A stretch of 61,725 bases of DNA, counting the filler, from Hausera hauseri (lineage: Eukaryota), in assembly GCA_046269625.1 (NCBI GenBank). It is 9 parts of 9 records of this genome, joined end to end, with 100 filler letters (N's around TTAATTAATTAA, not from the genome) between each part and the next. Parts side by side here need not be neighbours in the genome. Positions count along the whole stretch, not along the records: positions 14,000 to 20,325 come from JBJURY010112987.1; positions 20,426 to 25,956 come from JBJURY010235406.1; 7 more parts are not named here. One strand, 5' to 3'. The translations under genes were made by a program, and so were the position numbers. This document shows positions 1-61,725 of this stretch, one piece after another (positions within the stretch are counted from its first letter, which is position 1; every line of letters begins with the position of its first letter). The notes under the pieces are model-generated. The model had not been told where the DNA came from, made no database searches, and saw nothing but the letters and a program-made list of their open reading frames with translations.

Positions 1-1324
1 TAATTCATCTTCAGATCATTGTCATTGCTCACGAGACAAGTGCATTGGTGCTCCAATTTCATCCTCGGCATATCCACCAGCCCGCTAGGACTGACAGTTC
101 AATGAACGAACGAACCAACAAACCAATCAACCAACTAATTAACGAACTAACTAATTAACTAACTAAATTATTCCTCACGTCTTGTATCCAAATTTTGATC
201 ATGTCCTCCTACTACACAACAACTCAGGATGAACAAAACAAATACATTTGGAAAACCGACACAACAAACAGAACATGATACAACAGATACCAAACGAGCA
301 GAACGACAAAACAGCTAGAATAACGCGCTCATCGAAGGACTGACCACCTTGTAATCTACATCATTTAATCGTTACATGCCGCAAATGTCTAACAGCTGCA
401 AATGTCGTAACAGCTGCAAATGTCGTATGACTGTAGGCATTTCAGCATCAACTTTGCCTACTTAATTTTTTATAGTTAGCATTTTCACAGCTTTGCTTTC
501 AGTTATGCAGTAATGTTTCTAGAATACGGTTTCTAAATGTGTCTTGGAATTAACGAGTCTGTTTATCTCAGGTATTTAATTATTATTAAAGTGGATTATC
601 GTACGACATCAAACAACTTCCATTAATGTTCCTCTTTCCTTAGTTTGGTTTGGTTATTGATCTCCTCATCGTCGAGCGTCAGCCTTTGTGATGAGCCCTG
701 AGCAGGGCCGTAGTCCTAAAAAGGACTACAGGAGTAGTTTCGCTGAGCATTCCTTCTGTCCCAGTGGAGTATAGCAGGGTGGACCAAGGTCTTCCAGGCT
801 TGAGTGCTATGCTTGGCGTCCTGTGAGTGATCCACTCCTCAACATGGGGACTGTGGGCGATCCTTCTAATGTTGGCCAGAATTGCTTCTGTTTCCAGGAC
901 GGACCACGCGGAGGTGTTAGAAGGTCTTGGCCAGTATGTTGGTTCCTGGCCCTGACGAGATTGCGAAGCGATCTCAGTTCTCACCGTCCCTACACATGGT
1001 AAAAGGAAAAGCTAGTTGAAGTAGGTCTTGCACAAGTCTGTGCATGAGGCCATAGTGAAGACAGTCGCCTTGTTCACACAGCGTACGACGGTAAAACCCG
1101 GTTTGCGTTGTGCAACCGCTTAATTGCGACAGGAGCCCCATTGTTAACGCTATGGGCAGCGCAAGTAGAGATTAAAAGAGCAGTCGAACTGGCTATATAT
1201 ATATATATTCTCTATAGTGACACGGTTGCTTGTGGTAATGTGTCGAATCTTATACCTCAGTATTCTTCTTTAACAGAACATTAAAAAATAAAAATAGCAC
1301 CACGCGCTGCACAACCACTCTTAC

Positions 1325-4300
1325 CTGTGGAGGAGCCCGTGTCACGTGATATTATTGTAATGGGAGACTTGTTAATAACAGTAAATTCGAAGGTAGTTGA
1401 AAACATTTCAACAGAAGATTCTTTTATTATTTGAAATTGGTCATTTAGTGAGTAAGAAACATTTTCACCTGGTCCATTTGTTACAAACTCTGTTACATCC
1501 TGTTCACTATGAAAACTGACAGGTGTTACAGAGTCTCTTACATCCTGTTCACTATGAAAACTGACAGGTGTTACAAAGTCTGTTACATCCTCTTCACTAT
1601 GAAAACTGACAGGTGTTACAAAGTCTGTTACATCCTGTTCACTATGAAAACTGACAGGTGTTACAGAGTCTGCTGCAATTGGAACTTGAGAGCCCAAATC
1701 TGTGGTTGCAGTCTTCAAAGGTTCTTGGGTGGTAGAATTTCCGATCGTTGGTGAGATATTTGTAATGTGAATCGTACCAGCTGAGATCAGTTCATCTTTA
1801 GCTGGATTTTCGTTTGAAGCGCTGAGATTAAATTTGTTAGGATAAATGGTAGTGACAGTTTGTAAAGGAACGGATACATTATTAGTGTCTATTCTATCTG
1901 TTGTTGAAACTTCATAAACAACAGGAGATCCTAGTGTTGAAACGTCAGAAACAACAGAAGATTCTAGTGTGGAAACTTCAGAAACAATAGAAGATTCTAG
2001 TGTTGTTTCTCCTGTTGAATCTAACATTTTCACGGTGGAAATATTCGAGCCAGATGCAGCTTCAGTTACTAGTTTCCTAGTTTCCGATATTGTTTCTGGA
2101 GGTTCTGGTGAAGTTTCGGATATTACAGTCGAAAGTGTCATTGTAGTTGTCTGTCGACTAGAAACAGAACCGTCATTTGTAAATAGCTTTGCTGTCTCGG
2201 GCGAATGGCTGACGGTCGTAATTGTCGTTTCTGGGGTTTCAGGTGAAGCTTCAAACGTTTCAGTCGAAGGTCCCATTGTAGTCAACTGTTGACTAGAAAC
2301 TGAACCGTCTTGTGTAGACAGCTTTGCTGTCTGGGAGAAATTGCTGTCTGGATGTTCACGTGAGGTTTCAAATATTATCAAAGGTGTTATTTTTGTCAGC
2401 TGTTTACTAGAAGGTGAAATGTCTTCCGTAGACGAAAACAGATCTTCTGTCTGGGGGAAATCGCTGGCTGACGTAACTGTGGTTTCTAGATTCTCAGACA
2501 ATGTACGTTCAGATACAGACATTTCTGTTTGAAGATTTTCAATTAAAGATTGTCTGGACGTTGGATCATCTGTAAATAATGTACTTGAAAAATACTTATT
2601 CTCAGTAAATGTAGCTGGAATATACTCAGTATATTTAATTGCTATTGATTCTGAACTGTCTGAAGGTGCTGTTGTTGATGAAAATTCTAGTGTAGCCTGG
2701 AAATCTGAAATGGAATCTGTATATTCATTGACGGGAACTGTTCTCGTCACGCTGAAACGTTCTGTCGAAGTGTCATCGATATTAATAATAGCTGTGGACT
2801 TTTCTGGAAACGTATTATCTATCGAAGTATTAGATTGACTCGTGCTGCCAGTGGATAATTCTGCTTCAGTGGAAAGCTTAGGTGTTGATAATTCAGTTTG
2901 TGTAAACGGTTCTGTCTCTGATGTAAATTGCTGCGACGACGACACAGATACCAGTGAAATAGACTCTCTTGGAACAGATGAATTAATTGTAGATACCAGT
3001 AACGAACTAATCGTAGACGATTCAGTTTTAATAGATATGTCCACAGTGCTTAACAAATCTAAAGCAGACTCGCGTGTAGACAATTCAACATTATTAGACA
3101 ATTCAGTTGTAGAAGGCATTTGTGACATATTCGCACTTGTAAATGATTCCATTTCAGTATATATTTCGAATGTAGAAGGTAAATGTGAAGAATTTCTGCT
3201 TGCAGATGTTTCAATTGATGGATGTAAGTTTGAATCTGATGTTATTGTGGAAGGTTGTATTTCAGTCGACAAATCGACCGTATGGTTAAAACTAATAGGC
3301 ATATTTGTAGACAATTTTTTTTCTGCAGATAACCCGGTTGATGATGGTAAATCTTGAACGGGGATTCTGGTAGATGTTTCCTTTACAGCAGATGATTTTG
3401 TAGTCTGTAAATCTGAAGCATGCGTGAAGTTAAATAACTCTTTTTCGGTTGTTACTTCCCCTGCATGTGGTATTTCTGAGACTTGAATATTGGTAGGTGA
3501 TTCCATATCAGCCGAATGTCTATGTGTTGACAGTAACTCTGGACTAGATGTGTTGGTAGTAGATTCTACTTCGTTCGTCATCTTGGTTGAAGATGGTAGA
3601 TCAGAAATATGAATATTGGTAGACGACTCCTTCTCAGTTGATAGTTCTGCAGTAAGAGAGACATGAGAAACGGAGAAACTGGTAGAAGTTCCCGTATTCA
3701 TTGAAAACTGACCTGTTGATGATAAATCAGAAAAATGAATAATACTCAGATCCTTTTCGGTCGATAATTCAATTGGTGATGTTAAATCTGAGATTTCAAT
3801 ATTGGCATATGAATCTCTGTCAGTTGAAAACTGAGCTGTCGATAGTAAATCTGAAATGGGCATATCAGTAGTAGACTCCGCGTATATCTTGGTTATAGTT
3901 GCTAGGTCGTCAGCAGACGGTAAATCTGAATCCGTTTTTCTGGTTGATATTTCGGAAGTAGATGATAAATCTGAACGAACATATTCGGTTGATAGTTCGA
4001 CAATATGTGGTGAGTCTGAAACAACTTTTTCGGTTGATAGTTCGGAAGTAGGTGACATATCTAACAGAACATTTTCGGTTGACAGTTCGACAGTAGATGG
4101 TGAGATTGAAACAACTTTTTCTGTTGATTGTCCATAAATAGATGATACATCTGAACGAACATTTTCAGTTGATAGTTCAACTGTAGATGGTGAGTTTGGA
4201 ATAGCTTTTTCGGATGATAGTTCGACAATAGGTGGTGAGTTTGAATCAACTTTTACTTTTTCGGTTGATATTTCGGAAGTAGATGATATATCTGACAGAA

Positions 4301-6600
4301 CTTCTTCGGTTGATAGCTCTTCAGTAAGTGGTGAGTCTGAAACAGCATTTTCGGTTGATAGGTCAGAAGTAGATAATATATCTAAAAGAACATTTTCGGT
4401 TGATAGTTCAACTGCAGATGGTGAGTTTGGAACAGCTTTTTCGGTTGATAGTTCGACAGTAGGCGATGAATCTGAAATAACTTTTTTGGTTGATAGTTCC
4501 GATGTAGGTGATATGTCTGAAAGATCTTTTTCGGTTGAAATATCGAAAGCAGATGTTGAGTCTGAAACAACTTTTTCTGTCGGTTGTCCGGAAATAGATG
4601 ATAAATCTGAACGAACATTTTCGGTTGATAGATCAACAATAGGTGGTGAGTCTGAAACAACTTTTTCGGTTGATAGCTCGGTAGAAGATGGTGAGTCTGA
4701 AACGGCATTTTCGGTTGATAGTTCAGAAGTAGACAATATATCAGAAATAACATTTTTGGTCGATAGTTCGACTGTAGATGGTGAGTTTGGAACAGCTTTT
4801 TCGGTTGATAGTTCGGCAGTATGTGGTGAATCTGAAATAACTTTTTCGGTTGATGGTTCGGATGTAGATGGTATGTCTGAAAGAAGTTTTTCGGTTGAAA
4901 TATCGAAAGCAGATGTTGAGTCCGAAACAAGTTTTTCTGTTAATTGTCCGGAAGCAGATGATAAATCTGAAAGAGAATTTTCGGTTGATAGTTCGAGAGT
5001 GGATGATGAGTCTGAAACAACTTTTTCGGTTGATAGTTCAGAAGTAGATGATATATCTGAAAGGACATTTTCGGTTGATAGCTCGGCAGTAAATTGTGAG
5101 TTTGAAACAGCTTTATCGGTTGGTAGTCCTGAAGTAGATAATATATCTGAAAGAAAATTGTCGGTTGACCGTTCGACAGTAGATGGTGAGTTTGAAACAG
5201 CTTTTTCGGTTGATAGTTCGGAAGTAGATAATATATCTGAAAGAACACTTTCGGTTGATAGTTCGACAGTGGATGGTGAATCTGAAATAACTTCTTCGGT
5301 TGATTGTTCTGAAGTAGATGATATATCTGAAAGAACGTTTTGGGTTGATAGTTTTACAGTCAATGGTGAATCTGAAACAACTTCTTCGGTTGATTGTTCT
5401 GAAGTAGATGATATATCTGAAAGAACGTTTTGGGTTGATAGTACTACAGTAGATGGTGAATCTGAAACAACTTCTTCGGTTGATTGTTCTGAAGTAGATG
5501 ATATATCTGAAAAAACGTTTTGGGTTGATAGTTCTATAGTAGATGGTGAATCTGAAACATTTTTTTCTACTAATAGTTCAGCAGTAGTTGGAGACCCTGA
5601 AATAAATTTTTCGGTTGATAGTTCAACAACAGATGGTAAGCCTGTAACAGATTTTTCGGTTGATAGTTCCGAAGTAGATGAAACAACTTTATCTGTTGAT
5701 AGTTCTCCTGTAGATGTTGAGTATGATACAAAAATACTTGCTGATGAATCTTTTCCAGCTGCTAATTGGCTCGTGTATGGTAATGATAAATCAGGCATAT
5801 TCGTTATCACTTGCCGTTCAGTTGATAACTCAGCTGTAGATGATACCTCTGAAATAAGAATGCTGGTGACCCTCTCCTTACTGGTTGATAACATGGCAGT
5901 AGATGTCAACTCCAAACTATGTGTGCCCGTAGAAGGCTGCTCTTCGAGTGATAACTCGAATGTAGATATTAACTCTGAAGAAGGCATACTGGTAGGCGCA
6001 CCCTTCTTGGTTGATAATTCAGCTACTGATGAAGTAAGAATACCTATAGTCGATTCCTTTTCGGATGTAGATAGTGATTCGGTAGAAAGTATGACTGCTG
6101 TCGATTCCTGTACGGTTGATTCTTCGGTTGTAGACGATAACATTAAATCAGTCATAGAGATCGACGATTCCACTTTTATGGATGAGTATGGCAAATCTGT
6201 ATGAGGAACACTTGTTGATAATTCTTTTTCAGTTGAGTTCTCTATTATAGATGACAATTCCAAATCATTCATATTAGTGGACGCTTCCCCTTCTGATGAT
6301 AGCTTACCTGTTGACGCTAAATCTGTTTCTGAGGCAACCGTAAACGATTCTTCTCGGGTGAATAAAGTGGATGAAGAAGGTGTCTCATCAGTCAGATTAT
6401 TTGTAGAAGATTCATTTGCAGTCAAAGGCTCTGTAAGTATTTTAGTACCTGGCACAGGTGTGATTGGAGAACTATCCTTTTCACTCGACAACTGGACTGT
6501 CGATTGTAAATCTGATATGGAAATAATGGTAGATAATTCCTCCGCAGTTGATAAGTACGCTGTAGATAGTAAATTGTAAATAGGCGTACTTACAGAAAAT
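1325..6600 (-). CDS. Large internal exon of a Ser/Thr/Glu-rich mucin-like (PTS-type) protein
   Basis: 1736-aa ORF dominated by S/T/E, with the frame open up to ~6617. Splice donor ACAG|GTAAGA on the minus strand at 1325/1324. No ATG or signal peptide, so probably an internal exon. Confidence 0.75.
1488..1670 (-). repeat. 45-bp coding tandem repeat x4 (VTPVSFHSEQDVTDF)
   Basis: Four near-identical copies of ...ACTATGAAAACTGACAGGTGTTACA... Confidence 0.9.
3940..5700 (-). repeat. 45-bp / 90-bp higher-order coding minisatellite (STSELSTEKVVSDSP-type 15-aa units)
   Basis: TCGGTTGATAGTTC recurs about every 45 nt, with near-perfect 90-bp units at ~5280-5550. Confidence 0.9.
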
Positions 6601-6859
6601 TCTGTTTCAGATAAACGTTAAATAAAACTTTATTCTCAATTTGAAATATCCAAAGTGAGTTATTTCCATGAGAGATGGTAACTTGTCACGATGAAAAACT
6701 CATGGTGCTACTTCGCAATAGAAGTTTTATACAGCAGGGATATGTTAGTGAAATGAATGACAGCCTCAAAGATTGTATTCAGTAAATTGTCGTAGAGGCA
6801 GGAATGAGATGGAAGCCAAAAATGAGATATAAAGATAAGTGTATTATCAATGGAGAATT

Positions 6860-7075
6860 TTTCTCATTGACGGTAATGTCCGGAAAGATCTTCCTGCAGA
6901 TCAGTCGGCTTGATCGGAGGAACTTTTTTTGCTTTATTAAACCAGAAATTTCCCCTTATCCCTGGGAGGTGAGATCAGACGTCTGTGGACATTGTCGTTC
7001 ACGTTAAAAATCCCTGATGTGGAGATTAAAAAAAGAGTAGGCCTAAAGGCTTATTCCCGGGAAAAATTCAAAGAA
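6860..7075 (+). mobile_element. tRNA-derived SINE, Deu/Nin-domain-like (decayed)
   Basis: CACGTTAAAAATCCC...AAAAAGAGTAGG core, shared with the minus-strand copy at 57100-57370. Confidence 0.55.
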
Positions 7076-8527
7076 AATGTTCTCCAGCCAACAAGGTCCT
7101 CGCTGTTGCAACTAAGTGCACTGATCTGAGATTCTCCAGACTGAGGGAGAACGGAGAACTTAGGGGTATATATTTGTGTGCTAAGATACTGACATTTCGA
7201 CTAAACTAAACTCGACATGAAGATCACCATAATACGGATGCTTTAAAACATTCAGTGTGGCACACTGTTCGATGCTACTACCACATTCTGTTCGCTCCAT
7301 TGGCCGAATACAGGGCCACAACTGTAGCTCAGCATCTCTGATGATCCAGTGCGTCTATTCATATTCTTTCCCCTGATGTATTTGTTATTCCACGTGGCGA
7401 ATTGACGTGGTCGTTCCTGTGATATTTTGTATTCAGAACGCACGGTTTTCAACCAGCTATGTTCGCCATACGAAGCTAAGTTCATTGAATTCATTTCTTT
7501 TCTCCTCAGTGTAATCTGTTTTAATAGCAATTTTATTTGGTTTCATTTAACTGTACTAACACTTTTCCACGCTGTTTACCTACATATCATGTGACTCTTA
7601 CTTTCGTTTGTAATGTGTGTTCTGTAGCGTTTTCTTTGTGTGCTGTGCCTGATGAACTGATGAAGACCATGTTGGTCATAACGTAGTTGTTTTCATTTTT
7701 TTCCCCTATCCTCGTAAGACTACATTACGCAATTTGTATTTTTTTCACGACCCTATTGCATTTTTAAGTCTTAATGCAGACTCCTTCATTATTCGCTAGG
7801 TCAAGACAAACCAAAGCGTCAGAGAGTCACTTTCACTTCCGTACATGACATGCGGGAGTAAAGAAAAACGTGTGAGCAGACAGAATGAGGAGCACGACAT
7901 GTATCAAGCGACTGATCAGTGGAATGCCCTAACACCCTGAATGTTTTTAAGGAGGCAAGCCAAACGTATGATTCAAGCTGTGAATTAGATTCGATGTCCA
8001 GACTGAAGGAACCTGGACTGAAACGTGGCGCTGCAAAATAAAGTGTCAAACGGGAGGCAGAAGACGATATCTTTGATGGAATTACCGAGCTCACGGCACC
8101 CACCAAAAAGGGAATTAATATTCGGTATTTCTAAACTACTTCAGCTCCTCATTGGCTCGTAATGATAGCAGCAAGTAGTCCATGGTCAAAAACCACATTC
8201 ACATACAATTTGACAACACCACAGTGCAACACAGAATCAAAACGCATCAACAATACCCCCCCCCCCCCCAAAAAAAAATGAATATATTGAATTAATCAAA
8301 TGCAGTTCACAGAAACGAGGACAATGAACATCAAAGAATGAAACATTCACACAGACATTGCATTACAATCTAATTTTAACACGAAAACACAGTACTTCTT
8401 TATCATCCAATTCTTAACCTCTCCCTACCAGTAGGTCATCATCTTGTACTATGTTGTAGTCCTGCGTCCATATATAGCACAGCAGAAGCCCATGATTAGC
8501 TCATCTACCCAGCATAGTTATTCTCCA

Positions 8528-8640
8528 TCGGCCGCTGTCCGGTCACAATTCTAGGAAAAATCTACCCCCAGGGCAGAAATGTAAACAGGCAATACTGCCT
8601 ATTTTTCACCCCTGGTTAAATAAAGATCTTATCTTATCCT
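8528..8640 (+). mobile_element. 3' part of the same SINE family
   Basis: CGGCCGCTGTCCGG...TCTACC...CAGGGCAGAA..TGTAAA matches the reverse complement of 57100-57160. Confidence 0.55.
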
Positions 8641-8768
8641 TTATTCCATTTCTCTTATACATCGTCTACTAATACGAGTAAATTCATGTTGTTCACTATT
8701 ACATACCAGTCATACATGAATACAACATACATGGTAACTACCTACTCTAAGGTCTGAAACACCAAATG

Positions 8769-8868
8769 NNNNNNNNNNNNNNNNNNNNNNNNNNNNNNNN
8801 NNNNNNNNNNNNTTAATTAATTAANNNNNNNNNNNNNNNNNNNNNNNNNNNNNNNNNNNNNNNNNNNN
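8769..8868. other. Artificial contig spacer N44-TTAATTAATTAA-N44
   Basis: Identical 100-nt linker with stops in all six frames. It also occurs at 13900-13999, 20326-20425, 25957-26056, 35145-35244, 41604-41703, 50190-50289 and 57509-57608. Confidence 0.98.
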
Positions 8869-8944
8869 AGAGATATAAAGAAAAACATAAAACGAGCTCA
8901 AAAAGGGATGTGTGTCTTCGCACACACCCCTATGGTGATACCTC

Positions 8945-9072
8945 AACTAGAAATATAAAGAAAAGGTATGGTTATATCTTACTAAAAATATAAAGAGCTG
9001 TTATATGGCCATACCGTAACTAAAAATATAAAGAGCTGTTTAAGGCCATACCTTACTAAAAATATAAAGCTA
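8945..9072. repeat. Short imperfect tandem repeat (ACTAAAAATATAAAGAGCTGTT..GGCCATACC)
   Basis: 3-4 copies are visible directly. Confidence 0.7.
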
Positions 9073-12000
9073 TAAATGTATTGTTGCCGGCAAGTTGTTT
9101 AAATAAATAGATAAATACATTTTAAACTGTTAATTTTGCTCATAACATAAAGCAGAAAAATATATATCTAATCACTGCAGTGTAATAAACTGTTAAATAG
9201 TGCACTTTAAAAAATAAATTAATTGAATTTAAAACAGTAAAGTTTAAAAATTAAAGTTTGGGATAGTCTTTAAAAGGAAAAAAAACGGTTCAAAAGACTG
9301 ACTGACTTTTGTTTTTGTTTTGTTTTTGACTGACATGAGTGGAAAAAGGAGTAATATTAATTTTTGCATATACAATGCTTAATTACACGCTGTGTTGTTT
9401 GTTCATATGTGCTGTGTTTACGTGTTGAGAGCTTCACGGAACGCTGTGTTTGTTTAAGTGCTGAGAACTTGGTAAAAATTGCATTATTCTGTTCTGTCCT
9501 GCATGCAAAGTAACCTAAAACAATTCTTTGACTTTCCTGACAAATCGTACATGCATTTTTTCTTCTAATATTGTGTCTTTGTGAGCTTCAGCGATTGTGT
9601 TTAAATGTGGGCTGCATTGTTTTGTTAATGCTTGGCGAGAGAAAGTAATTGAGTAGTTTTTGTTTTTTTAGTCTCACAGTGACAGGAAAAGGAGATTTGG
9701 CTTAACAGGAAACACACACACACACACACACTCATTCATGCAGATGTATTTGCTGAGGACAGAGTTAAGGAAAAAAGGCAGAAGGGTTTGGCTAGATTGA
9801 GAGAAGACAAGTTTGTGGTGACTTTGGTTTTGGCATTATAAGGACAAGTGACGTGGTTTTGGCATGAAGTGTGGCATGTTGTCTGAGGAATAATAGGTTG
9901 TGAATAAGATGTATTGACAATGCTGTTGTCTCTTGCTGAATAGATACACAAGAACACACACACACACACACATACACACGAGCCCAGAACTCTGGAAAAG
10001 AGAAAGAGGAAAAAACTAAAAGCTCAGTTATAGTTAAAAATATATATTTTCGCTGTATTAAAATAACGCTTTACTTAACCTTGCTTCTAAAAGGCTTTGC
10101 ATTTGTGAATCCTCAGCGTACTAACGGAGCTCAGCCGTCTTCCGTCCGCAGTGTCGAAAATGAACTGAACAGGACAGGAACTGACGTTCCTGGAGTAAGC
10201 TCCACCCAGTTCTGTAAAAATCTACAGGAACACGCCCTCATGTGCAGCAGTGGGCAGAATATATAGGCTAAGCTGCAAATTTGATCATTTAGAAAAATTG
10301 ATCAGAACTTTACTGGATTAGCACAAAAATAATAAAATAATCATTACATTACATTACTTTTAAAAGAACAATTATAAATCTAAACAATATTAAGTATTTT
10401 ACATTTTTTACAGTATTATGCAAACCAGGTAAAGCCAGTTAATTATATTTAGTCATCACGAATTGATTAAAGAGCAACTGAATTTATAAAACAAGGTCAG
10501 TTAAATAATAATAATAATAATAAACAAATAATTGTTTGCTTTTTACAATATTTTACAACTCAAAGGAAAAATCTTAACAAACCCACGCAATGTCTACGAT
10601 ACTTGTGGCCATATTGTCAATCAAAAATCCAGAATTGTCTAAAGCAATTCAAAGGATGTCTGGAAAATGGAAACAAAGTTAACAAGTATGCAGTTGTTGA
10701 TTTTTGCTATAATTTTCTGCTCATGTGTTAAGCTAAAAAGCAGAGTAGAGTGAAATAAAATATTCAATATAAAAGTAAAGGTGTAACTAAGGAAGAAAAA
10801 ACGGGAACAGAGAAGTGAGTGCCTAGAGGAAAACAGAACTCAAAATAGATTGATGGGAGGTAAAACAGTACCAGAGAAGCTGGAAATGAAAACTGAGAAA
10901 GACAGAATAAAACAGCATGTATACAGAACAAGTTTAGTTGGAAAATAATCTAAACAAAATGTATGGAAACCAACTCCTTCTGTAAAATATATGGGCATTA
11001 AAGTTGAGTATTTTGGTTAAAATTCAATTTGAATAAGGTTAAGAAGGTGATTTGTGTCCAAATACCTTATCAATTGTTCGGCAACAGGCTTTTCAATAAC
11101 TTTAGAGATTACTAGTACAATTGAGATGGGTCAATAATTGCATATGTCATCATGTACTCCAGATTTAAAAAATTGGGGTCACAACAGCAGTTACAGTATA
11201 AATGATTTTGATTATTAAAGTTTAATAACAGTCTTAAATAAAGTAAATAAAGTAGAGTAAACCTAAAACACAGCAAATAGTTACAGCCAATCTTGAATTT
11301 AATTCAAGCAAGCTAAATTAACTTCAGCATGTGCTCACTTAATCAATGCACTGATTAATGATAATGCCATGAAATGATTTTATTGTTGTGCTGTGACAAA
11401 AAGACTCAACTTGGCTGGGTTGTGTCTAAAATACAAGAGAAAGACATTTCACAAATGCTAAACGCTGAGCTGCACGGCTGAAGCAGCTGTTCAAAGGAAG
11501 AGGCCACAAATGGACCTTTGGATTTTTTGAACTGATCAACAACCCTCAGTGATGGGCAGGCACTGAGGAAAGAAAAACAATAAATAAATAAACCTGAACT
11601 CAATGATTGTACTGCAAAACTACCATGCAAGGGGGCGCATGAAGTACCAACTCAGAAGGGACTAAAACGAACATTCTACATTTGCCAAACGCTGAATGAC
11701 AAAGACTGAACTTAAAACAAAGCAACGAATAACGGGAAATGTCTGTTACATCTACAGATAACATTCATAAAGCCACACCCAGTGAAGATGGTTGATGGTC
11801 ACGAGCAGTTACTGGTGGTTTCACCTGATGTTAATTAAAAGAAAAGTGTACTGATGGAGTGACATGCTGAATAAATAAAAAGCATTTAAAGAAACCTTTT
11901 CAAGTAGGCTGCTGAAATTAAGTATTTACATTGATTATTAAAAGCTATAGGCTGAGACATCATGTTTAGTCTGCAGAATAATATTAAAGTAAAGTTACGT

Positions 12001-12349
12001 ATTATGTTTACTTTTTATTAAGGGACTTTACAAAAGGCACAAATAGAGCCATAACAATGTTCTACCATAAATGAGAAGCATAAATTATTATAAATTTAGG
12101 GTTCACATCTTTATTAATCCAAATCAAAGAAAACAGAGTCACAGATTTGTTGAAACAAATAATTTTTACTTAGATTAAAATAGAGAATACTGTTAATCTA
12201 ATTCACTCAGGTCACTTATTAAGCAGCAATAAATTAAGTGTATATGTGTACCACATTATGCTAGACGTTTTAAACAAATAATATTTAAACTGGATTTAAG
12301 CAACAGAAGACATCAGGAATAATTATAATTAGTTAGACAGGGAGGTAGT

Positions 12350-13800
12350 GTGGAGATTTAGATCAATGTCTTATGAACTTGCAGATTTTGACTCGATTTC
12401 CTTGAAGTAAAGTTAATGGTAATCAAGAACAAACAACACTTTTGACCTCAATACATGTGACAGGGATAAAAGTCAAAACAATTGTTGCTAAATAATGAGA
12501 AACCTTAAATAAAATCACATGACAAAATATGTTTTGTGGATTTGGTGAAATGGTTTTGTCTCATATACTGTAAATTTTTAAATTTTGAAAGATAATCATT
12601 CTATAAGCACGACATGTAAGATGAATCTGCACATACCAATATAAGAACATAAGTACTGATACTAGCAATGTACAGCTGAAAAACAGGGAAGTGAGGAGCT
12701 ATTAATAAGACAGATTACTGTTTATCCAAAAGTGGACCGGTTTCCTGAAAACTAAGTGTGTGTGCCAAAAAGGAAACACAGAGAAGCAGTGTGGTTGTAC
12801 ACAGAGACTAGATGAGTGTGAACTTGTGAAGCATGTCAAGAAACAATGAGAAATATTCAGAAACAAGGCTGATGGTCTGCATTTGTGGAATAGCTTGAGA
12901 TCTTTGAGGTAGATAACGGTATTGAACAATTTCTAGATTAAAGTGGAAGTAAATTAGGGGTTTGAATTGGATTGGGGCAGTAAAAGAGGTTGTGAAGCAA
13001 ACTACTAACAAGTGTGACAGTGATGTTGAACAAAATGCTTCACTAACACTGCATGTAAATAAACTTACATAACTCTTGTACAAGAATAAAAAGATAAAGG
13101 AAATGAAAATGAAAAGGAGCGAATAAAGCAGATTTGATAAAAATGATAAAAACATTTGTAGGCCTTACAGTATTTAAATGCAGGATCCCGTGGAAATTAC
13201 TTTGAGAAAAGAACAAAATCAATAAAACATTTCAATGGTTTTCTTTCAAGTTAAAAGACATGTCTAATAAAATAAAAGTATTCTGGATGTTGAGCAGTGG
13301 AGAACGGACTATGAAAAATGTATGAAATTACAATTGGAATTTATTCAGTCCGTATTTGGGAACAGTGCACTGAGGGAGTTACTATCCCACCCATCATAGA
13401 TCAATTAAGTCAAAAGGTTCCAAAATTGAAAGCTAATATCTGCAGATGACAATATGTTTCTATGACTAATAAATATATTTTGTTTCAATATAGCATTACT
13501 TGGAAATAAAACAGTCTGATGATGAACATGTTTATAATGCTTGTCACTAACCCTGAATGATTGTCTTTTTCAGTGACAGACCTCTACAGCAGTGATGACC
13601 TGTGATGAACAACGGAACATATTTAACTTATTTCTCTTGCAGCTGGAAAAGAAGTTCAATGGTTTATACAATGTTGGGTTGAATGTATGATGATTAACTT
13701 TGTTCTATCAAGTAAAAACTGTTGTCTGCGCAAGCGTTTACAAGCATAAGAATAGGGTGAGGAAGAAATAGGGTTCCATGTTGTGTTCTAAGAATATGTT
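12350..13800 (+). mobile_element. Highly decayed L1/Tx1-like LINE ORF2 remnant
   Basis: A-rich strand bias and an RT YADD-like motif (ISADDNMFL) at ~13437-13463. No intact ORF. Confidence 0.3.
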
Positions 13801-14299
13801 TCAGGTTTGAGCCTGTCAAGAGTCAAGAGACATCTGGGTTCTGCACCACCGTGAAGCACAGAAGTATTAATTACCACTGTGAAACCTAAAGTAGTTACCN
13901 NNNNNNNNNNNNNNNNNNNNNNNNNNNNNNNNNNNNNNNNNNNTTAATTAATTAANNNNNNNNNNNNNNNNNNNNNNNNNNNNNNNNNNNNNNNNNNNNA
14001 TTGTTGAGGAAAACGGATAGGGATAAGGGATGTGGCGCAGCGGGAGCGGGCACGCTCGGTTCCCCAACCAGAGAATCTCTTGCACTGAGACCAAATTGAT
14101 AGAAAGTAATGTAATTTCTTGAATAGGTATGAATCATAGACGAATTGTAAGAAGTATAAAAATCATTTAGGAATGTGAATAATAGAATGTCGGTAGTGAA
14201 ATCATCATGATTACCTTTTAATAATGGAAATAATGACAATGATCTCGCCAACTTCTGAATAACTGTGATTGATGATTGATTGGAACCAAATGGAGAGAT

Positions 14300-16250
14300 G
14301 AATTGATTTATTCCAATAGACCCAAGAACCTGGGAAGGTGGTGATTGAATCTGAGTTGAAGAATTCGATGAATTGTCTGTATGGGTCAATGCAGCAGCAG
14401 AAGTGAGAATAGTATTTACCCCATGAATAATAGTTGTCTGGGATTTGGAAAGTTTTAGAAGCATTGGTCGAGAAATTTTGATGAAACATTTCAAAGGAGA
14501 TTGCATAATTCCAAAGGAATACAGATATTGCCTTTGACAAAGCAGATTAAATGACTTTTGCATCCAAGGATAAAGAGTGTCGAACAGTCGTCCATAACTC
14601 ATGGACCACTGATACGAATTTTTCGACAATCTCGATGGCCATCGTTTCATGACCATTCCTTTTATTAATGCCAAACACATTACGAATTCGCTTTCGGGCA
14701 CCATTGATACATCGGGTACAGTAAACAGATTATTCAAACGTTCTCCAACGGAACTTAATAAATGTAAATAAATGTTCAATTGTGATTCACTTTTGCATGC
14801 TGCTACAAAATGTGAGAACGTTTCCTCATCAAGCAAACTACATGGATGTTTAATAAACACGATACGTTGTGTCCATATAATGGCTTTCATAACAGTAATA
14901 TCTTGATTCCATTTCATTATACAGGCATTGAGGATATGCTGACGACAATAATTGGCGGAATTGTGTTTGAAAAAAATGCAAAACACAACAAAATCAGACA
15001 ATTCTGGATTGTCACTGTCATAAAAAAATTGAAGATATCCGAGAGTCCATTGATTAAGCAACCAGACTAGACCACCGACCAGCTGAACACTTTCATAGCA
15101 TTGTACATAGAATCCCAGACCACGTAACGTAAAGTAAAACAGTCTTATAATATCATCACAATAGTTAAGATCAACTTCAAATGAATAAAGAAATTTATCA
15201 AAGTTATTCTCCATTTCATTAGCACAATTAATCAACAAATTTTGGTAATGCTTAACGATATGATCAGAATCATCAATATTATTCGACTCCATCATAATTT
15301 TAAGTTGTTCACGGCTATGTTCATAAATAAGTCGAAGATAAAAAAAATTCACATGTTTGGCGTAAATCAGTCGAATTTGCGTTATTGGATCATTCGTTAT
15401 GTTGAATATAACATGGCCGACAATTGACGCAATCCAATGTAGATCTTCAAGGAGCTTCTCCAGAAGTAACAATCTTGAATGGAGATGATGATTCAGGTGT
15501 CTTAGCGAATCGGGAGGACATTGTAAGCCAGAAAGTCCACAGGCATACAAGACCCCTTCAAATGCCTTTTCATCGTCCTCCTCCAAATTGAAATCCAAAT
15601 CGTCGTCGTCCGATTCGACAATAACAATACCGCATTCAGCAGTTACATTTCGAAATCCATCCTGTGATGCCAAATGGGAACTTACAAAATGCTGAAGCAG
15701 TTTCCGATGGCATTGCTGTGAAATACGACTTAGTTCATGAAAAATCATTGTTTCCCATTCGGATCTGGACATAAAATTGAGATCGATTCCCGATGACAAT
15801 TTAATGGAATATTGCAGAATTTCTTCATAATTCATAAACGACACAAATCTTGAAAGAACTCTTTCGGTAGTTTCCATGTAAATTGTATTAGATTTCGAAA
15901 TGTTTTCAGAGGCTGCTCCATCAATACACTTCACACAGAAAGAGGCATAGAATTTAATAAACCGTCCCATTTTATCAACAACAAAACAGGCATATTCATT
16001 AGGAACATTTCGGGAGAAATTTTTAATTGCACTCAGCTCAATTTCCTCGTTATTCACCTCAATTGTGAGACCATCAATCCGTATACTACTATTTAAATGT
16101 TCCTGCAGTTGGTAAATAATATCAGCCAGTAGAGGCAATTTGTAGTCATAGAGATCCTTGGTTATCGTCCACTGATAATTTGACGAATTACCGTTCCTGT
16201 CAAAATAATTGCACATAATGTCAATAAATCCAAAGCTGAAATCAATCTGA
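14300..16250 (-). CDS. XPO4: Exportin-4-like segment (C-terminal half of the 1444-aa ORF)
   Basis: HFVSSHLASQDGFRNVTA...EEDDEKAFEGVLYACG...LLEDLHWIASIVGHVI resembles exportin-4 (HLAAPDGTRNLTA...EDDRDQFSDQLASVG...LYEDIHWLILVTGY). Boundaries are approximate. Confidence 0.7.
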
Positions 16251-16259
16251 GAAAATTGG

Positions 16260-19200
16260 TAGCAATTTCTGATATGTTCCGAATCCAAAAATAGACTATC
16301 ACTAAACTTAATATCTTTAAACTGGGCACTTAAATCTAAAGCAATATCGTCGAGCTTCCGTTGGGTTCGAATAATTATGCTCCGATGAGGAAGATCGGTT
16401 ATGAACTTGGGAAATACTTTACCAAGGTAAAAAATGATGTAGAAATTCGGTTCCCATCTGTCTTCAAACATGATCTTTTTCAAAAGCTCAGACATATGGT
16501 GATGAGCTTCACTCAGTTTGACGAAATCGATAACGAAATTCGTGTAGTCATTGATTAGTTCTTTGCAAACATCGACACCCTGTTCCCAATCTTCCTTTTC
16601 AAAGTGCTTTAAACTATCTTCAAGTAACTTAGCCTTCAGCTGATAAGGAGCATAACCCATTTCCGTTTCGTTTTTCGCTTTGGTATGTATAAGCATCAAT
16701 TTGAACAGATACCGTCCAATAATATCGGATCGGCCCATTTCTTTGTAAAATTTTCGTAAATTATTAATAACAATCATTCCATTAATGGGAGAATTATTAC
16801 TAAGATGAAGTGAACATTCCTCAATATTATTCATCTGAATGATAATATTTTTCACCAACTGAGCATCTTTCTGAAACTGATTATTGCTATTCAAAACTTG
16901 TTTCAAAGCCCTTGTCATTTCCTCACAATAACTTGAATCAGCCTTTTCCATAGCCTGATCAATTTGCGTAATTAATTCAGTTCGTTTATTGTTCGGATCA
17001 AGATGAACAATGTCAAACATACATTCGACTGCCAAAGGTCGAATACGATAGTTTTGGATCGTTGTCATTTTTGCAAAGATTGTGAAAAATGTTTGAGAAA
17101 AGTTATTCTTCAGAACATCGAGATCGTGCCATATTTCTGTAATACGCAATGCACCGTGCAGTCGAACATCTCCATTGTATCGCCGTGCATTTTCCATGAT
17201 TCGAAGTGCTGCGTAACCAGGTAATGAATCTAATTTTAGCCACGGTTGAATTATGATCGTGCAGATTGTTTCAACTTCTTTAATGACTAATTTTATCTGT
17301 AAATTTTCTGATGGATGGCAACAACACAAACGTGCTTGGTTGGCCTTTTTAAGATGAATCAAATTCCGTAAGTAGTATGGTTTAATTATAACAGCATGTA
17401 GTTGAGACAACGTGTTCAGAAACTGATTACTCTGTGAAAACAACATCTCAATCCATGGTTGATTCATATACTTAGAAAACGGAGAAAGAACAGAAACCAT
17501 ATACGATGACTGTCTCGTTAAACTATCGGCTAATGACGACATTTCCTCATCTTCGCAGGTTGAATCGGGAAAGACCGGTCGTACCTGTACGTTATTAATG
17601 AGACAAAATAATTCGAACACCAAATCATAATTATTCGTCATTCGTTGAGCCTTACAAAAAAGACAACTGTCCGTTTGGTCCTCGATGACCTTCTCCCATA
17701 ATTTTGCATTCATATGGGATAGACCGGTCAATACGACCGTGATTAGAATCATTAATGGCTTATGTAAAAGTTTCGAAGATGCCTCGTCTCTTGATAGAAA
17801 ATCGAAAATATTGCAAACAAACTCGATACAACTCCGCAACAGATTTTGTTCAATTAGCAATTCATAAATCATTTCATCAGCGTATTCTCGACTGGACGTT
17901 AGCCATGACCTTTCATGGATCTGAATAAACTCTAGCATTTTTTCACAGATGTTATCCATTAAATGATCTAAATCCAGATCACGGCCTTGAAAAATCTCCA
18001 AATCTGGGTTATTTCGATTTAATTGATACCGAAACAAATCGATAATATTTTTTGTTGTTTCTTCCAAAATAATTCGCCGACAAACACGATCAAGAAAAAT
18101 ACTCGATTTCATAGTGTCCATTATCAAATCAGATTTTGCCAATGGGTTCAAATCACTCGATGCTTTCAATAGATTGTTCACCAAACTAGCCATTCCATCT
18201 ATTTGACAAACTGGCAACAAAGCATGAATGATTGGACCAGCCTTTTTAAGAACCATTCGCCGTAGAATTGCATTTCCTTTTGTCAACTCGTTTGAACTGG
18301 CTGTGTTCTAATTTCTCTAAATAATTGTCCGTGAAAATGTTGAAATCATTTGATTTGTCAAACCCAGCTGTAATCTGTTGCTCAGAATTTTGAAATGATT
18401 TGACGACAATTTTTATGAACCAATCTGACGCATGCATGTAGTTCAGATCCTTTTTCGTATTTCGTTCGGTAAGCTCTTTGAGAATTTGTTCATGAACATT
18501 GAAATGCATCGTTTCATAAATGAAACGATTCAATTGTGCCTCGTAGTCTGGTAAATTCTTTACGGCATTGAACATTTCTTCCAGTAATGAAAAAATATTT
18601 TTCCCCAAATACGATGTTTTCGTAAGCCTTTGCAATAATTCCAAACTGGCCTCCAATATTTTTAATGCAAACTTTTCAACTTGTTAACATCGATATTTTT
18701 GATGATATTTCCTTTTTTTCCAAATATTGAATCAATTTCCTGTCAACCCCATTGCAACAAATTCCAGCCAGTAATTCATCAAACGTATATTCATTCGAAC
18801 ATAACAGAGTCTGGATATAAAGAACATTCCTGTATTTAGATGCTTTCGGAGGCCTTCTACCAACGGTATCATTCGTTTCCACGCTCCCTTCATTCGTTTG
18901 AGCAAGATAGTCACCCGTTTTGATTTTTGCTTCATCCGTCTTAAAAACTGTCAATTCATATGACTTTTCGAGATCCGTATTGCTGACGATCACATTCGAC
19001 TAGTTTTTGGGAAACAATTTCAAATATGCAACACCGAAATTCTGACTTTTGTTGTTAAGAGATTTGTGATGAATCAGAAATCGAAGGTGTGTCGATGAGG
19101 GAAACTCTTCCAGTTGGTTATACAATGAAATGCAAAATGTCTCACTCCATTTTGGTTTGGAATTGTGATAGTAGATTGTAGATTTGTATTCTTTGAATTC

Positions 19201-19751
19201 TCGCCAGTCATTTCGCGGCAGATGAACCACATTTCCATTTCTATCTCCGAGAGAAACTTCCACTTCACAGTTGGGATCACTTTTCTTTACTCCCCTATCA
19301 GTGTCTAAACGCACCTGAGTTACATATAAACAGTTGCGATTTGTTCGTATCGGTGGTGGATAGTAGGGATTTAGTCCCAAAATTACGATGTTACGATCAG
19401 TGATATCATCGGGTTTGATAACTTTAAGCTGGAAGTTTATAGAATTCTGACAATTGCCTCGGCTTGTTGAACGGTAGTTGGTAATTATATTATTTGTTAA
19501 TGTTTCAAGCGCTTCTTTCTTTGTGGTCATTTGAATTTCAATTGTTTTCTCACCCCTTGTGATTCATTAATGATACTTATTATTTCCGATACGGCAACAC
19601 CTTTTGGTCGTCGGTAATCAACCGAAACATCTTTGGCCTTTTCAACATCTATGGGTCTAATATGAATGAATTGAAATACGAAAAAAATTTTCTGCTTTTG
19701 AACGAAGGGAATATCTTTTGATACTGTCCTTAACAGGACTTTTGAATCCAT
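16260..19751 (-). CDS. DOCK-A/B family Rac GEF (DHR-1 C2 domain, ARM region, first part of DHR-2); intronless, interrupted by one stop and frameshifts
   Basis: DHR-1: EYKSTIYYHNSKPKWSETF...HLRFLIHHKS...NFGVAYLKL. DHR-2 lobe A: FYKEMGRSDIIGRYLFKL...WEQGVDVCKEL...EPNFYIIFYLGKVFPKFI. Spread over ORFs 19527-19751, 19000-19530, 18676-18993, 18246-18656 and 13952-18286. Confidence 0.85.
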
Positions 19752-20527
19752 TATTTCAAATTTGTATTTATATCAAATCCAATTTATCAATTTTTTAATT
19801 CATTTTACTACCATAGTAGTTATTATATTAGTCTATCGACCGACTGCGCATTACCTCGATTGAACTCGCTGACTCATAGATTTCTACTGCTGTTCATTTC
19901 CTTTCCCATCATGATTCATTGCGGCAAATTGATCAGGACAGATTGTATTTGATTTTTTTAGTGGGTTACATACATTAATTGGAGTGGATTTTGATGGATG
20001 ATTTTTGTGATAAACAATTTTCTTTGGTACATAACTGTAGAATTGTTTTTCTTTATATATTGGCAATTGATTGGGTAGTTTTGATTTGCTTCACCTGGTC
20101 AAATTTGGGGTTAACTTTTTGATACTGTTATGCAAATTTATTGCAATGATTTTTTACAGATATAATTAACTGAATGACTTGATTTTGTTTAACAACAATT
20201 ATGTATGATTATATAAATCGCTATTAAATATTTCTAATTATCATTCTACATTTGATCGACGATCTGAATATCATGGGCATAAACAAGGTCAGGGTAATTT
20301 GCTGATGAAAAATTGACATTGCACGNNNNNNNNNNNNNNNNNNNNNNNNNNNNNNNNNNNNNNNNNNNNTTAATTAATTAANNNNNNNNNNNNNNNNNNN
20401 NNNNNNNNNNNNNNNNNNNNNNNNNAGCCTATTGCGTCAGAAGAAGTGGCGCCATTCGTCCTAGGCTGTCTTAACCGATTCATTTTTTCGTTAAGGTCTG
20501 TTGGTGAATTTTGATTGTCTTAATTGG

Positions 20528-21028
20528 TTACTGGGTTGTCTCCAAGTTATAGCTGTGGTAGGGTTTTATCCTAACAATGCGTGTATAGCTTCCGTCAGAG
20601 TAATACTTCAATTCTGTAGCTTCAGCCCGACATACTGGACACGTTGTTTTCCCGTTGTCGAGTGTCCATTTCTCTAGACAGTCTCCGCAATATTTGTGAC
20701 GGCAGTTATTGTTATCTAGTATTACATATCCTTGTCTCAAATTTGCATCACATACGGGACATCCACTATCTTCTTTATCCCAATCTTCTCTATCTAAATC
20801 GACCTGAATAATCAGTTTGATGGGTTCAAATACAAGGCCATCTCCGTCTTGGTATAAGTATCCGTGAATTACCTTCTGTTTAAGGTTTATTGAACTTTTA
20901 CGCGGGTCACAATATACCTGAATCAGGGTCCAGTCCTCTATGAAATCCTTATCTAGATCAGGAATCCTTCCTTCTATTTTATATTTCTGATATTGTTTCT
21001 TCAGCAATATTCGGATTTGCTTGTCCAC
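20528..21028 (-). CDS. C3HC4 RING-finger protein (putative E3 ligase), retroelement-associated
   Basis: CPVC-x14-CRHKYCGDC-x12-CPVC. Confidence 0.85.
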   Translation of the reverse strand: MDKQIRILLKKQYQKYKIEGRIPDLDKDFIEDWTLIQVYCDPRKSSINLKQKVIHGYLYQDGDGLVFEPIKLIIQVDLDREDWDKEDSGCPVCDANLRQGYVILDNNNCRHKYCGDCLEKWTLDNGKTTCPVCRAEATELKYYSDGSYTRIVRIKPYHSYNLETTQ

Positions 21029-21168
21029 GGGAACTATTATCTTCCCTGTCCTTTTTGATCGAAAAATTGACGTAAGGTAGGTTCCAAGTTTAGTATTTTC
21101 CTATACATAGGTGTTTTCAAATACCTCTCTAGCCGGGGCAAGTTTGATGAAAAACATTGCTTTCTTTA

Positions 21169-21447
21169 TTATCTTTTACTGTAATATTCGGTAGTTATCA
21201 ACATTCTGGGAAAATCTTGGACTGTTTTATAGTGTACGTCTTCTTTATTTCTTTTTCCTATTAGGGCATTGATTTCCGTTATTATGGGATTCCTAATTCC
21301 CTTTTTTAACGGTTCTATATTCTGAGAAGTACTTGGTTGATTTTGTTGGTTTCCTGCCTTTTTTCCTTCATCTGTCTTATGCTTTTTGAATAAATAATTG
21401 TAGATGGATAATGTTTTCCTAGGTTGTGGTTCCTCTTCCAATTTCAT
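21169..21447 (-). CDS. Hypothetical basic protein, possibly a fragment of a longer disrupted ORF
   Basis: Co-oriented and tightly packed between the exonuclease and RING ORFs, with the same A-rich coding bias. Confidence 0.35.
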   Translation of the reverse strand: MKLEEEPQPRKTLSIYNYLFKKHKTDEGKKAGNQQNQPSTSQNIEPLKKGIRNPIITEINALIGKRNKEDVHYKTVQDFPRMLITTEYYSKR

Positions 21448-21480
21448 CTTTTTAATTATTGTTTCTGGCCTTGTTTTTTT

Positions 21481-22362
21481 TCATTGTTCTTCTGGAGACC
21501 TTGATGTACCTTGCAACGTCTTCTTTTCCTCTCCGATTGTCCGTAATCCCGTTTTGCCTTCTGGTTTTGGTTCTGGTACTAAGATTTTTATACTATGATT
21601 GTCTGCTGATTGAACGGTTTGAATTGGGGAATAGGGTTTTATGTTTCTTCTATATTTACCATCTATTCGTTCAGGGTTTATGGAGCTACGTAAATTGTAT
21701 ACGGGATTTTTAGGGGTCCATTCATGTTCCCATTTTAACGTTATATAAATTTCTTGTAAATATTGAGATCGTTGGCTAGCCGTCAGAAGTCTTGGAATTT
21801 TACTTGGATTGTCGTTCATTGCTTCGACGGTTATTTTAATGAAGGCTTCTGGCGCGGTTGGTCGGTTTTTTCCTTGCACGGTTTTCTTCATTCGTTCTTG
21901 GACTACTGGATGAGTGGCTATTTCTCTAAGTCCGGCAATATTTGCATCGGATATCCCTAATAGCCCGATTTTTCTTTTGACGTTGTATCCTGCTATCATA
22001 CATCCGTAAAGGCGATGGTCTAGTTCCGAACGGACTTGTAGAATATCTTTTCCATTTATCAATTGATCTTTTCTTATACCGGTCACTTCCGCATGTGATT
22101 CCTGGACATGTTTCCGAGGGTTTATGATGGTTGAGTATAATTCAGTCCCATCTCTTTCTCGAATAGATACCTCGATCGGTATTCCATATCCATCGTCTCC
22201 TCTACCATAGTTTGTAGCCAGGATCCTTATGTTCCGACCGTCTTGGACCAACCTATACGATTGCAGATGTTCATCTTTTTCTGCCTCTGTTGGAGTTTGT
22301 TCGAATTGTAGAACTGGCAAGCCTAAGTTGCAGCTCTCTTTATAGGTCACTTCGAACATCAA
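21481..22362 (-). CDS. DEDDh (REX4/ISG20-like) exonuclease-fold protein with catalytic residues apparently lost
   Basis: EVSIRERDGTELYSTIINP...HAEVTGIRKDQLINGKDILQVRSEL...GCMIAGYNV matches the REX4/ISG20 core (RVSIVN..G..VYD.YVKP...TAVSGI.PE.L..G......V...L.G.ILVGH). Confidence 0.7.
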   Translation of the reverse strand: MMFEVTYKESCNLGLPVLQFEQTPTEAEKDEHLQSYRLVQDGRNIRILATNYGRGDDGYGIPIEVSIRERDGTELYSTIINPRKHVQESHAEVTGIRKDQLINGKDILQVRSELDHRLYGCMIAGYNVKRKIGLLGISDANIAGLREIATHPVVQERMKKTVQGKNRPTAPEAFIKITVEAMNDNPSKIPRLLTASQRSQYLQEIYITLKWEHEWTPKNPVYNLRSSINPERIDGKYRRNIKPYSPIQTVQSADNHSIKILVPEPKPEGKTGLRTIGEEKKTLQGTSRSPEEQ

Positions 22363-22427
22363 TTTAACAGGTTAGGCGGCTACTCGAAATTCTAATCCAT
22401 AGTCAATAGTTTCTAAGCCTTTTCCGC

Positions 22428-22808
22428 TTATTTTAAACGTGCTAAATCGGTATTGGCACCCTTCATTACAGTCCCATTGTTGGTTTTTATTTTGTAGTAA
22501 ACTTCACCATCTGCTAGATGGCTAAATATGTCTTCTATTTGGGTGACTTTACTCTGAATCATTTCTTTAAGTTCATATGGTCTGGCTTGATTGTTCTCAT
22601 GCATCGCATGTAAGAAAACTGTGCGGTTCTCTACGGTGATGCCTTTTAAGTCGTTGGGTATTTTATTTACTTTTCGGTATTTAACATGTGTTTCGGTCCT
22701 TAACGCGTCGTTTATTCTTCTGTATATGTCCTTTGATTTGGGGATATGAATGGTTCTGTATCTCTGTAGGAATTCGTCGATTCTAGGTCGACTGCTCGTA
22801 CTTACCAT
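22428..22808 (-). CDS. Hypothetical protein preceded by a strong splice acceptor
   Basis: 126-aa ORF. The minus strand reads TTGTTTTGTATTTTCTTTCAG|A ATG. Confidence 0.5.
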   Translation of the reverse strand: MVSTSSRPRIDEFLQRYRTIHIPKSKDIYRRINDALRTETHVKYRKVNKIPNDLKGITVENRTVFLHAMHENNQARPYELKEMIQSKVTQIEDIFSHLADGEVYYKIKTNNGTVMKGANTDLARLK

Positions 22809-22910
22809 TCTGAAAGAAAATACAAAACAAGGGTCAATCCTGAAACAAAGTATTGTTCGAAACTTGAACCAATTCTTTGTTTGATGGTGAAATAACCCTA
22901 TCTGTAGTTG

Positions 22911-23403
22911 TCAGGCTATTCCATCATTGATTCTGTTCTGTGGTATCATCACTCTTAGTTCCCTCTCGGTGATTTTATGACACTTAATACAACAGTTTTT
23001 AGTAATCAATCGACAAAACGCAATTATCATTATGAGAGCAAATACTGATGTTCCAATAATCGATGTTAATGACAACACTGTCCATTTAGTTAAATCTTCT
23101 ATTTTGGCGGTAGTCGTAATCTCATCCTCTGTTTTATCATCTGTCAGTGGTTTCGTTACAACAATCTCGTTCAAGGTTCGTATTGTGAACACTCTACCTT
23201 GTTTGTTCTCTGCACCCATTTGTATTATATAATTTGTTCTGGGTTTCAATCCGATACATTTGATTCGGTAACTGCCTTTTGGCAGTGTTACCTTCTGATT
23301 ATTGTGTAATGTTCGGCAGCTTATTTCTACTTCGTATTTGAGTGTTTCCTCCAAAATGAACGTTATTTCGCGTTGTTGTGCCTGATATTTTACAGGGATT
23401 ATT
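22911..23403 (-). CDS. Fibronectin type III-like domain + transmembrane helix + Cys-rich tail (5'-truncated type I membrane protein)
   Basis: YEVEISC...GLKPRTNYIIQMGAEN resembles the FN3 L.P.T.Y...V.A.N signature. Hydrophobic WTVLSLTSIIGTSVFALIMIIAFC is followed by RLITKNCCIKC. Confidence 0.65.
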
Positions 23404-25956
23404 CGCTTGTCAAAATTTTATTCATTTCGTCGAATGCTTTTTGTTCCACTTCTGTCCATCTCCACTTAGTTCCTTTTTTGAGTAAGCGATATAGTGGTGC
23501 GTTAATTTTTGAATTATCTGGTACGTAAGTGGCGTAATATCTACATAGGCCTAATCAACTCCTTTTGATTCTGTGGTTCCATACAATCGGATTTTTTATT
23601 TAGCAGAGATTTATCCGGTTTTGATCCTCCTTCTCCGACTATGTTTCCAAGGTACGATACTGCGTTCTGTGCCAATTTACATTTCTTTGGATTTAGTTTC
23701 AGTCCTGCTTGTTCTAATCTCATGAGTGTATTCTCAATATCTTTTAAGTGCTCTTCTTCTGTTTTTGATGCTATCATCACGTCGTCTAGGTATGCGAATG
23801 CATGATCAAGTACCATGAGCATCTTATTCCTCATTGTAGTAAAAATAGCTGGTCCTGTGGTGATGCCGAAAGGCAAAACATAAAATTCGTATACGCCATC
23901 GTGTGTTTTGAATGCCGTCTTATATCGATTTTCTTCTTCGATTTCCACTTGCCAGTATCCCGATTGTAAGTCGAGAGTGGTAAACCATTTTGCCCCTGAA
24001 AGTCTATCTAATGCCTCCTTTACTAATGATAGTGGAAACGAGTCTTTCATCATCGGCGTGTTCAATACCCGATAATCTATACAAAATTAATGTTTCGTGG
24101 TTCCTTTCTTTTTAACCATCAGTATGGGTGAGTACTATGATCGGTAACTTGGCCGAATTTTGTCGGCCTTTAACATTTGCTCTACTTCTTTAGTTATCTC
24201 CGGTCTCAATGAGTGAGGAGGCGGATACCACTTGGGTATTTTCTGTTCTTCTAGGTCGATTTCGTCATTTAAGCCCGGTTTCTTCCTCAATGGAATTGTT
24301 AATCTTAGAGCCTTTGCTCTACCTATGTCTTCTTCATTTTGCGCTATTATCGAGCGGAATTTACACAATAGTTCATAGAATTTGCAATACACTTTCGGAG
24401 AGAATTTGGTTTCAATATGAGGCGACAATTCAGCACACTTGTATGGTTCTGCTCTATTGTTTCTGCCGATACTCTGCAAGTGTGACCCAGAGTAGTGTTG
24501 GCGTGCAATCTTACGGGAATCGGTGCATTGTTCACTAATCTGATGGGTATTCGTCCCGTCACTACTCTACATAAAATGTTGCTAAACATGAGGTTTGGAT
24601 CAATATTGTCTTGAGGCTCAAAGTTTACTGGTAGATCATCATCTTGTGCTAAAATTATTATCTCGGTTCTGGGCGGAATGTTTTCATCTACTGGGATCCA
24701 TACTTCACCTGATTTTCTTTCCTTTATTACCTTTATCCCTTTTATTGGTTATAGTTCACTTAATTTTCCATTATACACATCGATTGCCATACCTCGTATC
24801 TGTTTCAATATATCGCAACCTAGTACTACATCGTTTGTCAACTGATTTATTATTGCAAATTTGTGTTGAAGTGCTTGACCCTTCATATAAACAGTAGGAG
24901 TCCATTTAAATTTTGGCTTCGATACTTGTCCGAATGCTCCTACGCTCCCTGGGTCCGATGATGCGGGCTGACAGCTGGTCTCGCAACGTGGTTGGTATAG
25001 ATTCATATTCTATAAACGATTTTTCTGATCCGGTATCGATTAATGCATACACGTCCCAATCTTCTGTGTGTATTTTAGTGAAAGGTCTCCCTTCTGCTAC
25101 TGTTCCGTAGCAATTTGACACTATCTTTGACCGTTTTATAGTACAGACTCTATATCCATTTATCCTTATTTCTGGCGATAAAATGATATCTTGCCTTAAT
25201 TGTCTTAATTCTCCATTCGGATGCAAGTCGTTGTTTGTTATTTCAGTAACGCGGCTATCAATGAACGCTTCCTGGGGTAGTGAACTCGAGATCGAACACA
25301 TTTTTGGGTTTTCTCAAATTGCTGATTTTGATTCTATGTGACGCGGTATTCATTTTGAGTACAATATTCCGTGGTGGTTTTCTGTTGGTCTCTGGTTGAT
25401 CACATTCATTTTCCGGAGTACTGCATATTGTTTTGTCTTTTCATAAGGATCCTCATAATTAATAGGCTTTTGATAGATTTCTGACCTACATGATACGATT
25501 GATTTGTGGTCGCAATATTCATATATTGGTGCTGTTGGAGGCATGATTGGCAATAGCGCATTAATCACTGAGTACATCTTGTGCATCCTCATTATAGAAC
25601 TCGCTTCTCCTTCCTTAGGCTTGTCGTTGTCTGAATCATTCGTCCGTGTTATTGTCTTCCTGTTTTTGCGTTTATACAGAATCGAAGGCTTCCCTCGTCG
25701 TTTGCGATTATAATACCCGACGTGACGTTCTACGTCATTTTCCATCGATTTTCTTCGTATGCTTTAAGCATCTTCCCAAAGGATGTGATGATCGCGGTCA
25801 AAATTTTCCAAGAGAATCCTGTCAATGTGAATATTTCATATCCGTTTATAATGGCTTGGATTACTGCTTTAAATAGTTAGACTAAAAAGTAGATGGCTAA
25901 AAATCCAGATGCGGCTTGTCCAAAAATTAAAAATCTTCCCCACATTTTATACAGTA
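23404..25956 (-). mobile_element. Ty3/Gypsy-type retroelement copy 1: glycoprotein C-terminus - linker - aspartic protease - RT; breaks off before RNase H; frameshifted
   Basis: Protease ALIDTGSE (~25040). RT KDSFPL..VKEALDRLSGAKWFTTLDLQSGYWQV, LPFGI, YLDD, LKLNPKKC. The end of the contig encodes FLIFGQAASGFLAI, identical to copy 2. Confidence 0.9.
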
Positions 25957-26077
25957 NNNNNNNNNNNNNNNNNNNNNNNNNNNNNNNNNNNNNNNNNNNN
26001 TTAATTAATTAANNNNNNNNNNNNNNNNNNNNNNNNNNNNNNNNNNNNNNNNNNNNACAAATAATATCGACAAAGAA

Positions 26078-26284
26078 TTGCTAGATTTGAGAGTAATTGA
26101 ACTGTCGAACTCCATGAACGATAATATCAGTAAAATAACCGATAATTTTCATCAGAAATTCGACGTAATCGTCAGCAATCCTCCATACGTTCCAACAAAT
26201 GAAATTCAGAATGTTGACTATCAAATTCGTCTGTATAAACCGATTGGAACCGATTGGATATTATTTATTAACCCGAAATACTAA
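26078..26284 (+). CDS. HemK/PrmC-family N5-glutamine methyltransferase fragment
   Basis: KFDVIVSNPPYVPTNEI...QIRLY (NPPY motif in HemK context). Located at the contig edge; downstream exons not seen. Confidence 0.65.
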   Translation: MLDLRVIELSNSMNDNISKITDNFHQKFDVIVSNPPYVPTNEIQNVDYQIRLYKPIGTDWILFINPKY

Positions 26285-26424
26285 TGTGTGCATCGTAAAA
26301 AATTATGTGTGATTTTATTTTTTTGTGTGCGCTCACACACTAATTATAACGTCCTTCAAAAAGAAGAAGTACTTCAAAGTATATAATTCAGTGTTTGTCA
26401 TTATTTTTTAATTTTTTCATCAAA

Positions 26425-27054
26425 ATGAACACGCAAGAGCTTACACAAATTTTGGTCAATGAAAGCACAAAATTAGATGCTGAACAGAGGCAGGGCAAAA
26501 GTGAACAGAAACAGTCAGATGTCAAACAGAAACCAGAAGCAGGAACAAGTTCTCAGCCAATGCTGCCTGTGGATATGGACGCATCAATTAATATCAACCA
26601 ACTGCAGCAGGATCTAGAATTAACCATTTATGACAATGAATTTTTGCCAGAAGAGGAACAGGTTGAGAATAAATCTGCTGCGCCAGTTGAAAAGAAACCA
26701 TCCGTGCCAATTAGACGATTCAAACAAGCAAATGGCGGATTGTACAATAAAGAAGTTCCAAAGAAAGCAGCAATCAAACGGCTAATTGAGCCTGCTATTA
26801 ATCAGGTCAGGATGACAAAACATCGTCAGGCTCAATTAGTCCAGGCACAGGAGGATTGTAACAATACGCAGGAGCGTATTGTCGCAACAAATGAACTGGT
26901 CGGCAAATGGAAGGGCCAGTGTGAACAACGCCGGCAAATTCGCCTCAAGTTGGGTGCAAATGAAAGGCTTGAGACAATGCAGTTAAATCCAACAAATAAT
27001 CCAAAGCTGCATACAAACCTTAATAAAAAGTTTGAAATCCAAAACAGGGAGTAG
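26425..27054 (+). CDS. Hypothetical Q/K/E-rich coiled-coil protein
   Basis: ~210-aa ORF from ATG 26425 with no recognisable domain. Confidence 0.45.
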   Translation: MNTQELTQILVNESTKLDAEQRQGKSEQKQSDVKQKPEAGTSSQPMLPVDMDASININQLQQDLELTIYDNEFLPEEEQVENKSAAPVEKKPSVPIRRFKQANGGLYNKEVPKKAAIKRLIEPAINQVRMTKHRQAQLVQAQEDCNNTQERIVATNELVGKWKGQCEQRRQIRLKLGANERLETMQLNPTNNPKLHTNLNKKFEIQNRE

Positions 27055-27381
27055 ACGACTGCTGAACATCAGACGGTGGATTTAGAAAGAAAATTTGAAA
27101 AAGCAGATTGAGCACCTGCAAAAAGTGACGATGGAGCAGGCCAAAATCATTACTGAACTCCGCCAAATAGTGTCAAATGGAAGAAACAAAAAGAAAATAC
27201 TCGGAACATTTTATTTGGACGACGTAACGAATAAGGTTGTTGTTTTATAATTACTTTACAACAAATTTTACAATCATTTTAGAAGCAAATTCGTTGAAGT
27301 GTCATTTCTGTAAACAAATGTGCCAAAAATGTTGTCACGTTCGCCCGAGAAATTAAAAAAATTGAAGAAAAAGAAATTGAC

Positions 27382-28058
27382 CTTTTTGATCTTCCTAAAG
27401 TTTTCGCTCTCTATTTTAATATCGTTAATGGGATCTAGCAGTGGAAGATCTTCAACTCTGACAGACGGCGACTTATTTGCTTCCCTTAATTCTACAGTCG
27501 ATGAAGAGAATTTATCCTTTATCTTCGCAATTGTTTGCATTACAGTTTCTCGGTTGCTAGACCGTAAGAGATCCTGCGGCATCAGAATTCGAATCACACT
27601 TAGCGAACTAATGCTTGCAAATTTTAATGATACAACTTCAGCAGACACGGCTTCGCCCGGTCGAGGTGCTCTTATAGGGGCTTTTTTATTGTCATGGGGT
27701 CTGGCAGCTACTGCCAATAAACACTCAACCAAATAGAATGTATCTTCGGGTGCTGAATTAGGAAATTTGGTCAGCGGTGGTTGTTGTCGTCTTATATTGA
27801 CGACTGCACCCCAACCGAAATCATCATTTTCACGTTTGACCTAAGAGCTTCAAATATTTCCGGTAAAAATTTAAAATCTGCAAACTTTAATTAATCGTCC
27901 CGGTTGTAGAAAATTTACAAGTCTGATGGATTTTCGAATGTAATCCATTTCTTTATCATAAGCCAGTTGAAGTGCTTCATCCAGCTTATAATATGAAGAA
28001 ACGATTTCTTCATGTTCGATACGGATTTTTATAAAATCTTCATTTAGTAGTCTCAATC
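27382..28058 (-). CDS. MTREX: MTR4/SKIV2L2 RNA helicase arch/KOW region, two exons (28058-27886, 27840-27382) with a 45-nt intron
   Basis: YYKL...FLQPGRLIK|VKRENDDFGWGAVVN...ISSLSVIRILMPQDL...LPLLDPINDIKI match MTR4. GT..AG intron at 27885-27841. Confidence 0.85.
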
Positions 28059-29392
28059 CTGAAAAAAAAAGAAAACCGTTGAGAATGTAAGCCGTGCTTA
28101 TTTGTACATAATTATTTGACATAATTAACAAAACAAATCCTATGGTTTTCACTAATTTTTAATTCATTTAAAACATTAGTAGAAGTACATAAATAAAAAC
28201 CGATTTATAAGGACCAGGCCACGAAATGTTAAACATCACTTTTGACACAAAAGTAATATACTTATCAACAGTCATTAGAAATTCAGTTTAGATTATTAAA
28301 AATCTCAAAAAATGACAACTTTTCAAAATTGATAAAGCATTTTGATTCTTGAGAAAGCCGGGAACAATCAAGCTAAATTCAAGAAACATCAAACAAAATT
28401 TTGAATTATTTAAGTCGTGAGGACAACAATTTAATGAATTCGATATCACAATGTGAGAAGCAGAACCATTTTGGTTAGAGCAGTAAAAACACAGTTGGAA
28501 AGTAGAATCGTAGCTGGTACAAGATGTTTCAATGTCAGTTTCAATTTTTTAACTTGTAACGTTTAGTTGACCTAAGACACAATATTTAGATATGACTTAA
28601 GGAAATAATTTGTAGTTAATAAACATGTTTGAAATGATTTCAACGTTGCAAAAATCGGTAATGAAGGAATTTTAATTTGTTTACCAATTAAAAAATGAAA
28701 ATTATTCCATATGAACAACGTTTTGTTCAAATGTTACTTTGGGAATTTTCGACATCTCCAGGGAGATTAATTGTCACATAATCACACGAGTGTCAGTAAT
28801 AGTGCAGGAAATAATTATTCGAAATCTATTATTTTCTGAATTTTTCCATCTAATTTATTTCTATTCAAGGTAGTGTATTGTAATGACTAACAAAGTTAAA
28901 ACAGACCAACACAAACATTTAGCCAAGTAAAGCGTGACTATGCAATTTTTCACAACCAACAGAAAGTCGTAGTAGCATGTACCGACTAGAACGGTAAATA
29001 AAAATTTTTGCTAATTTTAAGATTTTCACCACTGTTCAAAATACAAAGACACATTATTAGATACTTGAAGAATGACACAAGTTTTGTAATCATATAAAAC
29101 GGTATTAACCAATATCAGGTTGCCGATATTTCGCATTCTACTCTTTTCTTGAACGCATATGAAAAGTAGAACTGTACCAGACATATCCTGCGTTTAAATT
29201 TTAAAATGTTTACTCCGCTACGCTCTTCTAGCATACATGGCATATAAACAACGTATACATCTAATGATTATGGAGTCCTTTGATTATGGAGACTTTAAAA
29301 TAACAAATTCGGGTATATGTGCTCATTTTTAAGTATTTAAAAGATATTTTTTATATAATTTTTTTGAGACAAAGAAATGAACATGTAATAAT

Positions 29393-29707
29393 TTATTGGT
29401 AGTCATATAAAATATCAACATATAATTGTTCCACAAGGGGATTAATGTCTATGAGATATAAATAGTCCAGCCATTTTTTTAGTTTCTTGGATTCGTGGAT
29501 CTCTTGTAGAATATCCAGTCTTTCGTTTAATAGTTTAATTCTTTTGAACCAAGAATTTGGTCCCAGGAAAGTATCCTCGTATTCTATGTCGGAATTTAGT
29601 TGACGTAGTTTTGTTTTTAAATTTTTCCTATTTGTATTATTTTCCTCAATGTAGTAGATGATTTTAGGCATCCACCATTTAGATGTCTGATCTGCAAAAG
29701 GAGCCAT
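29393..29707 (-). CDS. Orphan ORF divergent from Rep in the CRESS-like unit
   Basis: 104 aa. The stop is embedded in AATAAA, and a candidate 42-nt GT..AG intron (29749-29708) ends immediately before the ATG. Confidence 0.55.
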   Translation of the reverse strand: MAPFADQTSKWWMPKIIYYIEENNTNRKNLKTKLRQLNSDIEYEDTFLGPNSWFKRIKLLNERLDILQEIHESKKLKKWLDYLYLIDINPLVEQLYVDILYDYQ

Positions 29708-29972
29708 CTAATGATATTTTATTATTAATAATGAAAAGGAAATAATTACTTCAATTTTTCAAATAGATGATTTTAGAAACAAATGAATTAAATTTAATAA
29801 ATATAACTATATATTTTGTAATTTGTTTATTCCAGGAATCATGTGCTTTATTTAGCCCCTGTAGTCTTTGTTTGAAATAAATACACTACTTACTTTTGTA
29901 AGTAGATAATAAATAGTGTATACTCATATTCTTTTTTTAGGATGATAAAGAAGTAGAATATTATGTGTAGAA

Positions 29973-30038
29973 TGAGAATGAGCAACCAATAGAAATAGAG
30001 CTATATATAGAGCTAATACTATTGGTTGCTCATTCTCA
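29973..30038. promoter_or_regulatory. Stem-loop, putative rolling-circle origin
   Basis: Perfect 20-bp inverted repeat TGAGAATGAGCAACCAATAG (29973-29992) / CTATTGGTTGCTCATTCTCA (30019-30038) with a 26-nt loop. TAGTATTAG lies on the minus strand at 30013-30021. Confidence 0.65.
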
Positions 30039-30194
30039 AATAATGAGAGAAATTGTTGTTGGTCATTTATATGATAAAGCAAATGAATAATTAATCATTA
30101 TTTTGTTTATTTTTGTACTTTAATGGCATAAAGGTATATATGAGATGTTGTGTAAATTTGATTTTAATTTATACAACATTTCATATTTTTCATT

Positions 30195-31780
30195 ATGTCA
30201 CAGACGTCATCTCAGTTAATGTCTCGTTCGGAACGAAATGAGCAAGTAGGATTTTTATTATTTATATTATTATTTTTATTGTTATTAAGGGATATCGTAA
30301 TAATTTCACTGTGTCGAATGCAGTTAATGGTCAATATGTGCGATTATTTTTGAATTGTAATGATGATCATGCCAGAGCCTTACAGTATCGCTTTCCAGAA
30401 CCAATAAATTATTTGATTGTGCCACCGGAAGGAGCAACATTTCGCCATTTCATGGCTGTGATGAAATTCGATGAAAATATTGATTTATGTAATTACATTG
30501 GTAATTTTATACGGCTTGTTTTATTGTATAAATTTTATATGAAGGTGGTGGAAGATACGTCTTCCTCTGGTTTCCACCATCTTCATTTTCTTTTTTATTT
30601 GCGCAACCCTATGCGGTTGCGTCGTTTTCGTGTTCTTTTTGGATTTAATTTTCTTATCCCGTTTAGGAGTGATATCTATGGGGTTTATAAATATCATAAT
30701 AAGGATATCACTCCTAATGTTTTTTCTATGCAAATCGGTAGTCCCCCTATAGATATTAACAAAGAAAACACCTCACGTAAGGCCCTATATCGTATGTTTG
30801 ACGATGCTCCCTCGGTCGGAGAAGCTATGTTTATAATGAAAGAAGGTGACCGAGCGGAGTACGTCACAAGGCATAAAATGTTACAATCATACGTTAACAG
30901 TAAATTTAAACCTTAAATTAATGTTAATGAGCAATATGTCTTCACTCTTTCACCTATCGATTTCCGCCTTGATAAAGGTGTTAATACCGCGTTACTATTT
31001 GGAAGTAGTAACATAGGGAAGACATGTTATGCCATGTCTCATGGGAAGAACCCATTAATTTTACATTCATTGCATGACACTCCTTCTGAGTGGTCATCTG
31101 AATATGATATAATTATTTTTGACGATGTCGGGTTTAGCGATGTCTGCCCGGACATTTTCTTAGCAATAGTGCAATGTAACCACGTACACGACAATAGGTC
31201 AATACGTGGGTTATATAAAAGTGTTGTGGTACCATCTTCGGTACGGGTTATTTTTACATATAATTCGCAGTCATCCTTTTGGCCTCGAAGGATAGACTTA
31301 TCCCAAAAGGAGGCGTGTATGAAAAGGTGTCTCCTGTACGATTTAGGAGATTTTATGCTCTACCGTACAGGGGAGAGTCGAGACCGCTTTATTCAAGAAA
31401 ATCGAGTTGATTTTCGTCGAATAGCTGATGAGTTTGTGGAGCCACCTATTATTCCTGTTGTCTTGCCTGTAAATGATTCTCTTCCATCTGGAATTCCTGT
31501 TGTTATACCACCACATGAATCTTTAACTGTTACTATTGATGATGATAGTGAAGGGGACTACCGAGATGATAGTTTATTTACTTCTCCTATTGATGTACAA
31601 AATGTAAGTAATTATCGCCCTGTTTATCACAGGGAAGTTTTATCGCCGTTTCACATGTGTAGTGAACGGTGTTATGTGCCACCGCATGTTGATTATCTTA
31701 ACACCGGTAGCAGTGCCGGTAGTGTAAATACTGCACCTGCGTATGTACGGTATCGCGATATCGATGTATGCTGCCGATAG
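30195..31780 (+). CDS. rep: CRESS-DNA-virus-like Rep (HUH endonuclease + SF3 helicase), spliced, with one in-frame TAA
   Basis: Exon 30195-30245 and intron 30246-30289. Motif I FTVSN, motif II HHLHFLF, motif III YKYHNKD. In-frame TAA at 30914-30916. Walker A GSSNIGKT, Walker B IIIFDD, motif C VIFTYN, Arg-finger-like ACMKRC. Confidence 0.85.
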
Positions 31781-32328
31781 CATGTGCAAGCATTTGAAGA
31801 ATATAGAATATAGACAAAATTTGCTTCCAGAAGAACATACCGATATGGAGCATATTGTCAGATTAGCTGCCTATAATTGCAATATAATGAAAAAGCTTCT
31901 GTGCCAATATGATAAATTGTGTGGCGATTATGGGATAGATGAACCGTTACATTTATGTAGCGTTCTGAAATCGTACGTCGAACATCCGGAAGTTAAGGAT
32001 ATTTTTGCCAGTCCTCATGTGCTTGCGGAAGATATTTGCGATAATTTACATCGCAACGAAATCCTTTGTTCTCAATCGCCTTTCCCAATATATGATTGGG
32101 GCAATGATTGCCTAATATGTTTTGGAATTCGAGGTAAAAAATGTCAAGGTATTTAATTATTCTATGTTTGATTTATATTAATTAGGTAAATGGCTCGATC
32201 CACGCATAGTGATGCGTCCAGTCGGCTCTCCACCCCTCCCGACAGTTCATGAAGATGAAGCTACTGATGATGCTAGTGAAGGTGGTAATGCTACAGACGA
32301 TACTGAACCCATGTCTAGTTTTGTTTAA
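31743..32328 (+). CDS. Orphan Cys/His-rich protein with acidic tail, two exons (intron 32149-32185)
   Basis: Removing the 37-nt GTATTT..ATTAG intron extends the ORF in frame (..KKCQG KWLDPRIVMRPVGSPPLP..DDTEPMSSFV*). The stop overlaps AATAAA (32327-32332). Confidence 0.6.
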
Positions 32329-32559
32329 TAAAGTTTAGGTGTTTCATAAAGTCTTTGTTCATTTTTATCTTTGTTCGTAATTTGAGTTTACATGTCTTTG
32401 TTTACGATTTTCTTTGTTTTATGTTTCCATGGTAACGTAAACCCGAGTGCGCACTAGGTGTTTCATATTTCGAGTACACTGCCCCGTATTTTAAGGCTAA
32501 ATGAAATGGAAAAACTTTTAATACAAAACATTTATTCAAAAACAAAATGGCTTTCTGTG

Positions 32560-33560
32560 TTTATTTTTCCTTTATTAGTTGAATATTTATGAGTCTGTCT
32601 GCAAAATTTCGAAATAGATTCTAACTTTTGGTACAATTCAGTGAATCAAGTGTTTTCCAGATTTTACTTTCAAGTTCTATTAAATTTGTATGTTCGCTGT
32701 GACTAAATTTCTTCAATTAACATGCTCTACATATTCTCCATGATATTCAAATCTGGTGATCTCGGAAGGAAATTTATTAGCATTGTTAAAAAATTCTTGA
32801 ATGCTTTTTGGAACACGAGGAGTTGCATTATACTGTAGTAGATGAGACATTTTAAAATGTAACCTCACAGTGGGAAGAACATATTTTTTAATAAATTAAT
32901 ATAGACTGAGGCTTCCGTTGTCTGTCGCAAAATCTTTATGGCGATCAATCCATTTGACTTAACTAATCCAAAAACCATAAGACCTCCTCCTTCACAATAT
33001 CATCTGCGATTAATTTTTTAGACCCATGTGACCAGGTCTGCTTAAATTTTGAATTCCATAAATTATGTCACAAATTACCAATTATCATGTCCATCCAAGC
33101 TGCACCGTTTTTCGTCCATAAAACAACTTCATCCTAGTTTACATTATTCTTTATCCAGCACTTAATTTCATTAACCCGTTTCACTCTATGTTCTTTCGTT
33201 AACGTTATCTTTTGTGTGTGCTTCCCATACTTAAAATCACTTTCGTAAAAAGTTATTTAATATTCTTCAAAAGGCACAGGGCACTTCGATTAAAAGTTTA
33301 TTACAAGTTACTTTAGTCCCGTCTTTATTTGATATATTAATGTAACGTTTTATTTTCAGTTTGTCTAACGCATCCAGAAGCGGTTTCCTTCCACATTTTT
33401 CTTATGCACTCTTCTCATATCCAATATGATTTTTCCAATATGATTTTCCAACTACTCTCATTTTACGAATTATTTTTCGTACTTCGTCAGAATAAACCTA
33501 CTTCACTACAAATAGATTGTTAATAGAATCACATTATCTGACTGTATTAACTGTTTCCCC
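32560..33560 (-). mobile_element. Decayed Tc1/mariner (Tc3-like) transposase
   Basis: The minus strand reads MDEKRCSLDGHD (cf. SDEKKFNLDGPD), LQYNATPR (cf. QDNA..H) and PRSPDLNIMENM* (cf. SPDLNPIENLW). Confidence 0.75.
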
Positions 33561-35419
33561 ATTTCAAGAGTTAAAAATGAGAGTATACATTGATTTATTT
33601 AATTTACTTAAACAACTGACAAAGTTGTACATAACTTTTTGTCTGTGTATTATTGTATCAAACGTGGGAGAAATTTACTCTTAATTGTGAAAAGTATAAG
33701 ACAAGGGATTAAAGTTAGTGTATTTTTCTAAAAGCACTACATACAGGGTGATCACTGATCAACAAAAAACCAATCCGCAGCATATTTATATAGAAATAAT
33801 TTTGGAAATTCTGCACAAATTTTCGATCTGATACGTACGAAATTTTACCACAGATAACTCAATTTTATCTAAATCAAAAAGTCACGGTTTAATTTTAAGT
33901 TGATCGCCCTATAGATCAAAAATACAATTTATATTTGCATATTTTTACAATTATAATCGAATGTTATTTGAGTTTGTAATAATTATAATGTTCAACTATA
34001 ATACAGATTTACATGCCGGTAGGTGAACTACGTCTCTATTAAACTACTATATTAAACTACTGATAAATTACTGTATTTAGCTTGGCGAAATGACTTTAAT
34101 ATAAGCGGAATCCACTGTAATAACTTCGCGTGTATTTTCAGATCACATAGGTTGAAGTACTCCAGTCTATAAATTGAAAGTCACATTAATGTAAAAATTC
34201 TAAGTGTAGTTAAAGAAATCATTAATTGTTCAGGCATAAAAATATTTATCCAGACATCAAAATACAGATCCATTCATACTGACTTAATATTTGTGATTTT
34301 ATGTCAACAAACTTAAAACTGCAAAATTCTGATAACTCTCAAATTGTGGCACCTAGTACTAACTCAATATGGTGTATTCTACACAAAGACATTGTAGAAT
34401 TTTATGAACTAATTTCGGTAATACCGGTCATAACTTCGGTTTATTTTCACGGTTCTAACATTGAACATTTACAGATTATGATAGTTAATTTCATTTTTAC
34501 ATCAGAAAAACTGAATAATAATTGACGTAAAGGAACAGAAACAATTATGAATAAGATTTTTATGAACTTTGTGACTCACGTAAACTATGATTTTGCATTT
34601 TTTTCAATGTTATTTTGTGTATGTTTACTTAAAATACGCAGCTTAAATGTTAATAAACAGACATTTAGAAAATATGACATTTTAAGATCATATGGAAAAA
34701 TGACATTTCAATGCGTTTTTGAATGACTTCCATGACCTTAATAGATCATCTAATGAAATTAGGGACTTTAAGTAAAATGTTATTAAAATAGACTGAAAAT
34801 ACGAAAAATCTTTTGACGATGCACTTAGCTTAATAAAATAAGATATTTTGATTTTCGGACATACATGTAGAGAGAATGAAAAATAAATTCTCCACAGAAA
34901 TCTATTATGACTCAACAGACAGACTTGTATATGACACTAATAGGTTTCTGTTTTCGGCATAATTTATAGATATTAGTCATTGTCGTATTCTTTGGAAAAA
35001 CAGACGGAGCATGTAAAAACCATACCCTGAAAAATACACAAGTAAAAACTATAGCCCAAAAAATTATTTGAGGCTTTGTAACAATGCTAAAAAGCTTGTT
35101 ACATATGCTAGTAAGGCTCAATTTAAAGAGAGCATTATAATCGANNNNNNNNNNNNNNNNNNNNNNNNNNNNNNNNNNNNNNNNNNNNTTAATTAATTAA
35201 NNNNNNNNNNNNNNNNNNNNNNNNNNNNNNNNNNNNNNNNNNNNCTGTTTTTCATGATTTTTCAAAAAATTCATCCCGATTTTACTTATCCGTTTTACTT
35301 CAAATAAAAGAAGACGTTTGCTTAAAATGAATTGTTTAATATTTATTTAAAACTTCATGACTTATTACAGTACAAGAAAAGTTAGTTACAATGTTTTTCA
35401 TATCAAATGCAAGCATTTT

Positions 35420-37520
35420 GCATAATGTCCATTTACACGTGAAAGTCTTGTTTAGACTTAAAAGAAGGTATTAGATCTCTGGACTTAAGTCTTGCTATAA
35501 TATAACCGTTTTTCGACTCCATACCACAAACGTGAGAACTCGCTTCTGTCACCATCTCCAAAAACGTTCAATACCCTGCGAATGGCACGGAATTTCGACG
35601 ATAATGGGTTGTTTAGCGAATCTTTCCAGCTGTTCAGTAGACAACTTCATGGTGAGGGGAGGTTCACAGACACCTTCTGTGGAAGTAGATCTTGTCGTGT
35701 ATCGACAGATTCGTTGACCTTAAGAGACACGAACTGTCTGACTTGTTGCTCACTGGATGACGGGGATTGTTGGATTGACTTGATTCTGTCGATGGCGGCT
35801 TGACGAGTTGGCAAGTTTCCATCCGCGAATATTGCCAACAGAACGTTCTCTTCGTGGGCGCAGTAACCATTCTTCTGAATGACGGGCCAAATGATGTTCT
35901 TGATGTCATTAGGGAGCATTCTCTGAAACTTGGTTGATTCGAGAAAGTGACACGGGCCATATGTGCATCATGGACGACACTTGATATCGAACCACATCGG
36001 TTTATAATGACAGACGACGAACTTGGTTAGGGAGCAGAGTTCTGGACTCAGTTCTTATGTCGATACCCAATAGGAAAACTATGCCTGTTACAGTGATCCT
36101 GGCTTTCCACGTAGGAGACCGTTACTGGTGGCGCCATTATGTATTGCTGAAATCATCCTACACAGGTAGGCCTGATCACAACGGTGTCAACGTAGTCGAT
36201 ATCTGGTCGGGTGATGGCATGAAATCGTGTTTTTGACACTAGCAAAAGCCCACACGAAGTTAAAAACTTACCTATGGAACCATTCCACAGACTTGAGCCT
36301 TGAGATAGATCAATGCGTCTGTGACATAACTGTCGGAAAGGGAGCTCATTTAAATTCAAACTGTAGACAAACCAGTGCAAAGGACGTCGAAGCCGACATT
36401 CCACGAGACGAATGGCTCCTGTATTATGTCCCGTGTTAACTACCGTGCTGTTGCACCTAGTGCGACGACTTTACTGGTGATTTCCATTTTTTCAATGGCG
36501 TGATAAAGTTCATCTGAAATGGCAGCATAACTTTCTCGTTCTAGTGTTCAATGGCTAAGATAGTAATCTCCAGGTTCTCCGACAAGAATGTAGTGATCCT
36601 CGATTTTCTTTTTACCATACCATTTGTCGTCAATTTTCTCCTTCACTCAAGTCTGGTCTTTTCGTCCATCAAAAATACAGCTCTAATCTCCTTATCTTCA
36701 AATGACGCTTCTTTTATATCCGTTTGCTCTTTTCGACGTGCCCTCCATATGTGATTATGATCAACGATGTTTGCTCGATCATCTGTTGTGGCGATTCCAA
36801 AATCGATCAGGGTAGCAGTGCAGATGGCAGCACCCCTGTTGGAAACTCAATAGCAATCGGCCTCTAAAGCGACTGTTGGAATTTGTATGAAGTTCCAATC
36901 AGTAGTGTTATATTCGTGATCGCTGTCATCTTGGCAATCATGAACTCGCTCATCGCCAGACTCTGATTCCACTTTACTTGATTTGACGTCACAGGTAGAT
37001 GAAACAACTTGGTCGGTTTCTAGCTTTCTTCTTTTTTGCTCTCTCTCTTAACTTTGCCATCCTCTCCTGTCGTGATCTTCGTCTTTCCAATGTAGTCACC
37101 CTTTTCTCCACTCAACCGATGTGCATCAAAGCGGTGGATCTTTGATCAGTCAAAAAAGCACGTTCTCGCTGTGGAACTTTCATATCTTTCTCACACGAAC
37201 ATTCCGACAAGTCCTCACACTGACAGTTAGCAATATCTAACAGACTGCTGAGACTTTCTGTGAACTTCGTCGTCTTCTTGCTGATGTTGATCCTTATTCT
37301 ATTAGTCGATGTAACTTCGTTTTCACATTATTCAGCAATTGCCTTGGAATGCCTGATCGATTCCAAAGTTGAATAATGGCATCAATTAATTGAGAAATAA
37401 CTGCTTTGTTACTGGCGTACTTGATTTCCTTTAAGAAAAGGAAATGTCTCACAACTTGAGAGCGCTTAGATAGTTCAGTAAGCGGAAGCTAAGATAAAGG
37501 CCCACCGTAGACGCTATACC
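35420..37520 (-). mobile_element. Decayed hAT-superfamily (hATm-like) transposase
   Basis: NTGHNTGAIRLVECRLRRPLHWFVYSLNLNELPFRQL and IQKNGYCAHEENVLLAI, with many stops. Confidence 0.65.
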
Positions 37521-38157
37521 TGGCAGCCAGACGTGTCTTCTGTTTACTTTTACTATTCGTGAATCTGGTCTTGAACACCGGATTATATTATTACAGTCTA
37601 CAAAGTAATATAATTATAAGAATAATGAGGGAATCTAGTCAATATGGGAAATATTTAAAATCAATTTAAGTTGAAATAACTGATGTTCCAATAATTGTTA
37701 CACTACGCAATTCCCATATTTGCGAAGTGGACGATTTTGAGACACAAATAGGGGTTTGTTAACTTAACCATGCTAATTTCAAAAATTGACTTTATTTTTT
37801 TGGTAAAACAAACGTAACCATTGGAACTTCTGTTTGCTAAATTTTTATTAAGGAGCCACCTAGTGAGTATATAAAAAGCTATTCAGCGAAAACTACGCAG
37901 GCAATCCACATTTTGTGATTTTCAAGTAAAACGGGGGGTGTTCCGCTTGTCATGTTACATTTTCGAGTTCATTTTTGAAATCAGCATGGTTGACTGTACA
38001 AAACCTCATATGTGCCTCAAAATAGGAAAAAATGTTATATATGTCGCTATGCCCTAGTAACCGTGCAAAAAACTGAACCGTTCAAAGCAGCTTTAGGGTT
38101 CGTTATCATTCATTTTATTTTTGGCGATATTATTGATTTATATAATAGTGATTTATT

Positions 38158-40260
38158 ATGATGACAACCACTACGCGATGTTTTCCAGCCGTGTGGCTTG
38201 TAATGAAAGGTGCTAAGCTGCTTTCGTCATCAAGATTGTTAAGAAATAGTGACGTCCTCTATTGTCTACTTTATACCCTTCAGGAAGAGCATCATAATGT
38301 GAAAGAAAGTATTCATCTTCCCATCACTGAGCTTCTAGAAATATGGACGAAAACTGGAATCCCAACACAACAATTCTACTCCGCAGAAAGAAAACTAGGA
38401 AAGTTGGATGATGAATATCAGCTACTAAAGAAGAACAGAACAAAATGATTGGAAAGCTGCAGGGTTAAAGAACAATCATTCGGTGACGATCACCGGAAGC
38501 TATTTGGTATAGCAACTAAGAATGTAATGGAGATAATGACTAATGATGAGGATAAGCAATTCCTTATCATGCAAAGGATGGACGTTACCACCTGCAGCAT
38601 GGAAGGAGTGGATCTCATACTGTTGCAGAAGGAGGCCAGGACAAGAGCTCATAAGGAAAAGACAGGAAAGACAGGAGTAAGTTGAATGGGTCTATAAGGT
38701 CACAACAGCTCGAAGCACATGATGATGTAGAAAAGGGACTAGGAAGTGCTTCAACCTTATCTGAAGGCAGAAATATGGGCTATGATGACACGGACATGCA
38801 ATTCACAGTTCCAGTTCCATTATCGTTCGATTAATCATAATAAGCCAAAAAGATTAAGTACAAGAGGTCAGCAAAAAATATAATAACAAGCACAGAAGTT
38901 GCTGGTGCTTTTGACAGGGTTAACGTGCCTGATCATGGAGTTATGCTTGTGGTGGCATCAGTAGCCAAGGCTTTGGGATATCCTCTTGACGATCTGACAC
39001 TGTCTCGCAGCACCATAAATGGCCGTACCATGAAAGACCGTACGAAAAAAGGTGGCTGTAGCAGATCAAGACAGTTTTTCTGTATAGGTTCCTCTGCTCC
39101 TACATTGGGATGACAAACTGCTTCCTGACATTGATGGCTCTCATGAAACTGTGAACCGAATTGATGTTATCGTGACTAGTAATGGAACTGAGAAGCTGCT
39201 AGCTGTTCCGGAAATCGGAAAAGGAATTTGTAGTGAACAATTTGCTGCTTGTTTAGAAGTTCTAGATTAGTAGAAATTACGCGTGCATTGCATAGTATGG
39301 TTTTTGATATTACACTGTCAAACACTGGTATTCACGCAGGAGCTTGTGTTCTCATCGAACTAACCCTAGGTGCTCAGCTTGTCAACATTGGCTGTCATCA
39401 CCACATTATGGATTTCATCCTTTGCAGCATCTTCACGACTTTGTCTGGTGAAAAAGGAGGACGTGAAATAAGCCTGTTCAAGATATATCGGAATAAATGT
39501 CATGATATCCAAAAACAGATTACATGCCAGCTGAAGATGAACTCTTCAACTGTGACACTGAAATCCTGACTCAGGAAATGGTGACTTTCTATACCTATGC
39601 CATAACTTGTCAGCAGCTGAGAGATGATAACCTAGAACTGCTTCGACTGTGTTTAGTCTACTTTGATGGAGGCTCAGCCGGAACGCATATACCTTTCCAA
39701 GCCCTTGGTGTGATCCATAATGCAAAATGGATGGCCATGGTCATCTACTCTCTGAAGACTGTTTTGTTTAAAAGCCCATTGACTTTGACTGTCAGAGAGC
39801 GCAAAGGATTGACTGAGCTTCCTTGTCTTCGTTGCACTTGTGTATGGGCGCTTCTGGCATGTGGCTTTAATGGCTTCTCATGTTCCTTTGAATGATGTAC
39901 AGATGCTACAACTTCTTTATACGTATCCAAACCGAACCATTGCTGATGCCGCGTTTACTGCCCCCTCTCGTCATCTGTGGTTTCTCTGAAAACACCTAGT
40001 AGGTCTTGCATTTTTCGATCCTTGAATAGATTCACATGTGGAGAAAGCCATGGCAGCCAACCTTCATCTTCCGAAGACTTAACCGACACTGCATAGGGTC
40101 GATGCCCAACATATCCGTGATGTTGACTTCTACAAATTAGAGACATTCGTGTCAGAAAGAACTAATCGTATTTTCGAATTGTTAAGCACAAGAGGGCTAA
40201 AGGAGTCCAAGCCCTTCTTGTCAATGCATCCAGAGGCATGGGAAGCTGAAGCTGTGTGAG
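38158..40260 (+). mobile_element. Decayed hATm-like transposase
   Basis: LHWDDKLLPD, MVFDITLSNTGIHAGACVLIE..LG....IGCHHHIMD and GVIHNAKWMAMVIYSLK, all frameshifted. Confidence 0.75.
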
Positions 40261-40329
40261 GGAGTGAAAATGCTGAAAGTGATAAACGATTACCGTGCAT
40301 TGAGCAAATGTCGACAGATTTAAATATTC

Positions 40330-41600
40330 TGACTATCAGAAATGCGGAAATTGAAAAGTTCAGTAAAGTGTCAAAATACGCTATACGCTGTAGAAATCCT
40401 ATCAACTTTTACCAGCAAAAAGTGGATTATGTAAAATCTCTCTTTGATGTATTAAAAATGGCAGGCATCAACCTAATCCCTACCAAATGCAGCAAAGATA
40501 AGAAGATAAATACTTTATGGGAAACACTTTTTTACAGTTACAGGAAGTGAATTTGTCAGTGAAAATGAAGGCAGTATTATCTTGACAAGATATTCACTAC
40601 AGTTCATGGAACAGGAAGATTGTAAAATGAAAAACTTACTAAAAGACGAAAAATATTCTGTAATATCTAATGATATGCATTATTTAATTGACGATATATC
40701 AGCGATCTTCAAGAAGCTATTGAAACTGACTTTTCTAAAGGATTTTCTAGATTAAACTTTTAAAACTTTATTAGGCGCGGATTATATAGTAGATTTCGAT
40801 TTTGGCAACAGCATTATGCGCTGCCAACAATTATTGTATCATTCAATTATTCAGTGGAAACGATCTCCCTTTTCAAAAATGCATTTGATTAAAGCATTCA
40901 ACAAGGTCCTCGAATGCCAATCAAATATCGAACTAATGAAACTACTCTCGAATTACCAATATGATTTACCAATGTAAGACTTCCACATAGGTATCAGAAG
41001 TGGGATACCAAAAAACGTTTTTTCTGGAGACACCGTATTTACAGTACATGTCTTTCTTTCGCAACCACGATAGTGCATTGCCGTTGATAGTGATACATGC
41101 AAGGTGGTCAGCCGGATTATTCCTTTTTCTTTTACCACCCAGCTAAATATCTTGAAACACTAAATGGAACTTCAGAAATTTTTGGCGCCAACAATCCATA
41201 CGCAGAATGAAAAAAATTTCTATGGAGTTAAGTGGACCCAATGCTCGACTGGAATACCATTAAGGAAGAAATATCAAACCATTCACAATCCAAAGGTTGA
41301 AGAAACAGATCATAATATAATCCAACCTTTGTGAACAACAGTAAAAAAATCATATGCAATGCTGTCTATCAATTTTGGTACAACATTCAACGAAAAAGCA
41401 TCCTATACTTCTCCCTTATGCACTACGCCGATTCTAATGTCTTCCAATGAATACCAATTACATAGCAATGTAGAACTCAACAAATCCCTGACGGAAGACC
41501 ACCTGATAACGATGTACAACTATGCAACCCAAAACATTAATTGAACAATATCGTTCAATACAATTCTTATGGAAGATGGAAAACGACGTCAGTTTTATAT
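40330..41600. mobile_element. Possible Penelope-like element remnants
   Basis: GIY-YIG-like 'GIPLLIPMWKSYIGKS' on the minus strand at ~40960-41010; otherwise heavily decayed. Confidence 0.25.
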
Positions 41601-41716
41601 TCTNNNNNNNNNNNNNNNNNNNNNNNNNNNNNNNNNNNNNNNNNNNNTTAATTAATTAANNNNNNNNNNNNNNNNNNNNNNNNNNNNNNNNNNNNNNNNN
41701 NNNAGCCAACAGCGAC

Positions 41717-43147
41717 ATGTTTGGTAACTTCGTAGATGGTGACGACCAGAAACGGGACAGACACTCAGCGTTCTACAAAAAAATTGGTTTTTCTAGAGAC
41801 ACAAGCAGTTTCTACAAACGTGGCCCGGCATTCCTGTCTGCATTCTACAAAAGAGGTGCTAATCCCTTGAGTTCATTTTACAAACGCGCACCTTTACATA
41901 ATCAAGTTTCCTTCTACAAGAGGGATTTCACAAAGTCAAAACGCTCGGTAAATAGGCCTAACTTGAGTTCGTTTTACAAGCGCACACCGTACAACAGATT
42001 TGGAGCGTTATTTGATGAAAACACTCAAGACGACGATTCGATAGATTTCGATAAAAAAGGATACAGCCTCAGCTCATTTTACAAACGCGGCCTAGACAAT
42101 GATGTAAGTTCCTTCTACAAACGGGACAGAGACAGAATGTCTTCGTTTTACAAAAGAATACCCGATGATTTCAGTCTGCCTGATCTAGATAACAACTTGC
42201 CAACACGCGATCTTGACGAGGATACGACCGTCGAAAGGATGGCTTCCAGAAAGGGTTTTAATTCATTTTACAAGCGAGCATTGGCTGCTTTTTATAAGAG
42301 AAGTCCTTGGTACAACAACGAAGGAACAAGTTCTTTCTACAGGAAACGTGGACATGACGTGGGAAACAGCGCTTTCTACAAACGAAACTACGACTCGGCG
42401 CCTTTTGCAAGCAGGTATACTTCCGGATTATCCAGTTTCTACAAACGAGGACTAGAAGATAATGGAGATGTTTACGGATTATCTAGCTTTTACAAACGAG
42501 ATTTTGGTAACAGGGGGCTTGGTTATGGGATGTCTGGTTTCTATAAACGAGGCACCGATAGAATATCCAGTTTCTACAAAAGACACTCGGATGACATAGA
42601 CAATGCAGACGAACAAGATTTGGGAGACAGGATATTTAGCCTTGACACTGTCCCCGACATTGATTCTGCCAACGAAGAAAGTTCATCATTCCCAAAAGAA
42701 CTTCACAAGAGAAGCAGCTCTGCTGATACTCAAAGCAAAATTTCACACATAAGAAATCGTCGCAGTACAAGCAGTTTTTACAAAAGGGACTGGAACAATC
42801 AAGACAGTTTCTATAAGCGAAACCCCAAAGGCTCTTCCTTAAACAGTTTTTACAAACGGGCCCCACAGAACTACCAGCTAAGTAGTTTTTACAAGCGAGC
42901 TCCAAAAGACTATTCAGTCAGCGGTTTCTACAAGAGAGTCCCGCATGATTACTCAATCAGCAATTTTTATAAAAGAGCTAGAGATACAGCAAGCAGCTTC
43001 TACAAACGGCGAATGAACGATCTAAGCAAGTTTTATAAAAGAGCACCAAATTATGTAAGCAATTTTTATAAACGATTCGCAAATGATTTAAACTCATTCT
43101 ATAAAAGATACCCCGAAGATCTTCATGGGTTTTATAAAAGATCATGA
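41717..43147 (+). CDS. Multi-copy neuropeptide precursor (28 peptides ending -FY, non-amidated); pedal-peptide/orcokinin-like; N-terminus probably missing
   Basis: 28 FY motifs each followed by KR/KK/RKR, with acidic spacers and no Gly before the dibasic sites. No signal peptide; the ORF starts 13 nt from the contig edge. Confidence 0.9.
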   Translation: MFGNFVDGDDQKRDRHSAFYKKIGFSRDTSSFYKRGPAFLSAFYKRGANPLSSFYKRAPLHNQVSFYKRDFTKSKRSVNRPNLSSFYKRTPYNRFGALFDENTQDDDSIDFDKKGYSLSSFYKRGLDNDVSSFYKRDRDRMSSFYKRIPDDFSLPDLDNNLPTRDLDEDTTVERMASRKGFNSFYKRALAAFYKRSPWYNNEGTSSFYRKRGHDVGNSAFYKRNYDSAPFASRYTSGLSSFYKRGLEDNGDVYGLSSFYKRDFGNRGLGYGMSGFYKRGTDRISSFYKRHSDDIDNADEQDLGDRIFSLDTVPDIDSANEESSSFPKELHKRSSSADTQSKISHIRNRRSTSSFYKRDWNNQDSFYKRNPKGSSLNSFYKRAPQNYQLSSFYKRAPKDYSVSGFYKRVPHDYSISNFYKRARDTASSFYKRRMNDLSKFYKRAPNYVSNFYKRFANDLNSFYKRYPEDLHGFYKRS

Positions 43148-45514
43148 TAACGAATTAGAAGAGGCTTACAAAACGCTAGAAAAAGCAATACTGGAAAAAC
43201 CTGTAATATGCAATCAACTAAAGGAATGGTCCGGATTAATATTGAGACGAGTCAACTAACAGGAGACCGAATAAAAGAGTTCCCAGAAAGTGAACCAATA
43301 GTGAAGCAACAATCGGCAGAAACTTCCCGAAATTTAGACACTGATGGCAGAAGTAGATATTCGAACGCATTTCAATGAATTGAGACAGTTAGAATTTACG
43401 AGTAAAACCGATGAGTTGACTGTCCTAAATGAAATATATAAAATGATCATAGAAACGGACTTTAAGCTGAAGCGAAATTTGACATGCGAACTCTACTCAA
43501 GAATTAGAAGGATTCGCCGAATAGGAGTCCAACATTTAACGGAAAAGCCATTAGACAAGATTACAACGCAAGAACTGAAAATGTTACGGATTTGTTCAGA
43601 TTATGAGAACTCTTGTATATGCGTTAAAGTTTTTGCTAAATCCAACTAATTGGATTCTAGGAATGGATTAATGGCACGCTAAATTAACAGAAATAATGGA
43701 AGACCACCGACTTGTCGTTGAAGAAACCAGCTTCGTAAAGAAATTAATTGCAGAGATCGATCCAGATTATAAAATCTTAGAATAGATAAGTAATTTTGTT
43801 CTATTGTTAGTAGAAATGGCCGAAATGATTGATGAAAAGATGAGACAGCTGCAGATTCGAATACATCAAGTTTGGAAAATGCAAATTCGCACTGATCAGT
43901 GAAAAGCAGCAATAGATGAATTAACCCAAGAATAGGAAATTTGTCGAAATAAATATTCTCTTACGGAGACAGAAATAGCCGACAAATCACAATTTTTTTA
44001 AAAATGGAAAAGAGAAGTAGCCTCTGAATTAACTAATTATCAAGAAAAAGGATTGATCCAGGCCGACGAATTATGCCAGTTGCTAACGTTATTGCATCAA
44101 ACTTGCGGGAATGGACGTTGTTTCCGAACGACACAAAGGGATAAAATGCAACAAAAATTATGCGAACTAAGAGAATCTTTACGTGATACGAACGCAGTCC
44201 GACCAGCGGATATTCCAGCAATCGATTACAGGCAGCCAGAAAATGAAAACGATCCAGAATGGGATGAGTACTTAGATGCAATGGTTGCCGAGAATCCGAA
44301 AACTCCTGTACATTTGTAAGAAATGGGGACGTGACCACAAGATCGGAGGTTCAGTGTGAAGATGCTTCTGGATTTGGCCCAGACTGAAAAAGATTTAATT
44401 AAATTAATTAACGTAAATATCACCGAAAATAAGTTAAGACAGTTAGTTCCTACCATGACTAAATTATCCAGTGAATGTACAATTTATAGCGCCATGCCGA
44501 AACTTTTAATAATGGCATATGCTAAAATCTTAAGGGCTAAACCCAAAGAGATGATTAAAGTAAGGATATCGCCTGAATGGATAGACGAAAAAAAATGCGA
44601 GTTAATTGCACGTTCCTCTGTAAGAGACGTAAAACAGTGGCTAATATGCAATGGTGGCGGAAACGAATCGAATTAGACTCTACTTTAGGTGTAGAATATT
44701 AGACTAACTGGAACACTTAATAGACGTTGGGATTATCCCAGACGAAACAAATCGTATAGTGGCGGTAGTTGCAACTGAGGAAACAAAAGAAGCCGCACGA
44801 AAGGCTAAAACTGATCAGTGTGTAGAGCTTATTAAGGGAGTTTGAGACATAGCAATGTATTTTGAACACTTGCAAACAGATGAAGACAAAGAACAGTACG
44901 AGAAAAATTTAGCACCACCTAGTGAAGCCATATAACATACGGCTAAACGGAAACGTCCTGTCGGTAAACAACATAAAATACGAGAAGACATCGATTATAA
45001 TGGAGATTTGATTAGAGAATTAACACAGATGTTCATACCTGCCTCCAGTGCTGAGAACAAAGAGTTAAATGAACTCACGAAAAATTTAATACGCATAGTA
45101 AATCACTCTAATCTCCGCAGCGATGTACTAGGTGAGAAAGAAAAGGCTGCATATAATGCAGCCAGAACGATGAGAAATTTCCGTTTTAGAATATCAAAAA
45201 GCACTCTAACTGATGATATTCGGATCGAGAAAATTATGGTAGAGAATATTATAAGAGTAAAGAAAAGTATTGCTATATTTGGCCATTAAAACAAATCCCA
45301 CTCGAGAAAACGAAATTAACAGAGCCACTAGCCTAGCGCGGAAAGCCGCCAGAAAATTACCTTGAGATGTAAATTGGTCGAAGCTATTTGAAAAAGAATA
45401 TCAAAATGGGCCCTCTTCTAGCAAGAGTAATAGTAGGTTCGAAGACATGGTACGAAATTTAACCGGAAATAACCGAGGAAACGAGTTCAACTGGCTAATT
45501 AACTTCGTACTGTG

Positions 45515-47310
45515 ATGATGTTAATAAGGCAAATGGAAGCTGTTACAATATATGACTGTGACAAATTCAAACTTGGCCAAAAATTTTATTAATGGATTTA
45601 GAGATGTGCGAAGATGCAAGACCACATAAATTAGAGACAAATGAGAAAAACTACGTACTGTATCAAGAATGCGAGTAAGTCTCAGATAGAATAGAATGCA
45701 TGCTGCGAAGATCTCGGAGTATCTTCCATTGCGAACTAATCCGCGGACACTCGTCCCTAATTAAGCTAACGACCCTACCGATTCCAATGAACTTAGAACG
45801 CCAGTGTTGTAAGCAAGATAGCAAAACAGGTAGACTACAGTGCTGTGGCATGGAACTTGAAATGCAGCAAGGGAAAATAATCATAGCATTTAAAGTAGCA
45901 GCAGATAAACTAGATATGCATAACGGACACTAACGGTGCAGAATATGATACTTGTAAGCGAATAGAATCAAACATTGTGGTTGTGGATGTCTATGAAACC
46001 GAGATGCGAACGCAAAAAGGGATGTTTTATAGTGATACTAAGCTTTGCACGGGAAACCAAAAGTGCCATATTCAAGACGGTACTTGTGCTTTTAGAAGTT
46101 CAGTAGTAACTTGGGAATCTCCAGCCAAGTCCGATTGCAATTTTATCAGAATTAAAGAATTAAAGTTTAATGAAACGACAGGAAAACGGTATGTTAATAG
46201 TATAGATTCTAACTCGTAAACACGAGAAGACGTAGCTGAGCAACCTACACCTACTATATTAATTTCCGATACTCATGGACTAAAATTTGTGAAAAAGGAC
46301 GTACTCACACGATGAGACGCGGTGATGTATGCGACCAACTATGAAGCATTATTTTTAAAAAAACCGAGATAAATGCCAAAACATTCAAGCTCGAGACTCA
46401 ATATATTTGAATTGAGGATTATCTAAAGAATAGAGATGATCTTCTCTTACAAAGGACAAGTCGGAATAACCGAACTATACCACAAAATGATAACGAACGA
46501 CTGTAAATTTGACTTGGAAGTTATGAGAACTAAACTGGCTTTAATATATGTCAACCCCGATTGAGCATCAATGATAATTCCAATGAAGGAAGGTGTTTTT
46601 GGCCTAGTGATGGGAAAAGTTTTACTGACCTATGAATGCGAAAAAAAGACTTGCGCCTAATGTTGAAGAAAAGAGATGCATACAAGAACTTCCGGTATTG
46701 TTTTAAAATATGCCGAGATTAGTGACACCGATTACTAGAATTTTAGAGGCAAACTCTACTAAACCAACAATTTTGAAGGATTGTAAAATGAGTCTAGGCG
46801 AACCTATGTTTAGACGTAACGAAACTGTGTAAGTCTACCAAACGTAGGTATTATTACTCCACCCATGAAACTAACAGTAACAAACTTAGTAAAAGGAATA
46901 ACCGATGACAAATTTCAAGACATTGCAGCCCAAGGTATTTACAAACCAAAGGAAGTTGAAGCATTTAGACAATTTCTTGCTTTTCCACGCCAGCCTACGC
47001 ATGAACTAAACCGAGCTATGCATACGATATTACAAGATACGCGTTATCAAGCGAAATGGGAATCACTACTTGGCGTTAACCATTACCAAAGAGTAACCAC
47101 AGAAATCTTGTATAAAATTTGGAGAAGATTTTTAATTTTTGGACAAGCCGCATCTGGATTTTTAGCAATTTAATTCAACTGATTAAAGCAGTAATTCAAA
47201 CCATCATCAACGGATAAGATATTTACTTTAACAGGATTCTCGTGTAAAAATCTAACGGCTATTATCGCGCCATTTGGTAAATTCCTAAAAGCTTACGAAG
47301 AAAGTAGATG
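45515..47310 (+). pseudogene. env: Chuvirus-like (gB-type, class III) envelope glycoprotein, fragmented
   Basis: Ordered motifs recalled from chuviral G proteins: AVTIYDC; EC.LRRSRSIFHC; C..QDGTC..RSSVVTWESP...C.F; GLVMGKVLLTYEC; CIQELPV...LVTPITRIL; IAAQGIY...FRQFLAFP; W..FLIFGQAASGFLAI...KAVIQTIING. Confidence 0.7.
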
Positions 47311-47759
47311 GGAAGCGGACGTTGAACAACATGTTGGTTACCACAATCGGAAACGTAAATGGAGACATTTAATTACAAACGGAAGGTCATCAACATGAAA
47401 ACGCGAAGAAATGATTCTGATAATGACGAGCCTAAGAGTGGAGGCGCCGTCTCCGAGATAGACACAAAAACTATTCCGTTATAAAACTACCGTTATGCAT
47501 GTTACCGCCACTTGCGCCTGTATATGAAGATTGTGTGAAATAATCTGAGGTCATATCAAATGGATATCTATGGCAAACCGTTCAGCCTTGAGGATCCTTA
47601 TGAAGGAAGAAAACACTAGTGTATTACGCAAAGTACACAAAGCGAAAAGAACATCTGCTCCATATCGTCGTTCAGCAGTTGACGACCACGGAATACTTTA
47701 CTCACTTAGAATACCCAGGTCGAACGAAGTACGATCAACATTTTCAAGAGACAAGGAAA

Positions 47760-49990
47760 TGCAGACTTAGAAACCAAGAAATGCAATCGCCAGTTAGAAG
47801 TCAGGGAACGGAAATCGTCAGTTGCGTAAACAATGAACTGCATCCAAATGGGGAACTAAGACAGTTAATGGATCAGCCATTTGCAGCCACAGAAGTTAGA
47901 ATTAACGGATATAAAGTATCGATGATTCAACATCCCAAAATAGCACCTAATTACTATGGTACGTTAATCGAAGGTAGACCCTTCGCGAAAATTCAGTTAG
48001 AAGATTGGGAAGTCTACGCACTGATAGACACCGGATCCGAAATATCGCTGAAAAAGCATGACTCAATACCACAGTTTTTACGGAAACAATTATATCCACC
48101 TCCAACAACAGATGCAGGAAGTATGGAGCTTTTGGACAGTCATCAAAAAGTAAATATTGATGGAATCCAAAGATTTACATAATGGAACAATCTTTTCACC
48201 ATGAATTTTCAATAATGAAACAGTTAACGGATGATGTAGTATTAGGGTGTGATCTATTATGACAACCACCCTAAGTAGCCATAGACTTCCATGCAGGAAA
48301 ATTAGTAGAACTCGTTCCCACAAAAGGAGTTAAAACTACTAAAGATAGGAAATTAGGAGAAGTATGGATTCCAGTGGACGAAAACCTTCCACCCAAAATT
48401 GAAATATTAATATATGCTCAGATCCGTCAAGATAAAGACCAGCCAGTATATTTTGAACCAAAAGAACCATTAAACCCAAGCATTGAACTCAGTAATGTAT
48501 TAACAAGAGTATCAGCTGGCTGTGTACCAATCAGAATAGCTAATAACGCTCCGATCCCAATCAAATTGTACGCTAATACCACCTTGGTTCATAGGTATAG
48601 AGTATCATCGATAACTCTTGAAGAAAAACCTTACAAATGCGCCAAATTTCCACCTCATGTCGAAACTAAATTCTCATTGGAATCATACTGCCGCTTTTAC
48701 GAACTACTTTGTCGTTATAGCTTAGTCATCTCTAAGGCCGAAGAATGTATTGGTAGAGCTAAAGTCTTGAGATTAAAAATTCCGCTTAAGAAAGAGCCTG
48801 GTTCAAACGATGAAATTGATCCAGCAGATCAAAAGATGCCGAAATGGCATCCTCCTCCGCACTCGTTAAGGCTCGAGATAAGGAAGGAAATTGAACTCAT
48901 GCGTAAGGCTAACATAATTAGACCGAACTATAGATCTTGAATTTCCACCATACTTATGGTTAAAACGAAGGCTACTGCAAAACATCGATTTTCATCGATT
49001 ATCGAGAGTTAAACACTCTTATGATGAAGGATCCCTTCCCACTACCATCAGTAAAAGAAGCCCTGGATAGACTCGCCGGCGCAAAATGGTTTAGCACACG
49101 GGACTTGGAATCTGGATACTGGCAAGTATTAATAGAGGAAGAAGATCGTTATAAAATCGCATTTAAAACACGCGATGATGTATACGAATTTAACGCTATG
49201 CTATTCGGGATAACTACCGGACCAGCCATTTTTACTCGAATGATGAATAAAATTCTGATGGGATTGGAACACGCGTTTGCGTTCTTGGACGACGTAACGA
49301 TCGCATCCAAAACGGAAGAACACTTAATATATCGAGGACACGCTGATGAGAGTGGAGCAAGCAGGACTGAAATTGAATCCTAAATGTAAATGGGCTCAAA
49401 ATGCAGTATCCTATCTTGAACATATAGTTGGAGAAGGAGGATCAAAACAGGATAAATCATTGCTAAACAAAATATAAGATTGTATGGAACCTCAGAACCA
49501 AAAAGAATTAAGACATTGGTCAGGCTTATGTGGTTATTATGCCACTTATTTACCACACAATTCGAAAATTAATGCGCCCTTGTACCGTTTACTTAAAAAG
49601 GGAATTAAATGGAAATGGACCGACGTCGAACAAAAATCTTTCGATGAAATGAAGAAGGTCTTAACTAGCGAACCTGTTTTAAGATATCCTGATTTTAACT
49701 TACCGTTTATAATTAAAACTGACGCCAGCAAAGGAGGCATTGAATACGAGTTAGCTCAGAAACGAACTACAGCATCCAATCGCTTATGGAGGATGTTCGC
49801 TAAAGAAAGTTGAGAAAAACTATTCTGTTACGGAATTAGAAACGCTAGAAGTGAAGGAAGCTCTACTACACTTTAACATTTATGTCTACGGACAAAAGAT
49901 TATAATTGTTACCGACCACAAAGCTGTTACAACCTTAAAAGGTAGAGGAAATATTCCAACATATAGACTCAACAGATGGATCGAGGAGAA
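47760..49990 (+). pseudogene. pol: pol: aspartic protease, RT, RNase H (frameshifted)
   Basis: ALIDTGSE; KDPFPLPSVKEALDRLAGAKWFST.DLESGYWQV; FLDD; PVLRYPDFNLPFIIKTDASKGGI; EKNYSVTELETL; IIIVTDHKA. Confidence 0.9.
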
Positions 49991-50289
49991 GTAGGATGTG
50001 AGGACTTGGCACCAACCCCCCTGTGATGCTTTCTTTAGTTCACATTTAAAATAATACGGTCCAAATGGAGTATTCACGTATAATTTGTATCCTAATTTTG
50101 CAACAATATCAACCATTGTATTATTCCAAAAATTATTATTGTTGCAGACCACAATGCTTATCTGAAAATGACTAGAATCAAATAATTTCNNNNNNNNNNN
50201 NNNNNNNNNNNNNNNNNNNNNNNNNNNNNNNNNTTAATTAATTAANNNNNNNNNNNNNNNNNNNNNNNNNNNNNNNNNNNNNNNNNNNN

Positions 50290-50510
50290 CCTCTGAACAG
50301 GACATAACAGACTCTGCAGCCATGAGTACACAAAATTAAAAATAGGAGAATCTGCCTTATACACGTGTGGACAGTCACCCCAGACTGTGGAACATATCCT
50401 CCAAAACTGCATCCAGTATGGCAGATTGAAGCACACTCACTGGCCAAGAGAAATTTCATTAGAGAAAGCTATATGGCTCCATGATAGAACTTCAGAACAC
50501 TCTGCAGATA
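50290..50510 (+). mobile_element. I-group LINE 3' end remnant (Zn knuckle)
   Basis: TGHNRLCSH...TCGQSPQTVEHILQNC. A second short copy lies at ~56488-56531. Confidence 0.6.
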
Positions 50511-51314
50511 TAGATCAACCTGAACGAAAGAACTATTAACTTCTGTTCATCCCTAGTGTAACACTGGACCGATAGAGTTCATGTCGTTCCATGATGCATA
50601 GATGGCCAAATACATGTCATTGTAAGAAATAAAAAAAACTGAAATCAGACCACAGAATGAGTGTGTTAGGGACACAATTCTTTTTCAACAGGCAGGCCTC
50701 ATTATCAGTATAATGAAATCTTTGATAATATTTTAATGACTTCAGCAACAACTCATGTGTACATAGCAGCAAAAACAACTGTAGCAGTCACATAATGAAG
50801 GATGGATATTCACATACTTCTGGTACTGCAAACGTTAATGGTGAATAATTTATACGGTTATGTCATCACTTGTCTAATTTTTTTCAAAAATAAACCTGAT
50901 TATTTCATTGGATGTTAATCTTAATGGGTATTTTTTCCTACAACACAACAATTTCTCTTATCCCAGGATTCTTTTCTTCTAGAAACATCAACTGACCGTA
51001 CCAGTAAACTCATCAACAAAGACAAAAACTTAAAATGTCAGGCTTTCTATTTTTCTTAAATAGAATGTTGTAAATCTTAACATGCTCACTAAACACAAAA
51101 GATTAGAAAAAAATATTGAAAACAAGTGGTAGCTTTATTCAAAGAACTGATATATAAAAGCAATTCCTAGCAGTATAAAACAATCAGACATTTAACAAAC
51201 AGACACAAGAAAGCAAGGCATTTTCTCTGAGATTTAAGATCACACTTTTATTGTTTCTTTTTTAAAATCAGGAAAGAATAGATGAGAAAACAAAAATTTG
51301 AATCCTTCAGCACC

Positions 51315-51420
51315 TAACCCCTACCCCGTCTACTTCAAAGCTAACCTTTACCTATTCTACTTCAAAGCTAACCCTACCTATTCTACTTCAAAGCTAACCC
51401 CTACCCATTCTACTTCAAAC
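51315..51420. repeat. ~23-bp minisatellite (TCTACTTCAAAGCTAACC..) x4
   Basis: Directly visible. Confidence 0.8.
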
Positions 51421-51641
51421 AGCAGTTTCTAAAAACTTATCCTCATTTAAAAAAAACAGCAGTCTCACTGGAATGGCTGCCCCAAAATATCCCAAACTGT
51501 TATTTGAGACAAAACACACAAACTGCCCAGCCTATCTGGATCATACCAAGAACAAGGATCCAGGAAATCCTGGAAACAACCCACGCTCAGTTTGTCATGT
51601 TAATTGTTCTAATCAGTAAGGAGCACGCACACATACACACA

Positions 51642-51752
51642 TCAGTCTTCTCCATCTTCAACTGCATTATCTGCAGTTTCTGCAATAGCTTTGCCTGCTT
51701 TCTTTTTCTTCTTCTTGGCTGTCTTCTTGGATATGGAAGTGCTAAGCAGATT
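51642..51752 (-). CDS. PA2G4: Last coding exon of proliferation-associated 2G4 / EBP1
   Basis: After the acceptor TTCCATAG the exon reads NLLSTSISKKTAKKKKKKAGKAIAETADNAVEDGED*, resembling the PA2G4 C-terminus [25 protein letters not shown]. Confidence 0.7.
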   Translation of the reverse strand, partial: NLLSTSISKKTAKKKKKKAGKAIAETADNAVEDGED

Positions 51753-52104
51753 CTATGGAAAAATGAATAGTTTGATGAATAAAGCCAATAAAACAGTGAT
51801 AACGTTATACTTAATCGGCAGTGTATAAGAATCATTGTTAATGAACGATTTTTTAATCATCTGACTGATGCAGCCCCTTTTCAAAATGACAAGAAATCAT
51901 TTTATATTAACAAGAAATATTAATTTCAAGTTCTGTGTTGAAATTTTGAGATTTTTTTTACTAATTCATGTATAAAAGGCACGACTTAAGTGCTGATGCT
52001 GGGCAGCCATTTTGGATTTCTGTGTCTGACAGCTATCACACACAGGTTGAGAAAATGTCATCTAAAAGCGATAACAGTGAATAAAAAGACATTATATTTA
52101 ACAT

Positions 52105-52320
52105 ATCAGAAGAATGTTAAAAATCCCTTGGACAGCAAAGAGAACAAATGAAGATGTTTTACAAGCAGCAGATGCAGAAAGAACACTTATTAGTAAGATC
52201 AGAAAGAGACAAGCATCCATGATTGGCTATATTTTAAGAAGAGAAGGTTTGGAGAACTTGGTCACCACAGGCAAAATATCAGGAAGTAGAAGCTGTGGTT
52301 AGCAAAGAACGAAGTGTCTG
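52105..52320 (+). mobile_element. RTE-clade LINE 3' fragment
   Basis: RMLKIPWTAKRTNEDVL...GYILRREGLENLVTTGKISGSR. Confidence 0.75.
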
Positions 52321-53289
52321 GAGTATCTATTACTGTAAGAGCCATTTTACTTGCACATCAGCGGAAATAAGCAGTTTCTGGATACCGGTAACTATGTTTG
52401 ACTTTGTTTGCCGTCCTCCAACATCACCTAACATTACACATGTTACTGTCAGTCCTTCAATGCCGAAATACCGACATTAAACATCAGATCAGTTAACTCA
52501 TTGCTAGTTTTTTTTTAGCATTACTGAATCTGAGAAATCCTTCACGAGGAAAGAATAAGCAGTTCACCAGCAACAACATCCCGAATACAACGGAATAATT
52601 GTCGCTGTTTCTGACGCCTAGCCTCATCTGCCACAACAGTAAATAATGCAACATTTTTAACCTCATGAACAAGTTCTCTTTTTCAAAAACTGTAGCCGTT
52701 ACTGATGTCATTTAGTCTAGTTTGTACAGCCAGGAGGTAGCTCCGACTCAATGCTGCCCTAAGGGTTGTGGGTCATATAGAACAGGTTAATGCTAGGCTG
52801 GTGGTTTCTCGAGTTCTTTTCGATGTTTTGACAGTAATCGTTTTTATGGTGCTGTGTTACTAACCCTGCGATCAACCCCAAACCTGGAGAGCCAGTTAAG
52901 GTTTTACCTTAGCCTGGCCCATGCTCTCTGACCTAAACGTCCTAGATGAACCTTCTGGTAGCAAACTTCTGGCTTTCGGGGATCATTGAGACATGCAATC
53001 CTCCCCACCACACCAAGATATTCATGAAGTGCCAGCGTCATAATTTGTGAATGAATCAATTAATTTGCTTAACCTGCATTTGTTGTTGATTTTAGACAAC
53101 TCTAAGTGTTGGGACAGGTACGCAACTTTAGTGGTTACCTGGACGTTAGTAACCCTCTGGTTGCAATCCCTATAAATTACTGACAATTAAACCTACCCTT
53201 TACGTATCACTGGTATTAAAAAAACAATTCTATTCCCCCCTCCCTCCAAGTGATTGTTTCCTGGCTAGGTATGTAAGAATACGAAACTC

Positions 53290-53850
53290 TCGATCCCTGT
53301 GGTGATCTATGGTAGGGAATTATGGAATATTACACAAGCAGTGAAGAAAAAGACAGGCTCATTCGAAACAAAATGCCACATAAATATCCTATTATCATGG
53401 ACCAAAAAGAGGGGAAAAAAAATACAAAGATATACTCCAAGAACTGAACACCACGAACAATTGGTTCATCAACAGTATCTTGTCTCGATAACTGAAATAT
53501 TCTGGTCACGTTCTTGTTCGATCACCACATCACCGAGCGTCAGGTCTTCTGGATGTGACTGAGAAGGGCTGTTGAATACCGACGAGGGTAGCTGAGCTTT
53601 CCTGCTGTCCCAGTCGTGTCTAGGGGGTTTACCTCCGTCCCCTTTTGGCCATGTTAAAATAGATTAAACTTGCATGATAGCCTGCAAAGAACATAATGGA
53701 AGGAACTGTTCATGGCACAAGGGACGACCAAGACGATGCTGGACACCATACACCAAGGAGACTGAATATGAACTTGAGAGAGGCAGATGAGCTGACTAGA
53801 GATAGAGAATCCTTCAGACGGGCTGTGATTGAGAACGGCCTTTCCAAAAG
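53290..53850 (+). mobile_element. RTE-clade LINE 3' fragments
   Basis: YGRELWNIT...SFETKC..ILLSW; NIMEGTVHG; LTRDRESFRR. Confidence 0.55.
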
Positions 53851-54569
53851 GACGATTCCCACCGGTACCGTACTCTCAAAGTACCGTACAGTGAAATTAT
53901 ACGGGAACTTGGAATCGGTATTAGTGATAAAAGCTATGGGAGTTATGCTTTTAGGGAAGGGGGAAATAGGTTCTCATGACCTCCTTTGTCTAAAGGAGTT
54001 AAAAAAATCATTAATGGAATGGAAGCCTAACAACAACAGCTAAATAAAATATGGCTGAAGGAGAGTTTCAAAATGATCTTAATAAATACTAATGAGGCAT
54101 GATGAGACAAAGAATTCTAACACCAATTACCGGTATCGTAAGGGTCTGGAGAACCTCACCAGCATACATAAGATGCAAGACAAAGATTACGAAACGTACC
54201 AAACAGGGCGACCAATTTAAAAGACTACACAACAAGCTAATGTACAACCGTATAATTGGACAGGACAAACTAAAACATACAAACTTGACACAAAGAGCCA
54301 AGTATGGTAACTAACAAAGCTTGACGAAACACTCAGAATCACAAAACATACTTCACTGCCACTTTTCAATACACTCTCACCCTGGAAAAAAAGGTAAAAT
54401 GCCTGACATAAATGACCTCTCAGGACTACAAGCCAAAGAAAGTCTGAGGAAGGAAAAAATCAATACCGTGTCAAATGACAACCTAAAAGTGAGGCACCCA
54501 ATGAGGAAATGGACGAATGTAATCGCTCATGGATTTGCTACAATGTTGTTAAGAATGGAGGTGGAGTGA

Positions 54570-55436
54570 TCTCACACTGTTAAAATGGGAATTGTATTTA
54601 TTTCAAAAGCCACTGAACAAAACAAACTAGGAATACAGTGGACTCTCAGGACACAGCTTTAAGATGTGAACTTTACAGATGACTCGGCACTACTGTCTCA
54701 TACTCACCAACAGATGCAGGAAAAAACATGGAATAGCAAACATATCTCAAATTGGTCTAAACGTACACAAAGAAAAGACTAAAGTTCTCAAAATAAACAC
54801 AGCTACAAATATCCCAATAACACTGGGATGCAGAATATTGGAAGATGTAGAATCATTTACATATCTGGGCAGCATAATTGACAGCCATGGGGGCACAGAC
54901 GACAATGTAAAATCAAGAATGGGAAAATCCAGACAGGTATTTGCATTATTGAAGAACATAAAGAAATCCAAACAATTAACAGTTGAAACTAAAATATGTA
55001 TATTCAACAGCAATATGAAAACAGTCCTGCTGTATGGAGCAGAAACGTGGAAAATGACACGAAGATCTCAAAGAACCTGCAGACCTTCATAAACACCCGT
55101 TTAAAAACATTTACTGGCCTGACACTATCAACAATCCCAACCTCTGGCGAAAAACAAACCAACACCCAGTTGACGGAGATACTGCAAGAAGAGATGGGAG
55201 ATGGATAGGACATAAACTGAGGAAACCCCCTACAAATTGTACTAGACAGGCACTAACCTGGAATCCCCAGGGAAGCAGAAATGTGGGAAGACCACAAAAT
55301 GCCTGGCGCAGAAACTTAGCATATAAAAAAAAGTTTGGCTACACCTGGAACCAGATAGAAAGAAAGGCCCAGAGCAGAAAAGGCTGGAGAGCTATTGTAG
55401 ACGACCTATGCTCCACAAAGGCATCGCAGGGATAAA
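54570..55436 (+). mobile_element. RTE-clade LINE, RT C-terminal half (decayed)
   Basis: GIQWTL...FTDDSALLSH; EDVESFTYLGSII..HGGTDDNVKSRMGK; FNSNMKTVLLYGAETW; WIGHKLRK; ALTWNPQG. Confidence 0.85.
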
Positions 55437-57099
55437 ACATTTCAAAAGCAATAAACGAATATTTCCTTGAGCAGAGGCACTATAATCAGATGTTAAACAT
55501 AGTATCATAATACAGAGAAAATAAGAGTCACATGCAGACTTTCATACAGACTCGCCATCAGTAATGCATGCCTCATGGACACTTAAAAAGATAGTGCATT
55601 TGCTGTCGGCAAGTCCAGGATACAATCCGAGCTGTGGTTGGAATCTTACGACTAAAACGGCCTCAAAAAATGGATACCAGAAAAAGTCTCAGTGAAAGTA
55701 AAGACGGCCTGGCATTATATTGACCACACACTCAATTACGTGTCACTGGTGAATGAAAAATGTGGACACTAGCTTCAGGTTCCCCTGTACATCTTTAAAG
55801 CGTGAACGGCCTCCGCCATTATGGACACTTCGAACAAAGGCAGAAACAACTAACTGAAGCGTTGCTATAGATCAGCAGAGTTCAATAAAATATTCATTCG
55901 TGAAGAGGCTGCGAGATTAGAGAAAGGAGGGAATATGCAACAATCATGTAACAGCACTACTTATGCAGCTCACACTAAGGCAGACATGATAATTAATGGC
56001 TGAACAGCATCTCTTAAAAAGGTGGCAGGTCAGATAAGAATGTGAATTTAGCTGTGTGAACAAAGAAACCTGGTGAGGTTAAGTTTTGCTTTATGACAAA
56101 ATATCATGATCAAGCTCTTTGTCAGGTCTGGAATATAAACACTGAACACAGTTACTATGAATACTGTATAACTTTGCAAAACGAATATAGAAATATAATA
56201 GCAAAGAATGAAAAACAGTCACAAACAAGGATTTACAAATGCATGTTTATTTCAAACATTTATTTTAAAGCATAAAAATCCAGTTAACTCCAAACAAATC
56301 AGTACAGCTACCCTTGTACATGTTGTGTATCACTGGCAAACAGATAAAACCAAACAATTCCATAAGTGTGTATTTGATGAATAAGAATGGTACATCTTTG
56401 ACACCGACAATCTTCACCAGATACATTTAACGAAACCCTTATTCAGTGTGTGTAAACCCTAAGTTCAATTACAAATCACTATTAATTCCTCTGAACAGGA
56501 CATAACAGACTCTGCAGCCACATGTACACAAAGATAGACATGATATTACATCCATGCAACTGAACGAGTGCAGCAGACTTTGCAAGTTCTTTGCTATGGC
56601 ATCAGCTGCCCAGAGCACATAGCTCGCAGCTACAGGGAGGTCTACCACCACCGCCATCAATGACAAAAACTGTTACCAGAGACAGAAATAGAGGGGTTTG
56701 AGGAATCCTAATTTTAGAATTTATAGTGTAGAAGAATAGTCGTAAGAGTTTTATTAAAATCCATTGTAGAAGAATCGATGTAAGAGGTTTATAAACTTAT
56801 TCAACAGTGCAGTATAAAATATTATGTACCTACGCATAGAGGAGACTTCCATGCTGATCGAAATGCTGTTGGATTTTCCCAGGCAATATTATAGATTGAA
56901 ATGAATGACAGAATAAATGAAACCGTTATTTAACCAGGGTTGAGAAAGAGGCAGTTTTGCCTTTTCACATTTCTGTCAAAATGAGTTTGATAAAAACAAA
57001 AAAGGAGTTATAGAGTATTACCAGTGGACAATGAACGGACACTACGTTACGACCGCAAGGTCTTCATCAGGTAGAAAAACATTTAGGACGCGACGAATA

Positions 57100-57370
57100 T
57101 TTTACACTTCTGCCCTGAAGGTAGATCTAGGCTAGAATTTATCCCGGACAGCGGCCGCTAGACCTACTCTTTTTCGATTTCCAACTGCCAAGGGATTTTT
57201 AACGTGCACGGCATTGTACACGGGCGTTTGATCTCATTACACAGAGATCAGGGGAATTTATTACTAGAAGATCCAGGAGAAAAAAACCCAAGTTCTTCCT
57301 CCGGGATTTGAACCCCATACCTCCAGCACTCGAGGCAAACGTCCTACCTCGAAAAGCCATCATTGGTGGT
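57100..57370 (-). mobile_element. tRNA-derived SINE, Deu/Nin-domain-like
   Basis: Pol III B-box GGTTCAAATCC on the minus strand (~57305-57315), followed by CACGTTAAAAATCCC..AAAAAGAGTAGG. Confidence 0.6.
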
Positions 57371-59690
57371 TTGCATGTAATATTATACTTCAGCTTTTGT
57401 CAGTCTTCTCTCCAAGCGGTGTTTGGACATGAGACTGTAATTTAATATATCAGAAAGAGCAAATAGACCATAATGATGTTTAACAGAAATGAAACAAATA
57501 GACCTGGANNNNNNNNNNNNNNNNNNNNNNNNNNNNNNNNNNNNNNNNNNNNTTAATTAATTAANNNNNNNNNNNNNNNNNNNNNNNNNNNNNNNNNNNN
57601 NNNNNNNNAATTCATAATATTAAATGGGTTCTATCCTGAATTCCTGGGTGTTATCACTATTACTTTCTAAAATTACCGAATTCCGTATTCAATAGATTTG
57701 AGGTATACAGATGTTTTGGGGTCTTTTCATTAAATATTTTTCCTCACTCAGGGCACCAGTTTATATGTTGTGGTCTCGCATAGTAGGTTGACGGCCCCTA
57801 GTATGACTGACGGCCCAAACCAATATGTACCAACAACATACTAAAATTCTTATGTGGGGCGACCCCGGAGTAATAGTTGTCATCTAAATCTGAAAAGTCG
57901 TGAAGTCAGTGGCGGTATAGGGACTGAAGTAGCCTGCCCCTGCTTACAATTCTCAAGGATGGGATAAAGTTGTAATTCGGTTCTCGTATGATTAGCAGAA
58001 TTTCTCCATTATCAATAGAAATTTTTGGGATATATAAGTGGACATTCACCAGCTTCATATTTATATGAATGGTTTTCACGGTTTGGCTGATTAGTTGTTC
58101 TGCTAACGCACTCTATGGCANNNNNNNNNNACATTCACACTTCATATTCATATAAATGGTATTCATGGTTCAGTGGATTGGTCGTTCTATTAACACACTG
58201 GCGATTTTCGGCAATTTCCCAACATCTAATTGTGTATCGCTGTGACCATATGGATTAGGAAATGAACTCGGTGGCTTCTAAGTGAAGTTTCCTCTTTCCT
58301 ACTAGAAGTCGGACATTTCTCGTTCATCCGTCTCATCACTTTATGGTTTCGTTTAGATATCCATTACCACTAAAATAATAACAGACTATCTGCTAGTTCG
58401 ATCCTTCTTTGACTGATTACATACCCGCTGCAATAATTAGTTACTATAACGAAATGTGCTGTGTGGTTTATCTCTGTACTAAAAAGTGAGAGGGCATGCC
58501 CAATCCGACGAAGTATGATGAATCAGCCGTCCATCACACTTCACTAAAATTAATATAGGTAAATACATTTATTAATCAAATCACTACAATAGTCAGCGGC
58601 TAATAGCAAACATTAATCATGAAAATCAATGTATCTTTTCAGAGATTGCTAGCAGTATAATTCAATTTATTATTCAACAGCTTAATAGACTTACTAAATG
58701 TTTCTTCTTTCTGTTGCTCTAATTGATCAGTATTTCGTTTGGCCATTCGTTAACAGAATAATTTTAAAATTTGAGTATTTGAATCTATCGATGTAATGAC
58801 GGTAAACAATTAAGATAATTTTCCAAGTCCTTATCCACAGTTCGGACTATTCTTTCAGTAACTTGATAGGATTGTACAATTAGTTAATCTAGTTGTAAAA
58901 TAGCAATAATCGTTCGTCTATGACAAAATCCACCTACTTATAGACGAATACGGTTTTACGTTCCTATAATTTCTTGTAAATTTCTTATAAAATTTTTACC
59001 TGTTTCGTGGTACTGTAAGAGTGGTTTTTATACCATTCTATTGTTTATTTTAGAAATTGAATTGTTTATTTTGGAAATTTGATTACCGTTTGGGAGGTTC
59101 GAATTTTGATTATTGTTTATTTTCTAAATCGACTTCACTGGTTTGGACAAGTGTCTATTGTGGGATTCATTTATGGTAATTAAAATTTTTAATTTGGTCT
59201 GATAATTCTGACAGTTTAGATAAATAATATGTTCATTATAACTCCGGTCTCTGTATAGAGAGATTTGATTAATGCAGAATAATTCTGGCAGCTTAAGTAA
59301 ACATTGTGTCAGAATAATTGATGGTTACCATGCTCGGGCTTCCATAGAAGATTTAAAATAACACCCTCTGGTGCCGTGGTTGCGGCCGTAGCTTGTGTGC
59401 TATCAACACCCATTGATTATCAGATCAATTAGAAACAGATCGAATACTCATTTTGCTTCTCTACCTGACATGCGTCGATTTCAATAAGATACCAGTTCTC
59501 TACCTAACTTTCTCGTCCACATCAGTCCCAAAGTCAATCAAATTCTCAGTGCCAAATATGCACCGAAATCCTCAATGCCATATATTACCTAAAATCCAGA
59601 AATTGGTATCAGAAGTGGGATGGCAAGTCAAAGTTAAGTTCTACTGGAAAACTTCATTCAGAACTGCTTTCAAAATACAGAAATGTTGAA

Positions 59691-60796
59691 ATGCAAAATG
59701 GAGATTTATTAAATCAGATTCAATCCATTCAAAATGATTTCGATCGTCAGAAGAAAAACGATGACTCAAAGTTGTCAGAGTTGGAAACTGAATTTAAGAG
59801 CACGATTACATCATTTTGCAACCCGATTATATCATCAGATTTGGTGCAATTACTATGCAATCACTATGCAGAAGCTATTACCGAAATTATGTGATTAAAG
59901 GAACTAAAAGTGATGAAACCTTCTCCAGAAAAACACCTCAGAATGTATGAGAACATATACAATTCAAGTTACAAATTGGAGGCTTCTTTAATACAAGGAA
60001 AAATATTGAACAATGACAGTGGTAACTTTCATGACAAAATAAGTGATTCCATTAGTTGTATGTATAGCGATTCTTTGTCAATGCTGGAAATTGTACAGAA
60101 AGCAGAAAAATCCGATACGATTACTGCACAGCTTCTGGACAATTGAAAGAAAATAAATAGTTTATCCTACGAAATTAAACTCAATAACATAAATCTGGGG
60201 GAAATCAGACAAATGACGATATTTTTGACGAAGGGTTGCGTAATACTCGAAATGCTATTGATTTGGCAGCCGAGCGGTTCAAAATGATTCTTGATGAAAA
60301 TAGATCAAAGTTTTCCGGAATTCAATCGGAAGTCAATGAGAAAATACTCGACTCTTGCGGCGAACTCAGGTATGCGATAAAAATATTAATTGACCGTTTG
60401 AAAAAGATGCAGTCAGGGATTGTTTCAGCTGGTAGGGGCACAGGATCAATAAAGGATTTTTATAAAAAGCATCATAAATGGACAGAACGCCTTATTTCAG
60501 CTGCTAAATCTGTAGGAGTTGTTGCAATGTCATTATGTGAAGCTGCTGATAATATCTGGTAACTAAAGGACGGAAAATTCGAGGAATTGATAATATGTTC
60601 ACGAGAGATAACAGCTAGTACAACTCAGTTTGTTGTTTCTAGTAGTGTCGAAGTTGATCCGAATTCGGAGAATATGAAAAATCTTTATCAAGCCAGTAAA
60701 GAAGTTTCAAATGCAACCGGAAAGGTTATTGAAAGCCTTAGGTCATCTAATTTTGATTTACAGATGCCACAAGAAAATATAAGTTTAAATTATTAG
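59691..60796 (+). pseudogene. HIP1: HIP1/HIP1R (Sla2) C-terminal I/LWEQ (THATCH) region, intronless with stops/frameshifts
   Basis: EVNEKILDSC...IVSAGRGTGSIKDFYKKHHKWTERLISAAKSVG...GKFEELIICSREITASTTQFV...LYQASKEVSNATGKV. Confidence 0.85.
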
Positions 60797-60867
60797 AAAA
60801 TTTTGTTGTAATTTCATTTGACACTAATCTGAAGTCTTTTCCTGAAAATGTTAACTGTTTCTTTCAG

Positions 60868-60999
60868 ACCACACCAATTGGTCCAGCACCAGCCATGACT
60901 TGGGGTATGTTCCTTCTTGGCTGGTTGGATTTAGGAAATGAAACCAAAGCAGCAGAGCTCTTCATAAGATCTATACTGAATGTACAACAGCCATTCAAT
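60868..60999 (+). CDS. PGGHG: Exon of protein-glucosylgalactosylhydroxylysine glucosidase (GH65, ATHL1)
   Basis: Clean 132-nt exon (TTTCAG|...|GTAAGT) encoding GPAPAMTWGMFLLGWLDLG...AAELFIRSILNVQQPFN, cf. GPAMTWSMFAVGW..L.....A..LL.RSFAN..EPF. Confidence 0.8.
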
Positions 61000-61725
61000 G
61001 TAAGTTATATCTGTTAGTGATGGTGTTGTGATGGTGGTAGTAGTAGTTGTAGTAATAGTAAGTAATATAGTTTATACTTAAGTGTCACAAAATAGTGTGT
61101 AAATTGCTGCTGCAGTCTGTTAAACAAAAATCACCATTTAAAGGAAATTTGAAATTTTCCAAACCAAATGCCTGTAATTAATTATGGATGTATTCTGGCA
61201 AAAGGTGATCTCAAGTAACAAACTTAGAAAAAAAAAGCAGGAGTGACCACCATCTCAGAGATCATTAGGGGAATGGAAATGGCTGGGCCTTGTCTTAATG
61301 TCAGCAGGTGCACCAACTAGGACTGTTCTCCAATGGACACCCCAATGAAAGTGGAAACCCTGCAAGACCCATGGAGGCATGCGAAGGACAATGAAAATTG
61401 ATGTGGGAAACTGAGATTAGACATTTTAAATGACTCAGAAATGGTGAAAGTGAGATGGAAGTGGTAGAATATTAATATTGCCTGAAGTACCAGGTGGTAC
61501 TGAGGACTGGGTGAGTGATATGAAGACAGTTAATAAACAGTATCACCATCCTCATGAAAACCACCAAAAGTCACTGCCCATTTAAATCAAATTTCTGTTT
61601 TTTTTTAGTCTATTGCCATTGAGATTCTCTTAATACTTCTATAATATTTTGCTTGTTGCTGAAAGAAGTGTCACCCCTATTTATTTGTTTAGTTGTTGCA
61701 GTACAGAGGCCTTCTTTCTTTCATT

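Follow-up and report, generated by a model that had tools for sequence, protein, structure and literature searches.

A decayed env-bearing Ty3/gypsy-like element in Hausera hauseri and an adjoining two-gene cassette that is probably an LTR-element 3' accessory region

Do the genes that lie beyond the reverse transcriptase (RT) on one contig of Hausera hauseri belong to the retroelement, or did they come to lie beside it in another way? Enveloped gypsy elements are common in invertebrates and, to our knowledge, little is known of how they withstand RNA silencing by the host or move from cell to cell. The window, i.e., the whole concatenated stretch of DNA that was analysed, is 61,725 nucleotides long. 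The entire finding is located on one 5,531-nt contig of this window (positions 20426–25956) with all features on the minus strand, and a second copy of the element (copy 2) is present on the contig at 41704–50189.

Architecture of the env-bearing element

The following features were delineated, in the direction of transcription and with copy 2 last:

25703–25956, minus strand: 3' end of env, Monjiviricetes-type fusion glycoprotein, membrane-anchor region; broken and cut by the contig end (PF24664; 73% nucleotide identity to copy 2)
24906–25702, minus strand: env tail/linker and aspartic protease; broken (RVP, DTG motif; collinear with copy 2)
23555–24905, minus strand: protease–RT spacer and RT; broken (RVT_1; Ty3 RT 4ol8)
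23402–23554, minus strand: RT connection region, stopping just short of where copy 2 starts RNase H (comparison with copy 2)
23401–23403: junction with about 2 nt of overlap between its sides; missing here are RNase H, integrase, and the beginning of the membrane ORF (homology to copy 2 ends at 23402)
22911–23402, minus strand: 5'-truncated ORF with one weak FN3-like domain, a stalk, one transmembrane (TM) helix (about 23060–23004), and a short tail (fn3, hydropathy)
22809–22830, minus strand: predicted splice-acceptor-like pyrimidine tract and CAG, one base before the ATG at 22808 (AG position)
20528–22808, minus strand: one broken accessory gene of about 750 aa (tblastn with P0002, alignments, folds, N-domain profile, RING Pfam)
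43148–49990, plus strand: copy 2, with decayed ORF pieces, env, protease, RT, and the RNase H start; truncated at both ends, without cassette or LTR (Pfam, alignment)

Judged by its sequence, the contig is a decayed copy of a Ty3/gypsy-like element in which an env of the Monjiviricetes fusion type precedes protease and RT. This agrees with the initial annotation of a Gypsy-type enveloped element, in which env tail, protease, and RT are followed by the cassette on the same strand. With X placed at stops, the env tail matched Pfam PF24664 with an E value of 2.7e-14 (model positions 538–619), and matches to this family were above the cutoff in both env copies. The protease has a DTG motif at 25046–25020 and matched Pfam RVP below the cutoff (E = 0.005). 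The RT matched RVT_1 (Pfam, E = 6e-31), contains YLDD inside 23795–23775, and is of the Ty3/gypsy type, with Ty3 RT (4ol8, E = 6e-40) as its best PDB match and gypsy-type Pol as its top protein-database matches. Further PDB matches were the polyprotein chain 8r0s (8e-31), which we take to be of caulimovirus type, foamy (3e-19), and HIV (2e-11). In a quick tree of 62 rows, including 60 of the 120 database hits, both copies formed one long branch (SH-aLRT 99) with P0020 as nearest sequence, a placement that carries a long-branch warning.

Copy 2 is about 70% identical to the contig across the region from env tail to RT and continues into RNase H. Env lies upstream of protease and RT, in this order, in both copies, which is a feature of GAG-ENV-POL errantiviruses. 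For gag, the broken A-rich ORF pieces of copy 2 (43148–45400) gave no Pfam match. Integrase is absent from both contigs, and neither contains an LTR, as both end or break before reaching one. Chuvirus glycoproteins are presumably gB-like, which would equate the PF24664 env with the gB type of the GAG-ENV-POL errantiviruses. Sacco et al. reportedly described nematode elements of this GAG-ENV-POL, HSV/gB-type env kind in 2022.

The two genes of the cassette

The cassette holds two genes, the membrane ORF and the gene of about 750 aa, and not the five that had been annotated. The four ORFs previously listed separately as 'orphan', 'exonuclease', 'small', and 'RING' are pieces of a single gene that has suffered two frame changes and three stops, because an intact relative, P0002 (870 aa, one intact ORF), spans all of them; its residues 58–820 align to 22781–20540 (tblastn, E = 1e-149). 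From structure models and alignments, this gene is predicted to encode a cupin/AlkB-like barrel, an ISG20-like DEDDh domain that lacks its catalytic residues, a disordered linker, an unknown domain, and an intact RING. The annotated RING (20761–20621) was confirmed, with a zf-RING_2 match of E = 3e-8, Pfam scores above the cutoff in both the window gene and P0002, and all eight zinc ligands of the C3HC4 set in RING spacing.

Of the annotated exonuclease, the fold was recovered through relatives and the catalytic residues were not. The ORF alone had no Pfam match and none among the 781 candidates of a word-index protein search, and it was matched by Atlas RNase_T clusters (0.92–0.93). ISG20 was the top fold match for P0002 (E = 2.6e-8) and for L001, one of nine distant relatives described below (Z 18.1, rmsd 2.0, 158 aligned), and an ISG20/REX4-like DEDDh fold is thus predicted for these two models. 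The D-E-D-H-D catalytic set is incomplete: the motif I acids (motif I region at 22227–22204) are absent from the window gene, P0002, and P0003, and the motif III H and D from the window gene and P0002. Distant relatives retain motif I DxE and motif III H..D. As aligned, the DEDDh catalytic residues are lost in three independent sequences. P0002, P0003, and P0005 are encoded on contigs of 16.2, 12.4, and 30 kb, respectively.

The N-domain of the L001 model adopts a predicted double-stranded beta-helix fold, with matches to ALKBH6 (Z 10.5, rmsd 3.5, 132 aligned), Ofd2 (9.5), and ALKBH7 (9.3) and with cupins tying with the AlkB proteins within 1 Z (9.1–9.9). A profile ties the window N-domain to the L001 type (19.4 bits versus at most 5.0 for 100 shuffles); the same domain is of low confidence in the P0002 model (pLDDT about 45–65). 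On the evidence of alignments only, an H-x-x-D-like stretch reminiscent of the HxD...H metal triad is present in most distant relatives and unseen at that place in the window family. The AG of the predicted splice acceptor ends 0–3 nt ahead of the ATG in the window and in eight of nine related loci, a count from non-independent loci without shuffle control, and the protein of about 750 aa was likely expressed from a spliced subgenomic RNA.

For the membrane ORF, annotated as FN3-TM, hydropathy supports a single TM helix (2.42), while the FN3 signal is weak (Pfam fn3 E = 0.04; FN3 chains in PDB E = 0.14–0.15). Longer fused forms of this ORF were found in none of 302 candidates.

The junction and the origin of the cassette

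At the junction, the RT connection region meets the start-less FN3-like ORF. Identity to copy 2 is 14–17 per 20 bases up to 23402 and drops to 4–6 per 20 beyond, in line with the deletion-like breakpoint that had been annotated at about 23403. A splice junction was ruled out, as the corresponding position of copy 2 lacks a GT. The junction sits exactly at the RNase H start of copy 2, and the missing segment is what a pol–accessory–LTR order predicts, which counts for an internal deletion. We therefore favour, as the probable best explanation overall, a decayed env–pol element with an internal deletion onto its own 3' accessory region. One such deletion likely took out RNase H and integrase together with the beginning of the following gene and would have brought RT against this region, which would have held two genes, encoding a single-pass FN3-like membrane protein and the protein of about 750 aa.

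Both sides of the junction have the same strand and composition. As annotated, cassette and env–RT have a common A-rich bias, with coding-strand A of 0.40 and AT skew of 0.285 in the cassette and 0.38 and 0.24, respectively, in env–RT, above the skew of four host ORFs in the window (-0.04 to 0.14). Another non-host-looking ORF (26350–27054) is similarly skewed, so the bias marks mobile DNA and not this element alone.

Among the sequencing runs listed, one (public run X1) contains the cassette and no RNA run does. In X1 the cassette is not single-copy, an outcome that would have counted against the initial annotation, but multicopy and diverged: 17 of the 40 variant sites shown fall in the cassette, each in 12–70 different contigs (read depth was left out as a copy-number measure). 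A diverged 682-nt contig of this run matches the cassette side as far as 23403, beyond which its remaining 222 letters do not align; as it passes 23403 with other sequence, the membrane gene appears to be longer elsewhere. None of eight contig pieces among the matches listed (of about 13,760) in X1 bridges 23403, which, together with the short-contig assembly of highly repeated sequence and the abrupt joining of copy 2 to host DNA at both ends, would fit an assembly chimera of two high-copy repeats at 23402. We nevertheless consider a chimera improbable, because the overlap of about 2 nt is presumably too short for a k-mer misjoin and the absence of bridging contigs is uninformative where contigs are unlisted or filtered.

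Distant relatives of the larger gene were recovered from two metagenomes as nine loci (L001, L002, L005, and L009 among them) on contigs of 1.1–5.7 kb, all without RING. They share 23–28% identity in the nuclease domain, and their N-domain homology exceeds that of shuffles. P0008, which has an unrelated biotin carboxylase piece, and the repetitive P0012 were set aside as relatives, and a metagenome scan with the RING alignment yielded none among 308 stretches. In six of the nine loci, the gene is followed by a hairpin, a C-run/GGAGA(A)A tract, and TGT, which from their resemblance to gypsy elements we take to be a PPT-like motif and an LTR-like start; of the remaining loci, two stop inside the ORF or immediately behind it, and the third about 300 nt beyond it. 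The post-TGT sequences of L001 and L002 are related (81% over 53 nt), as is more to be expected of an LTR than of random flanks; paired LTRs were not seen at the distant loci. In L005, the gene lies downstream of a 504-aa ORF with signal and TM segments. The neighbours of this ORF that bear a name in the Atlas are FN3 proteins (0.91), with a recognition value under the Atlas threshold, and the ORF has no Pfam FN3 and no PDB sequence match. No homology between it and the window membrane protein was detected (3.0 bits versus a shuffled maximum of 4.5; BLASTP E = 0.64).

Because six of the distant genes precede PPT/LTR-like motifs and one of the nine follows a membrane ORF, the cassette probably represents, on these sequence grounds, accessory genes at the 3' end of an LTR element. 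A position between pol and a 3' LTR is thereby upheld in part, for the LTR-like end; no sequence obtained runs from integrase, or from pol, into the cassette in an independent copy. It is very improbable that the cassette represents a pair of host genes, or part of an unrelated DNA virus, hit by an insertion of the retroelement. Hosts and large viruses commonly encode ISG20/REX4-like, FN3, and RING domains, but the cassette is multicopy, diverged, intronless, and of mobile-type bias, and its relatives have an LTR-like end; moreover, no relative was detected in the scanned prokaryote genomes or in viral contigs searched via the exonuclease ORF, the RING alignment, the distant-family alignment, the 3' motif, and the L005 membrane protein.

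We regard it as fairly likely that the cassette is native to this env–pol family. Alternatively, it could stem from another LTR family, as its 3' end, or from a non-autonomous derivative, and have become joined to this env–pol through template switching, a nested insertion, or a deletion that linked adjacent elements. The lack of observed integrase–cassette continuity is consistent with this alternative, as are the absence of RT, integrase, and env from all nine related loci, the A-rich bias common to other mobile-looking ORFs, and the different membrane-type extension after integrase in P0020, the nearest long Pol by score among unnamed matches. It is nonetheless unlikely, as it needs two events where one deletion suffices, strand and order are those expected of a single element, and L009 compared with L002 has an internal deletion of the same kind as proposed at 23402.

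Putative role and relation to known elements

If native, the two extra genes, which are likely part of the element, may help it to resist host defences. The two disarmed enzyme domains could bind nucleic acids as one module and thereby guide the RING E3 to host proteins of RNA surveillance or silencing that sit on element RNA or cDNA, and the membrane protein could be a receptor-like or adhesion accessory beside Env. This counter-defence mechanism in particular is tentative, with the balance somewhat against it. Rather doubtful is the wider proposal of a widespread, undescribed complex invertebrate retrovirus-like lineage of about 14–16 kb with gag-env-pol, an FN3 membrane gene, and a spliced barrel–DEDDh gene, one branch of which would have fused dead RNA-processing enzymes, as a binding module, to a RING E3, yielding a self-contained anti-restriction ligase with a role like that of lentiviral accessory proteins. 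The conserved 3' accessory gene family, with its catalytically intact and its disarmed RING-fused forms, provides named candidates for element-encoded counter-defence and makes the interval from pol to the 3' LTR worth re-reading in elements already catalogued.

Chary & Hayashi (PMC13524379) already report an env-before-pol order from nematodes, flatworms, and bryozoans; their survey, built on gag, pol, and env, comprises GAG-ENV-POL Ty3/gypsy 'errantiviruses' with HSV/gB-type env. In the rows covered here (Bryozoa, Platyhelminthes, and 11 of about 36 Nematoda rows) these reach about 11–13 kb LTR to LTR, so an enveloped family of more than 10 kb, such as had been proposed, is not new. For some planarian elements of this kind, the search for an LTR within 3 kb gave none. 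The element described here shares with them env before protease–RT, an invertebrate host, and multiple copies, and is set apart, by description, by its probable 3' accessory genes; that paper reports none, and the words RING, exonuclease, fibronectin, and accessory do not occur in its main text. There are precedents for cargo of the nuclease, the AlkB, and the ubiquitin-related kind, and their combination was not found in the literature searched; rows of PMC13524379 beyond those covered may bear on this.

Complex invertebrate elements are not novel either, since gypsy elements with ubiquitin-related cargo are known: the giant planarian Burro/GYPSM1 (PMC6431247) has ubiquitination-linked cargo and an env between gag and pol that matches mononegavirus fusion proteins. 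Its cargo (MATH, BIR, BCL2, SUMO-like, ankyrin) is part of, or precedes, a polyprotein of about 4,900 aa, whereas ours follows pol and is of another kind. Juno and Vesta, LTR elements of bdelloid rotifers (PMC5408684), carry a DEDD-fold exonuclease gene after pol, and their sister families have small TM ORFs, as here. However, their ORF3 is an RNase D-like DEDDy protein with intact catalytic residues that replaces env, in contrast to the disarmed ISG20-like DEDDh domain described here, which shares one protein with barrel and RING and occurs alongside env. Orchid gypsy elements with an AlkB m6A demethylase ORF (PMC9289625) likewise have a 2OG-oxygenase-type fold as an extra ORF; theirs is active and stand-alone, while ours is a predicted, nuclease-fused fold without a recognisable metal triad in the window family. 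Anakin (bioRxiv 2020.02.15.950899) is also an LTR element with a chuvirus-type glycoprotein, but belongs to BEL/Pao, whereas the RT described here matches Ty3 best.

Gene content of the fourth contig

The window consists of nine short contigs with N-linkers between them, and the element under study is the entire fourth contig (20426–25956). It comprises a retroelement half and a cassette:

25956–23402, minus strand: retroelement half, with fusion glycoprotein end, protease motif, RT and RT connection region; stops and frame changes throughout
22911–23402, minus strand: membrane gene, start missing, FN3 signal weak (E 0.04 and E 0.14), one TM helix
20528–22808, minus strand: large accessory gene

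The glycoprotein end is of the Monjiviricetes type (PF24664, E 2.7e-14), and the RT (E 6e-31) has Ty3 RT as its top PDB match. Copy 2, a second copy of the retroelement (41704–50189, plus strand), shares ~70% identity with the fourth contig across the env-end-to-RT stretch, has a longer env (E 1.7e-14) and runs on past the RT into RNase H. Its upstream ORF pieces had no family match, and gag in this copy is thus only putative. Both copies formed their own long branch in a quick tree of 60 of the 120 database matches. A gypsy Pol on a 14.3-kb contig (P0020), 46% identical to the RT region of the window element, carries a signal-like, Cys-rich, single-TM extension after the integrase, which is another post-integrase membrane ORF.

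Relatives of the cassette were sought among 1.84 billion representatives by a profile-free search, which gave 13 matches. The top match, P0002, is one 870-aa ORF whose residues 58–820 align to 22781–20540 (E 1e-149), the window side being interrupted by two frame changes and three stops. A further relative, P0003, is partial. The initial annotation had listed separate orphan, exonuclease, small and RING ORFs, a division that does not hold as the alignment of the single P0002 ORF is collinear with all four, and the cassette is two genes. The composition bias proposed to be common to the retroelement half and the cassette was confirmed, being alike on either side of the junction and unlike that of four host ORFs. 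Scans of viral contigs, metagenomes and prokaryote genomes gave no match to the close family of the accessory gene, and an origin of the cassette from host or DNA-virus genes is highly improbable. The cassette is multicopy, not single-copy: it holds 17 of the 40 variant sites listed in the public sequencing run X1 (1,100 more exist), each in 12–70 contigs.

The junction at 23402

Identity to copy 2 is 14–17 of 20 bases before 23402 and 4–6 of 20 beyond, and RNase H begins at this point in copy 2. A splice junction was rejected, GT being absent there. A 682-nt contig of run X1, ~80% alike, matches the cassette as far as 23403, and its 222 further letters do not align; in that copy, as read from the contig, the membrane gene does not adjoin the RT. 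The breakpoint claimed at ~23403 agrees with the sharp drop in identity. No contig bridges 23402/23403 among the 8 X1 pieces listed, of ~13,760, such gaps being uninformative, and X1 may itself be the run from which the window derives. The join is therefore either an assembly artefact or private to the fourth-contig copy, where a deletion or recombination would have made it.

The intact element would probably have the order gag-env-pro-pol, membrane gene, spliced accessory gene and 3' LTR, with the segment from RNase H to the membrane-gene start deleted in the window copy. A join between two LTR families has a modest chance, and an assembly chimera a smaller one still.

The accessory gene and its distant relatives

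The P0002 structure model (mean pLDDT 50.5) is confident solely in the middle domain and the RING, and ISG20 is its top structural match (E 2.6e-8). For a distant relative from metagenome locus L001, the first 380 residues were modelled (pLDDT 82.9), giving a second domain that matches ISG20 (Z 18.1) and a first domain that forms a double-stranded beta-helix, for which ALKBH6 (Z 10.5), Ofd2 (9.5) and cupins (9.1–9.9) are tied; viral structure library matches likewise include cupin proteins and plant-virus replicases. The window 'orphan' stretch scored 19.4 bits with a profile of the relatives' N-domains (100 shuffles, ≤5.0). The motif I acidic residues are missing in the window, P0002 and P0003 and kept in the distant relatives, a distribution that places their loss before the decay of the window copy. 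All eight RING ligands (8/8) are present in the window gene and P0002. The accessory protein might use two disarmed enzyme folds for nucleic-acid binding, with its RING ubiquitinating host defence proteins, a tentative model somewhat likelier to be wrong than right. The accessory-gene ATG (22808–22800, minus strand) overlaps a donor-like GTAAGT immediately 3' of an acceptor-like AG, and alternative splicing is possible there.

The distant family was found at nine loci out of 168 stretches from two metagenomes, with pol or env reached in none and RING present in none. Six of the nine have a hairpin, a C-run/GGAGA(A)A tract and TGT downstream of the gene, the remaining three stopping too soon or by ~300 nt past it, and the sequences 3' of TGT in L001 and L002 are related. 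This motif resembles gypsy ends and may be read as a PPT and LTR start; no paired LTR was seen. AG ends 0–3 nt 5' of the ATG in the window and 8/9 loci (related loci, counted without a control), which suggests a spliced subgenomic RNA.

Upstream of the nuclease gene, L005 encodes a signal+TM ORF of 504 aa and two coiled-coil ORFs. The Atlas protein-cluster neighbours of the former are FN3 proteins, a weak recognition, and sequence comparison detected no homology to the window membrane ORF. Small coiled-coil ORFs are duplicated between membrane and nuclease genes (L005 1773–2207 and 2669–3061; L006 588–1169). Just 5' of the nuclease gene, L004 (1–290), L007 and L008 (both 1–115) have acidic, Tyr-containing ORF tails, with -SEYV or -SEV at the terminus, that look like cytoplasmic tails of membrane proteins. 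L009 (1071–1073) has a ~1.7-kb internal deletion relative to L002, joining the nuclease gene straight to the 3' motif.

Precedents and genomic surroundings

The element had been proposed as an undescribed enveloped family of >10 kb. As described by Chary and Hayashi (PMC13524379), GAG-ENV-POL elements with gB-type env are known from Nematoda, Bryozoa and Platyhelminthes and share env before pol with the window element; the supplement rows listed give ~11–13 kb LTR to LTR. Env before pol in elements of >10 kb is already described. Searches of the open-access literature turned up no enveloped gypsy element described as having a barrel-DEDDh(-RING) gene or an FN3-like membrane gene at its 3' end. 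Every single theme has precedent: ubiquitin in Burro (PMC6431247; env within the polyprotein, ubiquitin-related cargo), nuclease in elements with a DEDD nuclease after pol (PMC5408684), barrel in elements with AlkB cargo (PMC9289625), and env type in an LTR element carrying a chuvirus glycoprotein (bioRxiv 2020.02.15.950899).

Neighbouring contigs hold a DOCK-C2 domain, an Mtr4 domain and, read from sequence, a repetitive neuropeptide-precursor-like ORF, and the host is on this basis judged to be an animal. The latter ORF (41704–43147, plus strand) has dozens of S-x-F-Y-K-R repeats, and its stop codon adjoins copy 2 with no LTR between. The DOCK-like gene (14000–19563, minus strand) has an uninterrupted ORF of 1,436 codons, the DOCK-C2 match lying in an upstream piece. 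Two in-frame ORFs with one stop between (30242–31780, plus strand), in which visual inspection shows HUH-like and Walker A/B-like motifs, had no Pfam and no relevant PDB match; we take them to resemble Rep of an endogenous CRESS-DNA virus. An A-rich ORF (26350–27054, plus strand) had no family match. LINE-like fragments with a DUF6451 match lie at 54670–55435 (plus strand), and a mucin-like, Ser/Thr/Glu-rich ORF of 1,778 codons with ~30-aa repeats at 1281–6617 (minus strand).

Follow-up and report, generated by a model that had tools for sequence, protein, structure and literature searches.

A genuine CRESS-type Rep, in which a HUH nuclease is fused to an SF3 helicase, is present in Hausera hauseri (assembly GCA_046269625.1), within a window that comprises the whole stretch of 61,725 nucleotides (filler included) analysed here. 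The protein is extremely divergent and represents a deep, unclassified lineage. The copy under study is broken and likely chromosomal, and we read it, tentatively and with confidence just short of even, as part of a multi-copy, capsid-less rolling-circle replicon of the animal nucleus. Endogenous multi-copy Reps are already known; the divergence, the candidate introns and the cargo are the new part.

The N-terminal half of Rep (30290..30913, plus strand) contains the HUH endonuclease, with motifs I, II (H-L-H) and III (Y-x-x-K) and one catalytic tyrosine, and a helical oligomerisation domain, while the C-terminal half (30917..31780, plus strand) contains the SF3 helicase, in which Walker A, Walker B, motif C and the arginine finger were all found, and ends in a low-confidence acidic/proline tail of about 120 residues. 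The full set of HUH I-III and SF3 A/B/C motifs listed in the original prediction is present, and the catalytic residues (H90 and Y128; G231, G236, K237, D272, N318 and R339) are invariant in an alignment of 26 rows (A1). Against a profile of 137 relatives from which the query was left out, the two halves scored E values of 9e-18 and 1e-34, the best of 400 shuffled controls reaching 1.7 bits; this test is selection-biased because the relatives had been collected with the query itself. The search retrieved 322 relatives at E<=1e-3 (top hit 2.7e-16), the best of them only 23-37% identical to Rep, and 27 of the 40 that were scanned match the Viral_Rep or geminivirus Rep family of Pfam (E<=1e-3). 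Confirmation by HMM was thus obtained from the profile of relatives, but not from Pfam itself, in which Rep has no match; a PDB sequence search, a word-seeded homologue search and an IMG/VR scan with the helicase half were also without a match. The fold predicted from the single sequence had a pLDDT of 32, whereas the HUH and SF3 core was confident in the alignment-guided model, which matched CRESS Reps with an E value of 2e-25 and had Vientovirus Rep (9pqq, E 1e-8) as its top structural match. A duplicated HUH half-domain was also considered and was dropped, as model and profile give one domain (residues 43-131).

The helicase lies in the same frame as the nuclease, yet beyond a TAA (30914..30916, plus strand) between the oligomerisation domain and the helicase, so that Rep is not a single ORF. 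The same TAA is found in an independently assembled contig (30659-31192, 0 differences) of X1, the one run that contains the locus and from which the window itself may derive. The residues on either side of the stop align with those of relatives in A1, and the stop does not fall within any short AT-rich intron candidate, which makes a RepA/Rep-style splice around the stop unlikely. An altered genetic code is likewise unsupported, since breaks elsewhere in the window are a mixture of TAG, TGA and TAA and ORFs end at normal TAA codons. As judged from its reading frame, the most that the present copy could yield is a nuclease of about 225 residues that lacks the helicase.

The Rep frame has no ATG upstream of motif I, but a predicted first exon of 17 codons (30195..30245, plus strand; ATG at 30195, second ATG at 30219) would be joined to it, with phase checked, by a candidate 44-nt intron of phase 0 (30246..30289, plus strand; GTAGGA..AAG, 89% AT). 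Each of the three genes of the unit has such an AT-rich candidate, 37-44 nt long, placed at the edge of the gene, and two of the three are phase-correct for coding joins; an intron in a neighbouring host gene is 45 nt long. Three intron-like stretches (30-50 nt, at least 85% AT) compare with a null mean of 0.27, and 7 of 300 resamples reach three. None of the X1 joints listed corresponds to a join across the three candidates.

The left orphan ORF (29393..29707, minus strand) encodes 104 residues with no cysteine and, as originally predicted, ends in a TAA embedded in an AATAAA poly(A) signal (29392..29397, minus strand), which is followed by a T-rich tract. Of 2000 Markov resamples of the region, 3 gave an ATG-ORF as long as this. 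Its candidate intron of 42 nt (29708..29749, minus strand; GTAATT..TAG, 86% AT) lies directly 5' of the ATG, and the exon upstream of it looks non-coding. The right orphan starts 38 nt inside the Rep tail. Its unspliced ORF (31743-32156, plus strand) encodes 137 residues, a length reached in 4 of 2000 resamples, and ends at a stop (32154-32156) outside any AATAAA. In the spliced form, exon 1 (31743..32148, plus strand; 135 codons) would be joined through a candidate phase 1 intron of 37 nt (32149..32185, plus strand; GTATTT..TAG, 86% AT) to exon 2 (32186..32332, plus strand), giving a protein of about 182 residues with an acidic tail. The 48-codon acidic frame of exon 2, whose stop (32326-32328) overlaps an AATAAA (32327-32332) with a T-rich tract after it, is connected to the right ORF only through this intron. 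The claim that both outer ORFs stop within AATAAA thus holds for the left gene, but for the right gene only if the 37-nt intron is spliced.

The predicted Cys/His character of the right orphan was borne out by 10 cysteines and 7 histidines within its first 135 residues, and the protein may possibly bind metal, judging from this composition. Its best Pfam hit, PHD_pln, is sub-threshold (E 0.011), and it had no match in the Atlas, the homologue search or the related loci (phmmer); the left orphan had no usable match in Pfam, the Atlas, the IMG/VR loci or the related loci (phmmer). Neither orphan matched any of 1398 frames from 42 related loci. With 4 (left) and 3 (right) lysines or arginines among the first 30 residues, neither is basic-armed, and the view that the unit has no recognisable capsid stands, the orphans being short, without matches and without a basic N-terminal arm.

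Between the left orphan and Rep lies a palindromic hairpin (29973..30038) with 33-nt arms that are 88% complementary (z -6.7; 0 of 200 shuffles equally stable), an apex of TA repeats, a central TATA within TATATATA, and mirrored CCAAT boxes at 29986 (plus strand) and 30025 (minus strand). The stem-loop noted previously is thus real, but the nick-site loop expected of an origin is absent: the loop does not contain NANTATTAC, other nonamers being possible. Two matches to NANTATTAC occur in the unit, at 29393 and 30305, both on the minus strand, a number reached in 347 of 1000 resamples, and the folds around them are weak (-1.8 and -2.1 kcal/mol). Because it lacks a NANTATTAC loop and has TATA and CCAAT elements, the hairpin is likely a bidirectional promoter, as far as can be judged from its sequence, rather than a nick origin. 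An inverted copy outside the arms was found at chance level only, and comparison with Rfam gave zero matches. The arm motif is not shared with L005 or L020, two related loci described below; no comparable palindrome occurs in L005 or in a third locus, L019, and L020 has only a TA run.

The animal-genome setting is supported by host genes on the same contig as Rep (JBJURY010464355.1, window positions 26057-35144). The left flank holds an MTR4/SKI2-like gene fragment (27274..28152, minus strand; Pfam PF13234, E 2.6e-24) with a 45-nt in-frame intron (27885-27841, minus strand), which is present in joined form in one X1 contig. The right flank, outside the element, holds a decayed transposase remnant (approximately 32480..34300, minus strand), which we presume to be of the Tc1/mariner-type family from a PRSPDLN..EN-type motif in its translation. 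Among the X1 pieces listed, a 1974-nt contig of depth 7.4 starts in host DNA and extends across the left ORF as far as 29914, and none bridges 29914-30593, so that the linkage of the left ORF to Rep rests on the assembly of the window.

Depth in X1, summed over contigs at 80% likeness and thus neither a copy number nor a means to distinguish integrated from free copies, amounts to 7.4 for the left flank, to 116-464 over 29996-31510, where the hairpin bin may be inflated by AT-rich matches, and to 33-78 over 31511-32419; over Rep it is 16-60-fold. Thirty-one X1 contigs differ at one Rep site, and the exact present Rep copy has a depth of 5.3. In two contig records the Rep copies are only about 80% alike, which argues against a recent burst. 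The left ORF, at 8.4, is at the single-copy level of the flank, whereas Rep appears multi-copy in this run, and the membership of the left orphan in the repeated unit is therefore uncertain. No join of right end to left end, as in a circle, is among the X1 joints listed. Direct or inverted repeats at the presumed ends are no better than expected by chance (an equal score is reached in 159-539 of 1000 resamples), and a AATTATTAC shared with L005 and end-to-end similarity are likewise at chance level. With Rep broken, the hairpin devoid of a nick-site loop, no above-chance terminal repeat and the left orphan at single-copy depth, the idea of an intact circular-genome-like unit is not supported.

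Trees of 138 (proteins <260 aa dropped), 44 and 34 rows, selected by the authors from 150 hits and 42 loci, contain unnamed relatives only. Rep is the longest branch in every one of them. Support of 92/88 separates it from free capsid-coding Reps, but only 70/0 from the side of L005 and L020, while FastTree (138 rows) groups it with P0101 and P0144; AU tests rejected neither placement (p 0.16 and 0.20). Most of the IMG/VR loci near Rep are ordinary viruses, many with an Arg/Lys-rich capsid-like ORF (by eye); terminal repeats as in circular assemblies are present in 14 of the 18, and NANTATTAC occurs in 15 of the 18. In a clade of L005, L019, L020 and P0005, the motif II context and an F-W-P after motif C resemble those of Rep, both patterns, which were chosen after the fact, occurring together in 4 of 150 hits. 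In L020, a cassette that has Rep as its only gene, with candidate short introns, lies within a retrotransposon-like sequence of the Ulp1-plus-RT kind; in L005, which is 45% identical to L020, the genes are arranged head-to-head and Rep has a candidate intron. No capsid was recognised in either locus, and no plasmid relative of P0005 was found. The query is 24-26% identical to L005 and L020, does not fall inside their clade in the trees and has no accessory gene in common with them.

If the element does belong to a capsid-less nuclear replicon, transcription by host RNA polymerase II would start in both directions at the TATA/CCAAT palindrome, the introns of 37-44 nt would be spliced out by the host, and both transcription units would end at the stop-overlapping AATAAA signals. 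In intact family members Rep, like other CRESS Reps, would nick an origin via its single tyrosine, form oligomers and unwind the circle so that host polymerases can copy it. Occasional joining to chromosomes, mediated by Rep or by repair, would give rise to dispersed copies that age over time; as for the orphans, their role would be that of small accessory proteins and not of coat proteins. That it represents an undescribed capsid-less class, combining Rep with host mini-introns, a two-way promoter and cargo, cycling between episome and chromosome and constituting a third eukaryotic HUH mobile-element type beside Helitrons and Replitrons, we regard as unlikely. The main rival, plausible if doubtful, is an ordinary endogenous viral element, produced by repeated germ-line insertions of an unclassified CRESS virus whose capsid gene was lost on insertion, lies on another segment or is an unrecognised one among the orphans. 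Viral Reps are the closest structural matches, and the related loci, mostly circular and often with a capsid-like ORF, are in line with it; moreover, section 7 of Liu et al. 2011 (PMC3198968) describes two arthropods in which repeated invasions have left as many as about 60 endogenous Rep copies, and Rep introns exist in some CRESS viruses according to the portion used of 10.1101/687855. However, poly(A) signals close both ends of the three-gene unit and leave no space for a capsid gene, the orphans lack a basic arm and any match among related loci, and the missing nonanucleotide stem-loop and an intron candidate in each gene are unlike compact viral loci.

A true DNA transposon, with a HUH-plus-SF3 transposase and fixed ends, distinct from Helitrons and Replitrons, would account for the multi-copy signal in X1, the host-like introns and the interruption of another repeat by the L020 cassette, and self-propagation of integrated Reps has been put forward in the portion of PMC3198968 used here, but the ends have no above-chance repeat and depth along the unit is uneven, and we consider this improbable. 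Compatible with any of these accounts, the mobile unit might comprise the promoter, Rep and the right orphan only, the left ORF being an unrelated neighbour or one-off cargo. The flank-like depth of that ORF and the contig that joins it to host DNA favour such a boundary; its stop-in-AATAAA and short-intron design and its orientation away from the palindrome speak against it, and fast-evolving cargo below 80% identity would escape contig depth at 80% likeness, so that we hold this boundary to be possible without leaning towards it. An assembly chimera, in which host DNA became linked to a contig from a free virus or plasmid in the sample, is very improbable. In its favour, neither the stretch from hairpin to Rep nor the right junction is covered by any of the X1 contigs listed; against it, the exact Rep copy is near host single-copy depth and is broken, while a free replicating genome should be intact.

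If the element is capsid-less and self-propagating, it would be a living virus-to-transposon intermediate of the kind proposed for integrated Reps (PMC3198968, in part), a path otherwise shown only for the helicase-less Replitrons and the SF1B Helitrons, and the question would become testable by a copy census in one genome. A fossil virus would still link an animal host with a Rep lineage that is very deep and unclassified, and would show that such elements escape Pfam-based annotation.

Among known systems, CRESS-DNA viruses (Cressdnaviricota, unclassified lineages), represented in the comparison by the solved Reps of PCV2 (7lar) and Vientovirus (9pqq), share with the element a Y1 HUH domain, an oligomerisation domain and an SF3 helicase in one frame, an ambisense layout and a size of about 3 kb. 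Unlike them, the element has no capsid-like ORF or nonanucleotide stem-loop, its Rep is broken and has extra N- and C-terminal extensions, and all three genes have candidate introns. PEVE, the planarian extrachromosomal virus-like element, considered here with the PIVE repeats, is portrayed in section 8 of PMC3198968 as an animal nuclear element with replication genes of ssDNA-virus type, extrachromosomal and not found integrated; the likeness to the element is one of description. PEVE has a Rep of circovirus type and is not known to encode a capsid. It is reportedly about 7.5 kb long, has two regions with inverted repeats and also encodes an E1-like helicase as a second one, features that the element does not show. 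The endogenous circular-ssDNA-virus Reps of the same source (Liu et al. 2011, likewise in part) are degenerate, lie in host DNA, sometimes in transposons, and are multi-copy in some invertebrates, the word 'intron' being absent from its main text; in contrast to these, Rep is accompanied in the element by a likely promoter, by poly(A) signals and by two genes of orphan type. Alphasatellites and other Rep-only circles also have a Rep without a capsid (PMC6186406, in part), but these exist as free circles, have a nonanucleotide origin and use a helper's capsid, whereas the element is likely chromosomal, larger and has two extra genes. Replitrons, which are eukaryotic, Y1 and CRESS-related (PMC10288648, in part), and Helitrons resemble the element as eukaryotic multi-copy elements with a HUH nuclease. 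Nevertheless, Replitrons have no helicase and have short terminal direct repeats, of which none was detected here, Helitrons combine a Y2 Rep with an SF1B (Pif1-like) helicase, and the combination of a single tyrosine with an SF3 helicase sets the element apart from both.

The element, on the contig at 26057-35144, is real and is organized partly as the original prediction described it. Its left ORF (29393-29707, minus strand, 104 aa), hairpin (29973-30038) and right Cys/His ORF (31743-32156) are all present as predicted, and all exceed chance. The Rep, which had been described as a single ORF, is interrupted: the frame 30242-30916 ends at a TAA, and the same frame picks up again to 31780. In X1, a sequencing run whose contigs were compared with the window, a contig covering 30659-31192 is identical to the window (0 differences), TAA included, so that the stop is no error of the window assembly, X1 being possibly the window's own source. 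The Rep of this copy is disabled for the helicase.

The Rep is a genuine CRESS-type Rep. With X placed at the break, its translation drew no match in Pfam, PDB-sequence or word-seeded homologue searches. An exhaustive phmmer search with it yielded 322 proteins at E ≤ 1e-3, of which 43 reached 1e-10 and none 1e-30, with identities of 23-37% among the 150 matches listed, and 27 of 40 relatives scanned matched Viral_Rep, Gemini_AL1 or Gemini_AL1_M at E ≤ 1e-3. Of the 1414 window frames, only the two Rep halves matched a profile built from 137 relatives with the query left out (E 1e-34 and 9e-18), the best of 400 shuffles scoring 1.7 bits against it. The HUH His, the catalytic Tyr, Walker A, Walker B, motif C and the Arg finger are invariant columns of a 26-row alignment, the profile of which matches PCV2 Rep at 1.7e-13. 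An alignment-guided model (mean pLDDT 70, confident at about residues 40-360) has a fold, leaning on the supplied alignment, that matches the Vientovirus, AAV and PCV2 Reps in the PDB and CRESS Reps in BFVD.

The unit contains nine GT..AG stretches of 30-70 nt and at least 80% AT, three of them at gene edges, and these three are predicted from sequence to be introns. With the candidate at 30246-30289 (phase 0), an ATG exon leads into the Rep frame, which thereby gains its missing start. The candidate at 32149-32185 (phase 1) joins the right ORF to an acidic tail, the stop of which overlaps AATAAA at 32327, and the third, at 29749-29708 on the minus strand, lies directly 5' of the left ORF ATG. 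A tighter filter (30-50 nt, at least 85% AT), which was set after the candidates had been seen, retained exactly three in the unit versus a null mean of 0.27, and 7 of 300 resamples reached three. The adjoining host gene has an in-frame intron of 45 nt, the joined form of which is present in one X1 contig. We read the hairpin, in which CCAAT boxes mirror each other, a TATA run lies at the centre and a nonanucleotide loop was not found, as a putative two-way polymerase II promoter; it could serve as an origin as well. The interval that separates the Tc1-like remnant from the right poly(A) signal contains, as judged by eye, a 13-nt direct repeat (32336-32348 and 32457-32469) and a small GC-rich palindrome of weak fold (about 32446-32457); it is a possible right end of the element.

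Depth, summed over X1 contigs at 80% likeness in this one run, without distinction of chromosomal and free DNA, was 7.4 on the left flank, 8.4 on the left ORF and 32 immediately to the left of the hairpin; it was 116-464 across 29996-31510, 33-78 on the tail of the Rep and the right orphan, and 23-46 on the adjoining Tc1-like remnant. Two X1 contigs among those listed share about 80% identity with the Rep, and one of them crosses the stop gap-free. These values suggest numerous old relatives. An X1 contig joint from 28136 to 29811 (depth 10.9, 9 letters between) bypasses the left flank and left ORF; behind it may be either a structural allele or a false match of AT-rich sequence. The contig has a further repeat family at 26350-27270 (plus strand), a stretch with an unannotated 219-aa ORF and a summed depth of 100-1000 in X1.

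The host is by all signs an animal. MTR4-like, I/LWEQ, DOCK-C2 and reverse-transcriptase domains were found in the window, and one ORF has what we take to be the look of a neuropeptide precursor. This 476-aa ORF (41717-43147, plus strand) would, judged by its sequence, encode dozens of short peptides that have S-x-F-Y as their last residues before KR sites and are without amidation Gly; it had no Pfam match, and the motif was not found in the literature searched. A mucin-like, Ser/Thr/Glu-rich frame of about 1780 codons based on a 45-bp tandem repeat lies at 1281-6617 (minus strand). An intron-free but broken DOCK-like (DOCK-C2) coding stretch at 14000-19563 (minus strand), which passes into a helical region of unrelated look, is either a processed copy or a chimeric contig. 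Two elements resembling LTR retrotransposons, both decayed and both having RT and long accessory frames, lie at 20528-25763 (minus strand), where there is also a RING-finger ORF at 20528-21028, and at 43338-49813 (plus strand). The nine contigs that make up the window are unrelated across their N44-TTAATTAATTAA-N44 spacers, and there is an N10 gap at 58121.

The relatives of the Rep are almost all singletons out of read assemblies (20 looked up). A motif scan with a sub-alignment yielded 18 IMG/VR and 24 metagenome loci; most of the IMG/VR loci are ordinary circular genomes, with terminal repeats in 14 of 18 and NANTATTAC in 15 of 18. Two loci stand apart from these. Locus L005 has head-to-head genes, a candidate 56-nt intron within its Rep and no capsid recognised by Pfam. 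L020 holds a cassette with Rep as its one gene, together with candidate introns and AATAAA; around it lies sequence coding for an Ulp1 protease and for a reverse-transcriptase zinc-binding domain. The two loci show that this broad group includes Reps that are integrated, lack a capsid and bear introns, which is no proof of close kinship to the query. The two Reps are 45% identical and are grouped at 100/100 within a larger clade, with which the query has two short motifs in common. The query, which has the longest branch (2.3-2.5) of each of the three trees, falls somewhere along the stretch between this clade and the free viruses, where AU tests rejected neither of the two placements tried. 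In L020, three 120-bp tandem repeats accompany the cassette at 1900-3560 within the Ulp1-plus-RT retrotransposon-like sequence, and its data set also contains L034 and L035, two additional diverged copies. On the single contig of L006 (1-4180), two diverged units of Rep plus a capsid-like gene follow each other in tandem. Matches to the helicase half at L033 (3821-4642) and L042 (3167-4372) come from contigs dense in genes (58 kb; one next to a Pif1 helicase), which may belong to large DNA viruses.

We tentatively favour, at somewhat less than an even chance, a capsid-less replicon. As is established (PMC6668415; PMC10288648), the CRESS Rep nicks and religates ssDNA with its Y1 HUH domain, builds a ring by its oligomerisation domain and unwinds the replicative form with its SF3 domain. 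By analogy, the element would work like a CRESS replicon: intact members would be copied as nuclear circles with host polymerases, their messages would be spliced and polyadenylated, and they would occasionally be joined to chromosomes. It is a lesser, still substantial possibility that the element is an ordinary fossil virus. A true transposon with fixed ends is improbable, since no terminal repeats above chance were found at the presumed ends of the unit. That the element is an assembly chimera is very improbable. It is a separate question whether the left ORF lies outside the mobile unit, which may be so, though it is less likely than not. The wider proposal that the capsid-less replicon belongs to a capsid-less mobile family is unlikely.

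Among known systems, the element should not, on present tests, be assigned to the Cressdnaviricota viruses, the Replitrons or the Helitrons, the last two taken as defined in PMC10288648, and CRESS origins and satellites as in PMC6186406. In the literature listings and abstract openings searched (Repbase and most subscription journals aside), no animal HUH-SF3 family that bears introns and lacks a capsid was described; Rep lists in supplements could include such elements. Endogenous multi-copy Reps of invertebrates are described in PMC3198968, which also raises their possible self-propagation and names the planarian elements PEVE and PIVE, and the present element is a very divergent, new form of this known kind, the endogenous CRESS-type Rep element. 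Rep introns occur in genomoviruses, some geminiviruses and circoviruses and, as far as described (10.1101/687855), lie at positions other than those of the candidate in the query.

Follow-up and report, generated by a model that had tools for sequence, protein, structure and literature searches.

Two decayed copies of a retroelement were found in the window, by which we mean the whole 61,725-nucleotide stretch of Hausera hauseri DNA that was analysed, in which contigs are joined by N-linkers. We conclude, with a probability of about 85%, that copy 1 (on the contig at 41704–50189) is a decayed Ty3/gypsy element carrying a chuvirus-G/gB-type envelope gene (env) upstream of protease, reverse transcriptase (RT) and RNase H, that it is likely a distant relative of Burro and of the GAG-ENV-POL errantiviruses, and that it likely once encoded one polyprotein. 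Copy 2 lies on the contig at 20426–25956, and both copies are dead. The env-first gypsy layout itself is already published, and the window element is a distant member of the known Burro-like gB-type GAG-ENV-POL kind. As this headline feature has been described before, the gain from the window copy alone is small. The possible novelty is modest: the long-branched lineage, together with a beta-rich membrane module after the integrase and an RNase T-like ORF, both of which relatives also have. The features are as follows (window coordinates, strand, description and basis).

43144..50189, plus strand: copy 1, decayed repeated element; left edge approximate, right part fading near 50000 (contig depth)
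43150..44370, plus strand: broken coding region where relatives have gag/accessory domains (without a Pfam match)
44371..44768, plus strand: helical region and ubiquitin-like domain, in two frames (profile from relatives)
45509..47290, plus strand: class III (chuvirus-G/herpes-gB-type) envelope gene, full length, broken, with a membrane anchor at its 3' end (PF24664, env profile, phmmer)
47290..47960, plus strand: cytoplasmic tail and hydrophilic linker, coding in the first half (copy-to-copy codon-position mismatches)
47960..48190, plus strand: aspartic protease, DTG at 48027 (sequence; tblastn to relatives)
48190..48690, plus strand: protease-RT spacer, homologous to the spacer of relatives (tblastn)
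48690..49700, plus strand: Ty3/gypsy-type RT and connection, broken, FLDD at 49283–49294 (RVT_1)
49700..49990, plus strand: RNase H, broken, no integrase before the contig end (PF17919/PF17917)
23402..25956, minus strand: copy 2, with env membrane anchor, linker, protease, spacer and RT, ending at the RT connection (blastn, tblastn, Pfam)
22911..23417, minus strand: beta-rich domain (FN3-like, weakly supported) and membrane helix (post-integrase profile; Pfam fn3, E 0.04)
21481..22371, minus strand: RNase T/DEDDh-like exonuclease ORF, likely part of the element (blastp, Atlas, phrog)
20528..21100, minus strand: RING-finger ORF, candidate member of the element (zf-RING_2, E 3e-8)

For the Pfam search the window frames were read singly with stops as X. 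The frame from 45515 matched Monjiviricetes_fusion (PF24664) above the cut-off (E 3.1e-14). A profile built from 31 natural env domains was matched at 45509–47285 over positions 6–607 of 629 (iE 6e-70), and two further frames added stretches to this match in copy 1. As the near-complete coverage of the profile is split across frames, we regard env as full length in span but interrupted by stops and frameshifts. With the window env frame as the query, phmmer returned 52 matches at E≤0.001, although identity to the nearest relatives was only 26–28%. Neither a PDB sequence search with env nor a word-based protein search with a 117-residue env ORF gave a match. The fold evidence comes from a model of the homologue P0002 (mean pLDDT 55.7) and not of the window protein. 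Herpes gB proteins were its top PDB matches (E 6e-11) and chuvirus-type glycoproteins its top viral matches in BFVD (E 6e-36), both with low TM-scores. The sequence-only reading had proposed a chuvirus-like class III fusogen here, and the PF24664 match, the full-length profile match and the homologue model all agree with that proposal.

Downstream of env, we observed matches to RVT_1 (PF00078; E 2.7e-18) and, beyond the RT, to RT_RNaseH/RT_RNaseH_2 (E 7.7e-16 and 3.8e-13; PF17917/PF17919, the gypsy-type RNase H). The best PDB matches of the copy 2 RT were the Ty3 RT (4ol8; E 4.7e-40) and Ty3-G Gag-Pol. With gypsy-type RNase H families, Ty3 as the best match and no match to the Pao peptidase, the pol of the window is of the Ty3/gypsy type and not BEL/Pao, and the initial assignment of the RT as Gypsy-type was correct. 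Anakin, a BEL/Pao element with a chuvirus glycoprotein according to the text of Dezordi 2020 (PMC7642597), has an env of the same Pfam family, PF24664, but differs from the window element in its pol. The protease of copy 2 gave a weak RVP match (Pfam; E 0.0047). The protease-RT spacer was 21–30% identical to its counterparts in P0003, P0004, P0053 and P0056 (tblastn); no Pfam match to a dUTPase was obtained between protease and RT, where the Burro counterpart has been called dUTPase-like. A profile from 18 relatives found no integrase in the window. A search of the two window contigs, where copy 1 runs nearly to the contig end and copy 2 appears internally deleted, found no LTRs, and no LTR pair was found within the relatives L001–L003.

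The two copies were 73% identical over 47109–47436 and 70% over 47828–49672 of copy 1 (blastn). The env profile matched the env C-terminus in copy 2 (iE 4e-18), which has the env end only because its contig starts there. The domain order env-linker-protease-RT is identical in copies 1 and 2. Thus the placement of env before protease and RT, first noticed from the sequence alone, is seen in both copies, and its repetition in a copy of 70–73% identity upholds the claim of a real element as opposed to a one-off mis-join.

We then compared the window element with its relatives. The Pfam scan covered 35 of the 52 phmmer matches (23 + 12), and the protease followed env in the same chain in 9 of the 14 best phmmer matches. 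One match, P0028, was rejected as an unrelated CAP-Gly protein (Pfam). Querying again with the L001 env region gave 14 long proteins: ten had env, RT and integrase, three had env and protease, and one was a BEL element with env last. In 17 relatives from public assemblies a single chain of 2,146–4,844 residues carries env ahead of RT, RNase H and integrase; 15 of these are predicted proteins, on which the single-chain state of the P-numbered relatives rests, and the other two are L001 and L003. L001–L003 were seen as DNA. L001 has one stop-free frame of at least 3,426 codons, env to integrase included, and L003 has one of 2,693 codons running from gag to beyond the integrase. In L002, gag, CCHC, ubiquitin-like and weak Bcl-2-like parts are followed by a stop just before env. 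Gag/CCHC lies upstream of env in L002, L003 and P0058–P0060, and the accessory domains of the relatives (ubiquitin/SUMO-like, weak Bcl-2 and ankyrin) are those named for Burro. The 17 one-chain relatives indicate that Burro-like envelope-first gypsy elements are a wider family than the planarian examples. No relative was present among 102 candidate stretches from viral contigs or among 74 from prokaryote genomes, and at least three were present among the 593 candidate stretches listed from metagenome contigs. NCBI labels one relative a bacterial protein, and these elements are to this extent an annotation trap.

Upstream of env, a profile of the helical and ubiquitin-like segments of 22 relatives matched 44371–44768 (iE 2.5e-8 and 0.0025), and the counterpart of this region in relatives matches Pfam ubiquitin (E 0.0017 for L002 and 4.4e-5 for P0060). 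A ubiquitin-like domain therefore lies upstream of the window env, as in Burro-like relatives. In 43150–45515 gag gave no match to Pfam or to a gag-capsid profile from 16 relatives; this copy is decayed and maybe 5'-truncated. A profile of BCL2-like segments from ten relatives had no match in the window, and many intact relatives also have no such domain.

The question of a single polyprotein was approached by comparing the two copies codon by codon. In the first half of the linker, mismatches between copies 1 and 2 at the three codon positions were 0.24/0.30/0.67, and in the second half they were 0.44/0.34/0.40, without bias. The third-position bias thus covers the env anchor and the first half of the linker, is absent in the second half, and is back in the protease, spacer and RT. 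The linker of copy 2 has a mean hydropathy of −1.11. The protease DTG of copy 1 lies ∼302 codons past the membrane-proximal motif of env; the distance from this motif to the next such protease motif is 130–668 in the 16 relatives in which the pattern was found. In both copies the stretch between env and protease is interrupted, and both are too broken to read through. Of the two copy 2 stops between env and protease, neither coincides with a stop in copy 1. One of the five copy 2 stops examined, near the RT start, falls in the same aligned codon in both copies, but as the triplets differ we read it as separate damage and not as a signal.

The closed frames, the loss of bias in the latter part of the linker, and the stop of L002 between its gag region and env would also suit an element of the same family in which env and pol are separate frames joined by a frameshift, read-through or splicing. 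We consider this arrangement very improbable, because no stop-codon break between env and protease is common to both copies, the coding bias passes from the env anchor into the linker, and the 17 one-chain relatives include two seen as DNA. The codon bias, the unmatched stops and the intact relatives together make a single env-pol ORF likely; the ancestor of the window copies would then have encoded env through pol as one polyprotein. The earlier suggestion of one polyprotein is therefore probable in view of L001, L003 and the lack of a shared stop, although the polyprotein is unreadable in either broken copy.

The features described above are close to those of published elements. Dugesiid planarians carry giant gypsy elements, >25 kb long, named Burro/GYPSM1. 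Their env lies between gag and pol in a continuous reading frame, with a ubiquitin-like domain upstream and a BCL2-like one directly before env, according to the text of Arkhipova and Yushenova 2019 (PMC6431247, which cites Grohme 2018 and Jurka 2007). As described there, they resemble the window element in the gypsy pol, in an env related to mononegavirus-type fusion glycoproteins that is in frame before the protease (the window copies being too broken to read the frame), in the upstream ubiquitin/SUMO-like domain, the protease-RT spacer and the accessory ORFs, and in having many decaying copies. They differ in that the BCL2-like, MATH, BIR and ankyrin domains, gag, integrase and LTRs were not detected in the window fragments. 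The RT of the window is long-branched, and its post-integrase membrane module and RNase T-like ORF find no mention in the Burro text compared here. As the BCL2-like domain was not found, and as the named Burro sequences were compared by description only, we call the element Burro-like and not Burro proper. Burro is merely mentioned in the text of PMC11410931. Troyka (PMC12440569) was considered as a match and rejected, since by its published text it encodes no envelope.

In the text of Chary and Hayashi (eLife 2026, PMC13524379), gB-type env with likeness to Chuviridae glycoproteins is widespread on gypsy pol, and the gB-type GAG-ENV-POL order is reported in Nematoda, Bryozoa and Platyhelminthes (Sacco 2022 is cited therein). 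These errantiviruses share with the window element the class III env, its place before pol and the gypsy POL; they differ in being intact and mostly multi-copy, and the bryozoan env rows are unlike the window env. The env proteins of Smed_errantivirus_1-6 (C1a) share, by eye, a motif series with the relatives of the window element, and we infer that these six Schmidtea env rows are Burro elements. The main text of that paper has no mention of a fused or in-frame env, polyprotein, Burro, exonuclease or fibronectin.

Candidate accessory ORFs were found downstream of pol in copy 2, where the RT connection passes directly into the beta-rich domain and membrane helix at 22911–23417. After the integrase, 15 of the 17 intact relatives have hydrophobic stretches and 7 have a short cysteine motif. 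A profile of eight post-integrase segments, which were selected by a motif chosen after the window was seen, had this ORF as its sole match in the six-frame translation of the window (iE 3.4e-9). Single-seed profiles of the membrane module recruited no other relatives. Because the module follows the integrase in intact relatives, RNase H and integrase were likely lost from copy 2 by an internal deletion. The single-sequence model of this 168-residue membrane ORF was poor (pLDDT 50), and nothing in a fold search with it reached E≤0.001, the third-ranked match being an FN3 domain (E 2.7); the FN3-like label therefore stays weak.

The exonuclease ORF at 21481–22371 matched an ORF downstream of the L001 polyprotein (blastp, E 2e-8) that itself matches PF00929. 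It also scored 0.93 in Atlas to RNase_T clusters and matched phrog_192 (E 2e-4). Its first acidic motif is not evident, and a word-based protein search with it returned nothing. These similarities suggest that the ORF likely belongs to the element. The RING-finger ORF is confirmed as an element part by no relative. Capture of a DEDD exonuclease by rotifer LTR elements is described in the text of Rodriguez 2017 (PMC5408684). The bdelloid Juno and Vesta are likewise gypsy-like elements with a DEDD-family exonuclease ORF after pol, but their ORF3 is RNase D-like (DEDDy) where the present one is RNase T-like, and most of the elements described there are without a true env. We found no published description of the post-integrase membrane module or the exonuclease in Burro-like elements; figures, Repbase entries, and Grohme 2018 with its supplement, may already show them.

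Of all this, only the accessory modules are worth pursuing. If they are conserved and undescribed, they would sharpen the question, raised in the text of PMC6431247, whether such elements are infectious viruses manipulating apoptosis and ubiquitin pathways. Tentatively, and we think this rather doubtful in its full form, the window copies could represent a deep-branching Burro-like lineage, perhaps of a non-dugesiid host. Its members would be complex enveloped retroviruses whose polyprotein is cut into two surface proteins, the class III fusogen ahead of pol and, beyond the integrase, an FN3-like membrane protein that is possibly an attachment factor, with a downstream cassette of RNase T-like exonuclease and RING protein acting against host defences.

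Next, we placed env and RT in phylogenetic trees. The env tree was a quick one of 35 rows with the window env masked, and at least 11 short fragments and near-duplicates were left out. The window env fell among 22 env-first rows, P0003 being the nearest, and ten stand-alone G rows (the Lishi spider virus 1 glycoprotein is one of these) and two pol-then-env rows were set apart with an SH-aLRT of 100. The BEL row P0069, which has env last and matches PF05380/PF18701/PF03564, grouped with the stand-alone G, apart from the window env. In the RT tree (22 rows), the two window copies formed a pair; their long branch (2.11) belonged to an unresolved fan, without a resolved sister among the 20 other rows. 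These rows include neither env-less gypsy outgroups nor named Burro rows, and without such outgroups the tree shows divergence and not membership.

The long RT branch and its unresolved placement, as well as the statement in PMC13524379 that the POL tree does not unite GAG-ENV-POL elements in a single clade, would be expected if an unrelated gypsy lineage had independently captured a chuvirus-like glycoprotein and placed it convergently before pol. This is very improbable, since the window env nests in the env-first polyprotein clade and not with the stand-alone G, and since the ubiquitin-like domain, the post-integrase module and the exonuclease are shared with that clade, which convergence would not give. 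The sequence-only reading had favoured an independent capture and a candidate new lineage with an unusual gene order; that part has to be given up, as the layout is published and env nests among env-first polyproteins. In substance this is the outcome which that reading had named as refuting it: the element is of a described kind with the env-first order, Burro being compared here by description.

Finally, we examined the setting of copy 1 using contigs from one public run, possibly of the source sample. Summed contig depth, which does not equal copy number, was 1.8–5.4 on the adjoining host gene versus 117–49,995 from the 43119 bin on. Altogether 11,215 run contigs were aligned, and 6,209 of these were <90% alike. 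This pattern fits a large, diverged repeat family, the upstream region of the element included. One run contig departs from the window sequence after 43143, so copy 1 may owe its left junction to assembly joining or to a polymorphic insertion. Short contigs, a repeat-rich assembly and this departing contig might be taken to mean that an endogenous chuvirus glycoprotein came to lie beside an ordinary gypsy pol by chance or through chimeric assembly, but such a juxtaposition deserves hardly any credence, because the same order recurs in the 70%-identical second copy and in intact relatives, and run contigs span 47538–47975 and 47910–48375. The flanking genes are eukaryotic in look. The one beside copy 1 at 41704–43147 is presumably a repetitive neuropeptide precursor, with Atlas scores of ≤0.85.

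At the left edge of copy 1, the junction may reflect an insertion that is polymorphic or else a join made during assembly, because one contig of X1, a public sequencing run possibly from the source sample, is identical to the window over 42196-43143 and then departs from it for 160 differing letters. The ORF whose stop codon directly adjoins this edge (41704-43147, + strand) contains dozens of (S/A/G)FYKR repeats and looks like a neuropeptide precursor.

Among the env-matching relatives, the predicted protein P0003 (NCBI HBK71150.1) is a polyprotein of 2,627 aa having the order env-protease-RT-RNase H-integrase. NCBI assigns it to a metagenome-assembled genome of Flavobacteriaceae under the label hypothetical protein, but it is probably animal retroelement DNA inside a bacterial bin.

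In several other relatives (L001, seen as DNA, L001:2-10282; and the predicted proteins P0004, P0008 and P0053), we observed 3-6 protease-like DTG motifs per polyprotein, which flank the RT-integrase on either side. Between env and the main protease, L001 appears to carry a further, second membrane module that is beta-rich. By eye, residues 130-300 of another predicted protein, P0012, N-terminal to env, have the look of a DEDD-type exonuclease; the part preceding env had no Pfam match at E<=0.001. If real, this would place an exonuclease within the polyprotein as well as downstream.

The cassette downstream of the diverged copy 2 contains two further ORFs:

22428-22910, (-) strand, further ORF
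21169-21480, (-) strand, further ORF

Neither matched Pfam, and the former had no PHROG match.

A single frame at 30242-31780 (+) comprises two ORFs with a stop codon between them. We take its HLHF, YxxK and Walker A/B-like motifs to resemble those of a rolling-circle (CRESS-type) Rep. These ORFs gave no Pfam match, no meaningful PDB match and a single weak, unnamed match in PHROGs.

Other long open frames were also observed in the window. One (13952-18307, - strand; 1,451 codons) has two halves, of which one may be similar to a DOCK-family protein and the other to an exportin-like protein. Another (1281-6617, - strand; 1,778 codons) is repetitive, Ser/Thr/Glu-rich and mucin-like, and its opposite strand has an open frame of 688 codons.
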